This document shows positions 1 through 64,000 of a stretch of DNA of 64,000 bases, piece after piece; position 1 is the stretch's first letter, and the number at the start of each line of letters is the position of its first letter. The DNA lies in assembly GCF_024223415.1 (NCBI RefSeq), contig NZ_CP100500.1. One strand, given 5' to 3'. The notes under the pieces are model-generated. The model did not search any database. It was not told the DNA's origin and worked only from the letters and a program-made list of their open reading frames with translations. The translations under genes were made by a program, and so were the position numbers. The stretch comes from Escherichia coli. Lineage in GTDB: Bacteria; Pseudomonadota; Gammaproteobacteria; Enterobacterales; Enterobacteriaceae.

Positions 1-240
1 AGAGCTGCTTCAGTGCCAAGCTGATATTGCTCCTCGAGGTCGCATTCCTTCCCGGCAATGTTAACCGCTGTTTGAGTCGCCTGTGACGCTTCTTCAAGTA
101 TATGATTGATATTGTTGGCGGCATATCTCGCTCCCGCCAGGTACTCTGCTTTTGCGGAATACCAGAGCTGGATGTTCAAAATAGCGACACCGGTTATAAA
201 CAAGCATATCGCAACGATGATGGGTATGAGAGTATTGCGC
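1..240 (-). CDS. 5' fragment of a membrane-anchored protein, probably the ycgG/pdeG-like c-di-GMP phosphodiesterase; gene runs off the window start
   Basis: Minus-strand ATG at 238-240 opens a frame that continues past position 1 (MRNTLIPIIVAICLFITGVAILNIQLWYSAKAEY..., N-terminal TM helix). Position after ymgC fits K-12 synteny. Confidence 0.4.
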
Positions 241-577
241 ATTTGCTTGTCCCGGCCAAAGGGTTTAATACATGAAAATGACGTTCATTCGCTCGCGCTG
301 GCGTCTACAGAGAGCATGGTAGAGAGCATCACAAATATCCACGCCGAAGATAAAATTTTCTCCATCTTCATCTAACCTATTAATTATTGAGCACAATGTA
401 GGCAGAATTAAACAAATTAGGTGGGATATCAGGCGTCAAGAATGGAAAACGAGCGCTCTCCATTCCTGTTTGCCCCCTGATATTGCGGATATATTAAGAA
501 AGCATAACGCCTGAAATGCTCACTTTGCACCAGCATGATGATACAGCTGATGTTTATTCTATAACCTTACTCAAGTT

Positions 578-826
578 CTAAGAGAGCACGGATTCCCTGT
601 CATTAATAATGATATCCGTTAGTGTAGTCTTATGCATTTCAATGTACTGCAAGATTTGCAGATAGAGATCAGAAAGAATCACACTGGTTTCATCTTTTAA
701 ACGCAAGCGTAAAGCCTGATCAATAATATGACTATCAACATACCCATGCGTCATGAACACCTCCCTCTCGAGATTTTTAAACAAAGCACATTGAAAAATA
801 AATCTCTCTGGGATTGAATTATTCAT
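578..826 (-). CDS. ymgC: YmgC, small protein of the ycgZ-ymgABC biofilm/acid-stress operon
   Basis: 82-aa ORF, length and sequence consistent with E. coli YmgC; last gene of a four-gene minus-strand cluster divergent from bluF. Confidence 0.8.
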   Translation of the reverse strand: MNNSIPERFIFQCALFKNLEREVFMTHGYVDSHIIDQALRLRLKDETSVILSDLYLQILQYIEMHKTTLTDIIINDRESVLS

Positions 827-938
827 GTCAGCCTCGTAGAAATATTAACCCAATAAAATTATGCTGTGTATAGTCTAAAGCGACAGACAAAAATAAGATG
901 AATGAGTTTTCTATAAACTTATACTTAATAATTAAAAG

Positions 939-1205
939 TTACATGTCATCCGCTGTGTATCGCAACACGATTTCCAGTGTTTTTCTGATCACATCAGCTT
1001 TGAGAATATCACTTGTTGTTTCCAGGGAGTGTATCAGACTTAAGATAATATTTTTATTATTAACATTATCGCCTGAAAGCATTAAATTAGTCACAGCCTG
1101 CCCTAACACTGCTGACTCTTCTTCTAACAAATTACCCGAACTGCGAAAGTAACTTGATAACGCTTTATCAGTTATTGCATTATGAATTGTAGTATCTTCA
1201 AGCAT
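939..1205 (-). CDS. ariR: AriR (YmgB), regulator of acid resistance / biofilm
   Basis: 88-aa ORF matching AriR in length and synteny. Confidence 0.8.
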
Positions 1206-1233
1206 GGTAACCTCTCATCTTACTTATGAAATT

Positions 1234-1506
1234 TTAATGTATTCTGTTTATTTTCTTACCATTGAACATACTTTTATTGTCAGCTATCGCTGTTCTTCGG
1301 TTTGGCCCTCCTGTATCACTGTTGCTAAAATCACGAATTATGCTGTCAATTAAATCTCGTCGGAAAGCATTTTCCTCAGCCGATTTCATTACGAGTAATT
1401 GCTTAATAAGAGTCTGCACCGAAAAATTTATCTTCATGCGCAGTATCTGGAGCACCGCCTGGCCAGTAATTTCATATTTTATACTTTCATTATCAGATGT
1501 CTTCAT
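1234..1506 (-). CDS. ymgA: YmgA, RcsB connector protein
   Basis: 90-aa ORF matching YmgA in length and synteny. Confidence 0.75.
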   Translation of the reverse strand: MKTSDNESIKYEITGQAVLQILRMKINFSVQTLIKQLLVMKSAEENAFRRDLIDSIIRDFSNSDTGGPNRRTAIADNKSMFNGKKINRIH

Positions 1507-1548
1507 AACGACTTCATAGCTAACCTGTTAAATAATCAGGCTGTTGCA

Positions 1549-1785
1549 TTATTCAAAAAGCAACCCAATTAGTGCATTATAATGTTTCTGTTCCTCTTCC
1601 CCTGTCGCTTGTTCCAGTCGGCAAAGAAGTTTGGCACAAAGCGACTTTCGACTCAGATTACGTCCATCTTTCAAAATCTCAGTCACAATTTCCCCGAGAG
1701 TTTCCTGCTGAGTAGGCAAGTTAGCTTTTGCAAAGTAACGAGTGATTGCTCCCGCAGAATCTAAAGTCACTGAATTTTGATGCAT
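1549..1785 (-). CDS. ycgZ: YcgZ, small regulatory protein
   Basis: 78-aa ORF, first gene of the cluster divergent from bluF. Confidence 0.75.
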   Translation of the reverse strand: MHQNSVTLDSAGAITRYFAKANLPTQQETLGEIVTEILKDGRNLSRKSLCAKLLCRLEQATGEEEQKHYNALIGLLFE

Positions 1786-2098
1786 GCTACGCCTCTGTTA
1801 AAAATGTTAATCAATGTTAAGTGAGGTAACAATAGTAAACTTGTACGAAATATGTGTACAGAATGATAAATTAATTTTTTGCAATTAGTGCTAATGCATA
1901 TAAAACAATACGTTATGATAAAACATATTGCATCATTTAACTGACAACCTATACAAAAATTTTCGCCAACTCATGTTCAACTTTTTCCATTTTTTATCAA
2001 TGTAAAGAAACAGTTATGTTTTGGTATTAAAAGAAAGACACCGGAAGATATGTCTGTTACCGTCTTACTCTCGCCTCTCCCATTACCCTGGACAGTTA

Positions 2099-3310
2099 AT
2101 GCTTACCACCCTTATTTATCGTAGCCATATACGTGACGACGAACCTGTCAAAAAAATCGAAGAAATGGTTTCGATAGCAAATCGCAGGAACATGCAGTCT
2201 GACGTAACAGGGATCTTACTGTTTAATTGTTCTCATTTTTTCCAGCTTCTGGAAGGTCCGGAAGAACAGGTTAAAATGATATATCGGGCTATATGCCAGG
2301 CTCCACGGCACTATAATATTGTTGAGCTGCTGTGCGATTACGCGCCTGCTCGCCGTTTTGGCAAAGCGGGAATGGAATTATTTGATTTACGCCTGCACGA
2401 GCGAGATGACGTTTTACAGGCCGTATTCGACAAAGGCACATCAAAATTTCAGCTAACTTATGATGACAGAGCGCTACAATTTTTTCGTACTTTTGTCCTT
2501 GCAACCGAACAATCAACCTATTTCGAGATTCCTGCTGAAGACTCCTGGCTTTTTATCGCTGACGGATCTGATAAAGAACTTGATTCCTGTACCCTTTCAC
2601 CAAATATAAACAACCACTTTGCCTTTCATCCTATTGTTGATCCCTTATCGCGGCGGATAATCGCTTTTGAAGCCATTGTGCAAAAAAATGAAGACAGCCC
2701 GTCAGCTATAGCGGTTGGGCAGCGTAAAGACGGGGAAATCTACACAGCGGATCTCAAAAGTAAGGCGCTTGTATTCGCGATGGCACACGCACTTGAGCTC
2801 GGTGATAAAATGATATCAATCAATCTATTACCTATGACCCTGGTTAACGAGCCTGACGCAGTCTCTTTTTTACTTGATGAAATAAAGGCCAATGGTCTGG
2901 TGCCTGAACAAATCATCGTTGAATTTACTGAAAGTGAAGTCATATCTCGGTTTGATGAGTTTGCCGAAGCGGTTAAATCGCTAAAGGCTGCCGGTATCAG
3001 TGTAGCAATTGATCATTTTGGCGCAGGTTTTGCTGGTTTGTTACTCCTGTCACGCTTCCAGCCTGACAGAATTAAAATCAGTCAGGAATTGATTACCAAT
3101 GTTCATAAAAGCGGACCACGGCAGGCAATTATTCAGGCGATCATAAAATGCTGTACATCACTTGAAATTCAAGTCTCTGCTATGGGCGTGGCAACACCAG
3201 AAGAGTGGATGTGGCTTGAATCCGCAGGAATTGAGATGTTTCAGGGGGATCTGTTTGCTAAAGCTAAATTGAATGGTATCCCTTCCATAGCGTGGCCAGA
3301 AAAAAAATAA
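2099..3310 (+). CDS. bluF: BluF (YcgF), blue-light sensor with BLUF and degenerate EAL domains
   Basis: Internal ATG of ORF 2021-3310 gives the canonical 403 aa starting MLTTLIYRSHIRDDEP; BLUF-type N-terminus and EAL-like C-terminus. Confidence 0.9.
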   Translation: MLTTLIYRSHIRDDEPVKKIEEMVSIANRRNMQSDVTGILLFNCSHFFQLLEGPEEQVKMIYRAICQAPRHYNIVELLCDYAPARRFGKAGMELFDLRLHERDDVLQAVFDKGTSKFQLTYDDRALQFFRTFVLATEQSTYFEIPAEDSWLFIADGSDKELDSCTLSPNINNHFAFHPIVDPLSRRIIAFEAIVQKNEDSPSAIAVGQRKDGEIYTADLKSKALVFAMAHALELGDKMISINLLPMTLVNEPDAVSFLLDEIKANGLVPEQIIVEFTESEVISRFDEFAEAVKSLKAAGISVAIDHFGAGFAGLLLLSRFQPDRIKISQELITNVHKSGPRQAIIQAIIKCCTSLEIQVSAMGVATPEEWMWLESAGIEMFQGDLFAKAKLNGIPSIAWPEKK

Positions 3311-3505
3311 TTTTCAGCACATGATTTCATGTAAATCATCGTGAAAATGAATACGTTATGTTTAAATTTAATCCACATTAAAAATAATGTTTCATCCAAA
3401 TTAGCTGAAATCTTATTTATACTTTGTACAATTTTAGCGTATATTGTACAAAGTATTATTGGGTCGTGTACAGGCGACGGAGATTTATGACCGCAAGGAG
3501 GAATT

Positions 3506-4237
3506 GTGGCTTATTACAGCATTGGTGATGTTGCTGAACGTTGCGGGATTAATCCTGTCACTCTCCGGGCCTGGCAACGCCGCTACGGTTTGTTAAAACC
3601 ACAGCGCATTGAAGGCGGACACCGACTCTTTGATGAAGAAGACATACAACGTATCGAAGAGATCAAGCGTTGGATAAGTAATGGCGTCCCTGTAGGCAAA
3701 GTTAAAGCATTACTGGAAACCACCAGCCAGGATACGGAAGATGACTGGAGCCGCCTGCAAGAAGAGATGATGTCAATTCTTCGTATGGCTAATCCTGCCA
3801 AACTACGCGCGAGAATTATTTCACTGGGTCGAGAGTACCCAGTAGATCAATTGATTAATCATGTTTACCTTCCTGTTTGCCAGCGTCTCGTGCTTGATCA
3901 CAACACCTCCCGCATGATGAGCAGTATGTTTGACGGCGCATTAATTGAATATGCAGCAGCCTCGCTTTTCGAAATGCGCCGTAAGCCCGGTAAAGAAGCC
4001 ATTCTGATGGCGTGGAATGTTGAAGAGAGAGCTCGATTGTGGCTGGAAGCATGGCGTTTATCATTGTCAGGATGGCATATTTCTGTTCTTGCTGATCCCA
4101 TTGAATCACCGCGCCCGGAACTGTTCCCGACGCAAACATTGATTGTCTGGACAGGCATGGCACCAACGAGAAGGCAAAACGAACTTTTACAACACTGGGG
4201 TGAGCAAGGTTATAAAGTCATCTTTCATGCCCCCTAA
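3506..4237 (+). CDS. bluR: BluR (YcgE), MerR-family repressor
   Basis: 243 aa with N-terminal MerR-type HTH ([27 protein letters not shown]). Confidence 0.85.
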
Positions 4238-4457
4238 TTTCACCTTTATCCCGCCCCTTAGACAGAATGTTATAATCTGAACCCACAACAGCATTTGTAC
4301 CGGAGCTGGTCCGTTGCAAAATGCTCACCGGGAGAATTCAGGTAATCCCCCTTTCACACTTTGTACATATCACAGCCAAAGGACAGACCAGATTGAAGTG
4401 GTAAAACCGATCGTGCACACTACGCAGTCTCACAACTAACAAGAGGTTATTATCCTG

Positions 4458-4862
4458 ATGGATCAGGTCGTTGTTTTTCAAAAGATGTTTGAGCAAGTGA
4501 GAAAAGAGCAAAACTTCTCCTGGTTTTATTCAGAATTAAAACATCACCGTATTGCACATTACATTTATTATCTGGCTACGGATAACATCAGAATTATTAC
4601 TCACGATGACACGGTTTTGTTATTAAGAGGAACCAGGAACCTGTTAAAAGTTAGTACGACCAAGAACCCTGCTAAAATAAAAGAGGCCGCATTGCTTCAT
4701 ATTTGCGGAAAATCTACATTTCGGGAATACTGTTCAACACTGGCAGACGCGGGCGTTTTCCGTTGGGTTACTGATGTTAATCATAACAAACGCAGTTACT
4801 ACGCCATTGATAATACGCTTTTATATATTGAAGATGTAGAAAATAATAAACCATTAATCTAG
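4458..4862 (+). CDS. ycgX: YcgX, DUF1398-family protein
   Basis: 134-aa ORF in the expected position between bluR and iraM. Confidence 0.6.
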   Translation: MDQVVVFQKMFEQVRKEQNFSWFYSELKHHRIAHYIYYLATDNIRIITHDDTVLLLRGTRNLLKVSTTKNPAKIKEAALLHICGKSTFREYCSTLADAGVFRWVTDVNHNKRSYYAIDNTLLYIEDVENNKPLI

Positions 4863-5073
4863 CTAAAGTTGGATGCTTAAGAAATGCTTCATAATTCAGT
4901 AAGGCATTAGCATAATGGGAATAAAAGTACAGAGACTATCCCTATGGATGATAAATACTGTCCTTTTATTGCTACCCATAAATAATCACCAGGCCAATAC
5001 TATCAAATTGATATTTGAAATGTGATCACTTGACTTTCTATACGTTATTTTATAACGTTTAATATATTTATAA

Positions 5074-5121
5074 AAACAACGGGCGTGCCATACGCCCGTT
5101 TCAATACTTAACGCACATGTG
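5074..5121. repeat. ~46-bp repeat copy A containing hairpin aacgggcgtgccatacgcccgtt; near-duplicate of the icd terminator region
   Basis: Matches 5932-5978 with about 5 mismatches; seen directly. Confidence 0.7.
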
Positions 5122-5423
5122 TTTTGGTTTAGTCATCATCCAGTTATATGTATTTTAGCCAGGAACAGGTTAAACCTTTCCTATATAATTCAAAAATTGA
5201 AACCTTATTCTCATGTCATGCTTATATTCATTATTATCGTTATATAAAAAGGCAACCATAATGTTTAGCAAATTGGCACAAAGTAGCATAAAGGCTATGT
5301 TTTAATTACAGGATGGTCAGTCATTTGAATGTATAACATTATAGCTAAACAAATCTAAAACGAAGTGAATAATTTATTGTTTTCACTAAATCTCATTTTG
5401 TTTAAAATCCATTGAGATTCTTT

Positions 5424-5440
5424 GCTTTAAATTTTGTTTT
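5424..5440 (+). promoter_or_regulatory. Possible PhoP-box-like direct repeat upstream of iraM
   Basis: gcttta-N5-tgtttt resembles the (T/G)GTTTA-N5-(T/G)GTTTA PhoP box; iraM is a known PhoP target. Weak match. Confidence 0.25.
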
Positions 5441-5557
5441 ATATAAGCAATCGTTTTAATTAATTTATTTTTTGAAGGGGTAATATACTCATATGCAAAA
5501 TAAAGAAATGAACATCCAAATGAACTATATTAAATACCGTGGGATAAGACATAACAA

Positions 5558-5881
5558 ATGAAGTGGGTAGTAATTGACACGGTAATTCAACCTACATGCG
5601 GCATATCTTTTTCAGCCATATGGGGTGATATGAAAATGATTATCTGGTATCAATCTACTATATTTCTTCCTCCTGGAAGTATATTTACACTGGTTAAGCC
5701 TGGTATTATCCTTAAGGATAAAGAATATCCTATAACTATTTATAACATTGCACCATTCAACAAGAATTTATGGAGTTTACTCAAAAGCAGTCAAGAGTGT
5801 CCTCCAGGAGAAAGCGAAATAACAAATAAATGTTTGCATAAGAGTTGTATTATAAAAATATGCCCATATGGGCTCAAGTAA
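5558..5881 (+). CDS. iraM: IraM, anti-adaptor protein stabilising RpoS
   Basis: 107 aa, [23 protein letters not shown]...; AT-rich gene with AT-rich upstream region. Confidence 0.8.
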
Positions 5882-5931
5882 TGGGTTTTATATAAATATG
5901 CTCGATATGCTATTAATAATATCCACATAAA

Positions 5932-5978
5932 TAAAACAACGGGCGTGTTATACGCCCGTTTAAATATTTAACACATGT
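5932..5978 (-). terminator. icd intrinsic terminator (hairpin plus T-rich tail on the minus strand); repeat copy B
   Basis: Stem aacgggcg/cgcccgtt immediately 3' of the icd stop, followed on the minus strand by a T-rich run. Confidence 0.6.
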
Positions 5979-5983
5979 AGTGA

Positions 5984-7234
5984 TTACATATTTTTGATGA
6001 TCGCATCACCAAACTCTGAACATTTCAGCAGTTTAGCGCCTTCCATCAGACGTTCGAAGTCATAGGTTACGGTCTTCGCATTGATTGCGCCTTCCATACC
6101 TTTAACAATCAGGTCTGCGGCTTCGGTCCAACCCATGTGGCGTAACATCATCTCAGCAGAGAGAATAATAGAACCTGGGTTAACTTTGTCCTGACCGGCA
6201 TATTTCGGCGCAGTACCGTGGGTGGCTTCAAACAGGGCGCATTCGTCACCGATGTTTGCACCAGGGGCGATACCGATACCGCCAACCTGCGCTGCCAGGG
6301 CGTCAGAAATGTAGTCACCGTTCAGGTTCATACAGGCGATAACATCATATTCAGCCGGACGCAGCAGGATCTGTTGCAGGAATGCATCAGCAATCACGTC
6401 TTTAATGACGATCTCTTTGCCGGTATTCGGGTTTTTAACTTTCAGCCACGGGCCGCCGTCGATCAGTTCACCGCCAAATTCTTCACGCGCCAGCTGGTAG
6501 CCCCAGTCTTTAAACGCGCCTTCGGTGAACTTCATGATGTTGCCTTTGTGCACCAGGGTCACAGAGTCACGATCGTTAGCAATTGCGTATTCGATCGCTG
6601 CACGAACCAGACGTTTGGTGCCTTCTTCAGAACACGGCTTAATACCGATACCGCAATGTTCCGGGAAGCGAATTTTCTTCACGCCCATCTCTTCACGCAG
6701 GAATTTAATCACTTTCTCGGCGTCGGCAGAGTCTGCTTTCCATTCGATACCCGCATAAATGTCTTCCGAGTTTTCACGGAAGATAACCATATCGGTCAGT
6801 TCAGGGTGTTTAACCGGGCTTGGAGTGCCCTGATAGTAACGTACCGGACGCAGGCAGATGTAGAGATCCAGTTCCTGGCGCAGGGCAACGTTCAGAGAGC
6901 GAATACCGCCACCAACAGGAGTGGTCAGCGGACCTTTAATGGCAACGCGATATTCACGAATCAGATCAAGGGTTTCAGCAGGCAGCCAGACATCCTGACC
7001 ATAAACCTGTGTGGATTTTTCACCGGTGTAAATTTCCATCCAGGAGATTTTACGCTCGCCTTTATAGGCTTTCTCGACTGCAGCGTCGACCACTTTCAGC
7101 ATGGCTGGGGTTACATCTACACCGATTCCATCACCTTCAATGTAAGGGATAATCGGATTTTCAGGAACGTTGAGTTTGCCGTTTTGCAGGGTGATCTTCT
7201 TGCCTTGTGCCGGAACAACTACTTTACTTTCCAT
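5984..7234 (-). CDS. icd: Isocitrate dehydrogenase (NADP), intact 3' end
   Basis: 416 aa, full-length, [38 protein letters not shown]... Confidence 0.95.
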
Positions 7235-7405
7235 TCACCTCTCCTTCGAGCGCTACTGGTTTGCTCGTCTGCCACCACGTTGCATATGCGTTTGCGTCCT
7301 GCGATACGGATGCTTTAGAGCAATTTTTTGTTAATGATTTGTAATTGGCTTGTCAATACTACCCTATTGTTTGCCGTCATGAAAGATGCGCGTTATTAGG
7401 CTATA

Positions 7406-8059
7406 ATGCGGCAATTCATAATCTCTGAAAATACCATGCAAAAAACTTCTTTTAGAAATCACCAGGTTAAGCGATTCAGCTCGCAACGTTCTACCAGGCG
7501 TAAACCTGAAAACCAGCCCACGCGTGTGATCCTGTTCAATAAACCCTACGATGTTCTTCCGCAGTTCACCGATGAAGCCGGACGCAAAACATTAAAAGAA
7601 TTCATCCCGGTTCAGGGCGTTTATGCAGCAGGTCGTCTTGACAGAGATAGCGAAGGGTTATTGGTGCTGACCAATAATGGTGCACTACAGGCGCGTTTAA
7701 CCCAGCCAGGCAAACGCACTGGAAAAATCTATTATGTGCAGGTGGAAGGCATTCCCACACAAGACGCACTTGAAGCCTTGCGCAATGGCGTAACCTTAAA
7801 TGATGGCCCTACCCTGCCCGCCGGCGCGGAGCTGGTTGACGAACCCGCGTGGTTATGGCCGCGGAATCCACCAATTCGTGAACGCAAAAGTATTCCCACC
7901 AGCTGGCTGAAAATCACCTTATATGAAGGACGTAATCGCCAGGTGCGCCGCATGACCGCCCATGTTGGTTTCCCCACGCTGCGACTGATTCGTTATGCGA
8001 TGGGTGATTACACTTTGGATAATCTTGCTAATGGCGAATGGCGAGAAGTGACAGATTAA
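7406..8059 (+). CDS. rluE: 23S rRNA pseudouridine synthase RluE
   Basis: 217 aa; RluA/RsuA-type motifs; position between icd and nudJ. Confidence 0.8.
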
Positions 8060-8069
8060 GGATGCAAAA

Positions 8070-9691
<1,622 letters not shown>

Positions 9692-9726
9692 TTATTATCT
9701 TTACTTAAAACAAGGAAGCAGTGAAC

Positions 9727-10368
9727 GTGGCAAAGAATTACTATGACATCACCCTCGCCCTGGCCGGTATTTGTCAGTCGGCACGCCTGGTGCAACAACT
9801 CGCTCACCAGGGGCATTGTGATGCCGATGCGCTACACGTCTCACTCAACAGTATTATTGATATGAACCCCAGCTCGACGCTGGCGGTTTTTGGCGGTAGC
9901 GAAGCCAACCTGCGCGTCGGGCTGGAAACCCTGCTCGGCGTGCTCAATGCCAGCAGTCGCCAGGGCTTAAACGCCGAATTAACCCGCTACACACTCAGCC
10001 TGATGGTGCTTGAGCGCAAACTCTCCTCAGCGAAAGGTGCGCTCGACACTCTGGGCAACCGGATCAACGGCCTGCAACGCCAGCTCGAACACTTCGATTT
10101 ACAGTCCGAAACGCTGATGAGCGCGATGGCTGCTATCTATGTTGATGTGATTAGCCCGCTTGGCCCGCGCATTCAGGTCACCGGCTCCCCTGCTGTACTG
10201 CAAAGCCCACAAGTGCAGGCGAAAGTTCGCGCAACCCTGCTGGCAGGCATTCGCGCCGCCGTGCTCTGGCACCAGGTCGGCGGCGGACGTCTGCAACTGA
10301 TGTTTTCTCGTAATCGCCTGACCACTCAGGCAAAACAAATTCTTGCTCATTTAACCCCGGAGTTGTGA
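9727..10368 (+). CDS. hflD: HflD, lysogenisation regulator
   Basis: GTG start giving 213 aa (M)[28 protein letters not shown]. Confidence 0.8.
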
Positions 10369-11742
<1,374 letters not shown>

Positions 11743-11832
11743 ACTCATATCAGTGCCGGATGGCGATGCTGTCCGGCCTGCTTATTAAGATTATCCGCTT
11801 TTTATTTTTTCACTTTACCTCCCCTCCCCGCT

Positions 11833-11849
11833 GGTTTATTTAATGTTTA
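11833..11849 (+). promoter_or_regulatory. PhoP box of the autoregulated phoPQ promoter
   Basis: ggtttatttaatgttta is a perfect (T/G)GTTTA-N5-(T/G)GTTTA direct repeat about 60 bp upstream of the phoP ATG. Confidence 0.6.
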
Positions 11850-11909
11850 CCCCCATAACCACATAATCGCGTTACACTATTTTAATAATTAAGACAGGGA
11901 GAAATAAAA

Positions 11910-12581
11910 ATGCGCGTACTGGTTGTTGAAGACAATGCGTTGTTACGTCACCACCTTAAAGTTCAGATTCAGGATGCTGGTCATCAGGTCGATGACGCAG
12001 AAGATGCCAAAGAAGCCGATTATTATCTCAATGAACATTTACCGGATATTGCGATTGTCGATCTCGGATTGCCAGACGAGGACGGTCTGTCACTGATTCG
12101 CCGCTGGCGTAGCAATGATGTTTCACTGCCGATTCTGGTATTAACCGCCCGTGAAAGCTGGCAGGACAAAGTCGAAGTATTAAGTGCTGGTGCTGATGAT
12201 TACGTGACTAAACCATTTCATATTGAAGAGGTGATGGCGCGAATGCAGGCATTAATGCGGCGTAATAGCGGTCTGGCTTCACAGGTCATTTCGCTACCAC
12301 CGTTTCAGGTTGATCTCTCTCGCCGTGAATTATCTATTAATGACGAAGTGATCAAACTGACCGCGTTCGAATACACCATTATGGAAACGTTGATACGCAA
12401 TAATGGCAAAGTGGTGAGCAAAGATTCGTTAATGCTCCAACTCTATCCGGATGCGGAGCTGCGGGAAAGCCATACCATTGATGTACTGATGGGACGTCTG
12501 CGCAAAAAAATTCAGGCACAATATCCGCAAGAAGTGATTACTACCGTTCGCGGCCAGGGCTATTTGTTCGAATTGCGCTGA
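11910..12581 (+). CDS. phoP: Response regulator PhoP
   Basis: 223 aa, receiver domain plus winged-helix output domain. Confidence 0.95.
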
Positions 12582-14041
12582 TGAAAAAATTACTGCGTCT
12601 TTTTTTCCCGCTCTCGCTGCGGGTACGTTTTCTGTTGGCAACGGCAGCGGTAGTACTGGTGCTTTCGCTTGCCTACGGAATGGTCGCGCTGATCGGTTAT
12701 AGCGTCAGTTTCGATAAAACTACGTTTCGGCTGTTACGTGGCGAGAGCAATCTGTTCTATACCCTTGCGAAGTGGGAAAACAATAAGTTGCATGTCGAGT
12801 TACCCGAAAATATCGACAAGCAAAGCCCCACCATGACGCTAATTTATGATGAGAACGGGCAGCTTTTATGGGCGCAACGTGACGTGCCCTGGCTGATGAA
12901 GATGATCCAGCCTGACTGGCTGAAATCGAATGGTTTTCATGAAATTGAAGCGGATGTTAACGATACCAGCCTCTTGCTGAGTGGAGATCATTCAATACAG
13001 CAACAGTTGCAGGAAGTGCGGGAAGATGATGACGACGCGGAGATGACCCACTCGGTGGCGGTAAACGTCTACCCGGCAACATCGCGGATGCCAAAGTTAA
13101 CCATTGTGGTGGTGGATACCATTCCGGTGGAGCTAAAAAGTTCCTATATGGTCTGGAGCTGGTTTATCTATGTGCTCTCAGCCAATCTGCTGTTAGTGAT
13201 CCCGCTGCTGTGGGTCGCCGCCTGGTGGAGTTTACGCCCCATCGAAGCCCTGGCAAAAGAAGTCCGCGAACTGGAAGAACATAACCGCGAATTGCTCAAT
13301 CCAGCCACAACGCGAGAACTGACCAGTCTGGTACGAAACCTGAACCGATTGTTAAAAAGCGAACGCGAACGTTACGACAAATACCGTACAACGCTCACCG
13401 ACCTGACCCATAGTCTGAAAACGCCACTGGCGGTGCTGCAAAGTACGCTGCGTTCTCTGCGTAGTGAAAAGATGAGCGTCAGTGATGCTGAACCGGTAAT
13501 GCTGGAGCAAATCAGCCGCATTTCACAGCAAATTGGCTACTACCTGCATCGTGCCAGTATGCGCGGCGGGACATTGCTCAGCCGCGAGCTGCATCCGGTC
13601 GCCCCACTGCTGGACAATCTCACCTCGGCGCTGAACAAAGTGTATCAACGCAAAGGGGTCAATATCTCTCTCGATATTTCGCCAGAGATCAGCTTTGTCG
13701 GTGAGCAGAACGATTTTGTCGAGGTGATGGGCAATGTGCTGGATAATGCCTGTAAATATTGCCTCGAGTTTGTCGAAATTTCTGCAAGGCAAACCGACGA
13801 GCATCTCTATATTGTGGTCGAGGATGATGGACCCGGTATTCCATTAAGCAAGCGAGAGGTCATTTTCGACCGTGGTCAACGGGTTGATACTTTACGCCCT
13901 GGGCAAGGTGTGGGGCTGGCGGTAGCCCGCGAAATCACCGAGCAATATGAGGGTAAAATCGTCGCCGGAGAGAGCATGCTGGGCGGTGCGCGGATGGAGG
14001 TGATTTTTGGTCGCCAGCATTCTGCGCCGAAAGATGAATAA
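12581..14041 (+). CDS. phoQ: Sensor histidine kinase PhoQ
   Basis: 486 aa; start overlaps phoP stop (ATGA); TM-periplasmic-HAMP-HisKA-ATPase layout. Confidence 0.95.
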
Positions 14042-14049
14042 ATATGTCC
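14039..14049. repeat. Left copy of short direct repeat taaatatgtcc overlapping the phoQ stop codon; candidate attL core
   Basis: 10-bp perfect match aaatatgtcc with 29402-29411 (13/15 over tgaataaatatgtcc vs tgataaaatatgtcc). Confidence 0.5.
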
Positions 14050-14121
14050 TTTTATCACCGATATTAGTTAATATATTGATTTAATTAAAAATATACACAA
14101 ACAAAAGTGCCAAAAATCGCA

Positions 14122-14147
14122 AATTAACTACACCATTAACTACACCG
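14122..14147. repeat. Inner 26-bp direct repeat aattaactacaccattaactacaccg, left copy (two tandem 13-mers); alternative att core
   Basis: Exact 26/26 match to 29252-29277; followed on both sides by similar phased repeat arrays. Confidence 0.8.
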
Positions 14148-14163
14148 TTCGGCGCACTGTATG

Positions 14164-14189
14164 AAACAACGTGGAACAAATAGGCACAA
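14164..14189 (+). promoter_or_regulatory. 10-bp-phased NNACAA direct repeats (AAACAA, GAACAA, GCACAA); putative recombinase/RDF or regulator binding array
   Basis: Motifs start at 14164, 14174, 14184; same family as arrays at 21838, 27909 and 29284. Confidence 0.4.
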
Positions 14190-14366
14190 GAAATATAAAG
14201 GCGGGTAATTTTAAGGGGGCGTTGCTGTCGATATGGGGATCCACATAACGGGGCTACCTGGCTTTTTTTCCGGTTAAATGTCAATCAGGCTGGTGGGCTT
14301 TACCTGTTCGGTAGGTGTTATGATTATCGTAATACCTTTCCCCCAATGGGGTAAAAGCATCAACCG

Positions 14367-14911
14367 TAACGAAAGTCGTTATGGTTGCCACCGATACTCC
14401 AAATTTGGGTATCACGAGTAAGCCCCAAAATCTGGGTGTTACTCTTACTACCCAAACTACGGGTAGTTTCCGTAGTTTCATGGTCGAGTTGCAGATCTGC
14501 AACTCCCCCATCAACCACAGGCGAATTTCCGCCTTCGGTCATTCCTTAATCATCTGCGTAATCATAATGATTATTCAGCCAGCTCAATTTTGAGCTTTGC
14601 TTTAAGTTCAGCGAGTTACCGCGCCGACTTCCTCAAATTGAGGTTTCCGAAAATATCAGTGGGTTAGCGATTAAGCAGATGGATAATTAACCTGCGAAAA
14701 TTTCGCAGGTTACATCAGCGACGTAATTCTCGCTGTTCCTGCCCGGAGGTGTCGACGAATTTCGTCGGAACCTAAGCCTGCCGGGAAGTCCGTACGTTAA
14801 ACGTACGGAGTTAATTCGACATCACACACTACGTTGTCAATTTGCAAAGGAGGGGCGGAAATCACCATACCTGCCACCCTGTCATACAGAAAGGGATTAC
14901 GATAATCGTAA
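14367..14911. repeat. Palindrome-dense noncoding block (at least eight perfect or near-perfect inverted repeats of 13-21 bp)
   Basis: Palindromes at 14367-14381, 14454-14478, 14486-14505, 14581-14596, 14631-14643, 14691-14709, 14752-14766, 14789-14809, 14897-14911; no convincing ORF. Confidence 0.6.
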
Positions 14912-14987
14912 CAGGATACAACGCCGCCTGTAATCGTAACCAATTGATTTTTATGATGACGCAAATCTGCGTTATCAGTCCTCAAAG

Positions 14988-15278
14988 TTACCGCCGCAAC
15001 CGTTCCGGCTTCTTCCACTGATAAGTGTTTTTCGCGCTCTCCTGATACATCGCCACGCGTCGACGGTATGCCAGCAACTCTAGTACTCTGATTCGTATGT
15101 CGCGCATATCCACGCCGTTAAGCTCAATACCGTCACGGCGCATCACCTCCGCCACAACACGCACATAATTTTCGGCGGTCACGCTGTCCGGCTGCGTGGC
15201 CTGTTCGTCATGCTGCTGGCTGATTCCGGTAACGCGGCGGATTAATCCCAGTAGTTCGGCTTCGCTCATTCTCGTCAT
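14988..15278 (-). CDS. Hypothetical protein (96 aa) downstream of terL
   Basis: ORF start overlaps the terL stop (translational coupling geometry); no recognisable motif. Confidence 0.4.
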   Translation of the reverse strand: MTRMSEAELLGLIRRVTGISQQHDEQATQPDSVTAENYVRVVAEVMRRDGIELNGVDMRDIRIRVLELLAYRRRVAMYQESAKNTYQWKKPERLRR

Positions 15279-16936
15279 ACCCCATCAAACGCCGCAAGCC
15301 GCTCTTTGTGGCTGTCGCTCATATCGAATGCAAATTCCTCATGCTCTGCCTGGAATGTGCCAAACGCCATCAGCGCCGCAACGCTCGGGTCTATCTTGTT
15401 GGATGATTTTTTCTTGTTCGGCTTGATATTGGCGTTCGCGTCACTCTGCATCACAACATTACTCATTGACCAGGCCAGCACCGGATCACCACGATGCACA
15501 ATCACCTTCCGGTTAACAAAAACTTCGAACGATTTCGCCGCCGGACTGAAACGAAGGTATGTTTGCGGGAACGGCTCCACCTCAAATCCTGCGCCCTGTA
15601 GCTGCGTCATCAGGTGCGTGGCGTTCCATGTATCGAAGCCCACCAGCCGGATATTAAAATTTTCCGCGTCCTTCATGATGTCATCCCTGATACGGTCGTA
15701 ATCAATACAGTCGCCTGGCGTTGTGCGTATCCAGCCCGATTTTGCCCACTGGCGATAGATGGCGCGGTTTTTATTGGCGGGATTCTGTAGCTGCTGCTCC
15801 GGCAGATAATGACGGGAAACCAGCATGATGGTTTTACCAACCGGAAAGGCATAACACACGCTTGAAATATCATTTGTTGATGATAAATCCAGCCCCGCAT
15901 AGCACTCCTGCCCGTGTAAATCTTCCTCCGTGAACGTTCCGGCACACTCAGCCCATGCACCGTTACCCATCCACGGCGTAGCCCCCTGACACCAGATATT
16001 AAAGCGCTTTGTCATCATCTCCACCCACTGCGACGGAATACCCCGCGCTTTCTGGATGGTTGAGGCAAGTTTTTCACGATCGACGGAAACATCGATATTG
16101 GGATTCGCCTTTATCCACATCGCCGGATCGTCAACCTCGCTTTCATCATCCAGCTCGTAAATCATCACGAACATGGATTCATTAACCTCTTCACCATCCA
16201 GTATCTGACAGCAATAATCATAGTGCTGCTTACAGGCAGAAATAACGTTGCTTCCCGATGTGGTAATGGCGAATAACAGCCCGTCAGGACGCGCACCCAT
16301 CCCAAGTTCAAGCGCGGAATATACGCCGTTATCGGGGTGTAAATGGTATTCATCCACAATGGCAAGACTCGGGTTTGTCCCCTCAATGGTCGCCGCCTTT
16401 GCCGCCAGTGGCTTTAACAGGCTGTTGGTTTTCGGGTGTATCACCTTGTGCGCCTGAATATTTACCCGCTTTCGTAACGGTCGGGATAAAAGGCACATCT
16501 GACGCGCATCATCAAACACGATCCGCGCCTGATCACGACTCACGGCGGCGGTGTAAATATCCTGCTGCCCGTTTTCCATAACCAGAAACCAGTTAGCCAG
16601 GATAGCGGCGACCGTGGATTTGGCATTTTTTCGCGGTACTTCAATGAATGCGCTGGTGTATTTGCGCCGTCCGGTGGACTTAACCTTAAAGCCCAGGATG
16701 CACGCAAAGGCGAACTGCTGCCACGGCTCCAGTTCAATGGGGCTACCGCGCATTGCACCTTTTACGTGCGGGCACACCCTGGAAAAGGCAATAAACCGCT
16801 CCACGACCTCCGGATCGAACGTGTAAAGGGGGTTTTCAAGGTCAGAAAAATACCGTTTAACAGCCTGTTTCAGTCGTTTACAGGCCGTAATTTTGCCGTT
16901 TTTTACGCCTTCTGCGTACTCATGCCAGGCGGTCAA
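15275..16936 (-). CDS. terL: Terminase large subunit
   Basis: 553 aa; N-terminal ATPase region with P-loop-like PRKNAKST, C-terminal nuclease-like region; follows terS. Confidence 0.85.
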   Translation of the reverse strand: MTAWHEYAEGVKNGKITACKRLKQAVKRYFSDLENPLYTFDPEVVERFIAFSRVCPHVKGAMRGSPIELEPWQQFAFACILGFKVKSTGRRKYTSAFIEVPRKNAKSTVAAILANWFLVMENGQQDIYTAAVSRDQARIVFDDARQMCLLSRPLRKRVNIQAHKVIHPKTNSLLKPLAAKAATIEGTNPSLAIVDEYHLHPDNGVYSALELGMGARPDGLLFAITTSGSNVISACKQHYDYCCQILDGEEVNESMFVMIYELDDESEVDDPAMWIKANPNIDVSVDREKLASTIQKARGIPSQWVEMMTKRFNIWCQGATPWMGNGAWAECAGTFTEEDLHGQECYAGLDLSSTNDISSVCYAFPVGKTIMLVSRHYLPEQQLQNPANKNRAIYRQWAKSGWIRTTPGDCIDYDRIRDDIMKDAENFNIRLVGFDTWNATHLMTQLQGAGFEVEPFPQTYLRFSPAAKSFEVFVNRKVIVHRGDPVLAWSMSNVVMQSDANANIKPNKKKSSNKIDPSVAALMAFGTFQAEHEEFAFDMSDSHKERLAAFDGV

Positions 16937-17276
16937 GCTCGTCCTCTTCCTCTGTTTCCGGTGGATTTCTGCGTCGGCTTACCGGGTCAAAACCCAGCAA
17001 AGAAGCCATTTTGATCATTATTCTTTCTGCGTCAGCCTTTGCGCTCAGGGCGGGGTTTCTGCTCTCGCTGCCCTGACTGTTAACAATGCTGAACCCGCGC
17101 GTCGCAAGGTCTTCGACGGCTTTGCGGTATAGGGAGTAGTTAACGCAATACAGCTCAAGATTGCTCCAGTCGGCGGGGGTAAGGTCTTCCCGCCCGGAAA
17201 GCTGGCGCGATTTTTCCTTCCATTGCCTGACGGCAATTTCATCCAGGTAAGCGGGGGCTTTTGGTGGTCTTGCCAT
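16920..17276 (-). CDS. terS: Terminase small subunit (P27-family-like)
   Basis: Starts MARPPKAPAYLDEIAVRQWKE...; short basic N-terminus typical of P27-type TerS; overlaps the terL start. Confidence 0.6.
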   Translation of the reverse strand: MARPPKAPAYLDEIAVRQWKEKSRQLSGREDLTPADWSNLELYCVNYSLYRKAVEDLATRGFSIVNSQGSESRNPALSAKADAERIMIKMASLLGFDPVSRRRNPPETEEEDELDRLA

Positions 17277-17321
17277 GTTCTTTTTTCGCCCAATTATTTT
17301 CAAAAAAATTCCCGTGCACAA

Positions 17322-17565
17322 AAATTTGAGCAGGCGGTCGGTTCTGGGCAGGGTCGGGTTCGTCCTGAAAACTCCCCCCCACCCCGTCCGGCTGCCTCAT
17401 CAGCGATTGCGAAAACATTCCATGACCTCGCGGTCACGGTCGGTTAATCGCTTCGCTGTGGTGCGTTTTGTGCGCCCTGTCCTGTTGGCTTTGTGCTCTG
17501 TCTCCTGTGTCTTCCATGTGTCACGCTGCCTTATCAGTCCACGTATCAGCCTGGTTTGCTCCTGT
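17322..17565. other. Candidate cos/packaging site in the HNH-terS intergenic gap
   Basis: 244-bp noncoding gap with G-rich and C-rich tracts (ggcggtcggttctgggcagggtcggg, actcccccccacccc) at the position where HK97-like cos sites lie. Confidence 0.3.
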
Positions 17566-18006
17566 TCAGTCATCATCGCCATACATCCAGTCGTTACGGT
17601 GTGCCGCCCGTTCTTCCTGCTCGCGATACATGCCCGCTTTACGGTTTGCTTTCGTGGCTGGATCTTCCCGTGTGGTCTTACGGTTGTGGCACGTCTGGCA
17701 CAATGCCTGGTGATTCCACTCAGGCCAGAAGAGAACATCATTACCGCCATCGATGGGGATAATGTGATCCACCACCACGGCGGGCGTGTATATTCCTTTT
17801 TCCAGGCAATGCGCACATAACGGGTTTTTACTCAGGTACATAGCGCGGTATTTCTCCCACTGCCTCGTATACCCTCGCTCCCTGCTGCTGCCTCTCCGGC
17901 TGTCCTGCTGCTGGCGTGCGCTGCGTCTGTGCTCCTCACACTTCCCGGACTTCACGCGCCTGTTGCAGCCTGGTTGTGTGCATCGTCTCAATGGTTGCCA
18001 CGGCAT
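17566..18006 (-). CDS. HNH endonuclease (packaging-associated)
   Basis: 146 aa with Cys-His motif (CAHCLEKG...DHIIPIDGGND...ALCQTCHNRKT); sits next to terS as in HK97-like cos phages. Confidence 0.75.
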   Translation of the reverse strand: MPWQPLRRCTQPGCNRRVKSGKCEEHRRSARQQQDSRRGSSRERGYTRQWEKYRAMYLSKNPLCAHCLEKGIYTPAVVVDHIIPIDGGNDVLFWPEWNHQALCQTCHNRKTTREDPATKANRKAGMYREQEERAAHRNDWMYGDDD

Positions 18007-18302
18007 CAGTACACCCCCACATCACGATAAACCGACCAGAGCGCGGAAATCGTCAGGGGAATTTCTTTTGTATCGGTATCGCCAAGCGTTGTCCGGTACT
18101 CGTACAGTTGCGAGATGTACATCAGGCAACCAATTTTTATTGCAGGGGTAAATTCCAGGCCGTCATCAAAACGCCTGCCAATATGCTTCTGGCATACCTC
18201 CAGCGCCGCGCTTATGTATGCCTGAATCAGTGTGTCTTCTGTGTTACCATCTATGCGGCAGTGAAGTTTGGCCTCTTCCAGGGTTATTTTTTCTGCTGTC
18301 AT
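18006..18302 (-). CDS. Head-tail connector protein (gp6-like)
   Basis: 98 aa, MTAEKITLEEAKLHCRIDGNTEDTLIQAYISAALE... typical of phage gp6-like connectors. Confidence 0.55.
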   Translation of the reverse strand: MTAEKITLEEAKLHCRIDGNTEDTLIQAYISAALEVCQKHIGRRFDDGLEFTPAIKIGCLMYISQLYEYRTTLGDTDTKEIPLTISALWSVYRDVGVY

Positions 18303-18637
18303 TTTTCTGTACCCACCTTTGCCAGAATTTCCAGCCGGGTTCTTTTCGCATCAGGTAAGGGGATCCCGATGATATTAAGCGTGCTCCCGGCAAAAGCGCC
18401 GGTAAGCACTTTCAGGCGACTGGCGGCGGATATGTCGCCACGATAGCGAACCCATACCCGAATCGTTGCAGGTGCGGTTTCTGCGCCTGCGGTCAGTAAT
18501 TCCCGTCCGCTGATCCCCTTGACCTCTGCCCAGATGGTTTCCCCTTCCGTCCATATCTGCTGGATCGCACCTGACGGCAGGCGCTGTGTGGTAAATGTCA
18601 TAATCGTCACCCGGTCCCGCATCTTTCCGGCTATCAT
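18299..18637 (-). CDS. Head closure / head-tail adaptor protein
   Basis: 112 aa; size and position (after portal, before HNH) fit the head-tail joining family. Confidence 0.5.
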   Translation of the reverse strand: MIAGKMRDRVTIMTFTTQRLPSGAIQQIWTEGETIWAEVKGISGRELLTAGAETAPATIRVWVRYRGDISAASRLKVLTGAFAGSTLNIIGIPLPDAKRTRLEILAKVGTEK

Positions 18638-19851
18638 TCGTCACCGCCCTTACTGTTCTTGCTGATTGTCACTTCCTGCTTCCATGCCTGGCTGAACTCG
18701 TCGCCACCTTCACGCGGCGGCATTCCCTCACGCTCACGGGCTTCGTTCGGATTGATGATCCCGTTCTTAATCCCTTTCTCATACGTGGCGTAACGTTCGG
18801 TAGGGGTGGCGCGTAATAAATCGGCTGAATCAAACTCAACCAGATAACGGGTACCAGGTACGGGAGAAGCCACCAGCAAAGCAGCCTTGATTTGCTGTTC
18901 GAAGTTCGCCAGCCACGGGCGCATTGTCATGGTCAGAAACGCGCGGCTTGCCTCACTGAAATTGCTGTAGGTGCTGTTGCTGTATTCCTGCAAAAAAATC
19001 GGCGAGACGTTGAACATTCGGGCGATGTCTTCAATGGTAAAGCGACGGGAGGCCAGCCATTCAGCATCCTGATTACTCATGCCCAGCTGCTGATAGCTCA
19101 TACCCCCTTCAAGGATGGGCGTTTTTCCGGCGTTTCTGGCCCCTTTGTAGCGTTCCAGTGCGGCTAATGCCTGTTTGCCCTTCACGCCGTCCAGCCATTC
19201 GCCTGACGTGATAACCCCTGCCGCCATCATGCCATCACGCATCACGCTCGCGCCGTGGCGTTGTTGGGCCAGCCCAAGCCCCAGCGATTCGCGGCAGATG
19301 GTTACAGGTGAGCGCCCCATAAAGCCGTCATCCGTGGAGTAACGAAGGTGGAGAACCTCCCACGGTAAATAGTTGCGGGTGTTTCCGGTGTAGGCGTCAG
19401 TGATGCAGTAGCGCCAGTTATGCTCACCTGTCTGCTCCACGTTCACCGACTGCGGCGGGTAAGGATGTAAAGCCACCGGAAAACCATCACGCCCCCACTG
19501 AATAACCGCATAAGCATTACCGTTTAACAGGCAGTGGCGGATCATCATTCGCTTAAACTGGTAGGGGGTTTGCCATGCGTTCGGGCGCTCGTTGAGGATG
19601 TGATCGACCGGATGAGAATCAAGCCACTCGCGGGCCTCCTTCCCCTTCTCATTGCGTACCAGGTACAGGTAACACGGCATGGTAGCCACCGCCTCAGAGA
19701 TGACCGTCACGGCGTTCATGACGGCGGGCAGTGATTCCGCTGTCCCCGATGATACGTACTCACCCGCCCCCGTGTTCGATGTGCCCGCCAGCGCCATAAA
19801 TTCATCAAGCGTCATGCTGCGCTGCTCTTTTTTTCTTCTGAAAAGCCACAT
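18634..19851 (-). CDS. Portal protein (HK97 family-like)
   Basis: 405 aa; position between protease and connectors; composition typical of HK97-type portal. Confidence 0.8.
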   Translation of the reverse strand: MWLFRRKKEQRSMTLDEFMALAGTSNTGAGEYVSSGTAESLPAVMNAVTVISEAVATMPCYLYLVRNEKGKEAREWLDSHPVDHILNERPNAWQTPYQFKRMMIRHCLLNGNAYAVIQWGRDGFPVALHPYPPQSVNVEQTGEHNWRYCITDAYTGNTRNYLPWEVLHLRYSTDDGFMGRSPVTICRESLGLGLAQQRHGASVMRDGMMAAGVITSGEWLDGVKGKQALAALERYKGARNAGKTPILEGGMSYQQLGMSNQDAEWLASRRFTIEDIARMFNVSPIFLQEYSNSTYSNFSEASRAFLTMTMRPWLANFEQQIKAALLVASPVPGTRYLVEFDSADLLRATPTERYATYEKGIKNGIINPNEAREREGMPPREGGDEFSQAWKQEVTISKNSKGGDE

Positions 19852-19852
19852 A

Positions 19853-20425
19853 TCACACCCCCGCTAAATCCACCCACCAGCGGCGATTATCCGCACGCGG
19901 CATTTTTTCGGGGTGCTGCTCATACAGGGAACGGCGGGCCAGCTCCACGCCGGAATCGGGGTAAGCCGGTACCGATGTAACGGTAATTTCGTACAGTTCC
20001 GCCACCAGCACGGTACGAACGCATGGATCTGTTGTGGTATCCCATACATCCTTACGGGAGCGAAAGCCAAAGCTCATGCCGGATATATCACCGCGTTTAA
20101 CCAGTTCGATAACGTCGCGCCCTGTACTGGTATCCGGTGGGGTCAGTTCAAAGCGTAACCCTGTTTCGTCCTCTTCCAGTTTCAGCGTGCCGGAACGGGT
20201 GCGCCCCAGTAACATGCTGTGGTCATGCTCATACAGGCCGCGAACGTCATTACCCGCCGCAAGCCATTCAGTAAACGCCCCCCGCTGGAATTTTTCGTAA
20301 AACTCACCCCATAACAGTTCTGAAAGCTTATCCCAGCGAACAACGTAGCCCGTCAGCGTACCGGCTCCGCTCGTGGTGATTTCCGATGACCGGATTTCCA
20401 TACTCTTCATAATTTTTTCACCCAT
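19853..20425 (-). CDS. Prohead maturation protease (HK97 gp4-like)
   Basis: 190 aa immediately downstream of the capsid gene. Confidence 0.75.
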   Translation of the reverse strand: MGEKIMKSMEIRSSEITTSGAGTLTGYVVRWDKLSELLWGEFYEKFQRGAFTEWLAAGNDVRGLYEHDHSMLLGRTRSGTLKLEEDETGLRFELTPPDTSTGRDVIELVKRGDISGMSFGFRSRKDVWDTTTDPCVRTVLVAELYEITVTSVPAYPDSGVELARRSLYEQHPEKMPRADNRRWWVDLAGV

Positions 20426-20464
20426 AAAACACTAAAGGGGCTTTTAAGCCCCTTCTGTATGCTG

Positions 20465-21622
20465 TTAATCGTCGTCCTGTGGCAGTTCCAGAATCTTGAT
20501 CGCGTTCGAATCCACCACGCCACCGCCTAAATATTTCTGCGTGAAAATTTTGATGAAGCCCGGCTCTGTGATGTTGTCCGGTCTGGTGCGAACACCTGTT
20601 TCGTGATCAACAATGTAGTAACCGCGTTTGAAGTCACCCAGGGCAATAACGTTATCAGGCATAAACTCCAGATATTCGACCGGAAGGCCCAGCAACGTAT
20701 CAGGATCACCCGCCTGTAAACGGTCGCGCCAGATGTAATCACCGTTCGCGTTCTTCACCTTCTGAAGTTTTGCCGCCGTTGTGGAGTTAACCACCCATAC
20801 CGCGTTCTTGCGGTATTTTTTACGCAATGCAAATTTCAGGTCGATCAGCGGGTCCGCAGATGTCCACGCCAGACCGTGAGCGGGCTTGATAACCTGCAAC
20901 GTTCCGAAGTCGCGTTCTTTGTCGCTCTTCTCTGCACGGGGGACGGATAAAAAGCCTTTTGCTTTTTTGTCACCGTCGCCCACAACCAGATCGCTTTCTT
21001 CGGTTTCCGTGAAGGTGTCGCCAATCTCGGCCGTCAGCCATGAAAGGATGTCCACATCGGAAAAATCCACGATTTCCTGTGTGGTGCGCGGGTACGCATA
21101 GACCGGATACAGCTTAATGCTCACCTCGTTAATCTGCGGGGTGCTGGTCTGTTCGCGTGCCTTACCCTCTTCACCGTGGTTAACGGTCGCACCGCCAGCG
21201 GAAACAAGCTGCTTAAACTCGTTGCTGCTGATTTTCTTCACGGTACAGATGCGGCGCATGGTGGATTCATCCGCCAGCATTCGCATGATTTCGGTGTTCA
21301 GTTCGGGGATAACGGTATAACCACCATCAGCGGGAACGCCTGTACTTAATGCGCGGGTTTCACCTGTCAGAATGTAGTTGCGTAGTTCTGCGGGGTCAGT
21401 GGTCTGACTGCTTTTACCTGGCTTGCTGCGCTCTTCGTCTGCAATGGCTTCAAGGCGGGAAATGTCTTTATCGAGGGATTCAGCTTTAGCGCGTAATTCA
21501 TCAAATTTTGCGCCCTCAGCATCGTTAAGACTGCGGTTTTCTTTTTCCGCGTTCTCCAGCATGTCGCGCATCTGATTTTTAATGGCGGTTTTCTGCTGGC
21601 GTAATTCGATTATTCTCGGCAT
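20465..21622 (-). CDS. Major capsid protein, HK97 fold, with N-terminal coiled-coil scaffold (delta) domain
   Basis: ATG at 21622 gives MPRIIELRQQKTAIKNQMRDMLENAE... (delta domain) then capsid body; the longer ORF to 21667 would read through a terminator hairpin. Confidence 0.85.
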   Translation of the reverse strand: MPRIIELRQQKTAIKNQMRDMLENAEKENRSLNDAEGAKFDELRAKAESLDKDISRLEAIADEERSKPGKSSQTTDPAELRNYILTGETRALSTGVPADGGYTVIPELNTEIMRMLADESTMRRICTVKKISSNEFKQLVSAGGATVNHGEEGKAREQTSTPQINEVSIKLYPVYAYPRTTQEIVDFSDVDILSWLTAEIGDTFTETEESDLVVGDGDKKAKGFLSVPRAEKSDKERDFGTLQVIKPAHGLAWTSADPLIDLKFALRKKYRKNAVWVVNSTTAAKLQKVKNANGDYIWRDRLQAGDPDTLLGLPVEYLEFMPDNVIALGDFKRGYYIVDHETGVRTRPDNITEPGFIKIFTQKYLGGGVVDSNAIKILELPQDDD

Positions 21623-21660
21623 AAAAAAAAGTCCTGGGGTTAAGTAAGGAACTCCAGGAC
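21623..21660 (-). terminator. Intrinsic terminator on the minus strand directly abutting the capsid start codon
   Basis: Minus strand reads gtcctgg-(16 nt)-ccaggac followed by TTTTTTTT, then ATG of the capsid gene. Confidence 0.45.
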
Positions 21661-21837
21661 GCGGCAAAAACTCAACCGTTTTTCATAAGGAAATCAGCAA
21701 TCGCACCGATCGTTTTCCCGCCTGGTAATGAATATTGGCGAGCACATTAACAGGCGGGAAAGTGGCCCCAGCGTCCTGGCACCACGGGCGAGAATAATCA
21801 TGATTCAGTTCGAGTAAAATATGCCGATCCGCTCAGT

Positions 21838-21896
21838 GAACAACCTGGAACAACCACGAACAAATAATTTACAAAACCTGAAAAAATAAATAAACT
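21838..21896 (+). promoter_or_regulatory. Promoter of the 157-aa gene with phased upstream repeats: GAACAA x3 at 10-bp spacing, then -35 TTTACA, 17-bp spacer, -10 TAAACT
   Basis: GAACAA at 21838, 21848, 21858; TTTACA 21868-21873; TAAACT 21891-21896; AGGAGG SD at 21924 and ATG at 21938. Confidence 0.45.
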
Positions 21897-21937
21897 GTTC
21901 CGTACATTTTCTGCTCGTTAATCAGGAGGAACGAACT

Positions 21938-22411
21938 ATGTCAGAAAATGAACTGAAAAAAGCAATGTTCATTCAGCAACGATTGCAGATTCTCCACCTT
22001 GGTAAACACTATGATGAGTTCAGTGATTCTTACGTGTATGCCTGGGAGGCAGATGTTTATCCTTTCTTGCAGGATGGCGACGGAAGTATTCCTGCTCGCC
22101 CACATGAAATTTACGAAGAGTTTTTCGGCACATCTAAAAACAAAGCCAAAAAGATATACGATCGTCTGTGCAAAGCCTGGCACGACCAGGAGGCACTCAC
22201 ATTCTATAAACTAGAAAGTGAATATGGTGTAACAAGTAGCAGCATGCACAGATGGACACGAAGTGATTTACTTCACATCTGCCGCTATCTGTATCTTGAG
22301 GGGTGTTTCGATAAAGATTTCTGGGAAACATTACTGGAAAACGGAAAATGCCCAAGCGAAGCACTTTACCTTAGCGATGAATTTAATCGCGATACAGAGA
22401 TCGACTTCTAA
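21938..22411 (+). CDS. Hypothetical protein (157 aa), stand-alone opposite-strand cargo gene
   Basis: Strong SD and promoter, own bidirectional terminator; only plus-strand gene inside the structural/regulatory part of the island; no recognisable domain. Confidence 0.65.
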   Translation: MSENELKKAMFIQQRLQILHLGKHYDEFSDSYVYAWEADVYPFLQDGDGSIPARPHEIYEEFFGTSKNKAKKIYDRLCKAWHDQEALTFYKLESEYGVTSSSMHRWTRSDLLHICRYLYLEGCFDKDFWETLLENGKCPSEALYLSDEFNRDTEIDF

Positions 22412-22448
22412 AAAAATGGCCTGGAAAATACCAGGCCATTATTATTCT
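22411..22448. terminator. Bidirectional intrinsic terminator between convergent genes
   Basis: atggcctgg-aaaata-ccaggccat flanked by an A-run on one side and T-rich sequence on the other. Confidence 0.55.
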
Positions 22449-22695
22449 ACCGTTTCACGGGATCACGCATTCTGCGCCTTATTTTCCACAGATATTCGAT
22501 CATCGCTTCCACCTGCTCACGGTTGGTTGCGAAAATTTCCCCGGTCAGTGAGCTACGCAGAAAATCATGATGATCCACAAAAAATAACGCATCGGAAGAA
22601 AGCAGCCGGAGATATTTTTTTGCTGTCGTGCTTTCCAGATCATCAAAATCATGAAGCTTTTTATGTTGCTGGACTTCTTCAAATGTCACTGGCAT
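22447..22695 (-). CDS. Hypothetical protein (about 82 aa)
   Basis: Internal ATG (MPVTFEEVQQHKKLHDF...) downstream of the PerC-like gene. Confidence 0.45.
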   Translation of the reverse strand: MPVTFEEVQQHKKLHDFDDLESTTAKKYLRLLSSDALFFVDHHDFLRSSLTGEIFATNREQVEAMIEYLWKIRRRMRDPVKR

Positions 22696-22740
22696 GTTTC
22701 CTCCTGCTACCACGATACCAGAAACAGTTAACAACCGTTA

Positions 22741-23022
22741 TCAATTATCCCCTTTTTTAGGGTAGTTCCTGAACATCTCACCGCCAGGCTTCTGTAAGCC
22801 CATCCCGGTATGTGTGCGGTTTATGGCCTCTTTCAGTATTCCGAAATTATCCGGTATGACTGGTGGGCGTGCTGCCTTACGGATACATTCCGCGCGACGC
22901 TTTGCCACTTGTTCGCGCTCCTTGTCAGTGCTCACCAGCCACATAACATCAGCCCATCGCGCGGCCGCCCTCCGGTAAAATCCTTTCGCCTCCAGTTCCT
23001 CCGCTATCCGGTCATGTACCAT
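22741..23022 (-). CDS. PerC-family-like transcriptional regulator (tentative)
   Basis: About 93 aa from internal ATG: MVHDRIAEELEAKGFYRRAAARWADVMW...; the EAxGxxRRAAxxW motif resembles PerC-type activators. Confidence 0.4.
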   Translation of the reverse strand: MVHDRIAEELEAKGFYRRAAARWADVMWLVSTDKEREQVAKRRAECIRKAARPPVIPDNFGILKEAINRTHTGMGLQKPGGEMFRNYPKKGDN

Positions 23023-23032
23023 CGTCACCCCC

Positions 23033-23443
23033 TCAGAACGGAATATCATCACCGTAAGGGTCATCGCCTCCCGCTGGTGGCTGATTACCCTGTGTGCCTG
23101 TGGTTTTGCGTCTGTTCCCACCAGGACGTGCCGCACGCGCACTGATTACGCTGTCTGCGATAACCTGCCAGCCCTGCCGCGTTTCCCCGTTCTGTCCGGT
23201 CCACTGGCTGACCTGCATCGTGCCGGATACGCTGGCAACGTCGCCTTTTTGATGTTTAGCCAGAAAGTCGGCCTGTTTGCCAAATGCGATGACCGATAAC
23301 CATAACGTCGCCTGTCCGTCCTGTGCCTGGCCGCATGGTAAAGATACCGCCATACGCGCCAGCGTCATCGGTGTACCCTTACTGGTCTGTTTTACCTGCG
23401 GGTCGTCCACCAGCCGCCCGTAAGCTGCAATTTGTGCTGTCAT
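23033..23443 (-). CDS. ssb: Single-stranded DNA-binding protein
   Basis: 136 aa with OB-fold-like core and acidic C-terminal tail ending DDIPF. Confidence 0.85.
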   Translation of the reverse strand: MTAQIAAYGRLVDDPQVKQTSKGTPMTLARMAVSLPCGQAQDGQATLWLSVIAFGKQADFLAKHQKGDVASVSGTMQVSQWTGQNGETRQGWQVIADSVISARAARPGGNRRKTTGTQGNQPPAGGDDPYGDDIPF

Positions 23444-23452
23444 ATTGCCACC

Positions 23453-23758
23453 TCAGTGAAGCGATCCGGCGTTGTTCTTTTTCATCTCTTCCATCATTTT
23501 TTCAGTGAGCATTACGCACTGAAAACCCATGTTTTTGATGTCTACGGGTTTCATGCCTTTGTCAGTGGATATCACAGGCAGAATATCCTGATACACATCG
23601 CCGCCAGGGTAACTAAGCACACAAAGCGCCCATGATGCCACGGGTGAGGATCCTTGGTCTGTTTCAACCCACCAGCCTGGTGTAGCTGCGCTTATTTGCA
23701 GAATCGTGATCCGTCCGTTGTGCTTGTAAAATTTTTCACCACATTTTGGTTCGCTCAT
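23453..23758 (-). CDS. Hypothetical protein (101 aa)
   Basis: ORF in operon context between ssb and the ori region. Confidence 0.4.
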   Translation of the reverse strand: MSEPKCGEKFYKHNGRITILQISAATPGWWVETDQGSSPVASWALCVLSYPGGDVYQDILPVISTDKGMKPVDIKNMGFQCVMLTEKMMEEMKKNNAGSLH

Positions 23759-24006
23759 GCTTCCACCTCTCCGGTTTTAACGTTGATGGTTGTCACCTGT
23801 TCCGCTCCGGCAATCTCCCGTTCTGTCAGCGTGGCAAAATTTGCCGCTACCGTTGTCATGAATGCGCTTATCAGTTCGGGATGTGCTTTCGCGTATCCTT
23901 CTCCCGCGTGGCGGTCTATCGTTCTGATTGCCACCTTTAAGGCGTGCTCTGTCATGTCTAACGCTTTATATTTTGGCGCTGTCTTATCTCTGGTTTTTCT
24001 GTTCAT
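23755..24006 (-). CDS. Hypothetical protein (start uncertain)
   Basis: ORF 23755-24036 trimmed to an internal ATG because its 5' end runs into the iteron array. Confidence 0.3.
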   Translation of the reverse strand: MNRKTRDKTAPKYKALDMTEHALKVAIRTIDRHAGEGYAKAHPELISAFMTTVAANFATLTEREIAGAEQVTTINVKTGEVEA

Positions 24007-24225
24007 TCCCCACCACTCCCCACTTTTGCTCCCCACTTTTTAAATTCCCCACTTGCTCCCCACCTCGTTTTTTGAGTGAATCTAATGCTTTGTTTTTCAT
24101 TGCGTTTTTTGCTCCCCACTTTTTTGGATGTATACAGGTGGGAAAGTGGGGAATTATGTTTCAATTTTGTTAAATTCCCCACTCTCCCCACTTTTACTAC
24201 CCACTTTTTACAGTGGGTAAACATC
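24005..24225. repeat. Iteron array (at least 8 copies of tccccactttt-like units in both orientations around an AT-rich core); putative replication origin
   Basis: Repeats ctccccactttt, gctccccacttttt, attccccact and inverted gtgggaaagtgggg, immediately 3' of the primase/helicase gene. Confidence 0.6.
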
Positions 24226-25614
24226 ATCCCCATCGACACAAATCACGCCGTCTTTTTCCAGCTTGTACAGCCAGCGCCGGAAGTGCTTCATCTCATACCC
24301 CAGCTTTTTCATATCGTCGCGGAGAAGGGCGATAGTGCATGGCTCTTTGTGTGCCGTCCGCGTTCTGATGCACTGCCATAGCGCGGCGTGATTCTCCGAT
24401 TTGTTGCCTGCTTCCTCGATGCGCTCCAGTTCAGCAGGGGCGCGGGGAACGTCAATCACCACCATAGACACAATCTCTTCGCCATCTGTATCGGTGAACA
24501 CCTCCACGCTTTTAAGGTCGTATGCACTCTCTTTTGGCTCCTCTGCGTCCTTCATCTTCGTACACGCCGCCACCAGTGCTGTAACGTCTGAATTTTCCCG
24601 GCTGATTCGGTACTCTGCATCAAGCGCGGCACGGAATGCGCTGGAACCACGCGCCCCCTTTGTTTCATCCTTGCCGGAATGGTGAACCACCAGCACCGTG
24701 GCCCCTGTGGCCTGCTTTATCGCGTCACACCCCTGGATAAATGCGCCCATATCACGGGAATCATTTTCATCATTCCCACCAAAGCAACGGGCCAGTGTGT
24801 CGATCACAATCAGCCGCACATTTTCGCCCGTTCTGCTCTTAACAAGTCCGGCAGTCCTGATAACCTGCTCCACATAGTCAGGCGATGCAGGGAAAACAGG
24901 CGCGTTAATGATGCACAAATCTGTAACCACCTTGTCGTGGGTTATCTCCCACGCCTTAACGCGGCGTTTTACGCCCATGCTGCCTTCACCAGCGATATAG
25001 ATAACCGCCCCCTTACTTACCCTGCGGCCTCCCCATGCCATACCTGTGGCAACATGGCACGACCAGGAAATGGCGAGGAACGATTTATAAGAACCGCTGG
25101 CCCCGTAGGTGCTGCATAATGACTCAGCCGGAATAAGCCCCTTAATTACGTAGCTTTGCTGCGCGTCGAATCCCTCAGAACCCCATGAGATGGGAAGCGT
25201 GATTTTTCGCTTTCCGCCATTCATGACCAGGCTTTCCCCTCTCTCCCATGTTTCCCGTAGTCGTGGTAGCTGGTCGCTCCAGTCCTCCAGCAGTTCGAAA
25301 TTTTCAGAAAGTAGCCGCGCCTCCTGGACTCCGGCGATCGCCAGTTTTGTGGCAATGGTCAGCATCTGCATATCGTCCAGGTTTCCGGCGCGTATGACCT
25401 TTGCCCTGTATCGTCCTTCATCAACAATCTGTAAGTTGTCCAGTTCGCTTAACTGATAACGGCCCAGGTAAACCGGAGGGATGGGATCGCCTGCTTTTTT
25501 GGCCTGTGCAATCATGTAATGTTCTGCAAAGGAGTGAGCATTATCACCCGCAAAAATAACCGCCTCAGTGTGTTTATCTTTCGGTAACAGTTTTACGTTC
25601 GGTGCAAGTTTCAT
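24208..25614 (-). CDS. Replication protein: primase-like N-terminus plus RecA/DnaB-like AAA ATPase (pri-rep)
   Basis: 468 aa; Walker A-like IYIAGEGSMGVKRR and Walker B-like LIVIDTLARCFG, C-terminal winged-helix-like tail. Confidence 0.75.
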   Translation of the reverse strand: MKLAPNVKLLPKDKHTEAVIFAGDNAHSFAEHYMIAQAKKAGDPIPPVYLGRYQLSELDNLQIVDEGRYRAKVIRAGNLDDMQMLTIATKLAIAGVQEARLLSENFELLEDWSDQLPRLRETWERGESLVMNGGKRKITLPISWGSEGFDAQQSYVIKGLIPAESLCSTYGASGSYKSFLAISWSCHVATGMAWGGRRVSKGAVIYIAGEGSMGVKRRVKAWEITHDKVVTDLCIINAPVFPASPDYVEQVIRTAGLVKSRTGENVRLIVIDTLARCFGGNDENDSRDMGAFIQGCDAIKQATGATVLVVHHSGKDETKGARGSSAFRAALDAEYRISRENSDVTALVAACTKMKDAEEPKESAYDLKSVEVFTDTDGEEIVSMVVIDVPRAPAELERIEEAGNKSENHAALWQCIRTRTAHKEPCTIALLRDDMKKLGYEMKHFRRWLYKLEKDGVICVDGDDVYPL

Positions 25615-25898
25615 TTCTTACCCCCTGCGACCAGCATTTCACGGATTTTGCGGATATAACTTGCAGCACGTTTCTGATTAACGGCTTTACGATGGCCCAC
25701 CAGCGTGAAATCACGCCGGAACTGATAAACAGGCATAACGCAGTCATATTCGTAGCCTTCACGGCGGTAAGTTACGCGACGTTCCTCCACGCTTTTAATT
25801 GTTACCGTGCCGCCGTAGTTATCTTTGAAAATATCGCCGGGGCGGATTTCAGGCCGAGCGGGGCCGCTGGCAGTAAAGCCAGAATATTTAAGTTTCAT
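25611..25898 (-). CDS. Hypothetical protein (95 aa)
   Basis: Stop overlaps the pri-rep start; basic protein. Confidence 0.4.
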   Translation of the reverse strand: MKLKYSGFTASGPARPEIRPGDIFKDNYGGTVTIKSVEERRVTYRREGYEYDCVMPVYQFRRDFTLVGHRKAVNQKRAASYIRKIREMLVAGGKK

Positions 25899-25903
25899 TA
25901 TTT

Positions 25904-26137
25904 TTATTCTCCGGTGTGCTGTTCTTTATATCTGTCGTGCAATAGGTCTATTTCCTGCAACTCTGTTATTACAGGTTCAAGGAGAGTTATCAGAGATTTA
26001 ATAATCCGCGCATTCTTTACATCACGCTCATTATCGCCAAATGTATCTGGATACATTTGCAATATTTCGTACATACCTTCAGCGTAAGCAATGGCACTAA
26101 ATGCGCGGTCTATTGTTTCGAGGTAAATATCACGCAT
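25904..26137 (-). CDS. Hypothetical protein (77 aa)
   Basis: Compactly spaced ORF in the same operon. Confidence 0.4.
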   Translation of the reverse strand: MRDIYLETIDRAFSAIAYAEGMYEILQMYPDTFGDNERDVKNARIIKSLITLLEPVITELQEIDLLHDRYKEQHTGE

Positions 26138-26138
26138 A

Positions 26139-26387
26139 TTAATCCCCGTCCGTCGTTTTTCTTAAAATAACCTCTGTCACGAAATCAGCATAATCGGCGG
26201 CGATATTCAGTACATCAAGCCCCGTTGATTTATATTCTCTCGTGGAAAGTAAGAAAAAAGCCGCTCTAATAAGCTCTGGCATTGACGAAAGCGCATCAGC
26301 CGCATCATCAGGAACGCCGGAAAATTCCTGTTTCAGGGAATTAAAACGATCATCACGCATAACCCCCCCCATTTTCACAATCAGCAA
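26139..26387 (-). CDS. Hypothetical protein (82 aa)
   Basis: Compactly spaced ORF in the same operon. Confidence 0.35.
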   Translation of the reverse strand: MLIVKMGGVMRDDRFNSLKQEFSGVPDDAADALSSMPELIRAAFFLLSTREYKSTGLDVLNIAADYADFVTEVILRKTTDGD

Positions 26388-26634
26388 TCAGGATGGCTTT
26401 GGCCTCATTCAGTGCCATATCAGCGGTAAGCTGTGCGTAGGCCAGCAAATGCGGGATTATTGCCCCTGTATATTCCGTCTCTCTGGTAATGTGTTTTTCT
26501 GCGGTTGCTGCCGTGCATGAAATATCAATCAGCGCGTGCATCAGCGTTTTGATGGCTTCGGCGGCTGCGTCCGGACGGGTGTTATTGCACATGGCACACC
26601 TCCTGACGGATACGGGCGGCGAATACAGCGACAC
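26353..26634 (-). CDS. Hypothetical protein (start uncertain)
   Basis: ORF overlapping its neighbours; probable start at an internal ATG. Confidence 0.3.
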   Translation of the reverse strand: MSLYSPPVSVRRCAMCNNTRPDAAAEAIKTLMHALIDISCTAATAEKHITRETEYTGAIIPHLLAYAQLTADMALNEAKAILIADCENGGGYA

Positions 26635-26780
26635 AACCGGACGGGCAACGGTTACGCGCTTCGCGTTCCGTCCAGGCGGTCACGTGGATAATTTGAGATT
26701 CTCCGGCACTCAGTGCCAGAAAACGCCACACAAAGGCGGTTTGTGTGTGCGCTAGTCGTGGGGTATGCTGTGTTCCAGCC
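26582..26780 (-). CDS. Hypothetical small protein (about 66 aa), first gene of the leftward early operon
   Basis: C-terminal part of spurious 267-aa ORF, from ATG near 26780: MAGTQHTPRLAHTQTAFVWRF...; divergent from the RHH gene. Confidence 0.35.
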
Positions 26781-26867
26781 ATAATCGTTACTCCTGTTAA
26801 CGGTTTGGTTAGACGCCCTGCATGTGTTACAGCACTGCGGGGCGTTGTCTTTTTAACGGCTTTCGTG

Positions 26868-26917
26868 ATAGGGTGTACACCTATCAAGCAAAAAAATAAC
26901 GCTATAGGTGTACACAT
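26868..26917. promoter_or_regulatory. Two operator-like palindromes centred on GTGTACAC in the divergent regulatory region
   Basis: atagggtgtacacctat (26868-26884) and tataggtgtacacat (26903-26917); the second overlaps the RHH start codon. Confidence 0.45.
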
Positions 26918-27110
26918 GTCAACAGTTATTAAGCGAGATAAAAAACCAAAGGGAACAGGAAAAGCCCCCCCATTCCATATGCGAATAGCTCCAGAACTGA
27001 AAGAGCAGTTTGATAATGAGGCCAGCAATGATGGGGTAAGCCTAGCCAACTGGCTTAAAGAGTTGGGACGCAGTGAACTGAAGCGGCGCGGTATAGAACC
27101 CAAAGGTTGA
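26916..27110 (+). CDS. Ribbon-helix-helix (Arc/MetJ-like) DNA-binding protein; candidate island repressor
   Basis: About 64 aa from internal ATG: MSTVIKRDKKPKGTGKAPPFHMRIAPELKEQFDNEASNDGVSLANWLKELG; only regulator on the plus strand, divergent from the early operon. Confidence 0.5.
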   Translation: MSTVIKRDKKPKGTGKAPPFHMRIAPELKEQFDNEASNDGVSLANWLKELGRSELKRRGIEPKG

Positions 27111-27143
27111 TAGCCCACCAGCAAGCCAGGACACTGATCACAT

Positions 27144-27171
27144 TGGCCACCGTGACAGGTGGCCTTTTCTT
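27144..27171 (+). terminator. Intrinsic terminator after the RHH gene
   Basis: ggccacc-gtgaca-ggtggcc followed by ttttcttt. Confidence 0.5.
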
Positions 27172-27437
27172 TGCCCGTTATCCGGCAATTGTGGCGCTTC
27201 GCCACACGGTTGATATAATCCCACTGCTCATATTCATTTTTTGCGCAGCAGGTAAATTGTTCAGAAAGGCGGCTCCTTATCGGGGCCGCTTTTTTTATGC
27301 CTGAAAAACCGCGATTTTGTTGTTTTTCAGTTTCACAAGGCCGAACGAAGCCCCGCCCCTGTTCCGGCGTATATCCAGTCTTCATGGTTAAATCTCTGTA
27401 TTAGTGGATGGGTGGCGGCTGTGTGCCGCCAGTCTTT

Positions 27438-27626
27438 TTAGTGAACTGCCTCGCAGCTTTCCTTCCATGCCAGAACTTCGGATAAAGACCAGCCAACGGA
27501 ACGACCGCCCAGCTTACGCCGTGATGGGAATTGTCCGGCCTTTTCCAGGCGGTAGCGGCATGAGCGGCTAAGCCCTGTTAGCTTTTCGCATTCTTTTTCA
27601 CGTATAAAACGATCAGTGCTTAACAC
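27438..27626 (-). CDS. alpA: AlpA-family phage transcriptional regulator / excisionase-like
   Basis: 62 aa, LTGLSRSCRYRLEKAGQFPSRRKLGGRSVGWSLSEVLAW matches the AlpA/Xis HTH pattern; adjacent to int. Confidence 0.75.
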   Translation of the reverse strand: MLSTDRFIREKECEKLTGLSRSCRYRLEKAGQFPSRRKLGGRSVGWSLSEVLAWKESCEAVH

Positions 27627-27908
27627 TATTGCCCCCTTTCGTTTCTTAAAGAGTTATTTCGTGTTCTATTGCGTTGGTATGTGTCTGATTGTGTCAGGGT
27701 GATTCAGAGTTGGCAAATGTTGATGGCGGGTATTTTACAGAAACGGGGTGATTTTAATAAAAAACATTTTAATTCAGTATTATGCAAAGGCATAAAATCT
27801 CGTTTCATGCCTTTTTTCTCACTATTTAAAGCGTTATTCGCTAATGTATAAAAAACCAGTTGAGCATTAAAAATCAGCAACTTATAAATCTGTATATTTT
27901 TTGGCCTC

Positions 27909-27954
27909 TTGTTCGTGGTTGTTTCACGTTGTTGCGTATTGTTGCACGTTGTAT
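27909..27954 (-). promoter_or_regulatory. Five 10-bp-phased direct repeats (TTGTT on plus strand = AACAA on minus) between int and alpA
   Basis: TTGT motifs start at 27909, 27919, 27929, 27939, 27949. Confidence 0.5.
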
Positions 27955-28000
27955 CTGTGCACTTATCCAGTATGCGCATACTGAAAAAACACGAAAAAAA

Positions 28001-29248
28001 TTATTTTCTTCTGGCTACTGGTAGCGTGGTTACGTTTTCATGTGCTCCCGCCAGTATCTCCAACCGCTCCACCCACATATCCAGCGCATTGCGTTTCGCA
28101 TCCAGATAACGGGAATGATTATAAACTCGCTGCATTCCTGGCATCTGGTGGCCTGTAAGCTGCTCCACGACATGCGGATCAACGCCTAAATCGTTCAGCA
28201 TGGTTGTAAAGGTGCGCCGGATGTCATGCAGTGACCAGTGAGGGTGTTTAAGCCTCCTGTGCACTAATCTGCCGTACTGCGACACGCTGGTTTCCTGTTT
28301 CACTTCCCCCAGCAATAAGTCCGTGTGCCTGTTCTGCTCCACCAGCTGCGTGACGAACGGCAGTATCGCTTCCGGTATGGGCCGGAATATGGCTACCTTC
28401 GTTTTGCTGTGCTCCTTCGGAACGGTCCAGAGCATTTCGGTAAAATCCCACTCGCCGATCTCCGATAACCTCAGTTCTACTGTCCTGCATCCGAAGACAA
28501 TCAGGAGGCGGATTAGTGCGACGTAGTAAGGGGAAAATATTTTTTTGTCCAGTGCCTGCAATAATTCGCCAAGTTCTTTGTTACTTAAGACACGCTGACT
28601 TATATCCGGTTTTTTCCCAACGTCAGCCACACTCATATCATCAAGAACGTTGCTGATTGCATAGCGCCGCTTCCGGCAGAACTTAAGCGCCTGTTTGCAT
28701 GTCTGTAGCAGGAACCCGGCGGAAACAGGGGCTTGCTTTGCCACCCGATCAAAACAGGCCAGCCAGTGCCGTAGCTCGCATTTATCCAGCGGCATAGGGC
28801 CAATGTGCTGTATTACGTGATTATTTAGCCGCTTTTTCAGTGGGTCATAATCCACACGGTTTTCCTTTGCGTACGACTCAAGCCAGTAGGTGAGCGCATC
28901 GCCAACCGTTACAGGCTTTAACGCTTCCTGTACGGTGTAATTCATCTCATGACGTGGATTTTTCCCCTCAGCCAGCCATGCGCGACACTGGGCGGCTTTT
29001 TCCCTGGCTGATTTCAGGCTCAGATCAGGATAATTTCCCAGCTTAATGCGTTCCGGTGGTGCGCCCCTTCCCGTTCCGGCCCTGTAAGTGAAATACCAGG
29101 TTAAAAGGCCGCTGGTTGAATGCCTGACGGTCAGGTTTCCACCGTCATTAAGAAAGGCTGTTTTTTGGGCGGGTGTGCCGTTGATTTTCCTTAGCTGTGT
29201 ATCACTCAGTTTGTTAAGTGCTCTGCGCATAATTTTGATTCCGGTCAT
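28001..29248 (-). CDS. int: Tyrosine-type site-specific integrase (P4-like)
   Basis: About 415 aa; N-terminal arm-binding-like region, catalytic HDIRRTF...HQMPGMQRVYNHSRY; start codon (GTG 29251 or ATG 29248/29230) abuts the 26-bp repeat. Confidence 0.9.
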   Translation of the reverse strand: MTGIKIMRRALNKLSDTQLRKINGTPAQKTAFLNDGGNLTVRHSTSGLLTWYFTYRAGTGRGAPPERIKLGNYPDLSLKSAREKAAQCRAWLAEGKNPRHEMNYTVQEALKPVTVGDALTYWLESYAKENRVDYDPLKKRLNNHVIQHIGPMPLDKCELRHWLACFDRVAKQAPVSAGFLLQTCKQALKFCRKRRYAISNVLDDMSVADVGKKPDISQRVLSNKELGELLQALDKKIFSPYYVALIRLLIVFGCRTVELRLSEIGEWDFTEMLWTVPKEHSKTKVAIFRPIPEAILPFVTQLVEQNRHTDLLLGEVKQETSVSQYGRLVHRRLKHPHWSLHDIRRTFTTMLNDLGVDPHVVEQLTGHQMPGMQRVYNHSRYLDAKRNALDMWVERLEILAGAHENVTTLPVARRK

Positions 29249-29251
29249 CAC

Positions 29252-29277
29252 AATTAACTACACCATTAACTACACCG
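29252..29277. repeat. Inner 26-bp direct repeat, right copy
   Basis: Exact match to 14122-14147. Confidence 0.8.
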
Positions 29278-29283
29278 ATCGTT

Positions 29284-29319
29284 GCACAAAGGGCTACAAC
29301 GTGAAACAAGCTGGAACAA
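29284..29319 (+). promoter_or_regulatory. 10-bp-phased NNACAA repeats (GCACAA, CTACAA, AAACAA, GAACAA) upstream of int on the opposite strand
   Basis: Motifs start at 29284, 29294, 29304, 29314; homologous to the array at 14164-14189. Confidence 0.4.
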
Positions 29320-29399
29320 GAAAAATCACAAATTTGTTTATAATCAAAAACATAATGCACAATCTGAAACATTATGAAACGGCAAAAAACACTAATTGA

Positions 29400-29411
29400 T
29401 AAAATATGTCC
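29400..29411. repeat. Right copy of short direct repeat taaaatatgtcc; candidate attR core
   Basis: Matches the sequence at the phoQ stop codon (14039-14049). Confidence 0.5.
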
Positions 29412-29478
29412 ATACTTCACGCATTACGTTAAGCATCCGTTATAATCGGTTGCAGATACCAGCCTGTGGATGCTTAAC

Positions 29479-30600
29479 ATGGAATACCAACTCACTCTTA
29501 ACTGGCCCGATTTTCTTGAACGTCACTGGCAGAAACGCCCGGTGGTGTTAAAACGCGGCTTTAATAATTTTATTGACCCGATCTCTCCAGACGAGTTGGC
29601 GGGTCTGGCGATGGAAAGCGAAGTCGACAGTCGACTGGTCAGTCACCAGGATGGCAAATGGCAGGTCAGCCACGGTCCGTTCGAAAGCTACGATCATCTC
29701 GGTGAAACCAACTGGTCATTACTGGTACAGGCAGTGAACCACTGGCATGAGCCGACCGCCGCGCTGATGCGACCGTTCCGTGAACTACCGGACTGGCGTA
29801 TTGATGATCTGATGATCTCTTTTTCTGTACCTGGCGGCGGCGTCGGCCCGCATCTCGATCAGTACGACGTGTTTATCATTCAGGGTACCGGACGTCGTCG
29901 CTGGCGAGTGGGCGAAAAGCTGCAAATGAAACAGCACTGTCCGCACCCTGATCTGTTACAGGTCGATCCGTTCGAAGCCATCATCGATGAAGAGCTGGAG
30001 CCTGGCGATATTCTTTATATTCCGCCAGGATTCCCGCATGAAGGCTACGCGCTGGAAAATGCGATGAACTATTCCGTGGGTTTTCGCGCGCCAAATACGC
30101 GGGAATTAATTAGCGGATTTGCCGATTATGTGCTGCAACGTGAACTGGGCGGCAACTACTACAGCGATCCGGATGTTCCACCTCGCGCTCATCCTGCGGA
30201 CGTTCTGCCGCAAGAGATGGATAAACTGCGTGAGATGATGCTCGAATTGATCAACCAGCCGGAACACTTTAAGCAATGGTTTGGCGAGTTTATATCCCAG
30301 TCACGTCATGAACTGGATATCGCTCCGCCAGAGCCGCCTTATCAGCCGGATGAAATCTACGATGCGCTGAAACAAGGTGATGTGCTGGTGCGCCTGGGTG
30401 GTCTGCGCGTATTGCGCATTGGCGACGACGTGTATGCCAATGGTGAGAAGATCGATTCCCCGCACCGTCCGGCACTGGATGCACTCGCCAGCAACATTGC
30501 GCTGACTGCGGAGAATTTTGGCGATGCGCTGGAAGATCCGTCATTCCTCGCGATGCTCGCGGCGCTGGTCAATAGCGGGTATTGGTTCTTCGAAGGGTAA
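29479..30600 (+). CDS. roxA: Ribosomal protein uL16 arginine hydroxylase RoxA (YcfD), cupin/JmjC-like
   Basis: 373 aa from internal ATG, MEYQLTLNWPDFLERHWQKRP... Confidence 0.9.
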   Translation: MEYQLTLNWPDFLERHWQKRPVVLKRGFNNFIDPISPDELAGLAMESEVDSRLVSHQDGKWQVSHGPFESYDHLGETNWSLLVQAVNHWHEPTAALMRPFRELPDWRIDDLMISFSVPGGGVGPHLDQYDVFIIQGTGRRRWRVGEKLQMKQHCPHPDLLQVDPFEAIIDEELEPGDILYIPPGFPHEGYALENAMNYSVGFRAPNTRELISGFADYVLQRELGGNYYSDPDVPPRAHPADVLPQEMDKLREMMLELINQPEHFKQWFGEFISQSRHELDIAPPEPPYQPDEIYDALKQGDVLVRLGGLRVLRIGDDVYANGEKIDSPHRPALDALASNIALTAENFGDALEDPSFLAMLAALVNSGYWFFEG

Positions 30601-30611
30601 GTTTGGATTTA

Positions 30612-30680
30612 AGCCGGATGCGGCGCTGATTGCGCCTTATCGTGCCTGCATGCACTGAACGCCTGTAGGCACGATAAGTA
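30612..30680. repeat. REP-like palindromic element between roxA and pepT
   Basis: gccggatgcggcg...cgccttatc and cgtgcctgca...tgtaggcacg imperfect palindromes typical of REP sequences. Confidence 0.4.
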
Positions 30681-30745
30681 TGTGGACCAGTGTCAATATA
30701 ACGGTTTCATCCCGGTAATTGGCAGTCCACATACGCATCGGGCAA

Positions 30746-31975
30746 TCACGACTTCCGTTGCGCCGTTAACTCGGCAATACGGACGATCACCTGCACCGCT
30801 TTTTCCATACCTTCCAGAGTCACAAACTCATGCTTACCATGATAGTTGTAACCGCCAGTGAACAGGTTCGGGCACGGTAATCCCATAAACGACAACTGCG
30901 CGCCGTCGGTACCACCGCGGATCGGTTTCAGTTCCGGTTCAATATCGCAGTCACGCATCGCCTGCTGGGCGATATCGAGAATATGCGGATGCTCAACCAC
31001 TTTCTCGCACATATTGTAGTAACTGTCTTCAATCACCAATTCAATGTAGCAATCAGGATGTAACCCTTTGCCCACTTTTTTGGCGATCTCCATCATTTTA
31101 CGTTTACGCGCTTCAAACTGTTTACGGTCGAAATCACGGATGATGTAGTGCATATCGGCCCGTTCAACGGTGCCTTTCATGCTCGCCAGGTGATAGAAAC
31201 CTTCATAGCCTTCTGTCATTTCCGGGCTTTCATCCGCCGGAACTTCCGCATGAATACGTGCCGCCAGCGACAGCGCATTTACCATCACTCCTTTCGCCGT
31301 GCCCGGATGAACATTGTTACCGACAATTTTGATATTGACCGATGCGGCGTTGAAGTTTTCAAACTCCAGTTCGCCTACGCCACCACCATCAACAGTGTAA
31401 GCCCAGCGGGCATCGAAGGCATCAACATCAAAATGTTTCGCCCCTTTGCCCACTTCTTCATCCGGGGTAAAGGCGACGCGAATATCACCATGCGGAATGT
31501 TTTTCTGTTGCAATACCGCCAGCGCGGTCATGATTTCTGCAATACCTGCTTTGTCATCGGCACCTAACAAGGTTTTACCATCGGTGGTAATCAGCGTCTG
31601 ACCCAGTAGCTGATGCAGCACCGGGAACATAACCGGTGATAAAACTTCATCGCCGATACCCAGCGCAATATCGCCACCGCGATAGTTTTCAACAATTTGC
31701 GGATTCACATTTTTGCCGCTGCAATCCGGTGAGGTATCCACATGAGAAATAAAGCCAATCGCCGGGATATCGCCAGGGACGTTAGCCGGTAACGTCGCCA
31801 TCAAAGTGCCCTTCTCACTTAAGGTCACATTGATAAGCCCCATCTCTTCGAGCTGCTCTTTCAGCAGATGCAATAACTTCCATTGGCCTTCCGTGCTGGG
31901 AACCTGTCTCACCCCTGCTTTTGATTGGGTATCCAGAGACACGTAGTTCAAAAATCGCTCAAGTAGTTTATCCAT
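30746..31975 (-). CDS. pepT: Peptidase T (tripeptide aminopeptidase)
   Basis: 408 aa from internal [24 protein letters not shown]... Confidence 0.9.
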
Positions 31976-32224
31976 GTAGTCACCCTCACTTTTTGTGACA
32001 ACATTATTAAGAAGCAAGAAAAGACAAATATTGCGTCAGGTCACTTTTACCCCTGCAAGCGGGAATATTTATCAGCATTACCTTAATGAATATAAAGCTA
32101 AGCCAGTAATTCACAACAAAGATTGGCGATTCAAGCGGTTTGCCGTAGAATTACCGCCCTCATTAAGAGTCACCAAGGTGGTTAACCACAAACCCCGCAT
32201 CGGTAAGCCATCCGTTGCGTTTAC

Positions 32225-33361
32225 ATGGGACAGAGTAAAAAATTGAATAAACAACCGAGTTCGCTTTCACCGCTGGTGCAATTGGCGGGAATTCGCAAAT
32301 GCTTTGATGGTAAAGAGGTCATTCCCCAGTTGGATCTGACTATCAACAATGGCGAGTTCCTCACGCTGCTTGGCCCTTCTGGCTGCGGTAAAACAACCGT
32401 TCTTCGCCTGATTGCAGGTCTGGAAACTGTTGATTCCGGACGCATCATGTTGGATAACGAGGACATCACCCACGTTCCGGCGGAAAACCGCTATGTGAAC
32501 ACTGTTTTCCAAAGCTACGCACTTTTCCCCCACATGACCGTGTTCGAAAATGTGGCCTTTGGGTTGCGCATGCAAAAAACCCCCGCTGCTGAAATTACGC
32601 CCCGCGTGATGGAAGCCCTGCGGATGGTGCAGCTGGAAACCTTCGCTCAACGTAAACCGCATCAGCTCTCTGGTGGTCAACAGCAACGCGTCGCCATTGC
32701 TCGCGCGGTGGTTAACAAGCCTCGTCTGTTGTTGCTGGATGAGTCGCTCTCAGCGCTGGATTACAAACTGCGTAAGCAAATGCAGAACGAGCTGAAAGCG
32801 TTACAGCGTAAGCTTGGCATTACATTCGTCTTCGTGACTCACGATCAGGAAGAAGCACTCACCATGTCAGATAGGATTGTGGTGATGCGCGATGGTCGCA
32901 TTGAGCAAGACGGCACGCCGCGTGAAATCTACGAAGAGCCGAAAAACCTGTTTGTTGCCGGGTTCATTGGCGAAATCAATATGTTTAACGCCACTGTCAT
33001 CGAACGTCTCGACGAGCAGCGCGTACGCGCCAACGTTGAAGGCCGCGAATGTAATATCTACGTTAACTTCGCCGTTGAACCGGGGCAAAAACTGCATGTT
33101 CTGCTGCGCCCGGAAGACTTACGTGTTGAAGAGATTAACGACGACAACCACGCTGAAGGGCTGATTGGTTACGTTCGCGAGCGTAACTACAAAGGCATGA
33201 CGCTGGAGTCGGTTGTTGAACTGGAAAATGGCAAGATGGTGATGGTCAGCGAATTCTTCAATGAAGACGATCCTGACTTTGACCACTCTCTCGACCAAAA
33301 AATGGCCATTAATTGGGTAGAAAGCTGGGAGGTCGTACTGGCTGATGAAGAACACAAGTAA
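32225..33361 (+). CDS. potA: Spermidine/putrescine ABC transporter ATPase PotA
   Basis: 378 aa with Walker [10 protein letters not shown] and ABC signature LSGGQQQR. Confidence 0.95.
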
Positions 33362-33374
33362 GTTCCAGAATGTA

Positions 33375-34202
33375 GTGATTGTCACTATTGTCGGTTGGCT
33401 TGTGTTGTTTGTCTTTCTGCCCAACCTGATGATCATTGGCACCAGCTTTTTGACCCGCGACGACGCCAGTTTTGTCAAAATGGTCTTTACGCTGGATAAC
33501 TACACGCGTCTGCTCGATCCGCTCTATTTTGAAGTGCTATTGCACTCGCTGAATATGGCGCTGATCGCCACCCTCGCCTGCCTGGTGCTGGGCTACCCGT
33601 TTGCCTGGTTTCTGGCGAAGCTGCCACACAAGGTGCGTCCGCTGCTGCTGTTTCTGCTGATTGTTCCCTTCTGGACCAACTCACTGATTCGCATCTACGG
33701 GCTGAAAATTTTCCTCAGCACCAAAGGCTATCTCAACGAGTTTTTGCTCTGGCTGGGCGTTATCGACACACCAATCCGTATCATGTTCACGCCCAGTGCG
33801 GTGATTATCGGTCTGGTTTACATTCTGCTGCCGTTTATGGTGATGCCACTGTACTCCAGTATCGAAAAACTGGATAAGCCGTTGCTTGAGGCGGCGCGCG
33901 ATCTCGGTGCCAGCAAGTTACAGACTTTTATCCGCATCATTATTCCACTGACGATGCCGGGGATTATTGCCGGATGTCTGCTGGTGATGCTGCCAGCGAT
34001 GGGCCTGTTCTATGTGTCCGACCTGATGGGCGGTGCGAAAAACCTGCTGATCGGTAACGTCATCAAGGTACAGTTCCTCAATATTCGTGACTGGCCGTTT
34101 GGTGCAGCCACCAGCATTACGCTGACTATCGTAATGGGCCTGATGTTGCTGGTTTACTGGCGCGCTTCTCGTCTGCTGAATAAAAAGGTGGAACTCGAAT
34201 GA
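33375..34202 (+). CDS. potB: Spermidine/putrescine ABC transporter permease PotB
   Basis: GTG start giving 275 aa (M)IVTIVGWLVLFVF...; multi-TM permease. Confidence 0.85.
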   Translation: MIVTIVGWLVLFVFLPNLMIIGTSFLTRDDASFVKMVFTLDNYTRLLDPLYFEVLLHSLNMALIATLACLVLGYPFAWFLAKLPHKVRPLLLFLLIVPFWTNSLIRIYGLKIFLSTKGYLNEFLLWLGVIDTPIRIMFTPSAVIIGLVYILLPFMVMPLYSSIEKLDKPLLEAARDLGASKLQTFIRIIIPLTMPGIIAGCLLVMLPAMGLFYVSDLMGGAKNLLIGNVIKVQFLNIRDWPFGAATSITLTIVMGLMLLVYWRASRLLNKKVELE

Positions 34203-34993
34203 TCGGTCGACTGCTTCGCGGCGGTTTTATGACCGCTATCTACGCGTACCTGTATATCCCAATCATTATTTTGATTGTGAACTCCTTTAACAGCTCGCGC
34301 TTTGGCATCAACTGGCAGGGTTTTACCACTAAATGGTATAGCTTGCTGATGAACAACGACAGCCTGTTACAGGCAGCGCAGCATTCACTAACAATGGCGG
34401 TGTTTTCGGCGACGTTTGCTACGCTTATCGGTTCACTGACGGCAGTTGCACTGTACCGTTATCGCTTTCGTGGTAAGCCGTTCGTTAGCGGAATGCTGTT
34501 TGTGGTAATGATGTCACCAGATATCGTGATGGCAATTTCGCTGCTGGTGCTGTTTATGCTGCTGGGTATTCAGCTTGGCTTCTGGTCGCTGCTGTTCTCG
34601 CATATCACCTTCTGCCTGCCATTTGTGGTGGTGACGGTGTATTCGCGCCTGAAAGGTTTTGACGTGCGAATGCTGGAAGCGGCGAAAGATCTCGGTGCCA
34701 GCGAATTTACCATTCTGCGAAAAATCATTCTGCCACTGGCAATGCCAGCGGTGGCGGCGGGCTGGGTGTTAAGCTTTACCCTGTCGATGGACGATGTGGT
34801 GGTTTCTTCGTTCGTCACCGGGCCGAGTTATGAAATTCTGCCGTTAAAAATTTATTCGATGGTCAAAGTCGGCGTATCGCCGGAAGTTAACGCGCTGGCA
34901 ACCATATTACTGGTGCTGTCGCTGGTGATGGTTATTGCCAGCCAGCTTATTGCTCGTGATAAAACGAAAGGTAACACAGGGGACGTTAAATGA
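34199..34993 (+). CDS. potC: Spermidine/putrescine ABC transporter permease PotC
   Basis: 264 aa; start overlaps potB stop. Confidence 0.9.
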   Translation: MIGRLLRGGFMTAIYAYLYIPIIILIVNSFNSSRFGINWQGFTTKWYSLLMNNDSLLQAAQHSLTMAVFSATFATLIGSLTAVALYRYRFRGKPFVSGMLFVVMMSPDIVMAISLLVLFMLLGIQLGFWSLLFSHITFCLPFVVVTVYSRLKGFDVRMLEAAKDLGASEFTILRKIILPLAMPAVAAGWVLSFTLSMDDVVVSSFVTGPSYEILPLKIYSMVKVGVSPEVNALATILLVLSLVMVIASQLIARDKTKGNTGDVK

Positions 34994-36036
34994 AAAAATG
35001 GTCACGCCACCTGCTCGCGGCGGGTGCTCTGGCACTGGGCATGAGCGCCGCTCACGCCGATGACAACAACACGCTGTATTTCTACAACTGGACCGAGTAC
35101 GTGCCGCCAGGACTGCTTGAACAGTTCACCAAAGAAACCGGTATTAAGGTTATCTATTCGACTTACGAGTCGAACGAAACCATGTATGCCAAGCTGAAAA
35201 CGTACAAAGACGGTGCCTATGACCTGGTGGTTCCTTCAACCTATTACGTCGATAAAATGCGTAAAGAAGGGATGATCCAGAAGATCGACAAGTCGAAGTT
35301 AAGCAATTTCAGCAACCTCGATCCAGACATGCTCAACAAGCCGTTTGACCCGAATAACGACTACTCCATTCCGTATATCTGGGGGGCGACGGCGATTGGC
35401 GTTAACGGTGATGCGGTGGATCCGAAATCCGTTACCAGCTGGGCCGATCTGTGGAAGCCTGAGTACAAAGGCAGCCTGCTGCTGACCGACGATGCCCGTG
35501 AAGTGTTCCAGATGGCGCTACGTAAGCTGGGCTACTCCGGTAACACCACCGATCCGAAAGAGATTGAAGCTGCATATAACGAGCTGAAAAAACTGATGCC
35601 AAACGTCGCAGCGTTTAACTCCGATAACCCGGCTAACCCGTACATGGAAGGCGAAGTTAACCTCGGCATGATCTGGAACGGTTCTGCTTTCGTTGCACGC
35701 CAGGCGGGTACGCCTATTGACGTGGTGTGGCCGAAAGAAGGCGGCATATTCTGGATGGACAGCCTGGCGATCCCGGCAAATGCCAAAAACAAAGAAGGCG
35801 CGCTGAAATTGATCAACTTCCTGCTGCGCCCGGATGTGGCAAAACAGGTTGCTGAAACTATCGGTTATCCAACGCCAAACCTTGCGGCGCGTAAGCTGTT
35901 AAGTCCAGAAGTGGCGAACGATAAGACGCTCTACCCGGATGCTGAAACCATTAAAAATGGCGAATGGCAGAATGACGTTGGCGCAGCCAGCAGCATTTAT
36001 GAAGAGTATTATCAGAAGCTGAAAGCAGGACGTTAA
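34990..36036 (+). CDS. potD: Spermidine/putrescine periplasmic binding protein PotD
   Basis: 348 aa with signal peptide. Confidence 0.95.
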   Translation: MKKWSRHLLAAGALALGMSAAHADDNNTLYFYNWTEYVPPGLLEQFTKETGIKVIYSTYESNETMYAKLKTYKDGAYDLVVPSTYYVDKMRKEGMIQKIDKSKLSNFSNLDPDMLNKPFDPNNDYSIPYIWGATAIGVNGDAVDPKSVTSWADLWKPEYKGSLLLTDDAREVFQMALRKLGYSGNTTDPKEIEAAYNELKKLMPNVAAFNSDNPANPYMEGEVNLGMIWNGSAFVARQAGTPIDVVWPKEGGIFWMDSLAIPANAKNKEGALKLINFLLRPDVAKQVAETIGYPTPNLAARKLLSPEVANDKTLYPDAETIKNGEWQNDVGAASSIYEEYYQKLKAGR

Positions 36037-36044
36037 TTCAGCAA

Positions 36045-36073
36045 GCGGGCGGTGGTATTACCGCCCGTTTTTT
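36045..36073 (+). terminator. Intrinsic terminator of the pot operon
   Basis: gcgggcggt...accgcccg hairpin followed by tttttt, 9 bp after the potD stop. Confidence 0.65.
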
Positions 36074-36150
36074 AGTTAGCAAGGATGTGGCTAATGAGTC
36101 AGGACAGTAAAGTTTTATCCCGCTCTTTCGTCGGTATTGTGGTCCGCTTG

Positions 36151-36179
36151 TAGGCCTGATAAGCGTAGCGCATCAGGCA
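36151..36179. repeat. REP element
   Basis: taggcctgataagcgtagcgcatcaggca, classic REP palindrome. Confidence 0.6.
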
Positions 36180-36191
36180 ATGCTTCCTGCT

Positions 36192-37013
36192 TTATAATCC
36201 CTTCAGCAACTTTTCAACAAATTCTGGCACCACCTGGCTTGCCGGGCCGTAATATTTCTCGGCAAATTCATTACCAACCTGACTCGGTTCAAGATTCAGT
36301 TCCACGGTGTGCGCGCCATGCAGTTTCGCTTCGTGAACAAACCCAGCCGCCGGATAAACATGCCCCGAAGTACCAATGGCAATGAAAATATCGGCCATCG
36401 ACAACGCCATATAAATTTCATCCATGCCGAGTGGCATTTCGCCAAACCACACTACGTGCGGGCGCAAGGGTGCCGGGAACTGGCAGCAATGGCATTTATC
36501 TTCTGGGGTAACGTCTACGGTCCAGTCGAGAACCTGACCACTTTGTGAACAACGAACTTTCAGCAGTTCCCCATGCATATGAATCACATTGGTATTACCT
36601 GCGCGTTCATGCAGGTTGTCTATATTCTGCGTCACCAGCAAAAAGCGATCGCCGAGAGCATCTTGCAGTTTAGCCAGCGCAAGATGCGCGGCGTTAGGCT
36701 GAATTTCTGGCTGCTGCAGCTGTCGACGACGGGCGTTATAAAACGCTTGCACCAGTTCAGGATCGCGATCGAAACCTTCCGGCGTTGCCACATCTTCAAC
36801 CCGATGTTCTTCCCACAGGCCATCTGCGGCGCGAAAGGTACGAATACCTGATTCCGCAGAAATTCCTGCCCCTGTCAGTACGAGTACTCTTGGTTTTTCC
36901 ATTGCTTCCGGCACCACTTTATCTCTGAAAAAAATACGCTGACGCAAACGCTCGCGCAGGCGGCGTTTATTTTTACGAAAACGACTTAACCGATGACCCC
37001 GACGCGACAGCAT
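36192..37013 (-). CDS. cobB: NAD-dependent protein deacylase CobB (sirtuin); may end 6 codons early relative to the K-12 form
   Basis: 273 aa, [19 protein letters not shown]...[14 protein letters not shown]; ends ...KLLKGL, with KAGSIA-stop encoded in the next frame. Confidence 0.85.
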
Positions 37014-37028
37014 AGCAACCTCTGTTGT

Positions 37029-37940
37029 TTAATCGGTTAGATGTAGGAAGGCCGCACCACGCATTCCTCCCGCATCACCGTGGCGCGCACGTTCAATGCG
37101 CGGAACACGAGCTACAGGTAAGAGATGACGAGGCAGCCTGTCCGCCAGTTGCGTTGTGATTGCCGGGAAATTCGATAAGCCACCACCAATGACGACCAGG
37201 TCAGGGTCAACAATGGTCAGGATATTTCCCAGACAAACCGCTAATAAATCCAGATAACGCTCAACGTGCGCCCTTGCCTGCTCATCGCCTTGATCATAAA
37301 GCGCAATAATTTCGGGAGCCTGCAACGGTTGATGATAATAGTGTTGATACAGCCACGCAAAACCGCGACCAGACAGATAATTTTCAATGCAGCCATGCTG
37401 ACCACAGCCGCAGCGGCGTAACGGGAAATCCAACCCCATCATGGTTAACGCATCAACCGGCAGACGCATATGGCCAAACTCGCCGGTAATGTAGCTTTTA
37501 CCAGTAATCGGTTTGCCGTTGAAAATCAGCCCGCCGCCAACGCCGGTGCCGAGAATCAACCCCATCACCAACGGATATTGCGTAAATTCGTCATCCCAGG
37601 CTTCTGAAAGGGCAAAACAGTTGGCATCGTTATCAAGGCGTACATCGCGATCAAGACGTGCGCTCAGGTCGGCACGCAGCGGTTTGCCGCTGGCAGCGGG
37701 GACATTAGCGGCATACAGCGTACCATCTTCTGTTTCCGGCATTCCCGGAATACCGATGCCGACAGAACCTTTACAGCCAAAACGTTGGTCAGCTTCAGCT
37801 ACCAGCTCACACACTGCATCTAAAAATGCGTCATAGCTGTCACGCGGTGTCGGCACCCGCTTTTCCCACTGCAACTGCCGACCGCTATCAAACACGCCAA
37901 GCGCAATTTTTGTTCCACCAATATCAAACCCGTAATACAT
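37029..37940 (-). CDS. nagK: N-acetyl-D-glucosamine kinase NagK
   Basis: 303 aa from internal [21 protein letters not shown] (ROK family). Confidence 0.9.
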
Positions 37941-37968
37941 TGCCACTCCTTGTTTTAATGTACTGCCT

Positions 37969-41217
<3,249 letters not shown>

Positions 41218-41367
41218 TCAATCGGCTAAATTGCCATGTTTTATCATCAATCTTGCCGCCTGATCTTAATCTGAAAAATCATCCAATACAGACAGATACC
41301 CATTACACCTCGGGTCATAACCCGCAGGATCAACCGCATGTAAATTAAAAAAGAGCGTGTTGTCCTG

Positions 41368-42441
41368 ATGAAACAAAAAGAGCTATGGATTAACCAGATC
41401 AAAGGGTTATGTATTTGTCTGGTCGTGATTTATCACTCGGTAATTACCTTTTATCCGCATATGACCACTTTTCAGCATCCGTTATCGGAAGTCCTGAGCA
41501 AATGCTGGATCTATTTCAATCTTTACCTTGCACCCTTTCGTATGCCGGTTTTTTTCTTTATTTCCGGCTATTTGATTCGCCGCTATATCGACAGCGTGCC
41601 GTGGGGAAATTGTCTCGATAAACGCATCTGGAGCATCTTCTGGGTGCTGGCGCTTTGGGGCATTGTCCAGTGGCTGGCGTTAAGTGCGCTGAATCAGTGG
41701 CTGGCACCTGAGCGCGATTTAAACAATGCCTCCAATGCTGCTTATGCCGATTCCACCGGTGAGTTCCTGCACGGGATGATCACCGCCAGCACCAGCTTGT
41801 GGTATCTGTATGCGTTAATTGTCTATTTCGTGGTATGTAAAATTTTTAGCCGTCTGGCGCTGCCACTATTCGCCTTGTTTGTACTGCTGAGTGTGGCGGT
41901 TAATTTCGTTCCCACGCCGTGGTGGGGAATGAACAGTGTGATCCGCAATTTGCCTTATTACAGCCTTGGCGCATGGTTTGGCGCAACAATAATGACCTGT
42001 GTTAAAGAGGTGCCGTTGCGCCGCCATCTGCTGATGGCTTCTTTGCTTACCGTTCTGGCGGTCGGTGCCTGGTTGTTTACTATCTCGCTGCTGTTGTCGC
42101 TGGTATCGATTGTGGTGATCATGAAGCTGTTTTATCAATACGAGCAACGATTCGGTATGCGCTCCACCAGCCTGCTGAATGTGATTGGCTCCAACACCAT
42201 TGCTATCTACACCACCCATCGCATTCTGGTTGAAATATTCAGCTTAACTCTGCTTGCGCAAATGAACGCAGCACGCTGGTCGCCGCAAGTCGAACTGACA
42301 CTCCTGCTGGTTTATCCCTTTGTCAGTTTGTTCATCTGTACTGTTGCGGGCTTGCTGGTGAGAAAACTTTCACAGCGTGCATTCAGCGATCTGTTGTTCT
42401 CCCCGCCTTCACTGCCCGCTGCCGTCAGTTACTCCCGCTAA
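41368..42441 (+). CDS. ycfT: Inner membrane protein YcfT (acyltransferase-3-like)
   Basis: 357 aa, multi-TM. Confidence 0.7.
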   Translation: MKQKELWINQIKGLCICLVVIYHSVITFYPHMTTFQHPLSEVLSKCWIYFNLYLAPFRMPVFFFISGYLIRRYIDSVPWGNCLDKRIWSIFWVLALWGIVQWLALSALNQWLAPERDLNNASNAAYADSTGEFLHGMITASTSLWYLYALIVYFVVCKIFSRLALPLFALFVLLSVAVNFVPTPWWGMNSVIRNLPYYSLGAWFGATIMTCVKEVPLRRHLLMASLLTVLAVGAWLFTISLLLSLVSIVVIMKLFYQYEQRFGMRSTSLLNVIGSNTIAIYTTHRILVEIFSLTLLAQMNAARWSPQVELTLLLVYPFVSLFICTVAGLLVRKLSQRAFSDLLFSPPSLPAAVSYSR

Positions 42442-42568
42442 GCCATCGCCCCAGCCGGGGCGATTCAATTTGCTAAACCATGTCGATTACGGATAATGAA
42501 CAGCATTGCTTATCAGAGATATGCCCCCATATGTTGAGGCATATCCTAACGAGAATCTGACAACCGTT

Positions 42569-45500
42569 ATGCCTGAACAATATCGTTATACGCTGCCCGT
42601 CAAAGCGGGTGAGCAGCGTCTGCTGGGCGAGTTAACCGGCGCTGCCTGCGCGACGCTGGTGGCGGAAATTGCCGAACGTCACGCCGGTCCGGTGGTACTC
42701 ATTGCACCAGATATGCAAAATGCCCTGCGTTTGCATGATGAAATCAGCCAGTTCACCGATCAGATGGTGATGAATCTGGCGGACTGGGAAACCCTCCCTT
42801 ACGACAGTTTTTCGCCTCATCAGGACATTATCTCCTCGCGCCTTTCCACCCTTTACCAGCTACCGACGATGCAGCGTGGCGTACTGATTGTTCCGGTGAA
42901 TACGCTTATGCAGCGCGTTTGCCCACACAGTTTTCTCCACGGTCATGCGCTGGTGATGAAAAAAGGTCAGCGCCTGTCACGAGATGCATTACGAACCCAA
43001 TTGGACAGCGCCGGTTATCGCCATGTTAACCAGGTGATGGAACACGGCGAATACGCCACGCGCGGCGCGTTGCTGGATCTCTTCCCGATGGGGAGTGAGC
43101 TACCTTATCGTCTTGATTTCTTTGATGATGAAATCGACAGTCTGCGGGTGTTTGACGTCGACAGCCAGCGCACGCTGGAGGAAGTAGAAGCGATCAATCT
43201 GTTGCCTGCGCACGAATTTCCGACCGATAAAGCGGCGATTGAACTGTTCCGCAGCCAGTGGCGCGATACCTTCGAAGTGAAGCGCGACCCGGAACATATT
43301 TATCAGCAAGTGAGTAAAGGCACATTACCTGCCGGGATCGAGTACTGGCAGCCGCTATTCTTCAGCGAACCACTGCCGCCACTGTTCAGTTATTTTCCTG
43401 CCAATACGCTGCTGGTGAATACTGGCGATCTGGAAAACAGTGCCGAACGTTTTCAGGCAGATACGCTGGCGCGTTTTGAGAATCGCGGCGTCGATCCGAT
43501 GCGCCCACTGTTGCCACCACAATCGCTCTGGCTGCGGGTGGACGAGCTCTTCTCAGAGCTGAAAAACTGGCCGCGGGTGCAGCTAAAAACTGAACATTTA
43601 CCGACAAAAGCCGCGAATGCCAATTTAGGTTTCCAGAAACTGCCAGACCTGGCCGTTCAGGCACAACAAAAAGCGCCGTTGGATGCGCTGCGTAAGTTCC
43701 TCGAGACTTTCGATGGTCCGGTGGTGTTCTCGGTAGAAAGTGAAGGTCGCCGTGAAGCGCTGGGTGAACTGCTCGCGCGAATTAAAATTGCTCCGCAACG
43801 CATTATGCGTCTTGATGAAGCCAGCGACCGTGGGCGTTATCTGATGATTGGCGCTGCCGAACATGGTTTTGTCGATAAGGTGCGTAACCTGGCGCTGATT
43901 TGCGAAAGCGATCTGCTCGGTGAACGCGTTGCCCGCCGTCGTCAGGACTCTCGCCGCACCATCAACCCCGATACACTGATCCGCAACCTCGCGGAGCTGC
44001 ATATTGGTCAGCCGGTAGTCCATCTGGAGCACGGCGTCGGTCGTTATGCCGGAATGACCACGCTGGAAGCTGGCGGCATTACTGGCGAGTACCTGATGCT
44101 CACCTATGCCAACGACGCCAAACTGTATGTTCCGGTGTCGTCACTGCATCTGATTAGCCGTTACGCAGGTGGCGCGGAAGAAAACGCCCCGCTGCATAAA
44201 CTTGGCGGTGATGCGTGGTCACGCGCGCGGCAGAAAGCGGCGGAAAAAGTGCGTGATGTGGCGGCGGAATTGCTGGATATCTACGCGCAACGCGCCGCCA
44301 AAGAGGGCTTCGCGTTTAAACACGATCGTGAGCAGTATCAGTTGTTCTGCGACAGCTTCCCGTTTGAAACCACGCCGGATCAGGCTCAAGCCATTAATGC
44401 GGTGCTTAGCGACATGTGTCAGCCGCTGGCAATGGATCGTCTGGTGTGCGGCGATGTTGGCTTTGGTAAAACAGAAGTGGCGATGCGCGCCGCTTTCCTG
44501 GCAGTAGATAACCATAAGCAGGTGGCGGTGCTGGTGCCTACCACCCTTCTCGCGCAGCAGCATTACGACAACTTCCGCGACCGTTTCGCCAACTGGCCGG
44601 TACGTATCGAAATGATCTCCCGTTTCCGCAGCGCCAAAGAGCAGACGCAAATCCTTGCGGAAGTGGCGGAAGGGAAAATCGATATTCTGATCGGTACGCA
44701 CAAACTGCTGCAAAGTGACGTCAAGTTTAAAGATTTAGGCCTGCTGATTGTCGATGAAGAACACCGCTTCGGGGTGCGTCATAAAGAGCGCATTAAAGCG
44801 ATGCGCGCGAACGTGGATATTCTGACGCTTACTGCAACGCCGATCCCACGTACGCTGAATATGGCAATGAGCGGAATGCGTGACCTGTCGATTATCGCCA
44901 CGCCGCCCGCCCGTCGTCTGGCAGTTAAAACCTTTGTCCGTGAGTACGATAGTCTGGTGGTTCGGGAGGCGATCCTGCGTGAAATTTTGCGCGGGGGGCA
45001 GGTTTATTATCTCTACAATGATGTGGAAAACATCCAGAAAGCCGCCGAACGGCTGGCAGAACTGGTGCCAGAAGCGCGGATCGCCATCGGTCACGGGCAG
45101 ATGCGCGAGCGCGAACTGGAACGGGTGATGAATGATTTCCATCATCAACGTTTCAACGTGCTGGTTTGTACAACCATTATCGAAACCGGGATCGACATCC
45201 CGACAGCCAACACCATTATCATTGAACGCGCGGATCACTTCGGTCTGGCGCAGCTGCACCAGTTACGCGGTCGCGTCGGACGTTCGCATCATCAGGCATA
45301 TGCATGGTTGCTGACACCGCATCCAAAAGCGATGACTACCGATGCACAAAAACGTCTTGAAGCAATTGCCTCGCTGGAAGATCTCGGTGCAGGTTTTGCG
45401 CTGGCAACGCACGATCTGGAGATTCGCGGCGCGGGTGAACTGCTTGGCGAAGAACAAAGCGGCTCAATGGAAACCATCGGTTTCTCGCTGTATATGGAGT

Positions 45501-46015
45501 TGCTGGAAAACGCCGTCGATGCACTGAAAGCCGGACGCGAGCCGTCGCTGGAAGATCTCACCAGCCAGCAAACAGAAGTCGAGCTGCGGATGCCGTCGCT
45601 ATTGCCAGATGATTTCATTCCTGACGTGAATACGCGTTTGTCGTTCTACAAACGTATTACCAGCGCCAAAACGGAAAACGAACTGGAAGAGATCAAAGTC
45701 GAGCTTATCGATCGCTTCGGCCTGCTGCCGGATCCGGCGCGTACCCTGCTGGATATTGCCCGTCTGCGCCAACAAGCGCAGAAACTGGGGATCAGGAAGC
45801 TGGAAGGTAATGAGAAAGGCGGGGTGATCGAATTTGCCGAGAAGAATCACGTTAATCCGGCCTGGTTGATTGGTTTGCTGCAAAAACAGCCGCAGCATTA
45901 CCGCCTTGATGGTCCGACGCGCCTGAAATTTATTCAGGATTTGAGCGAGCGGAAAACGCGTATCGAATGGGTTCGCCAGTTTATGCGTGAACTGGAAGAG
46001 AACGCGATCGCTTAA
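42569..46015 (+). CDS. mfd: Transcription-repair coupling factor Mfd
   Basis: 1148 aa from internal ATG, MPEQYRYTLPVKAGEQRLLGEL...; helicase motifs GDVGFGKTEV and DEEHRFG. Confidence 0.95.
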   Translation: MPEQYRYTLPVKAGEQRLLGELTGAACATLVAEIAERHAGPVVLIAPDMQNALRLHDEISQFTDQMVMNLADWETLPYDSFSPHQDIISSRLSTLYQLPTMQRGVLIVPVNTLMQRVCPHSFLHGHALVMKKGQRLSRDALRTQLDSAGYRHVNQVMEHGEYATRGALLDLFPMGSELPYRLDFFDDEIDSLRVFDVDSQRTLEEVEAINLLPAHEFPTDKAAIELFRSQWRDTFEVKRDPEHIYQQVSKGTLPAGIEYWQPLFFSEPLPPLFSYFPANTLLVNTGDLENSAERFQADTLARFENRGVDPMRPLLPPQSLWLRVDELFSELKNWPRVQLKTEHLPTKAANANLGFQKLPDLAVQAQQKAPLDALRKFLETFDGPVVFSVESEGRREALGELLARIKIAPQRIMRLDEASDRGRYLMIGAAEHGFVDKVRNLALICESDLLGERVARRRQDSRRTINPDTLIRNLAELHIGQPVVHLEHGVGRYAGMTTLEAGGITGEYLMLTYANDAKLYVPVSSLHLISRYAGGAEENAPLHKLGGDAWSRARQKAAEKVRDVAAELLDIYAQRAAKEGFAFKHDREQYQLFCDSFPFETTPDQAQAINAVLSDMCQPLAMDRLVCGDVGFGKTEVAMRAAFLAVDNHKQVAVLVPTTLLAQQHYDNFRDRFANWPVRIEMISRFRSAKEQTQILAEVAEGKIDILIGTHKLLQSDVKFKDLGLLIVDEEHRFGVRHKERIKAMRANVDILTLTATPIPRTLNMAMSGMRDLSIIATPPARRLAVKTFVREYDSLVVREAILREILRGGQVYYLYNDVENIQKAAERLAELVPEARIAIGHGQMRERELERVMNDFHHQRFNVLVCTTIIETGIDIPTANTIIIERADHFGLAQLHQLRGRVGRSHHQAYAWLLTPHPKAMTTDAQKRLEAIASLEDLGAGFALATHDLEIRGAGELLGEEQSGSMETIGFSLYMELLENAVDALKAGREPSLEDLTSQQTEVELRMPSLLPDDFIPDVNTRLSFYKRITSAKTENELEEIKVELIDRFGLLPDPARTLLDIARLRQQAQKLGIRKLEGNEKGGVIEFAEKNHVNPAWLIGLLQKQPQHYRLDGPTRLKFIQDLSERKTRIEWVRQFMRELEENAIA

Positions 46016-46156
46016 GGTAAATCGGGGGCGTTTCTGCGCCCCATCTACAACATTTACAAATTCTTTGCACTTCCCTGCACTATCCGACACTGTCACCATC
46101 CATAATTCAGGCTTATCTGTTTATTACAATAACCTTATATTTATTATGGATTTTTG

Positions 46157-47119
46157 GTGATGATCAAAACGCGTTTTTCTCGCTGGCTAACGTTTTTTAC
46201 GTTCGCCGCTGCCGTGGCGCTGGCGCTACCGGCAAAAGCCAACACCTGGCCGCTGCCGCCAGCGGGCAGTCGTCTGGTTGGCGAAAACAAATTTCATGTG
46301 GTGGAAAATGACGGTGGTTCTCTGGAAGCCATCGCCAAAAAATATAACGTCGGCTTTCTCGCTCTATTACAGGCTAACCCCGGCGTTGATCCTTACGTAC
46401 CGCGCGCGGGCAGCGTGTTAACGATCCCGTTGCAAACCCTACTTCCAGACGCGCCGCGCGAAGGCATTGTGATCAACATTGCGGAGCTTCGTCTCTATTA
46501 CTACCCGCCGGGTAAAAATTCGGTAACCGTGTATCCAATAGGTATTGGTCAGTTAGGTGGTGACACGCTGACACCGACAATGGTGACCACCGTTTCTGAC
46601 AAGCGTGCAAACCCAACCTGGACGCCAACGGCAAACATCCGAGCCCGTTATAAAGCACAGGGAATTGAGTTGCCTGCGGTGGTTCCGGCTGGACCGGATA
46701 ACCCAATGGGCCATCATGCGATTCGTCTGGCGGCCTATGGCGGCGTTTATTTGCTTCATGGTACGAACGCCGATTTCGGCATTGGCATGCGGGTAAGTTC
46801 TGGCTGTATTCGTCTGCGGGATGACGATATCAAAACACTCTTTAGCCAGGTCACCCCAGGCACCAAAGTGAATATCATCAACACTCCGATAAAAGTCTCT
46901 GCCGAACCAAACGGTGCGCGTCTGGTTGAAGTACATCAGCCGCTGTCAGAGAAGATTGATGACGATCCGCAGCTGCTGCCAATTACGCTGAATAGCGCAA
47001 TGCAATCATTTAAAAATGCAGCACAAACTGACGCTGAAGTGATGCAACATGTGATGGATGTCCGTTCCGGGATGCCGGTGGATGTCCGCCGTCATCAAGT
47101 GAGCCCACAAACTCTGTAA
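46157..47119 (+). CDS. ldtC: L,D-transpeptidase LdtC (YcfS)
   Basis: About 320 aa with signal peptide; YkuD-type catalytic motif (HGT...SSGCIRL). Confidence 0.8.
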   Translation: MMIKTRFSRWLTFFTFAAAVALALPAKANTWPLPPAGSRLVGENKFHVVENDGGSLEAIAKKYNVGFLALLQANPGVDPYVPRAGSVLTIPLQTLLPDAPREGIVINIAELRLYYYPPGKNSVTVYPIGIGQLGGDTLTPTMVTTVSDKRANPTWTPTANIRARYKAQGIELPAVVPAGPDNPMGHHAIRLAAYGGVYLLHGTNADFGIGMRVSSGCIRLRDDDIKTLFSQVTPGTKVNIINTPIKVSAEPNGARLVEVHQPLSEKIDDDPQLLPITLNSAMQSFKNAAQTDAEVMQHVMDVRSGMPVDVRRHQVSPQTL

Positions 47120-47201
47120 ATCCTGGATAAAAAAAATCCCCGCGACACGGCATGTCGCGGGGAAAAAATCAGCAGTAGCAGGCATTAATGAGGGTTAATG
47201 C

Positions 47202-47459
47202 TTATTTATAAATTACTGCTGTTCCATGGAGGGTATTCGGACCGGTTACAGAAGTAATACGGAAAGATTTTGCGCCCATCTCATCCGCTTTTTGCGCCAG
47301 CTGCTCTTCCAGCGATCCCAGATTTGTCCCCGCGTTAGCACTGATTGTACCGACTTTTTGTTGGCCTTCTGGCGTTGACTGAACTTCGACAGCCGCAAAG
47401 CTGGCAAATGACATGGAGCTTAAAATCGCCGCAGCGATGAGGGTTTTTACGTTTTTCAT
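47202..47459 (-). CDS. bhsA: Multiple stress resistance protein BhsA (YcfR)
   Basis: 85 aa with signal peptide, YdgH/BhsA family. Confidence 0.8.
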   Translation of the reverse strand: MKNVKTLIAAAILSSMSFASFAAVEVQSTPEGQQKVGTISANAGTNLGSLEEQLAQKADEMGAKSFRITSVTGPNTLHGTAVIYK

Positions 47460-47699
47460 AATAGTGGCCTTATGCAGATGAATGACGTCGCAAGCAATTA
47501 CTTAACGATCGATAACTAAATGATAGATGTGATCTGGATCACATACAAGATATTTTTTATAACAATCATTAATTAATTTAAAAATCTTTAAATTTCAGTT
47601 AAATAGAAAGCAATTATTTTTATGGGATCTGGACTGGTGAACGGAGGTGATTATTTTTATAATAACCTTTCATTCACAGTCACCAGGTACAACGGCATC

Positions 47700-48332
47700 A
47701 TGGCAACTGACTCAACACAATGTGTAAAAAAAAGCCGTGGCCGCCCAAAAGTGTTCGACAGGGATGCCGCGCTTGATAAGGCCATGAAATTGTTCTGGCA
47801 ACACGGTTATGAAGCGACTTCTCTTGCGGACCTCGTCGAAGCGACCGGAGCCAAAGCGCCCACGCTATACGCGGAATTTACCAACAAAGAGGGGTTATTT
47901 CGTGCCGTTCTCGACCGCTATATCGATCGTTTTGCCGCTAAGCATGAAGCACAGCTGTTTTGTGAAGAGAAAAGCGTGGAGTCTGCGCTGGCTGACTATT
48001 TTGCTGCCATCGCCAACTGCTTTACCGGCAAAGACACCCCGGCAGGCTGCTTCATGATCAACAACTGCACCACCCTCTCCCCAGATTCAGGAGATATCGC
48101 CAATACGTTGAAATCACGCCATGCGATGCAAGAGCGCACTTTGCAGCAGTTTTTATGTCAACGACAAGCGCGCGGGGAAATCCCGACCCACTGTGACGTG
48201 ACACATCTGGCAGAATTCCTTAATTGTATTATTCAGGGGATGTCGATCAGCGCACGCGAAGGTGCATCGCTGGAAAAACTGATGCAGATTGCCGGAACGA
48301 CTTTGCGTTTATGGCCCGAACTGGTGAAATAA
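47700..48332 (+). CDS. comR: TetR-family repressor ComR (YcfQ)
   Basis: 210 aa from internal ATG, MATDSTQCVKKSRGRPKVFDRDAALDKAMKLFWQHGYEATSLADL (TetR HTH). Confidence 0.75.
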   Translation: MATDSTQCVKKSRGRPKVFDRDAALDKAMKLFWQHGYEATSLADLVEATGAKAPTLYAEFTNKEGLFRAVLDRYIDRFAAKHEAQLFCEEKSVESALADYFAAIANCFTGKDTPAGCFMINNCTTLSPDSGDIANTLKSRHAMQERTLQQFLCQRQARGEIPTHCDVTHLAEFLNCIIQGMSISAREGASLEKLMQIAGTTLRLWPELVK

Positions 48333-48393
48333 GTCGCAAAAAAAGCCCCTCAGCCTGAGCGAATGAGGGGCCAAATTGCAGAGTACAGCCTTG

Positions 48394-48934
48394 TTATACT
48401 TTGTTATTCAAAATCAGTTGCCCGTTACTATCTAGCGGGATCTGCGTACCCGGATCGCGGTCCATGCGGATTTTGCCCTGCTGATCGCCAATCTTATAGG
48501 TCACATCATAACCGAGCATTTTTTCTGACTTGTCATACACCGTTTTACAACGCTGTTGCGTAGTCGTGTAAGTATCGCTTTCCTGGAGAGAGCCCTGGAT
48601 CTGGTTACCGGCATATCCCCCCCCCCAGCGCCCCCACAACAGTGGCGACATCTTTACCACGACCACCACCAAACTGATGCCCTATCACGCCGCCAGCAAC
48701 AGCGCCGAGCACCGACCCGGTAATGCGATTTTCATCCTGCACCGGTCGACGATGGGTCACTGTGACGTTGCGACACTCCTGACGCGGTGTTTTAACCGTT
48801 TCCTTGATTGGGGTTGCAGAAACAACCTGAGCGTATTGCGGGCCACGTTCAAACACGTTCAGACTGGCCACTGCCGCTACGCCAAGCGCAGCTGCGACAC
48901 CAATCCCGATACCCGCCAACATTGATTTATTCAC
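48394..48934 (-). pseudogene. ycfJ: ycfJ interrupted by a frameshift at a C10 homopolymer (48617-48626)
   Basis: ORFs 48605-48973 and 48394-48672 overlap and together reconstruct one YcfJ-like protein, joining at GALGGG/YAGNQIQ; span is one nucleotide longer than an in-frame gene. Confidence 0.7.
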
Positions 48935-49059
48935 GGGAATACCTCCTTCTTTGCAGTTATGCCAATCATGCAAGCGAAGGAGAAAAGCAGCTATCAGACA
49001 GAAGATGAAAAGCGCGGGAATGGCTGGAAATACTTAAGGATTCGGAGGAGTCTGAAGGA

Positions 49060-49160
49060 ATGCCTGATGCGACGCTTAACGCGTCTTATCAGGCCTACCG
49101 CTCGTACCATTTGTCCAGGGCGGATGAGGCGTTTATGCCACATCCGCCAGTGTACGTCGA
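49060..49160. repeat. REP/BIME cluster between ycfJ and ndh
   Basis: gcctgatgcgacgcttaacgcgtcttatcaggcctac plus a second hairpin ggcggatgaggcgtttatgccacatccgcc. Confidence 0.65.
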
Positions 49161-50465
49161 TTAATGCAACTTCAAACGCGGACGGATAACGCGGTTAATA
49201 CTCCCCACCAGCATCATTAATCCGGTTTTAAAGTAACCATGCAGCGCAATCTGATGCATTCGGTATAGCGAGATATATACAAAGCGCGCAATTCGTCCTT
49301 CAATCATCATTGAGCCGCGCGTCAGGTTACCCATCAGGCTACCAACGGTGGAGAAGTTCGACAGCGATACCAGTGAACCATGATCTTTATACTGATAATT
49401 TTTCAGCGGCTTACCGTTCATCTGCGCCAGAATGTTGTTCATTGCGCAAGTCGCCATCTGGTGTGCAGCCTGAGCACGCGGCGGAACAAAGCCCCCTTCC
49501 GGACGCGGGCATGACGCGCAGTCGCCAATAGCGTAAATATCTGGATCGCGGGTGGTTTGCAGCGTCGGTTCCACCACCAGCTGGTTGATACGGTTAGTTT
49601 CAAGACCACCGATATCTTTCAGGAAGTCTGGCGCTTTGATCCCGGCTGCCCATACCATCAGATCAGCCTCAATATATTCACCATCTTTAGTGTGCAGGCC
49701 GCCTTCATCAGCACTGGTGACCATGGTTTGCGTCAGCACGCGAACGCCAAGTTTCGTTAGCTCGTTGTGGGCCGCAGCAGAGATACGTGGCGGTAATGCA
49801 GGCAAAATACGTTCTCCCGCTTCTACCAGCGTTACGTTCAGGGCTTCGTTGGTCAGGCCTTTGTAACCGTAGCTGTGCAGTTGCTTGACCGCGTTGTGCA
49901 ATTCAGCGGAGAGTTCTACACCCGTCGCGCCGCCGCCGACAATCGCAATGTTCACTTTGCCATTCGCGCCCAGGTTGGCGGAGTATTTCAGGAACAGATT
50001 CAGCATCTCCTGGTGGAAGCGACGCGCCTGGTGCGGGTTATCGAGGAAAATGCAGTTCTCTTTGACACCTGGCGTATTGAAATCGTTAGAGGTGCTACCC
50101 AGCGCCATTACCAGGGTGTCATAGGCGATTTTACGTTCCGGAACCAGCAGTTCACCTTTCTCATCGCGCAGTTCTGCAATAGTGATTGTTTTCGCTTCAC
50201 GATCAATATCAATGACGGAACCCAGCTGGAACTGGAAACCATGATTGCGCGCATGGGCCAGATAGCTCAACGCATCGACGCCTTCATCAAGCGAGCCAGT
50301 CGCCACTTCGTGCAGCAGCGGTTTCCACAGGTGGCTGTGATTACGATCGACCAGCGTAATTTTGGCTTTTTTCTTGCGTCCCAGCTTATGCCCCAGCTGT
50401 GTTGCCATTTCCAGCCCACCAGCACCGCCGCCGACAATCACAATTTTTTTCAATGGCGTAGTCAA
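49161..50465 (-). CDS. ndh: NADH dehydrogenase II (Ndh)
   Basis: 434 aa from TTG start, (M)[18 protein letters not shown]...; two Rossmann GxGxxG motifs. Confidence 0.9.
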
Positions 50466-50734
50466 CGTGACCCCCTTAAATTTATTAACCAATTGTTAAT
50501 TAATGGTTATTAACATAGCTCTTAATTAACAACAGGTTACAGCAATGAAAATGTTCTTCGCTATTGAGAATAACATGAATGGTGCATTGGTCATACCAAA
50601 ATTGATGTTAATCAAGTTTTGTTGCTGAAAAGATAGGCGACTTTACCGGGTGAGATCAAAAAACAGAGTTTATTGTTTATTATTTGAGCGAATTTGTGAG
50701 AGTGATATAGAGTGAGGGGTGTATGTAGGGCGTT

Positions 50735-50860
<126 letters not shown>

Positions 50861-50864
50861 GCAT

Positions 50865-51407
50865 TTACCCGAGGGTTTTGAACGCTTTAATGCGCTGCAA
50901 ATGCGGGGAGATATTCTTGAATTTGTGCGTCTGCTCTTCGTCCCAGACAATCTCGTAATAATGATGCAACTCTTCAGATGTCCGCTGGCTGTTAAGCGCT
51001 TCATCATTACGCGACAAAATCACCAGGCAACGATCGCGATTCTTCTCGCGGAAGTTGGTCACACACTTAGTGGCAATATCGGCATACTCTTCCGGGCGAT
51101 CAATCTTGCCTTCCATGTTCTCATAAGGGAACAAATTAGGGTTGAAGATCACCTGGCGGATATCGCAAAGAAAACCAATCCGTTCCGCCCAGTATCCGCC
51201 CAGACCAACGCCGCAAATCAGGGGACGCTCGTCGACGTTCAGTTGCAACATTTTGTCCACTTCTTTGAGCAGATGCTGCATATCATGTTTCGGATGCCGC
51301 GTACTGTAGCTTATCAAGCGTACATCCGGGTCAATAAACTGCAATTGTAAGACTTTCTCGTGGTTACCCGGACTGTTAGAGTCAAAACCGTGTAAATAGA
51401 TAATCAT
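50865..51407 (-). CDS. ycfP: Esterase-like protein YcfP (alpha/beta hydrolase, UPF0227)
   Basis: 180 aa from internal [21 protein letters not shown]... Confidence 0.8.
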
Positions 51408-51429
51408 CGCTTCCTCACATAAGCCAGGG

Positions 51430-53270
<1,841 letters not shown>

Positions 53271-53290
<20 letters not shown>

Positions 53291-53912
53291 CTTTACCTGA
53301 CCAGATAATTTCGCCCGTCTGCACCAGCATCAGCTGCATTTGTAGGGTCGGAGCGTTAACGTTGCCAGAGGCGCTGGAGTACAGCACGTAATGAGCGCCG
53401 ACATTGCGGGCAATGCCTATGGCTTTACTACGGGTGCCTAAACTATCCTGCGGCGACAAACCTAACTGTTGCTTAGCCATCGACAGCTGCTGGGCGGAAA
53501 CCAGGGTAAATTTCCCGTTATTAGCCAGCGCATTTCGCAGCGTTTCGGTCGCTTCTGCGGCATTCAGCGAACCGTTAGTACGGTTGTTAACGCTATCAAC
53601 CAGCAGGACGCTACCCGCAGTCACCCCGTCAGCCCCAAGCATCTTACTGACCATCGGCTGCATTGCGCCATTCCAGTCATAATGGCGAATATGCGGCGCA
53701 GGCGGTGCAGTTTGATCTTCGTGCTCAATTGGGCCTGGCTGCTGCGGGATCGTCGGCACCGAGGGCACTGTGGGGACAGGCTGTTGTGGCTCGGCTGGTT
53801 GTTCCGGCGCTGGTTTCACTTCTTCTACCGGTGCAGGTTCACGTTGCCCCACACACCCGGCGAGAAACATCGCCAGCGCGGTAATCAAGGCGTAGCGACT
53901 CATTTTTGTCAT
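53271..53912 (-). CDS. lpoB: Outer membrane lipoprotein LpoB (PBP1B activator)
   Basis: 213 aa, lipobox LAGC, proline-rich linker. Confidence 0.85.
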
Positions 53913-53925
53913 CAAGATTCACCCC

Positions 53926-54303
53926 TTACAAATATAGATAAAGTCTGACTTTGTGCGCCCCCAGAAAATTGGCGCTGCCATACAGCGTTACCGCCGAATG
54001 TGCGGGAATGGTAACGCTGCGTGGCCTTTCCAGAGGATGCATTTCCAGCCCTCTGGCGTCATACCAGTAAAAACGATAATGAACGGTAACGGGTTCTTGC
54101 CTTTCGTTATAAAGCGTTGAGGATGCTGAAGGTTGAATATCAGACGTCGAAAGGACGGGCTTTTCTGCACTGATGCCCGCAGCCAATAAAGATGACTCCA
54201 TCACCAGCGATTGCTCATCATTCACCGGAATTTCCGGATGTGAACGACAGCCCACCAGCAGTAACAACGCCAGAGACACCAACCCAAAGCATCCTTTTCT
54301 CAT
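53926..54303 (-). CDS. ycfL: Lipoprotein YcfL
   Basis: 125 aa with lipobox LVGC. Confidence 0.75.
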   Translation of the reverse strand: MRKGCFGLVSLALLLLVGCRSHPEIPVNDEQSLVMESSLLAAGISAEKPVLSTSDIQPSASSTLYNERQEPVTVHYRFYWYDARGLEMHPLERPRSVTIPAHSAVTLYGSANFLGAHKVRLYLYL

Positions 54304-54305
54304 CG

Positions 54306-54665
54306 TTACAGACCTTTATGCGCCAGCATTGGTCCCAGCGGACGGCCACCCAACAAGTGCATATGGATGTGGTAAACCTCTTGTCCGCCATGGCGGTTGG
54401 TGTTCATGATCAGACGATAGCCATCTTCGGCAATACCTTCTTGCTCAGCAATTTTTGCCGCTACGGTGATCATGCGTCCCAGCGCCTGCTCATGCTCAGC
54501 TGACACGTCGTTCACAGTCGGAATGAGGATATTCGGAATGATCAGAATATGCGTTGGCGCTTGCGGCGAAATATCGCGAAACGCCGTTACCAGATCATCC
54601 TGGTAGACGATATCGGAGGGGATCTCACGACGAATAATTTTGCTGAATATAGTTTCTTCTGCCAC
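54306..54665 (-). CDS. hinT: Purine nucleoside phosphoramidase HinT (HIT family)
   Basis: 119 aa from GTG start; HIT motif HIHMHLL. Confidence 0.85.
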
Positions 54666-54998
54666 GACATTTTCCTTTTTCAAATAGCCATGCGTTGCGC
54701 CATGCTACGCCGCGCCACACTGCGAGTATAGAGTATGGTCGAGTTAAACCTGCTCTTTCAACCTTAACTCACGATTTCTTAAGCAAAAAATCGTTTTGCT
54801 GCCGTATATATCTCCATTATTCCCATTTCTGCCTGCGAATGCGCTGAAAAGACATTCTCTGTTTGGTTTACACGACAAATATGAATGCGTATATTTCTCA
54901 TTTGCATTTACAAACAAAATTATTCGCACACTAAATATAACCGCTCATCACCCTCCTCCGGCATGAGCCTGACGACAACATAAACCAAGAGATTTCAA

Positions 54999-57191
54999 AT
55001 GCTTTCAACACAATTTAACAGGGATAATCAATATCAAGCCATCACCAAACCGTCACTACTTGCCGGTTGCATAGCATTGGCACTATTACCTTCTGCCGCT
55101 TTTGCTGCACCAGCCACTGAAGAAACGGTGATTGTTGAGGGTTCAGCCACAGCTCCAGATGATGGCGAAAATGATTACAGCGTAACGTCTACCTCTGCGG
55201 GTACCAAAATGCAGATGACTCAACGTGATATTCCTCAGTCGGTCACTATTGTTAGCCAGCAGCGGATGGAAGATCAGCAGTTACAAACGCTGGGCGAAGT
55301 GATGGAAAACACGCTGGGGATCAGCAAAAGTCAGGCGGATTCCGATCGTGCTCTTTATTATTCCCGCGGATTCCAGATCGATAACTATATGGTTGATGGT
55401 ATCCCCACCTATTTTGAATCGCGCTGGAATCTGGGCGACGCACTTTCTGATATGGCACTGTTTGAACGCGTAGAAGTAGTGCGTGGCGCGACAGGACTCA
55501 TGACCGGGACGGGTAATCCATCTGCGGCAATTAATATGGTTCGAAAACACGCGACCAGTCGTGAATTTAAAGGCGATGTCTCGGCGGAATACGGTAGCTG
55601 GAACAAAGAACGGTATGTGGCGGATTTACAAAGCCCACTCACCGAAGACGGTAAAATCCGCGCGCGAATTGTCGGCGGCTACCAGAATAACGACTCATGG
55701 CTGGACCGCTACAATAGTGAAAAGACCTTCTTCTCCGGCATTGTCGATGCTGATTTAGGCGATCTTACGACGCTTTCAGCCGGTTACGAATATCAGCGCA
55801 TTGATGTTAATAGCCCAACCTGGGGCGGTTTACCGCGCTGGAATACTGATGGCAGCAGCAACAGTTACGATCGCGCACGCAGTACCGCACCTGACTGGGC
55901 GTACAACGATAAAGAGATCAACAAGGTCTTTATGACCCTGAAGCAGCGGTTTGCTGATACCTGGCAAGCGACACTGAATGCCACCCACTCTGAAGTCGAA
56001 TTTGACAGCAAAATGATGTATGTCGATGCCTATGTAAACAAAGCGGATGGTATGCTGGTTGGGCCATACAGTAATTATGGACCTGGCTTTGATTATGTCG
56101 GCGGCACCGGTTGGAACAGTGGCAAACGTAAAGTTGATGCGCTGGATTTGTTCGCTGACGGTAGTTATGAATTGTTTGGTCGTCAGCACAATCTAATGTT
56201 TGGTGGCAGTTACAGCAAACAAAACAATCGTTACTTCAGTTCATGGGCCAACATCTTCCCGGATGAAATTGGCAATTTCTACAACTTTAATGGCAATTTC
56301 CCACAAACCGACTGGTCACCACAGAGCCTGGCGCAGGACGATACCACACATATGAAATCGTTATATGCTGCCACTCGTGTCACCCTTGCCGATCCGCTGC
56401 ATCTGATCCTCGGCGCACGTTATACCAACTGGCGGGTTGATACGCTGACTTACAGCATGGAGAAAAACCACACCACGCCTTACGCTGGTCTGGTGTTTGA
56501 CATCAATGACAACTGGTCGACCTACGCCAGCTATACCTCTATTTTCCAGCCGCAAAATGATCGTGACAGTTCAGGCAAATATCTGGCTCCAATCACCGGT
56601 AACAACTACGAGCTGGGTCTGAAATCGGACTGGATGAATAGCCGTCTGACCACCACGTTAGCCATCTTCCGTATTGAGCAGGATAATGTCGCTCAGTCCA
56701 CCGGTACACCTATCCCCGGCAGCAACGGCGAAACCGCCTATAAAGCGGTGGATGGGACAGTCAGTAAAGGTGTGGAATTTGAACTCAACGGCGCAATTAC
56801 CGACAACTGGCAGCTGACATTTGGCGCAACGCGCTATATTGCAGAGGATAACGAAGGAAACGCCGTTAATCCTAATCTGCCTCGCACCACGGTTAAAATG
56901 TTCACCAGCTACCGGTTGCCTGTCATGCCAGAGTTGACGGTCGGCGGTGGTGTTAACTGGCAAAATCGCGTGTATACCGACACCGTGACACCGTATGGCA
57001 CCTTCCGCGCCGAGCAAGGTAGCTACGCGCTGGTGGATCTCTTCACCCGCTACCAGGTGACGAAAAACTTCTCGTTACAGGGAACGTCAATAACCTGTTC
57101 GACAAAACCTACGATACCAACGTGGAAGGTTCTATCGTCTACGGCGCACCGCGTAATTTCAGCATTACCGGCACGTATCAATTCTGAATAA
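54999..57191 (+). CDS. fhuE: TonB-dependent ferric coprogen/rhodotorulic acid receptor FhuE, with a -1 frameshift about 35 codons before the normal end
   Basis: 730-aa ORF; after ...VTKNFSLQG the frame changes near 57081, while the adjacent frame encodes NVNNLFDKTYDTNVEGSIVYGAPRNFSITGTYQF-stop. Confidence 0.85.
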   Translation: MLSTQFNRDNQYQAITKPSLLAGCIALALLPSAAFAAPATEETVIVEGSATAPDDGENDYSVTSTSAGTKMQMTQRDIPQSVTIVSQQRMEDQQLQTLGEVMENTLGISKSQADSDRALYYSRGFQIDNYMVDGIPTYFESRWNLGDALSDMALFERVEVVRGATGLMTGTGNPSAAINMVRKHATSREFKGDVSAEYGSWNKERYVADLQSPLTEDGKIRARIVGGYQNNDSWLDRYNSEKTFFSGIVDADLGDLTTLSAGYEYQRIDVNSPTWGGLPRWNTDGSSNSYDRARSTAPDWAYNDKEINKVFMTLKQRFADTWQATLNATHSEVEFDSKMMYVDAYVNKADGMLVGPYSNYGPGFDYVGGTGWNSGKRKVDALDLFADGSYELFGRQHNLMFGGSYSKQNNRYFSSWANIFPDEIGNFYNFNGNFPQTDWSPQSLAQDDTTHMKSLYAATRVTLADPLHLILGARYTNWRVDTLTYSMEKNHTTPYAGLVFDINDNWSTYASYTSIFQPQNDRDSSGKYLAPITGNNYELGLKSDWMNSRLTTTLAIFRIEQDNVAQSTGTPIPGSNGETAYKAVDGTVSKGVEFELNGAITDNWQLTFGATRYIAEDNEGNAVNPNLPRTTVKMFTSYRLPVMPELTVGGGVNWQNRVYTDTVTPYGTFRAEQGSYALVDLFTRYQVTKNFSLQGTSITCSTKPTIPTWKVLSSTAHRVISALPARINSE

Positions 57192-57246
57192 CACCTGTAA
57201 AAAAGGCAGCCATCTGGCTGCCTTAGTCTCCCCAACGTCTTACGGA

Positions 57247-58680
57247 TTAGTGGTTACGGATGTACTCATCCATCTCGGTTTTCAGGTTATCGGATTTAGT
57301 ACCGAAAATCGCCTGAACACCAGAACCAGCAACCACTACGCCCGCTGCGCCCAGTTTCTTCAGGCCGGCCTGATCCACTTTAGACACATCAGCAACGCTG
57401 ACGCGCAGACGGGTAATACATGCGTCGAGGTTAGTAATGTTTTCTTTACCACCAAATGCAGCAACCAGAGCCGGTGCCATTTCGCTGGTACCTGTCGCTT
57501 TTGCATCTTCAGTCGCGTCTTCACGACCCGGCGTTTTCAGATCCAGTGCTTTAATCAGCACGCGGAAGATGGTGTAGTAAACAATCGCATAACCGATACC
57601 GACGATCGGGAACAGCCACAGTTTGCTGCTGTTACCAGACAGAACGATGAAGTCGATCAGACCGTGCGAGAACGACGTACCGTCACGCATCCCCAGAAGA
57701 ATACAGATTGGGAATGCCAGGCCTGCCAGAATCGCGTGGATGATGTACAGGATCGGCGCAACGAACATGAAGGAGAACTCGATCGGCTCGGTGATACCGG
57801 TCAGGAACGAGGTCAGCGCCGCGGAGATCATAATACCGCCCACTTTCGCGCGGTTTTCTGGTTTAGCAGAGTGCCAGATAGCAATTGCGGCAGCTGGCAG
57901 ACCGTACATTTTGAACAGGAAGCCACCAGACAGTTTACCCGCAGTCGGGTCACCCGCCATATAACGCGGAATGTCGCCGTGGAAAACCTGACCTGCTGCG
58001 TTGGTGTATTCACCAATCTGCATCTGGAAAGGTACGTTCCAGATGTGGTGCAGACCAAACGGTACCAGGCAACGTTCGATGAAACCGTAAATGCCAAACG
58101 CAACTACCGGGTTCTGGTAAGCAGCCCACTGAGAGAAGGTCTGGATTGCAGAACCAATCGGCGGCCAAATGAAGGACAGCACAACGCCAGTAAAGATGGC
58201 AGCCAGGCCAGAAATGATCGGCACAAAGCGTTTACCGGCAAAGAAGCCAAGATACTCAGGCAGCTTAATACGGTAGAAACGGTTAAACATGTACGCTGCG
58301 ATCGCACCGGAGATAATCCCTCCGAGTACGCCAGTATCCGCCAGGTGTTTAGAGGCGATTTCTTCAGCAGGTAAATGCAGTACCAGTGGCGCAACCACGG
58401 CCATGGTTTTAACCATGATGCCATAGGCAACAACTGCGGCCAGCGCGGATACGCCATCGTTATTGGTAAAGCCGAGGGCGACACCGATCGCAAAAATCAG
58501 TGGCATGTTTGCAAAGACGGAACCGCCTGCTTCTGCCATAACATGCGATACAACGGCGGGCAGCCAGCTGAAATTCGCGGAACCGACGCCCAGCAGAATA
58601 CCTGCGATAGGCAGTACGGATACCGGCAGCATCAGCGATTTACCGACCTTTTGCAGGTTAGCAAATGCATTCTTAAACAT
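57247..58680 (-). CDS. ptsG: Glucose-specific PTS enzyme IICB (PtsG)
   Basis: 477 aa, multi-TM EIIC domain plus C-terminal EIIB (CITRLR). Confidence 0.95.
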
Positions 58681-58974
58681 AATTGAGAGTGCTCCTGAGT
58701 ATGGGTGCTTTTTTTACGTTCTCACGCGTGGCAAGGGGGGAGAGCCTCGCCGTGTACAGGGCATCTAAGCGCCCTTTATTTATTACACAGAGTAAAATAA
58801 TTCAGTGCCAATTTGTTTGACGGCTATCACGTTTCAACTTCAGATCATTGGAGAAGTTGCACATTTTGACAAAACATATGTCACAATATTTCAAACGTGG
58901 TTATTCACCGCCCAATTTTCGGCGGTGAACTTTACTCGTTTTAGCCATTAATTACGAGCTTTAAAAAAACTCAT

Positions 58975-59772
58975 TCAACGGATGGATTGAAGGCGGGAAG
59001 CGTCGATGTGAAACAGACGGGCGAAGTTATCGGTGGTTACCTGCGCCAGTTCTTCAACGGCAACACCTTTCAACACAGCCATGTATTCTGCAACGTCACG
59101 AACCATCGCAGGTTGATTCTCTTTTCCTCGATGCGGTACCGGCGCAAGGTAAGGTGAGTCAGTTTCCACCAGTAACCGATCCAGGGGGACATAACGCGCA
59201 GCATCGCGCAGTTGCTCCGCATTACGGAAGGTCACAATGCCGGAAAAGGAGATGTAAAATCCGAGATCCAGTAATTTGCCCGCCGTTTCTCTGTCCTCTG
59301 TAAAACAGTGTAGTACGCCACCGCAATCCGTCACTTTTTCTTCGCGCAGAATTGCCAGCGTATCGGCGCGGGCGTCACGGGTATGGACGATAACCGGCTT
59401 GTTCAGTTCACGACCAATTTGGATATGATGGATGAAGGACTCTTGCTGACGTACTTTAGTTTCCGGTGTGTAATAATAATCCAGCCCGGTTTCACCCAGC
59501 GCTACAACACCCTCTTCTGCCGCCAGACGGCGTAAATCTTCTACATCGTAGGGATCATTCTGGTTGAGTGGATGCACGCCACAAGAAAATACGACGTTGT
59601 CACGTTCGCCTACCAGATCCCGCATGTGTAAATAACCCGGTAATGTTGTGGCGACTGCCAGACAAAATTTCACATCGCGTGCGGCGGCTTTCGCCAGAAC
59701 GTCATCCACGTCCTTATGCAAAGATTCATAATCCAGACCATCGAGATGGCAGTGTGAGTCGACTAAAAACAT
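58975..59772 (-). CDS. ycfH: TatD-family metal-dependent DNase YcfH
   Basis: 265 aa from internal [14 protein letters not shown]... Confidence 0.85.
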
Positions 59773-59782
59773 GATGTCTCTC

Positions 59783-60787
59783 TTAAAGATGAGGAACCGG
59801 TAGCACAACGCCCGGTTGCAGGTAATGCTCAATACGCAGTAAAAGATCGGTGATGAGAAGCTCGCGGTTGATGCCTGTGACAGATATTAACTGTTCACGA
59901 ATGTGGCAAACATCCCCCAGTATAGCCTGCAGGCGCGAGGGAGAAAGATGGTTTGCTAGTTCGACGACCAGGCCCGGCACATCAACATTGGTCACCTGCG
60001 CAGCGCCATGATGGCGTTTTAGCGCATCCATCAGCAACGTTGCCAGCCAGTGTAAACGCGCCGGAGCTTGTTCATGATTAAGGGCCGCCAGCAGCGAATA
60101 CCAGTCGCCCGATGGCACGCTATATGCCAACGCCTGACACAATGTTTCACGAGCCTGCCAGTTATCTCCCTGAAACAACGCCAGTGCCGCGCCAGGCGAA
60201 CCGGCGCTTAAGCGCAATGCGGCAAGTAATGCATCCTGTGACATTGTCACTTCGCGTGAAAGCCAGGTCACGGCGTACTGTTCCGGCGGCGGCGCAAGGT
60301 AATGTAACCGACAACGACTACGTAATGTTGCCAGTAAACGTTCAGGCTCGTGGGTAGCCAGGAAAAACCAGGTTTCTGCTGGTGGCTCTTCAAGCGTTTT
60401 CAGCAATGCGTTAGCCGCGGCGTCGGTTAGTAAGGCAGCATCGGTTACCCAGACAACTTTCGCACCACCTAAGCGTGCGTGCTCATTCAGCTTTTCGGTG
60501 ACCTCACGTACCGCATCAATGCCCAGCGCATTTTTCCCTTTTTCGGGAGCCAGGGTGTAGTAATCGGGATGCGTGCCAGCCTGCATCAACTGACATCCAC
60601 GACAGTGACCGCAACTTTTGTGGCCCTGCGGTTGTTGGCAGAGTAAATAACGGCTCAGGGCGTAGATTAAAGCATCATCGCCCATGCCCGGTAACGCCTG
60701 AATGAGTAGCGCATGGTGACCTCTTCCGGCCTGATAGCTGGCTACCAGTTTTTCGAAATCAGGTCGTAACCATGGATACCATCTCAT
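59783..60787 (-). CDS. holB: DNA polymerase III delta-prime subunit HolB
   Basis: 334 aa, [28 protein letters not shown]... Confidence 0.9.
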
Positions 60788-61425
60788 GCGTCCAACTCCT
60801 TCACCCAGTGGGTCACGGTAGTGCGGATTGCATCCATCACGGCCTCCAGCGGCTGGGTGGCATCAATGGTATGAATACTTTTATCTTGTGCAGCCAGTTC
60901 CAGATAGCGGGCGCGGGTGCGATTAAAGAAATCGAAAGACTCTTGCTCAATACGATCCAGCTCGCCGCGCGCACGCGCGCGTTTTAAGCCAACTTCCGGG
61001 GTAACATCGAGATAGAGCGTTAAGTCGGGGCGAAAATCCCCGAGAACAGCATCACGCAGTGTTGCCAGCATATGTTGGTCAATACCACGTCCTCCGCCCT
61101 GATACGCCTGAGTGGAGAGATCGTGACGATCGCCAATCACCCAGGTGCCGTTAGCCAGCGCAGGTTTGATGACCGTTTCTACCAGTTGAACGCGCGCGGC
61201 ATAAAACATCAGAACTTCGGCTTTATCGGTAATGACTTCATCGCCTACCGATTTGATATCCAGCACCAGGCTTCTTAACTTTTCGGCAAGTTGCGTACCG
61301 CCAGGTTCCCGAGTGAAAACCATGTCGCGGATACCCAGTTGCTCGAGCGTCTCAACCACCACATTACGCGCGGTAGTTTTGCCTGCGCCTTCCAGCCCCT
61401 CAATGACGATATACTTACTGCGCAT
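60784..61425 (-). CDS. tmk: Thymidylate kinase
   Basis: 213 aa, P-loop [10 protein letters not shown]. Confidence 0.9.
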
Positions 61426-62437
61426 TTTTTTCCTTAAGCACTTTCAGATAATCCTGCACAGACTTGTTATGACTGGCAAGATTGGTATTAAACGTGTGAC
61501 CACCTTTACCATCGGCCACAAAATAGAGATACGGCGTTTTTGCCGGATGCGCAGCAGCCTTCAGCGAATCCGCCCCCGGCGTAGCTATCGCACCTGGCGG
61601 CAAACCGGTAATGGTATAGGTGTTATACGCTGTCGGCGTTTCCAGGTCTGCACGAGAAAGTTTGCCATTATAACGCTCTCCCATCCCGTAAATCACGGTT
61701 GGGTCGGTCTGCAGGCGCATACCAATGCGTAAACGGTTGATAAATACCGAGGCAACCTGATCGCGTTCACTGGCAACGGCGGTTTCTTTTTCGATAATTG
61801 ATGCCATCGTCACCAGCTGATTTTTATCTTTATAAGGCAGACCGTCCGCACGCCCTTCCCAGGCGCTATCGACCGCTTTCACCATTTTCTTGTGCGCTCG
61901 CTTGAGTAACGCGACATCGGTGGTATTGGCGGTATACATCCAGGTGTCTGGCCAGAACCAACCTTCAATCCACTCCGGGTTTTCCAGTTCAAGTGCCTGC
62001 GCTACGGTGATGTACTTATCATCGCTCAGCGTGTGCTTGATATACGGGGCCTCACGCAATTGCTTGAGGTAGTCGCTCAGACGCATCCCTTCTACCAGTC
62101 GCAGCGGGAACTGTGCTTCTTTACCGCTTTCCAACAATTTCAGCATCTCGCGCACGGTCATCTGCGGTGTAAAGCGGTAAGTCCCGGCTTTAAAGTGAGA
62201 AAGATCCGGTTCGATACGCAGCAACCATTGAAAAACCCGTGGGCGATTGATGATCTTATCGGCATAAAGCTGTTCACCAAGCGCCAGACGTCCGGTCCCT
62301 GGCTTCAGGGTAAATATCGTCTCTTCTTTGATAAGCAATTTGCTGTCGGCAAGATAGCGAACCTTCCAGACGCCCACACCAGCGGCGATACCCAGTACCA
62401 CCAGCAATAACAAGATTATCAATAACACTTTTTTCAT
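61415..62437 (-). CDS. mltG: Endolytic murein transglycosylase MltG (YceG)
   Basis: 340 aa, N-terminal TM anchor, YceG-like domain. Confidence 0.85.
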
Positions 62438-62439
62438 GA

Positions 62440-63249
62440 CTAATTCGGGCGCTCACAAAGTGGGGCTAAGTATTCATATAACGTTGCTGACGAAAAGGAG
62501 ACATCGCCACAGGCACGTACGGGCATCACTGGCATTAACGCATTACAAATAACCATCTCATCTGCCTGCAACGCCTCTTCCAGAGAAGCTTGCACTTCGA
62601 CAAGCTGATAAGAGGATTGTGCCAGTAAACGGATACAGAATTGTCGCATAATGCCGTTAACACCTGCCTGATCCAGTCGCGGCGTATAAACTACATTGCC
62701 CTTCCGCCAGAACAAATTAGCCGCACAGCATTCCGTAACCCACCCTTCGCTGTCAAGGACCAGCGCCTCATCAGCGTTTGTCTGCTCAAGATGAGAGCGA
62801 ATCAATACTTGCTCAAGCCGATTAAGATGTTTAATACCTGCAAGATGAGGATTGCGCCCCAGCCGCACCGGGCTTAGCGCCAACGTCATCCCCTCGTTAC
62901 GCAAACGGTAGTAATGTGCAGGATAAGCCGTAACGGAGAGAATCCGCGTTGCCGGTCCACTGTTCAATGTGCTGTACCCTCGCCCGCCACTACCGCGACT
63001 GATCACGACTTTCAGTACACCATTTTGCTGTTCTGCTGCCAGCGTTTTCATCTCTTGTTCAAGCTGAGGCCAGAAGTCACAGGAAATCATCAACCGCTGA
63101 CAAGCATCCTGTAGTCGCTGGATATGCGCCGATAACAAACTGACTTTACCGTCGATAACTCTGGCGGTGGTAAAACAACCATCACCAAACTGCGTTGCCC
63201 GATCGCTTACTGCCAGCGATTCCTGCTTATGACCGTTAATTAAGAACAT
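62440..63249 (-). CDS. pabC: Aminodeoxychorismate lyase PabC
   Basis: 269 aa, class IV aminotransferase fold. Confidence 0.85.
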
Positions 63250-63321
63250 ACCGGCTCCTTATCAGAGAATTGTTAGTGTGGCAGCATGTTCACTACGGAA
63301 CAAGTCGGAATAAAAGCTAAG

Positions 63322-63350
63322 AAAAAAGGCCCGCAAGCGGACCTTTTATA
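63322..63350 (-). terminator. Intrinsic terminator downstream of fabF
   Basis: ggtccgc-ttg-cgggcc hairpin followed by ttttttc on the minus strand. Confidence 0.5.
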
Positions 63351-63368
63351 AGGGTGGAAAATGACAAT

Positions 63369-64000
<632 letters not shown>

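Follow-up and report, generated by a model that had tools for sequence, protein, structure and literature searches.

The DNA between int and roxA in an Escherichia coli chromosomal island is probably the int-proximal arm of a cf-PICI attachment site

The 171 bp that separate int from the attachment core at the roxA end of a chromosomal island in Escherichia coli (29231-29401) probably form the int-proximal arm of the att site of a capsid-forming PICI (cf-PICI), and the int promoter most likely lies within this arm. We arrived at this reading from a 64-kb stretch of the E. coli chromosome (the window), in which positions are numbered from the first letter (Table 1), by comparing it with 5,426 complete E. 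coli genomes and with related elements inserted at tqsA (n = 1), yifB (n = 2), smrA-abgR (n = 1) and cspD (n = 2). The copy in the window matches no complete RefSeq E. coli genome exactly, the best match being 99.0% over 901 bases. No structured RNA or tRNA was found in 29200-29480 (Rfam, ARAGORN), and literature searches on the locus tags Z1835 and ECs1574 returned nothing informative. The element and its attachment site are already published, as is the notion of an int promoter in an att arm, and the finding is in that sense an ordinary one. Its practical value lies in the corrected annotation (the true ends, an int start at 29230 and a roxA start at 29479), together with a map of candidate binding sites for Int, IHF and AlpA in a family of PICIs already used in experiments and under development as a delivery vehicle.

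The island is a cf-PICI of the EcCIEDL933 type, and it has its Int and att site in common with EcCICFT073. Pfam assigns its products to Int, AlpA, DUF4222, an AAA_25/RepA-type helicase and PerC, followed by a packaging set of HK97-type capsid, prohead protease, portal, two head-tail connectors, HNH, TerS and TerL (matches to Phage_capsid, Peptidase_S78, Phage_portal, Phage_connect_1, Phage_HCP, HNH, Terminase_4 and TerL); no tail or lysis families were found by Pfam among the island proteins. All island genes share the minus strand, with int at one end and then alpA and the replication module. The island therefore combines the features of a cf-PICI, namely the order int, alpA, replication in one direction, a capsid-to-terminase set of its own with no tail or lysis genes, a size of ~10-15 kb and an attC site. 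EcCIEDL933, the prototype cf-PICI at 15.4 kb, likewise carries int, alpA, rep, capsid, protease, portal, connectors, HNH, TerS and TerL, and both EcCIEDL933 and EcCICFT073 occupy the same ycfD(roxA)-phoQ site with the same 10-bp core, GGACATATTT, as the window island. The resemblance extends to the int-side arm, which in EcCICFT073, a classical PICI, is 98-99% identical to that of the window. For both EcCICFT073 and EcCIEDL933, induction and transfer by helper phage have been shown to depend on alpA.

Table 1. Positions of the main features of the island, its attachment-site arms and the roxA flank in the window
Feature	Position	Strand	Remarks
att core AAATATGTCC, phoQ-side copy	14040-14049		exact repeat of 29402-29411; overlaps end of phoQ stop region
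Int-distal (P') arm	14050-14196	+	IHF consensus at 14069-14081 (minus strand); three ACAA units at 14160-14189
Left-arm ACTACACC pair	14127-14134, 14139-14146	+	inside left 26-bp repeat, 14122-14147
ACAA array, three units, 10-bp spacing	21834-21863	+	upstream of capsid/packaging operon
DUF4222 and AAA_25/RepA-type helicase	24208-25898	-	Pfam
alpA, 62 aa, Phage_AlpA family	27438-27626	-	PF05930, E = 5e-18; AlpA-family homologue in PDB, 8c3t
ACAA array, five units, 10-bp spacing	27909-27958	-	just past int stop, ~280-330 bp upstream of alpA start
int, 409-aa tyrosine recombinase with N-terminal arm-DNA-binding domain	28001-29230	-	Pfam; start from conservation
int leader, 21 nt	29231-29251	-	weak Shine-Dalgarno GGA at 29242-29240
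Right 26-bp repeat	29252-29277	+	two ACTACACC at 29257-29264 and 29269-29276, 12 bp apart; putative Int arm-type sites
Int-side ACAA array, four units	29280-29319	+	ACAA at 29286, 29296, 29306 and 29316; fifth at 29328-29331
Two IHF-like sites	29324-29336, 29342-29354	+	consensus matches, each one mismatch from WATCAANNNNTTR
Best candidate int promoter (weak)	29349-29378	-	-35 TTCATA 29378-29373, 18-nt spacer, -10 TATGTT 29354-29349, start ~29342
att core AAATATGTCC, roxA-side copy	29402-29411		island end; conservation across attB sites stops here
Native roxA upstream region, 67 bp	29412-29478	+	identical in K-12 and CFT073
Candidate roxA promoter	29416-29421, 29441-29446	+	-35 TTCACG, 19-nt spacer, -10 TATAAT

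Comparison with empty sites sets the inserted DNA at 14050-29411, or 15,362 bp, flanked by an exact 10-bp repeat. The phoQ stop codon lies at 14039-14041 on the plus strand and the island is inserted directly after it, in agreement with the original prediction, which had placed the island between phoQ and roxA; the roxA ATG is at 29479. In most of the 5,426 genomes the match to the phoQ flank ends at 14049, while 576 run on through 14050-14121 and 543 have the int-roxA junction, so that the ycfD-phoQ site is occupied in ~10% of them. Two kinds of empty site, the K-12 type (GATGAATAAATATGCCCATACTTCACG) and that of strain GF131 (GAATAAATATGTCCATACTTCGCG, which has the exact core), both join 14049 to 29412. 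The published attC core for PICIs at ycfD-phoQ (Fillol-Salom et al., 2018, Table S1) is the reverse complement of the repeated sequence at 14040 and 29402.

The longest exact direct repeat around the gene set is a different one, the 26-bp sequence AATTAACTACACCATTAACTACACCG, which is present at both ends of the island and extends to 75 nt at 79% identity. Its left copy starts 72 bp inside the phoQ-side core and its right copy 150 bp inside the roxA-side core, and the int-side 75-nt module stops 75 bp short of the latter. This repeat had been taken for the end of the element, a claim that the empty sites and the published core contradict: because both set the ends at the outer 10-bp repeat, the boundary of the element is the 10-bp core and the 26-bp repeats are subterminal. 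For the 26-bp copies to be the att repeats, with int starting at GTG 29251 or ATG 29248 flush with the end, 29278-29411 and 14050-14121 would have to be remnants of the chromosome or of an older element. The length of the repeat, an int reading frame that stays open up to 29251 and the 416-aa int of the original EDL933 annotation speak for such an arrangement. Yet both outer segments are wholly absent from empty sites and accompany the element at four further attB sites, the core in the literature is the outer repeat, and the counts of genomes with the phoQ-side and int-roxA junctions agree with each other; we find this alternative scarcely credible.

The start of int itself needs the same adjustment. 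The reading frame spans 28001-29251 on the minus strand (416 codons), and the GTG at 29251 and the ATG at 29248, which the original prediction had abutting the 26-bp repeat, do exist. Judged by conservation, however, the int start is ATG 29230 rather than either of these. PGAP placed the start at the homologue of ATG 29230 in all eight annotated relatives (8/8). The start codon is GTG in the tqsA element and in one yifB element (ETEC4077), where it follows GGGGG or GGAGG, a good Shine-Dalgarno sequence; the tqsA element has an in-frame TAA two codons upstream of the int start, and the upstream ATG of the cspD elements is not in the int frame. Existing annotations have gone both ways: EDL933 has the 416-aa form, Sakai the 409-aa one. 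The protein combines an arm-binding domain (PF13356, Arm-DNA-bind_3, E = 6.6e-18), which begins at residue 15 of the long reading frame, with a Phage_integrase domain (PF00589, E = 5e-17). Since the conserved start is ATG 29230, int is separated from the repeat by a leader of 21 nt. In the tqsA and ETEC4077 elements these 21 nt are swapped for unrelated sequence with a strong Shine-Dalgarno.

Upstream of this start, the whole interval from int to the core consists of conserved island DNA. Across 29200-29405, identity is 85-88% in the tqsA, yifB and smrA-abgR elements (79% in one yifB element) and ~75% in the cspD-site pair, in which the layout is kept. Similarity among the elements ends exactly at the core, where unrelated flanks start. 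Thus, conservation across different attB sites with divergence exactly at the core assigns the 171 bp to the island. Read from int, the arm consists of the leader, two copies of ACTACACC, four ACAA units, the IHF-like sites, an A/T-rich stretch of 75 bp and the core. The phoQ-side arm mirrors this layout at a like distance, with the repeat modules 72 and 75 bp away from their cores, and its own layout recurs in seven related elements. In the PICI literature that we searched, we found no description of this subterminal anatomy (ACTACACC pairs, ACAA arrays and IHF sites).

The ACTACACC pairs are confined to the two arms. The spaced pair ACTACACC-N4-ACTACACC occurs exactly twice per element locus, once in each arm, and not at all (0) in two empty-site loci; the arms hold four of the six occurrences of ACTACACC in the window, and 8 related elements have the pairs, unchanged, to either side of the core. 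In each arm of the related elements, the pair is followed by 3-4 ACAA units at 10-bp spacing. Elements differ in the 4-nt spacer that completes the 12-mer, which reads ATTA or AGTG and on the int side tracks the N-terminal domain of Int: RM10042 and ETEC4077 are 97% identical at residues 1-95 and both have GTGAC. We considered covariation between spacer and Int N-domain and set it aside, as the far arm of ETEC4077 has ATTG/ATTA and the int-side correspondence may be simple linkage; the ETEC4077 far arm therefore leaves the invariant ACTACACC alone as the site. From these distributions, we infer that ACTACACC is bound by the N-terminal arm-binding domain of Int. Matches to the IHF consensus comprise a perfect one at 14081-14069 and two with one mismatch on the int side, against ~0.5 expected per arm (2 found against 0.43 expected for the int-side pair), and are to be read as consensus matches only.

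Joining the two ends gives a circle that reads int, 21 nt, [two ACTACACC and an ACAA array], 75 bp, core, 72 bp, [two ACTACACC and an ACAA array]. To judge from sequence, this is the typical attP of an integrase with arm-type sites, as in lambda or P4, and it agrees with the behaviour of EcCICFT073, in which int-attP plasmids integrate and int-attL plasmids do not. In the proposed mechanism, the two ACTACACC sites would bind the arm domain of Int and the ACAA units would bind an AlpA-family excision or regulatory protein; in the excised circle, the two repeat modules would flank the core to form a lambda- or P4-type attP.

Where, then, is int transcribed from? Because the start codon is at most 21 nt away from the repeat module, the promoter must be in the terminal arm or past the core, either in the flank or, once the element is circular, in the other arm. 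The original prediction had int driven from the terminal module or from across the junction, and the shortness of the leader bears this out as far as it goes, but no promoter match to either place rises above background. Sites were scored on the int strand with a sigma-70 PWM against the best score in random 301-bp windows (mean best score 6.9 +/- 1.9), and further scans were anchored on an alignment of nine arms and run on the reconstructed attP. Within the arm, no sigma-70 promoter on the int strand exceeded the random-window background by tool scan, by PWM or by the nine-arm alignment scan. The best candidate, TTCATA-18-TATGTT, scores 6.5 and so falls below the random-window mean; its position is kept in 7 of the 9 related arms, which are close relatives, and is absent from the cspD-site elements. 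We also considered that the int mRNA might be leaderless, or have a very short leader, with a -10 element within the ACTACACC pair, and rejected this, as the hexamers are poor and are not kept in the tqsA and ETEC4077 elements.

By exclusion and by analogy, we nevertheless place the int promoter inside the arm with moderate confidence. It would probably lie in the A/T-rich third and read through the protein-binding sites, and int expression would be weak and negatively autoregulated, as in KplE1 intS and PAI I536 intI; on the strength of these parallels we predict that Int represses its own synthesis. AlpA is a less obvious regulator. In EcCICFT073, for which a promoter-int-lacZ fusion had been built, AlpA left Pint-lacZ activity unchanged, so AlpA, if it is bound to the arm, does not appear to control int.

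Two other sources of int transcription have to be weighed against a promoter in the arm. First, int could lack its own promoter while the element is integrated and be transcribed mainly after excision, from a promoter in the phoQ-side arm or by read-through from the packaging operon across attP, with Int serving chiefly for re-integration in a new host. The lack of a convincing promoter in the int-proximal arm fits this idea, as does the fact that every island gene is on one strand. A search from the last packaging gene to the phoQ-side end detected no terminator on the minus strand, so transcription may continue across the junction. In the reconstructed circle, the other arm also supplies int-directed matches, TTGGCA-18-TTTAAT (14113 to 14084) and TTGTGT-19-TATATT, that are slightly better than those of the int-proximal arm; these, too, are within background. 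A difficulty is that excision needs Int while the element is still integrated: EcCICFT073 excised spontaneously, its excision on expression of AlpA alone required int, and the promoter-int fusion served as a reporter in that element. We therefore judge excision-dependent transcription to be unlikely.

Second, a promoter upstream of roxA could fire divergently into the island and drive int. A weak TTAACG-18-CATATT (29432 to 29403) does span the junction, but at 6.1 it scores lower than the random-window mean. At tqsA, yifB, smrA-abgR and cspD, this arm and int adjoin unrelated flanks, and int-attP plasmids work away from the chromosomal context. With the arm joined to five different flanks, a flank promoter is very unlikely to be a general solution.

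The remaining feature of the arm, the ACAA array, is indeed phased as had been proposed, with four units exactly 10 bp apart, and it is conserved at five attB sites. Three units at 10-bp spacing occur 7 times in the window, where 0.00 would be expected, and these matches include arrays away from the arms. The array upstream of the capsid operon recurs at an equivalent position in the cf-PICIs of RM10042 and O177:H21, and arrays of 3-6 units are found at the same place upstream of alpA in five other elements. In the cspD-site element of strain 09-00049, the arms and the region upstream of alpA carry instead an array of the CGAAC type, together with an AlpA allele that is 51% identical. No ACAA arrays were found in more than 150 kb of flanking chromosome of the compared loci.

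These arrays, at four places in the island (both att arms, upstream of alpA and upstream of the capsid operon), are best read, tentatively, as operator arrays for AlpA (AlpA boxes). The idea draws on three published observations: AlpA of EcCICFT073 activates its own promoter region; expression of AlpA alone there leads to int-dependent excision and to replication; and proteins of the RDF type, such as Apl, Cox and Vis, bind direct repeats one helical turn apart at att and sometimes at promoters (PMC7498355). AlpA is a distant relative of P4 Vis. In the literature searched, we found no description of AlpA binding sites in PICIs. The array unit also differs with the AlpA allele: window-type elements have TG[G/A]AACAA, those of the cspD type CGAACAA. 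We rejected this as evidence of covariation, since the difference is suggestive but the overlap between the two is too great.

The arrays might alternatively be additional arm-type sites for Int, or sites for another island protein, with ACTACACC binding something else. Both motif types occur in both arms, while classical RDF sites take only one, and Pint-lacZ of EcCICFT073 is unaffected by AlpA, as noted above; both points speak for this alternative. The positions of the arrays are harder to accommodate in this way. They also lie upstream of alpA, the region that AlpA activates in EcCICFT073, and upstream of the capsid operon, and at neither place is a role for Int expected; the ACTACACC pairs, in contrast, are kept to the two arms, and direct repeats phased at 10 bp are a hallmark of winged-helix proteins of the RDF type (PMC7498355). 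We thus regard sites for Int or another island protein as rather doubtful.

If the arrays were AlpA boxes, a single helper-induced protein would serve both as excision directionality factor and as activator of alpA and the late genes, and excision would be coupled to packaging. The AlpA regulon of these satellites would then be defined, and it would be explained how AlpA alone can trigger excision, replication and expression of the packaging genes. AlpA sites in two arms would also differ from the one-arm arrangement of lambda, 186 and KplE1. The AlpA-box arrays are the sole point here that might repay experiment.

On the other side of the core, roxA (ycfD) starts at ATG 29479, as annotated in relatives and in K-12; the list of open reading frames begins it at the in-frame ATG 29470. 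The original prediction was right that ~67 bp with a perfect TATAAT remain before roxA, and this region includes TTCACG-19-TATAAT, which has the best promoter match of the region (PWM score 9.7, ~90th percentile of random windows). The -10 element lies within a perfect inverted repeat with 11-bp arms (29428-29438/29468-29478), the second of which runs up to the roxA ATG; the predicted fold is -20.9 kcal/mol (z = -2.8). A transcript coming from upstream would contain both hairpin arms and could bury the ribosome-binding region of roxA, whereas one from the TATAAT promoter would contain the 3' arm only. That the hairpin would form only in upstream-derived transcripts is a weak argument for the independence of roxA from upstream transcription.

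It had further been suggested that the island cuts roxA off from read-through of phoPQ. The separation is real, at 15.4 kb, but dependence of roxA on phoPQ finds no support, and the 67 bp with their promoter match are intact and the same as in strains that lack the island. We found no report of phoPQ-roxA co-transcription in the literature searched, and the one indication of upstream signals comes from an RpoS-holoenzyme SELEX peak within phoQ upstream of ycfD. The roxA side of the question would matter only if roxA relied on phoPQ read-through, and nothing supports such reliance; roxA is probably expressed independently of the island.

Among known systems, the small proteins 186 Apl, P2 Cox and P4 Vis act on helical-turn repeats at att and at promoters, and the placement of the ACAA arrays is alike. 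There are two differences: AlpA of PICIs is reported as an activator and not as a repressor, and the window island has arrays in both att arms where dual-role RDF systems have them in one. For the integrase module, the closest parallel is the self-regulated class exemplified by intS of KplE1 (CPS-53). For KplE1 intS, as for the majority of tRNA-associated integrases, promoter and att arm overlap, and both Int and the RDF act as repressors of that promoter (Panis 2010, PMC2951348). As in that class, int of the window island lies at the element's edge, its 5' end towards att, the DNA upstream of it is only an att arm with Int arm-type and RDF sites (putative ones here), and the 171 bp to the core fit the intergenic length. 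The island departs from KplE1 in that its target is not a tRNA gene, in that its RDF-like gene, alpA, immediately follows int on the same strand, and in that no promoter is recognisable in the window arm, whereas the sigma-70 promoter of KplE1 is close to consensus and its start has been mapped. A second parallel is the P4-like intI of PAI I536, whose product represses its own promoter, and this promoter has an IHF site (PMC7286903). PAI I536 is an island of a different type with a different target, but the IHF site in its int promoter region has a counterpart in the IHF-like sites upstream of int in the window.

The Int proteins of three related PICIs, one at tqsA and two at yifB (loci L004, L005 and L008), were compared with Int of the window. 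Across residues 1-95, the tqsA element and one of the yifB elements are 97% identical, whereas across residues 96-200 the two yifB elements are 99% identical to each other and 76% identical to the tqsA element. Similarity of residues 96-200 tracks the attB site, and not the grouping seen for residues 1-95. Int is a modular protein, and the differing identity patterns of its two segments indicate that recombination has taken place between the part that binds arm DNA and the part that binds the core.

In strain STEC383, the smrA-abgR site (L003 15200-18250) holds a decayed relative of the element. Its int is cut down to the arm-binding domain and most genes are gone, yet both arm modules, consisting of ACTACACC pairs and ACAA arrays, are intact despite this gene loss.

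Island-free strains differ in the attB core. When the core at window 14040-14049 was compared with the empty sites of K-12-type genomes (L002 1692-1701) and of GF131 (L010 591-600), we found AAATATGCCC in the former and AAATATGTCC in the latter; of these two, only the GF131 core matches the island core exactly.

Repeats, arrays and motif matches in and beside the island
Feature	Window coordinates	Strand	Location
RNA motif match, manA (Rfam)	14427-14596	-	non-coding island end
Near-perfect 21-bp palindrome, ACCTGCGAAAATTTCGCAGGT	14690-14710		non-coding island end
ACAA array, three units spaced 10 bp	21834-21863	+	upstream of capsid operon
TTTTGCTCCCCACTTTTT repeats, three copies spaced 83-85 bp, plus CCCCAC-rich 46-nt repeats	23997-24210		directly 3' of RepA-type helicase gene (24208-25614, minus strand)
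ACAA array, five units spaced 10 bp	27909-27958	-	just 3' of int stop, upstream of alpA
11-bp perfect inverted repeat	29428-29438 / 29468-29478		native chromosomal DNA

The inverted repeat, also carried by K-12, encloses the roxA TATAAT between its arms and has its 3' end at the roxA ATG (29479). It folds with -20.9 kcal/mol (z = -2.8), and only in transcripts begun upstream of the promoter would the predicted hairpin hide the ribosome-binding region of roxA.

At the other end of the island, about 800 bp of non-coding DNA separate the last gene from the phoQ-side arm. The manA match in this stretch is weak and sub-threshold (score 21.6 bits, gathering score 55.2; E = 0.057) and is probably due to chance. 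The palindrome, with no T-run after it, could be linked to a packaging site or a terminator.

The repeats beside the helicase gene have the appearance of iterons of the island's replication origin. Both tabulated ACAA arrays share their unit with the arrays in the two att arms, and they may represent AlpA operator arrays; related PICIs likewise keep ACAA arrays at both of these places.

Follow-up and report, generated by a model that had tools for sequence, protein, structure and literature searches.

In the stretch of Escherichia coli chromosome analysed here (64 kb, referred to as the window), the envelope protein gene ycfJ is broken into two overlapping reading frames at a run of ten C's. 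The question raised by this locus is whether the tenth C was inherited by the clone, was added during sequencing, or belongs to an arrangement with a use of its own, such as a reversible switch or a recoding site. Taken together, the comparisons described below favour a genuine, heritable +1 slipped-strand insertion in ycfJ of this clone (G9 to G10 in gene sense), to which a probability of about 0.7 is given.

The ycfJ gene and its two fragments

Genes along the window follow the order pdeG...icd...phoPQ...potABCD...mfd...ycfJ...fabF. ycfJ lies between ndh and comR, in the synteny ndh-ycfJ-comR-bhsA found in all relatives compared, and starts at the annotated GTG at 48934, with an AAGGAGG Shine-Dalgarno sequence upstream. 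Once one C is removed from the tract, a 540-nt ORF results that encodes exactly the 179-aa YcfJ WP_001043459.1 (P0001), the protein annotated in the four nearest intact genomes and in K-12-like strains. The repaired protein consists of an N-terminal hydrophobic anchor, a glycine-zipper domain (Pfam PF05433, Rick_17kDa_Anti; 43.7 bits over residues 73–113, the curated cut-off being 24.2 bits) and a C-terminal half without a Pfam match. Sequence identity and the shared neighbourhood identify the gene as the ycfJ orthologue. The gene is found in 5,425 of 5,426 complete E. coli genomes, with best matches of 600 nt against the window's 601. Reference E. coli YcfJ (b1110, YCFJ_ECOLI) shares with the window its locus, its PF05433 domain and residues 1–106 and 104–179; the window differs in having one extra G on the coding strand, which splits the ORF.

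Table 1. Positions in the window of the features discussed (strand relative to the window)
Feature	Position	Strand	Description
ycfJ	48394..48934	-	541 nt versus 540 normally; +1 frameshift; glycine-zipper 2TM envelope protein gene
C10 run (G10 in gene sense)	48617..48626	-	Putative slippage tract; the lineage's in-frame length is 9 (CTG GGG GGG GGA)
5' fragment ORF	48605..48934	-	109 aa: YcfJ residues 1–106, then ICR-stop (P0016)
3' fragment ORF	48394..48651	-	85 aa, from an internal ATG; YcfJ residues 104–179 (P0036)
G5 run (GTGGGGGCG in gene sense)	48631..48635	-	Unbroken in the window; just upstream of the glycine codons
fhuE	54999-57191	+	Clone-private -1, GGGG to GGG at 57079-57082

An earlier note on this DNA had placed a 10-C homopolymer here and proposed that two minus-strand ORFs rebuild a single YcfJ. 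Both descriptions hold. Ten consecutive C's are counted at the tract, and the ORFs at 48605..48973 and 48394..48672, which overlap exactly at 48605–48672, supply residues 1–106 and 104–179 with the junction at GALGGG/YAGNQ. The 109-aa fragment retains the hydrophobic anchor at the N-terminus and the greater part of the glycine zipper, and PF05433 still scores 34.0 bits; the last zipper residues and the entire C-terminal half (residues 107–179) are missing. In the 85-aa 3' fragment neither an export signal nor a Pfam match was found, so this fragment is probably inert and not functional alone.

When tract length was varied in simulation, 9 restored the intact protein, 6 and 12 gave in-frame variants, and 10 and 8 gave products of 109 aa and 143 aa. 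No other G/C run in the window reaches 9; a C8 comes next. Two overlapping C9 matches, both from the ycfJ run, compare with a mean of 0.33 in shuffled sequence, and 5 of 100 shuffles reached 2.

Nearest genomes and the origin of the nine-base run

The window was compared over 34.6 kb with the five nearest complete genomes (SCU-316, KV7, O78 strain 3, GPEC1446 and NCTC10444), which lie 3 to 7 substitutions away from it. In SCU-316, KV7, O78 strain 3 and GPEC1446 the tract is C9 and ycfJ encodes the full 179 aa; no other ycfJ difference separates them from the window. Since these four nearest intact genomes carry C9 and an unbroken gene, the difference is read as a +1 insertion (C9 to C10) in the window. 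The earlier note had held that a one-base change at the tract breaks the frame, which is what this contrast gives, and had suggested comparing tract lengths in related genomes. The fifth relative, NCTC10444, has C8 (G8) at the tract on direct inspection, and its RefSeq ycfJ (EL041_RS14665) is annotated as 'frameshifted'. Its pseudogene shares lineage and tract with the window, and the length change likewise breaks the frame, but it is a G8 allele (-1) with a 143-aa product, whereas the window carries G10 (+1) and a 109-aa product. In the complete genomes Combat11I9 and NCTC9112, G8 was deduced from a match one base shorter. These G8 alleles of complete genomes may be homopolymer deletion errors, in which case the tract would be a proven target of sequencing error.

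Several differences outside ycfJ were also seen among these genomes. Across window positions 1986–5807, SCU-316 departs from the window by ~40 indels and substitutions, many of them at CCWGG motifs and further ones in homopolymers; iraM, ycgX, bluR and bluF all carry a 'frameshifted' annotation in that genome. The other relatives compared over this region match the window, so the differences are taken as errors of the SCU-316 assembly. The 3' end of bluF (window 3300–3307) has A8 in the window and SCU-316 and A9 in KV7 and GPEC1446, which alters the length of BluF and its last few residues; the window version ends ...AWPEKK. Window-private SNPs number seven within 3.2 kb (2228–5421, the bluF to ycgX region) versus five in the other ~45 kb, and the cluster may be a small recombination patch.

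The nine-base run itself is uncommon in E. coli. In K-12-like, O157:H7 and 55989 genomes, Gly104–106 are encoded by GGT GGT GGA, without a long run; GGG GGG GGA is confined to the window's lineage and a second haplotype (e.g. one ST131 strain). Tract types were counted as exact 89-mers among ~5,420 complete E. coli genomes. The K-12-type interrupted 89-mer (GGT GGT GGA) is present in 2,499 of them, the G9 89-mer of the window haplotype in 27 and that of the second haplotype in 12 (39 for both haplotypes together). Beyond E. coli, 75 enterobacterial species representatives keep the GALGGGYAGNQI motif; one, Escherichia sp. MOD1-EC7003, has G9, and the others have G-runs of at most 6. These counts mark the G9 run as a synonymous variant that is derived and restricted to certain lineages, not as a conserved feature of ycfJ.

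A simple course of events can be proposed. In the lineage, two synonymous changes would have converted GGT GGT GGA to GGG GGG GGA, and the final G of the preceding CTG codon together with GGG GGG GGA would then have formed a run of nine G's. During replication, strand misalignment on this run may have added one G. Translation would leave the frame after Gly106 and meet a stop three codons on, giving a protein of 109 aa and, presumably, a null or severely impaired ycfJ allele. A pair of silent changes can in this way turn a Gly-Gly-Gly block into a fragile nine-base run that is then broken repeatedly.

Inherited insertion or homopolymer miscall

The predicted product of each tract length was looked up as an exact sequence in public contigs. 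The intact 179-aa protein, from G9 or the interrupted tract, is on at least 1,000 contigs. The 109-aa G10 product (P0016) is on 37 contigs (58 index blocks), and its 85-aa partner ORF (P0036) is likewise on 37 contigs. The 143-aa G8 product follows with 24 contigs, NCTC accessions included, and the remaining lengths are scarce: G7 (108 aa) on 5 contigs, G11 (144 aa) on 1 contig and the in-frame G6 (178 aa) on 1 contig. NCTC-type accessions carry both the G8 and the G7 products. Public databases already contain the exact ycfJ G10 allele. JGI metagenome contigs, scanned for G8–G11 alleles, returned zero matches and so give no frequency estimate.

The contigs with G10 come mostly from short-read-style assemblies, on backgrounds with 94.9%, ~97.5%, 99.6% and >99.9% identity to the window. 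Among genomes at least 99.9% identical, G8, G9 and G10 are all present, and real variation and sequencing error are confounded there. Within the window's near-clonal lineage, carriers of G10 are interspersed with G9 genomes in a star-like phylogeny, and over the 20 kb compared no SNP separates the two; an ndh SNP at 49581 that is common to two G10 assemblies is synonymous. As far as sequence comparison goes, this patchy pattern fits a hypermutable tract and recurrent miscalling equally well.

The more serious of the competing explanations, although still an unlikely one, is that the true genome has C9 and an intact ycfJ, and that the tenth C is a homopolymer miscall arising from PCR stutter or from long-read consensus and polishing. 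Runs of 9–10 G or C are classic sites of sequencing error. The earlier note had warned that such homopolymers are prone both to slippage and to sequencing error, and the tract does draw off-length calls, G8 in NCTC10444 being one example. That 'frameshifted' G8 record and the NCTC-type accessions of the G8 and G7 products speak for a miscall, as do frameshifts in the same ycfJ stretch of long-read assemblies whose neighbouring genes are split. So does the distribution of G10 itself: with either tested flank haplotype it occurs in 0 of the ~5,420 complete RefSeq E. coli genomes, and it is scattered among near-identical genomes without a supporting SNP.

Evidence from raw reads weighs against a miscall. 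An independent assembler working on raw reads (Logan, SRR19977205) produced a sequence 100% identical to the window over 38521–49088 (10.6 kb), C10 included, which also carries the clone-private mfd SNP at 45659. SRR19977205 is perhaps the window's own read set, in which case the agreement excludes an assembler artefact and not one of the library or the sequencing. In exact look-ups of Mfd as a clone marker, the annotated 1148-aa form was not on record; the 1164-aa form matched SRR19977205 and SRR19977217 alone, and the contig from the latter ends before ycfJ. Several independent Logan contigs end at 49088–49090, upstream of ycfJ, in a palindromic REP-like stretch; this stretch between ycfJ and ndh (window about 49040–49140) is a repeat boundary for short-read assemblers.

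A second private indel of the window, in fhuE, bears on how far its base calls can be trusted. The fhuE frameshift (Table 1) replaces the last 34 residues, the C-terminal ...TGTYQF motif among them, and the ferric-coprogen receptor FhuE is probably inactive; the gene also has a private S426N change. A 90-nt stretch around the indel has no full match in any complete RefSeq genome. The -1 allele is nevertheless reproduced in the Logan assemblies ERR3437215 (100% identical over 13.2 kb) and SRR19977217. Since a private indel recurs in two further read sets, the indel calls of the window appear trustworthy. Besides the ycfJ and fhuE indels and the shared bluF A8/A9 polymorphism, the window has no indel relative to its relatives over ~48 kb. 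An error-rich assembly of the window was considered and rejected, there being no excess of homopolymer indels compared with good relatives over the same ~48 kb. The general quality of the window thus argues against a miscall at ycfJ. It may be added that G10 is found mainly in short-read-style assemblies, and that a consensus +1 error in a 9-mer would be expected to be uncommon.

An inherited slippage mutation is accordingly judged more likely than a sequencing error, because the raw-read assembly gives C10 and the fhuE indel is reproduced in two read sets. The ycfJ and fhuE changes are two private homopolymer frameshifts within 35 kb, so that a past mutator episode in the clone is a possibility.

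Possible switching or recoding, and the consequences of ycfJ loss

Some bacteria exploit tracts of this kind. In Neisseria, Haemophilus and Campylobacter, poly-G/C contingency loci undergo phase variation by slipped-strand mispairing, and such loci are typically recognised by a long poly-G run within the reading frame of an envelope protein. It is conceivable, if very improbable, that ycfJ has become an emergent contingency switch in the G9 lineages, flipping reversibly and at a high rate between ON (G9) and OFF (G8 or G10). The likeness lies in the run of 9–10 G's within an envelope-protein frame and in the presence of in-frame and out-of-frame lengths among close relatives, G8, G9 and G10 all occurring among near-identical genomes of the window's lineage. 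Variability could be useful because YcfJ is an Rcs-stress-induced envelope protein: a LolCDE inhibitor raises ycfJ 103- to 172-fold, placing it among the genes most strongly induced by envelope/Rcs stress (PMC5105897), and the Salmonella ycfJ promoter carries an RcsB site (PMC7913699).

The distribution of the tract speaks against a switch. Unlike the loci of those three genera, the ycfJ tract is rare and recently derived, with exact G9 89-mers in 27 + 12 of ~5,420 complete genomes compared with 2,499 for the interrupted K-12 type, and with G9 in a single one of the 75 species representatives. Out-of-frame alleles are a small minority, the intact protein being on at least 1,000 contigs as opposed to 37 for G10 and 24 for G8, and the off-length calls are themselves confounded with sequencing error. 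A conserved contingency locus, as distinct from an emergent one, is excluded because the tract is so rare. E. coli has efficient mismatch repair and is not known to make wide use of such phase-variation switches. If an emergent switch were nonetheless real, ycfJ would be a newly born contingency locus, in a species that is not known to rely on them.

Programmed recoding, in which ribosomal frameshifting or slippage during transcription would read through G10 and full-length YcfJ would still be made on purpose, is scarcely credible. Long homopolymers can give some RNA polymerase or ribosome slippage, and a small amount of full-length YcfJ could conceivably arise in that way. Conservation, however, is lacking: ycfJ is a single uninterrupted ORF in the four nearest intact genomes (540 nt) and in thousands of others, and the window differs from the intact allele by the extra base alone.

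The G9 to G10 change is in itself an unremarkable homopolymer frameshift, at a site prone to mutation and in a gene that can be dispensed with, and nothing of broader significance follows from it. ycfJ is a non-essential gene induced by Rcs/envelope stress. [quoted passage not shown] Given the stress induction and the biofilm-deficient null mutant in the literature, loss of ycfJ should show itself, if at all, in a slight phenotype of the envelope or of biofilm formation. A literature search for the ycfJ homopolymer or a ycfJ frameshift found no paper on either.

The neighbouring G5 run (Table 1) is the site of a second class of frameshift. In other E. coli lineages (L114-L121), an independent +1 change (G5 to G6) is found on a GGT GGT GGA background, with the products P0018/P0038. 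This class is represented by 205–208 contigs (275 index blocks). It is present in three clean, mutually identical draft assemblies and also in error-rich long-read assemblies whose neighbouring genes are split. Because this separate frameshift is carried on 205 contigs, loss of ycfJ is evidently tolerated, as judged from the sequence record. A change of another kind is seen in E. coli 2022CK-00450 (locus L029), in which an in-frame 12-nt duplication turns GSLQ into GSLQGSLQ and gives a 183-aa protein.

In public E. coli assemblies, 'frameshifted' calls arise again and again in this short part of ycfJ, some from real mutations and others from sequencing errors. In annotation, the gene of the window should be labelled a frameshifted ycfJ pseudogene, or the tract length should be re-checked; the two ORFs should not be entered as separate genes.

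Elsewhere in the window, a 15.35-kb insertion (14050–29401) lies between phoQ and roxA. The nearest complete genomes that were compared over this junction lack it, and a 10-bp direct repeat, AAATATGTCC, flanks it. Both a terminase large subunit and a portal protein are named in records that match the insertion, which is therefore probably a small prophage or a satellite.

Follow-up and report, generated by a model that had tools for sequence, protein, structure and literature searches.

In outer-membrane β-barrel proteins the final strand forms hydrogen bonds with strand 1 and thereby closes the barrel. Work on the C-terminal phenylalanine of PhoE reportedly dealt with outer-membrane proteins deprived of their terminal aromatic residue. 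The final strand also harbours the β-signal recognized by BAM, which ends in an aromatic/hydrophobic-x-aromatic/hydrophobic motif, and outer-membrane proteins contain internal BAM signals as well (PMC10945584). Final-strand mutants of OmpC, OmpF and LamB have been characterized as engineered porin/autotransporter substrates that were assayed directly (PMC10945584). The intact siderophore receptor FhuE of Escherichia coli is a canonical TonB-dependent transporter, in which a plug closes off the 22-stranded barrel; coprogen is its high-affinity substrate, and rhodotorulic acid and ferrioxamine B are taken up less well (PMC6503915). In Salmonella Typhi and Paratyphi A, fhuE and fhuA have been independently inactivated: the lesions have reached fixation throughout these host-restricted serovars, within a large pseudogene wave (PMC2658671).

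The locus discussed here lies in a window of 64,000 nucleotides of E. coli chromosomal DNA (contig NZ_CP100500.1 of assembly GCF_024223415.1), in which the genes follow one another in the order hinT, fhuE, ptsG, as they do in annotated genomes. The fhuE open reading frame occupies positions 54999..57191 on the plus strand and consists of 730 codons followed by TAA. Residues 1–695 of its product represent a normal FhuE with signal peptide, plug and barrel, and over this extent the sequence differs from the intact protein of close relatives (WP_000953457.1, 729 residues) only by the substitution S426N. The relatives' protein aligns with the crystallised FhuE (PDB 6E4V) over residues 37–729 with a score of 1589 bits, and the crystallised chain reaches the C-terminal Phe729. 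The gene is thus orthologous to the characterized fhuE of E. coli, with which it shares residues 1–695, the hinT-fhuE-ptsG synteny and the plug and barrel domains. It departs from it at the very end: the last 34 residues, including the strand terminating in Tyr-Gln-Phe, are replaced by 35 out-of-frame residues.

The departure coincides with a short run of guanines at 57080..57082 (plus strand). The window has GGG where all relatives examined have GGGG, and in the alignment this 1-base deletion spans codons Q694/G695. The frame is normal through Gln694-Gly695; at the junction, TTA CAG GGA ACG, the codons are CAG (Q694), GGA (G695) and ACG, versus CAG GGG AAC in the wild type. Residues 696–730 are out of frame, so that the product ends ...YQVTKNFSLQG-TSITCSTKPTIPTWKVLSSTAHRVISALPARINSE*. 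This tail is encoded at 57084..57191 on the plus strand, where the shifted frame meets no stop for 35 codons, until a TAA located 3 bases beyond the native one; it finishes ...ARINSE, with a glutamate in last position and no terminal aromatic motif. The remnant of the original frame can be read in the adjacent, -1 frame at 57083..57188 (plus strand), where NVNNLFDKTYDTNVEGSIVYGAPRNFSITGTYQF is followed by TGA. These are the native C-terminal barrel strands, no longer translated in frame, and the native ending ...TGTYQF is found only there. The stretch NVNNLFDKTYDTNVEGSIVYGAPRNFSITGTYQF is the C-terminus of intact FhuE in close relatives, and a single mismatch (Ala versus Thr at residue 718) separates it from the crystallised protein. 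The sequence-only reading of this DNA had proposed a -1 frameshift that replaces the last 34 residues of the receptor, its terminal aromatic strand included, and had described a reading frame running through ...VTKNFSLQG into foreign sequence next to a frame that still encodes a C-terminal strand with an aromatic end. The translations of the open reading frame and of the adjacent frame, together with the alignment of relatives, uphold this account. The same reading had located one missing base in a G/A run at 57081-57084: the loss of one base stands, but the run is made of G alone and lies at 57080-57082, one base off.

The deletion is not the only private change in fhuE: at 56275 (plus strand) the window has A and four relatives have G, a substitution that turns AGT into AAT and gives Ser426Asn. 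Serine is found at this position in 6E4V and in the four relatives. The effect of the substitution would be moot if the frameshift already kills FhuE. Downstream, between the convergent fhuE and ptsG, an inverted repeat, GGCAGCC-ATCT-GGCTGCC, was read from the sequence at 57205..57222, with no strand assigned and an A/T run on the fhuE side. It is probably the terminator of ptsG or one shared by the two genes; a scan with a consensus terminator model did not report a hairpin in the fhuE/ptsG intergenic region. The frameshift leaves the repeat unaffected.

The distribution of the deletion was surveyed in complete genomes. Over positions 39001-64000 the closest complete genomes are SCU-316, NCTC10444, GPEC1446, KV7, NCTC9112 and O78 strain 3, all at ∼100% identity to the window. 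The four of these that were fetched (SCU-316, NCTC10444, GPEC1446 and KV7) all have GGGG and an intact fhuE of 2190 nucleotides encoding the 729-residue WP_000953457.1. A probe of 66 nucleotides centred on the lesion was then matched against complete E. coli genomes: it finds a counterpart in 5,423 of them, always within a 95–99% identity band, and the matches listed cover 67 subject bases, which corresponds to one gap. The deletion occurs in none of these 5,423 matching genomes. As no match is identical to the probe, the deletion is a derived state; and as the flanking 66 nucleotides are conserved in 5,423 genomes that all differ from the window at this point, it is not a chance feature of the sequence. 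Relative to intact orthologues, both in the four relatives and in the 5,423 complete genomes, the indel amounts to 1 base and is therefore not a multiple of three.

Public sequencing runs tell a complementary story. The exact 730-residue frameshifted product is encoded on three contigs in a collection of 15 billion proteins, and the only source of these entries is Logan, whose contigs are assemblies of public sequencing runs. They comprise a 31.1-kb contig from ERR3437215, an identical contig in a second sample and a 10.5-kb contig from SRR19977217. The ERR3437215 contig matches positions 50783-64000 of the window with 100.000% identity over 13,218 bases, without mismatch or gap, although the window itself may have been assembled from these reads, and the contig would then not be independent. 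The SRR19977217 contig carries the same GGG and the same S426N, the latter being common to the Logan contigs that encode the identical protein. Relative to the window it has one indel, in an intergenic run of G (58735), and two adjacent SNPs (60965-60966). It thus shares the deletion while deviating at three positions, which indicates a non-identical genome or data set and a lesion that was inherited rather than produced once as an assembly artefact. The deletion is accordingly reproduced in assemblies of three read sets, as distinct from raw pile-ups, and, judged by these contigs, it is inherited within a small clone. A literature search for ERR3437215 and SRR19977217 found no papers.

The consequences for the protein are apparent at the level of domains. 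The plug is recognized by Pfam profile PF07715 at residues 75–175 (E = 4.2e-19). The barrel profile PF00593 (TonB_dep_Rec_b-barrel) covers residues 254–695 of the window's product and profile positions 10–431 of 436, whereas in the intact relative it extends over residues 254–700 and all 436 of 436 positions. The barrel is therefore incomplete, and the C-terminal strand with an aromatic end is missing. The native ending YQF fits the β-signal sub-motif and the new ending NSE does not. Strand boundaries for residues 696–729 were inferred from the solved structure 6E4V and its description; a single-sequence AlphaFold2 model of intact FhuE had a mean pLDDT of 29.9 and was discarded for this purpose.

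Taken together, these data argue with considerable confidence for a real deletion of a single G, recent in one E. coli clone, that turned fhuE into a frameshift pseudogene with probable loss of function. The simplest origin for the change from GGGG to GGG at 57080-57082 would be replication slippage in a short homopolymer. Translation would proceed normally through Gly695 and then continue out of frame for 35 codons to the TAA, and the resulting polypeptide would lack the final barrel strand ending in Tyr-Gln-Phe. Deprived of this strand, the barrel is not expected to close against strand 1, and it is for this reason that the frameshift probably inactivates fhuE. The likeliest outcome is that FhuE would not be inserted in the outer membrane and would be degraded in the periplasm, leaving a strain without FhuE-mediated uptake of ferric coprogen, ferric rhodotorulic acid and ferrioxamine B. 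Two processes could soften this picture: some recognition of the frameshifted protein by BAM could persist through internal signals, and ribosomes that on rare occasions slip spontaneously by -1 on A-GGG-A could still make a little native FhuE.

Placed beside the described systems, the allele has likenesses and differences on both sides. It resembles the final-strand mutants of OmpC, OmpF and LamB in having lost an aromatic-x-aromatic final strand, with BAM-dependent assembly failure as the expected result (PMC10945584). It differs from them in that those substrates were engineered and assayed directly, whereas the FhuE allele is known here from its sequence, and in that the whole last strand and probably part of the preceding one, not a single residue, are replaced. 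The resemblance to Salmonella Typhi and Paratyphi A lies in the same gene being hit by independent point lesions in particular enterobacterial lineages (PMC2658671). In contrast to the serovar-wide Salmonella lesions, the one in the window is confined to a tiny clone and the other members of the lineage keep fhuE intact.

Three other explanations deserve consideration. The one that survives best accepts the deletion as real and questions its neutrality: the loss of FhuE would have been selected, for instance because it shut out a phage, bacteriocin or sideromycin that uses FhuE to enter, or because it spared a host-adapted clone the cost of a receptor for which it had no use. Phages and colicins commonly enter cells through TonB-dependent receptors, and, besides the frameshift, fhuE has acquired the private non-synonymous change S426N. 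The independent inactivation of fhuE and fhuA in the two Salmonella serovars (PMC2658671) also speaks for such a scenario. Against it, an excess of private mutations in fhuE, considered as a sign of relaxed or positive selection, did not hold: two of about 14 private changes fall in a gene that makes up 4.5% of the sequence, which is not significant (rough Poisson P ∼0.13). Nothing retrieved in a literature search names FhuE as a phage receptor, the term appearing only in gene lists, and the allele, present in three read sets and in 0 of 5,423 complete genomes, gives no indication of recurrence or spread. Selected loss is consequently regarded as improbable. Its more specific form, in which loss was positively selected in this clone, for instance as a way of evading some phage, bacteriocin or sideromycin that depends on FhuE and is yet to be described, and in which S426N came earlier on the same path, is somewhat less probable again; if it were true, FhuE would be a liability under some natural condition.

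The second explanation holds that the genome truly has GGGG and an intact fhuE, one G having been lost from the homopolymer by the sequencing chemistry or a polisher. The sequence-only reading had rated such an error as equally likely. The position of the difference in a homopolymer is in keeping with it, as is the nature of the only other private indel: in ∼48.7 kb of the window outside a large island, there are about twelve private SNPs and two private indels, namely G4 to G3 in fhuE and G9 to G10 in ycfJ, the latter likewise homopolymeric. Moreover, errors of this kind do occur in reference assemblies of the lineage, in SCU-316 at CCWGG sites and homopolymers and in NCTC10444 in ycfJ, and one of the Logan data sets could consist of the same reads as those used for the window. 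Nevertheless, the identical 730-residue product was assembled from three read sets with two accession prefixes, and one of the contigs comes from a non-identical genome. The identity of the 31-kb contig over 13.2 kb suggests accurate short reads (the platform being inferred), in which a run of four bases is rarely miscalled. The window also has no indels with respect to NCTC10444 over 13.5 kb, where 9 SNPs are counted. A sequencing error is thus now disfavoured and is an unlikely cause of the missing G, and the deletion is very probably a real mutation, as far as the assembled sequences allow this to be judged.

The broader suspicion that the window is an assembly rich in homopolymer errors was likewise rejected. 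Over positions 1987-5807, dozens of 1-base indels and substitutions separate SCU-316 (NZ_CP054371.1) from the window; many lie at CCWGG (Dcm) sites and others in homopolymers. In SCU-316 the genes iraM, ycgX, bluR and bluF are annotated as frameshifted, while all four are intact in the window and in NCTC10444, with no indel between these two; the errors at 1987-5807 therefore belong to SCU-316. They are probably methylation-related long-read errors left in the RefSeq record.

The third explanation, a programmed or usefully leaky -1 ribosomal frameshift by which full-length native FhuE would still be made, can be put aside as barely credible. Native ...LQG-NVNN... would be restored exactly if the P-site tRNA-Gly moved by -1 from GGA onto the GGG that overlaps it. 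However, CAG GGA ACG does not make up an X XXY YYZ heptamer, since re-pairing on AAC is impossible for the A-site ACG, and the downstream RNA shows no more structure than shuffled sequences do (MFE -12.8 kcal/mol versus a shuffle mean of -15.45, z = +0.99). The frameshift is, moreover, shared neither by the relatives examined nor by any of the 5,423 complete genomes, which marks it as a lesion of new origin where a recoding signal would have been conserved.

A number of other features of the window emerged from the same comparisons. A 15.3-kb island at 14050-29401 is missing from the closest relatives and is inserted right at the stop codon of phoQ. It is flanked by a 10-bp direct repeat, AAATATGTCC, at 14040-14049 and 29402-29411, the left copy of which overlaps the phoQ stop codon. 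Its best relative is an element of strain GF60 with 96.5% identity, inserted there in tqsA. This element is annotated with an integrase, AlpA, Icd-like proteins, RepA helicase, SSB and PerC, and further with HK97 capsid, prohead protease, portal, head-closure and connector proteins, HNH and TerS/TerL; no tail or lysis genes figure in the annotation. Coverage of at least 80% of a 16.5-kb query spanning the island is reached in only 13 of 5,426 complete genomes. By the gene content of this relative, the phoQ island looks like a capsid-forming phage satellite (cf-PICI-like).

The gene ycfJ (48394-48934, minus strand) is split into two open reading frames by a run of ten G on the coding strand at 48617-48626. 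The tract measures G10 in the window, G9 in relatives and G8 in NCTC10444, where the gene is annotated as frameshifted. Many further assemblies in NCBI, ENA and Logan encode the same truncated product of 109 residues. The length of the tract thus varies recurrently, whether through genuine strand slippage or through a systematic error of sequencing. Another homopolymer length difference between close relatives is located at the 3′ end of bluF (window position 3300), where GPEC1446 has A9 and the window and NCTC10444 have A8; the A9 of GPEC1446 gives a different BluF C-terminus. Finally, seven of the nine SNPs that distinguish the first 13.5 kb of the window from NCTC10444/GPEC1446 are clustered at 2228-5421, a 3.2-kb segment from bluF to iraM, a pattern more suggestive of a small recombined patch than of mutations that arose independently.

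The allele at the centre of this analysis, a recent loss of one G from fhuE, is a new one of a familiar kind: an ordinary strain-specific frameshift pseudogene in an accessory siderophore receptor. With 730 residues against the 729 of the intact protein, the open reading frame seems full length, and gene callers based on open reading frames, including the Logan gene calls, report an intact protein. The exact 730-residue sequence is, on the other hand, a handy marker for the small clone in public read archives. As for the organism, the strain would best be treated as fhuE-negative, and it would be expected to forgo the piracy of coprogen and rhodotorulic acid, which are fungal hydroxamate siderophores, and to make weaker use of ferrioxamine B.
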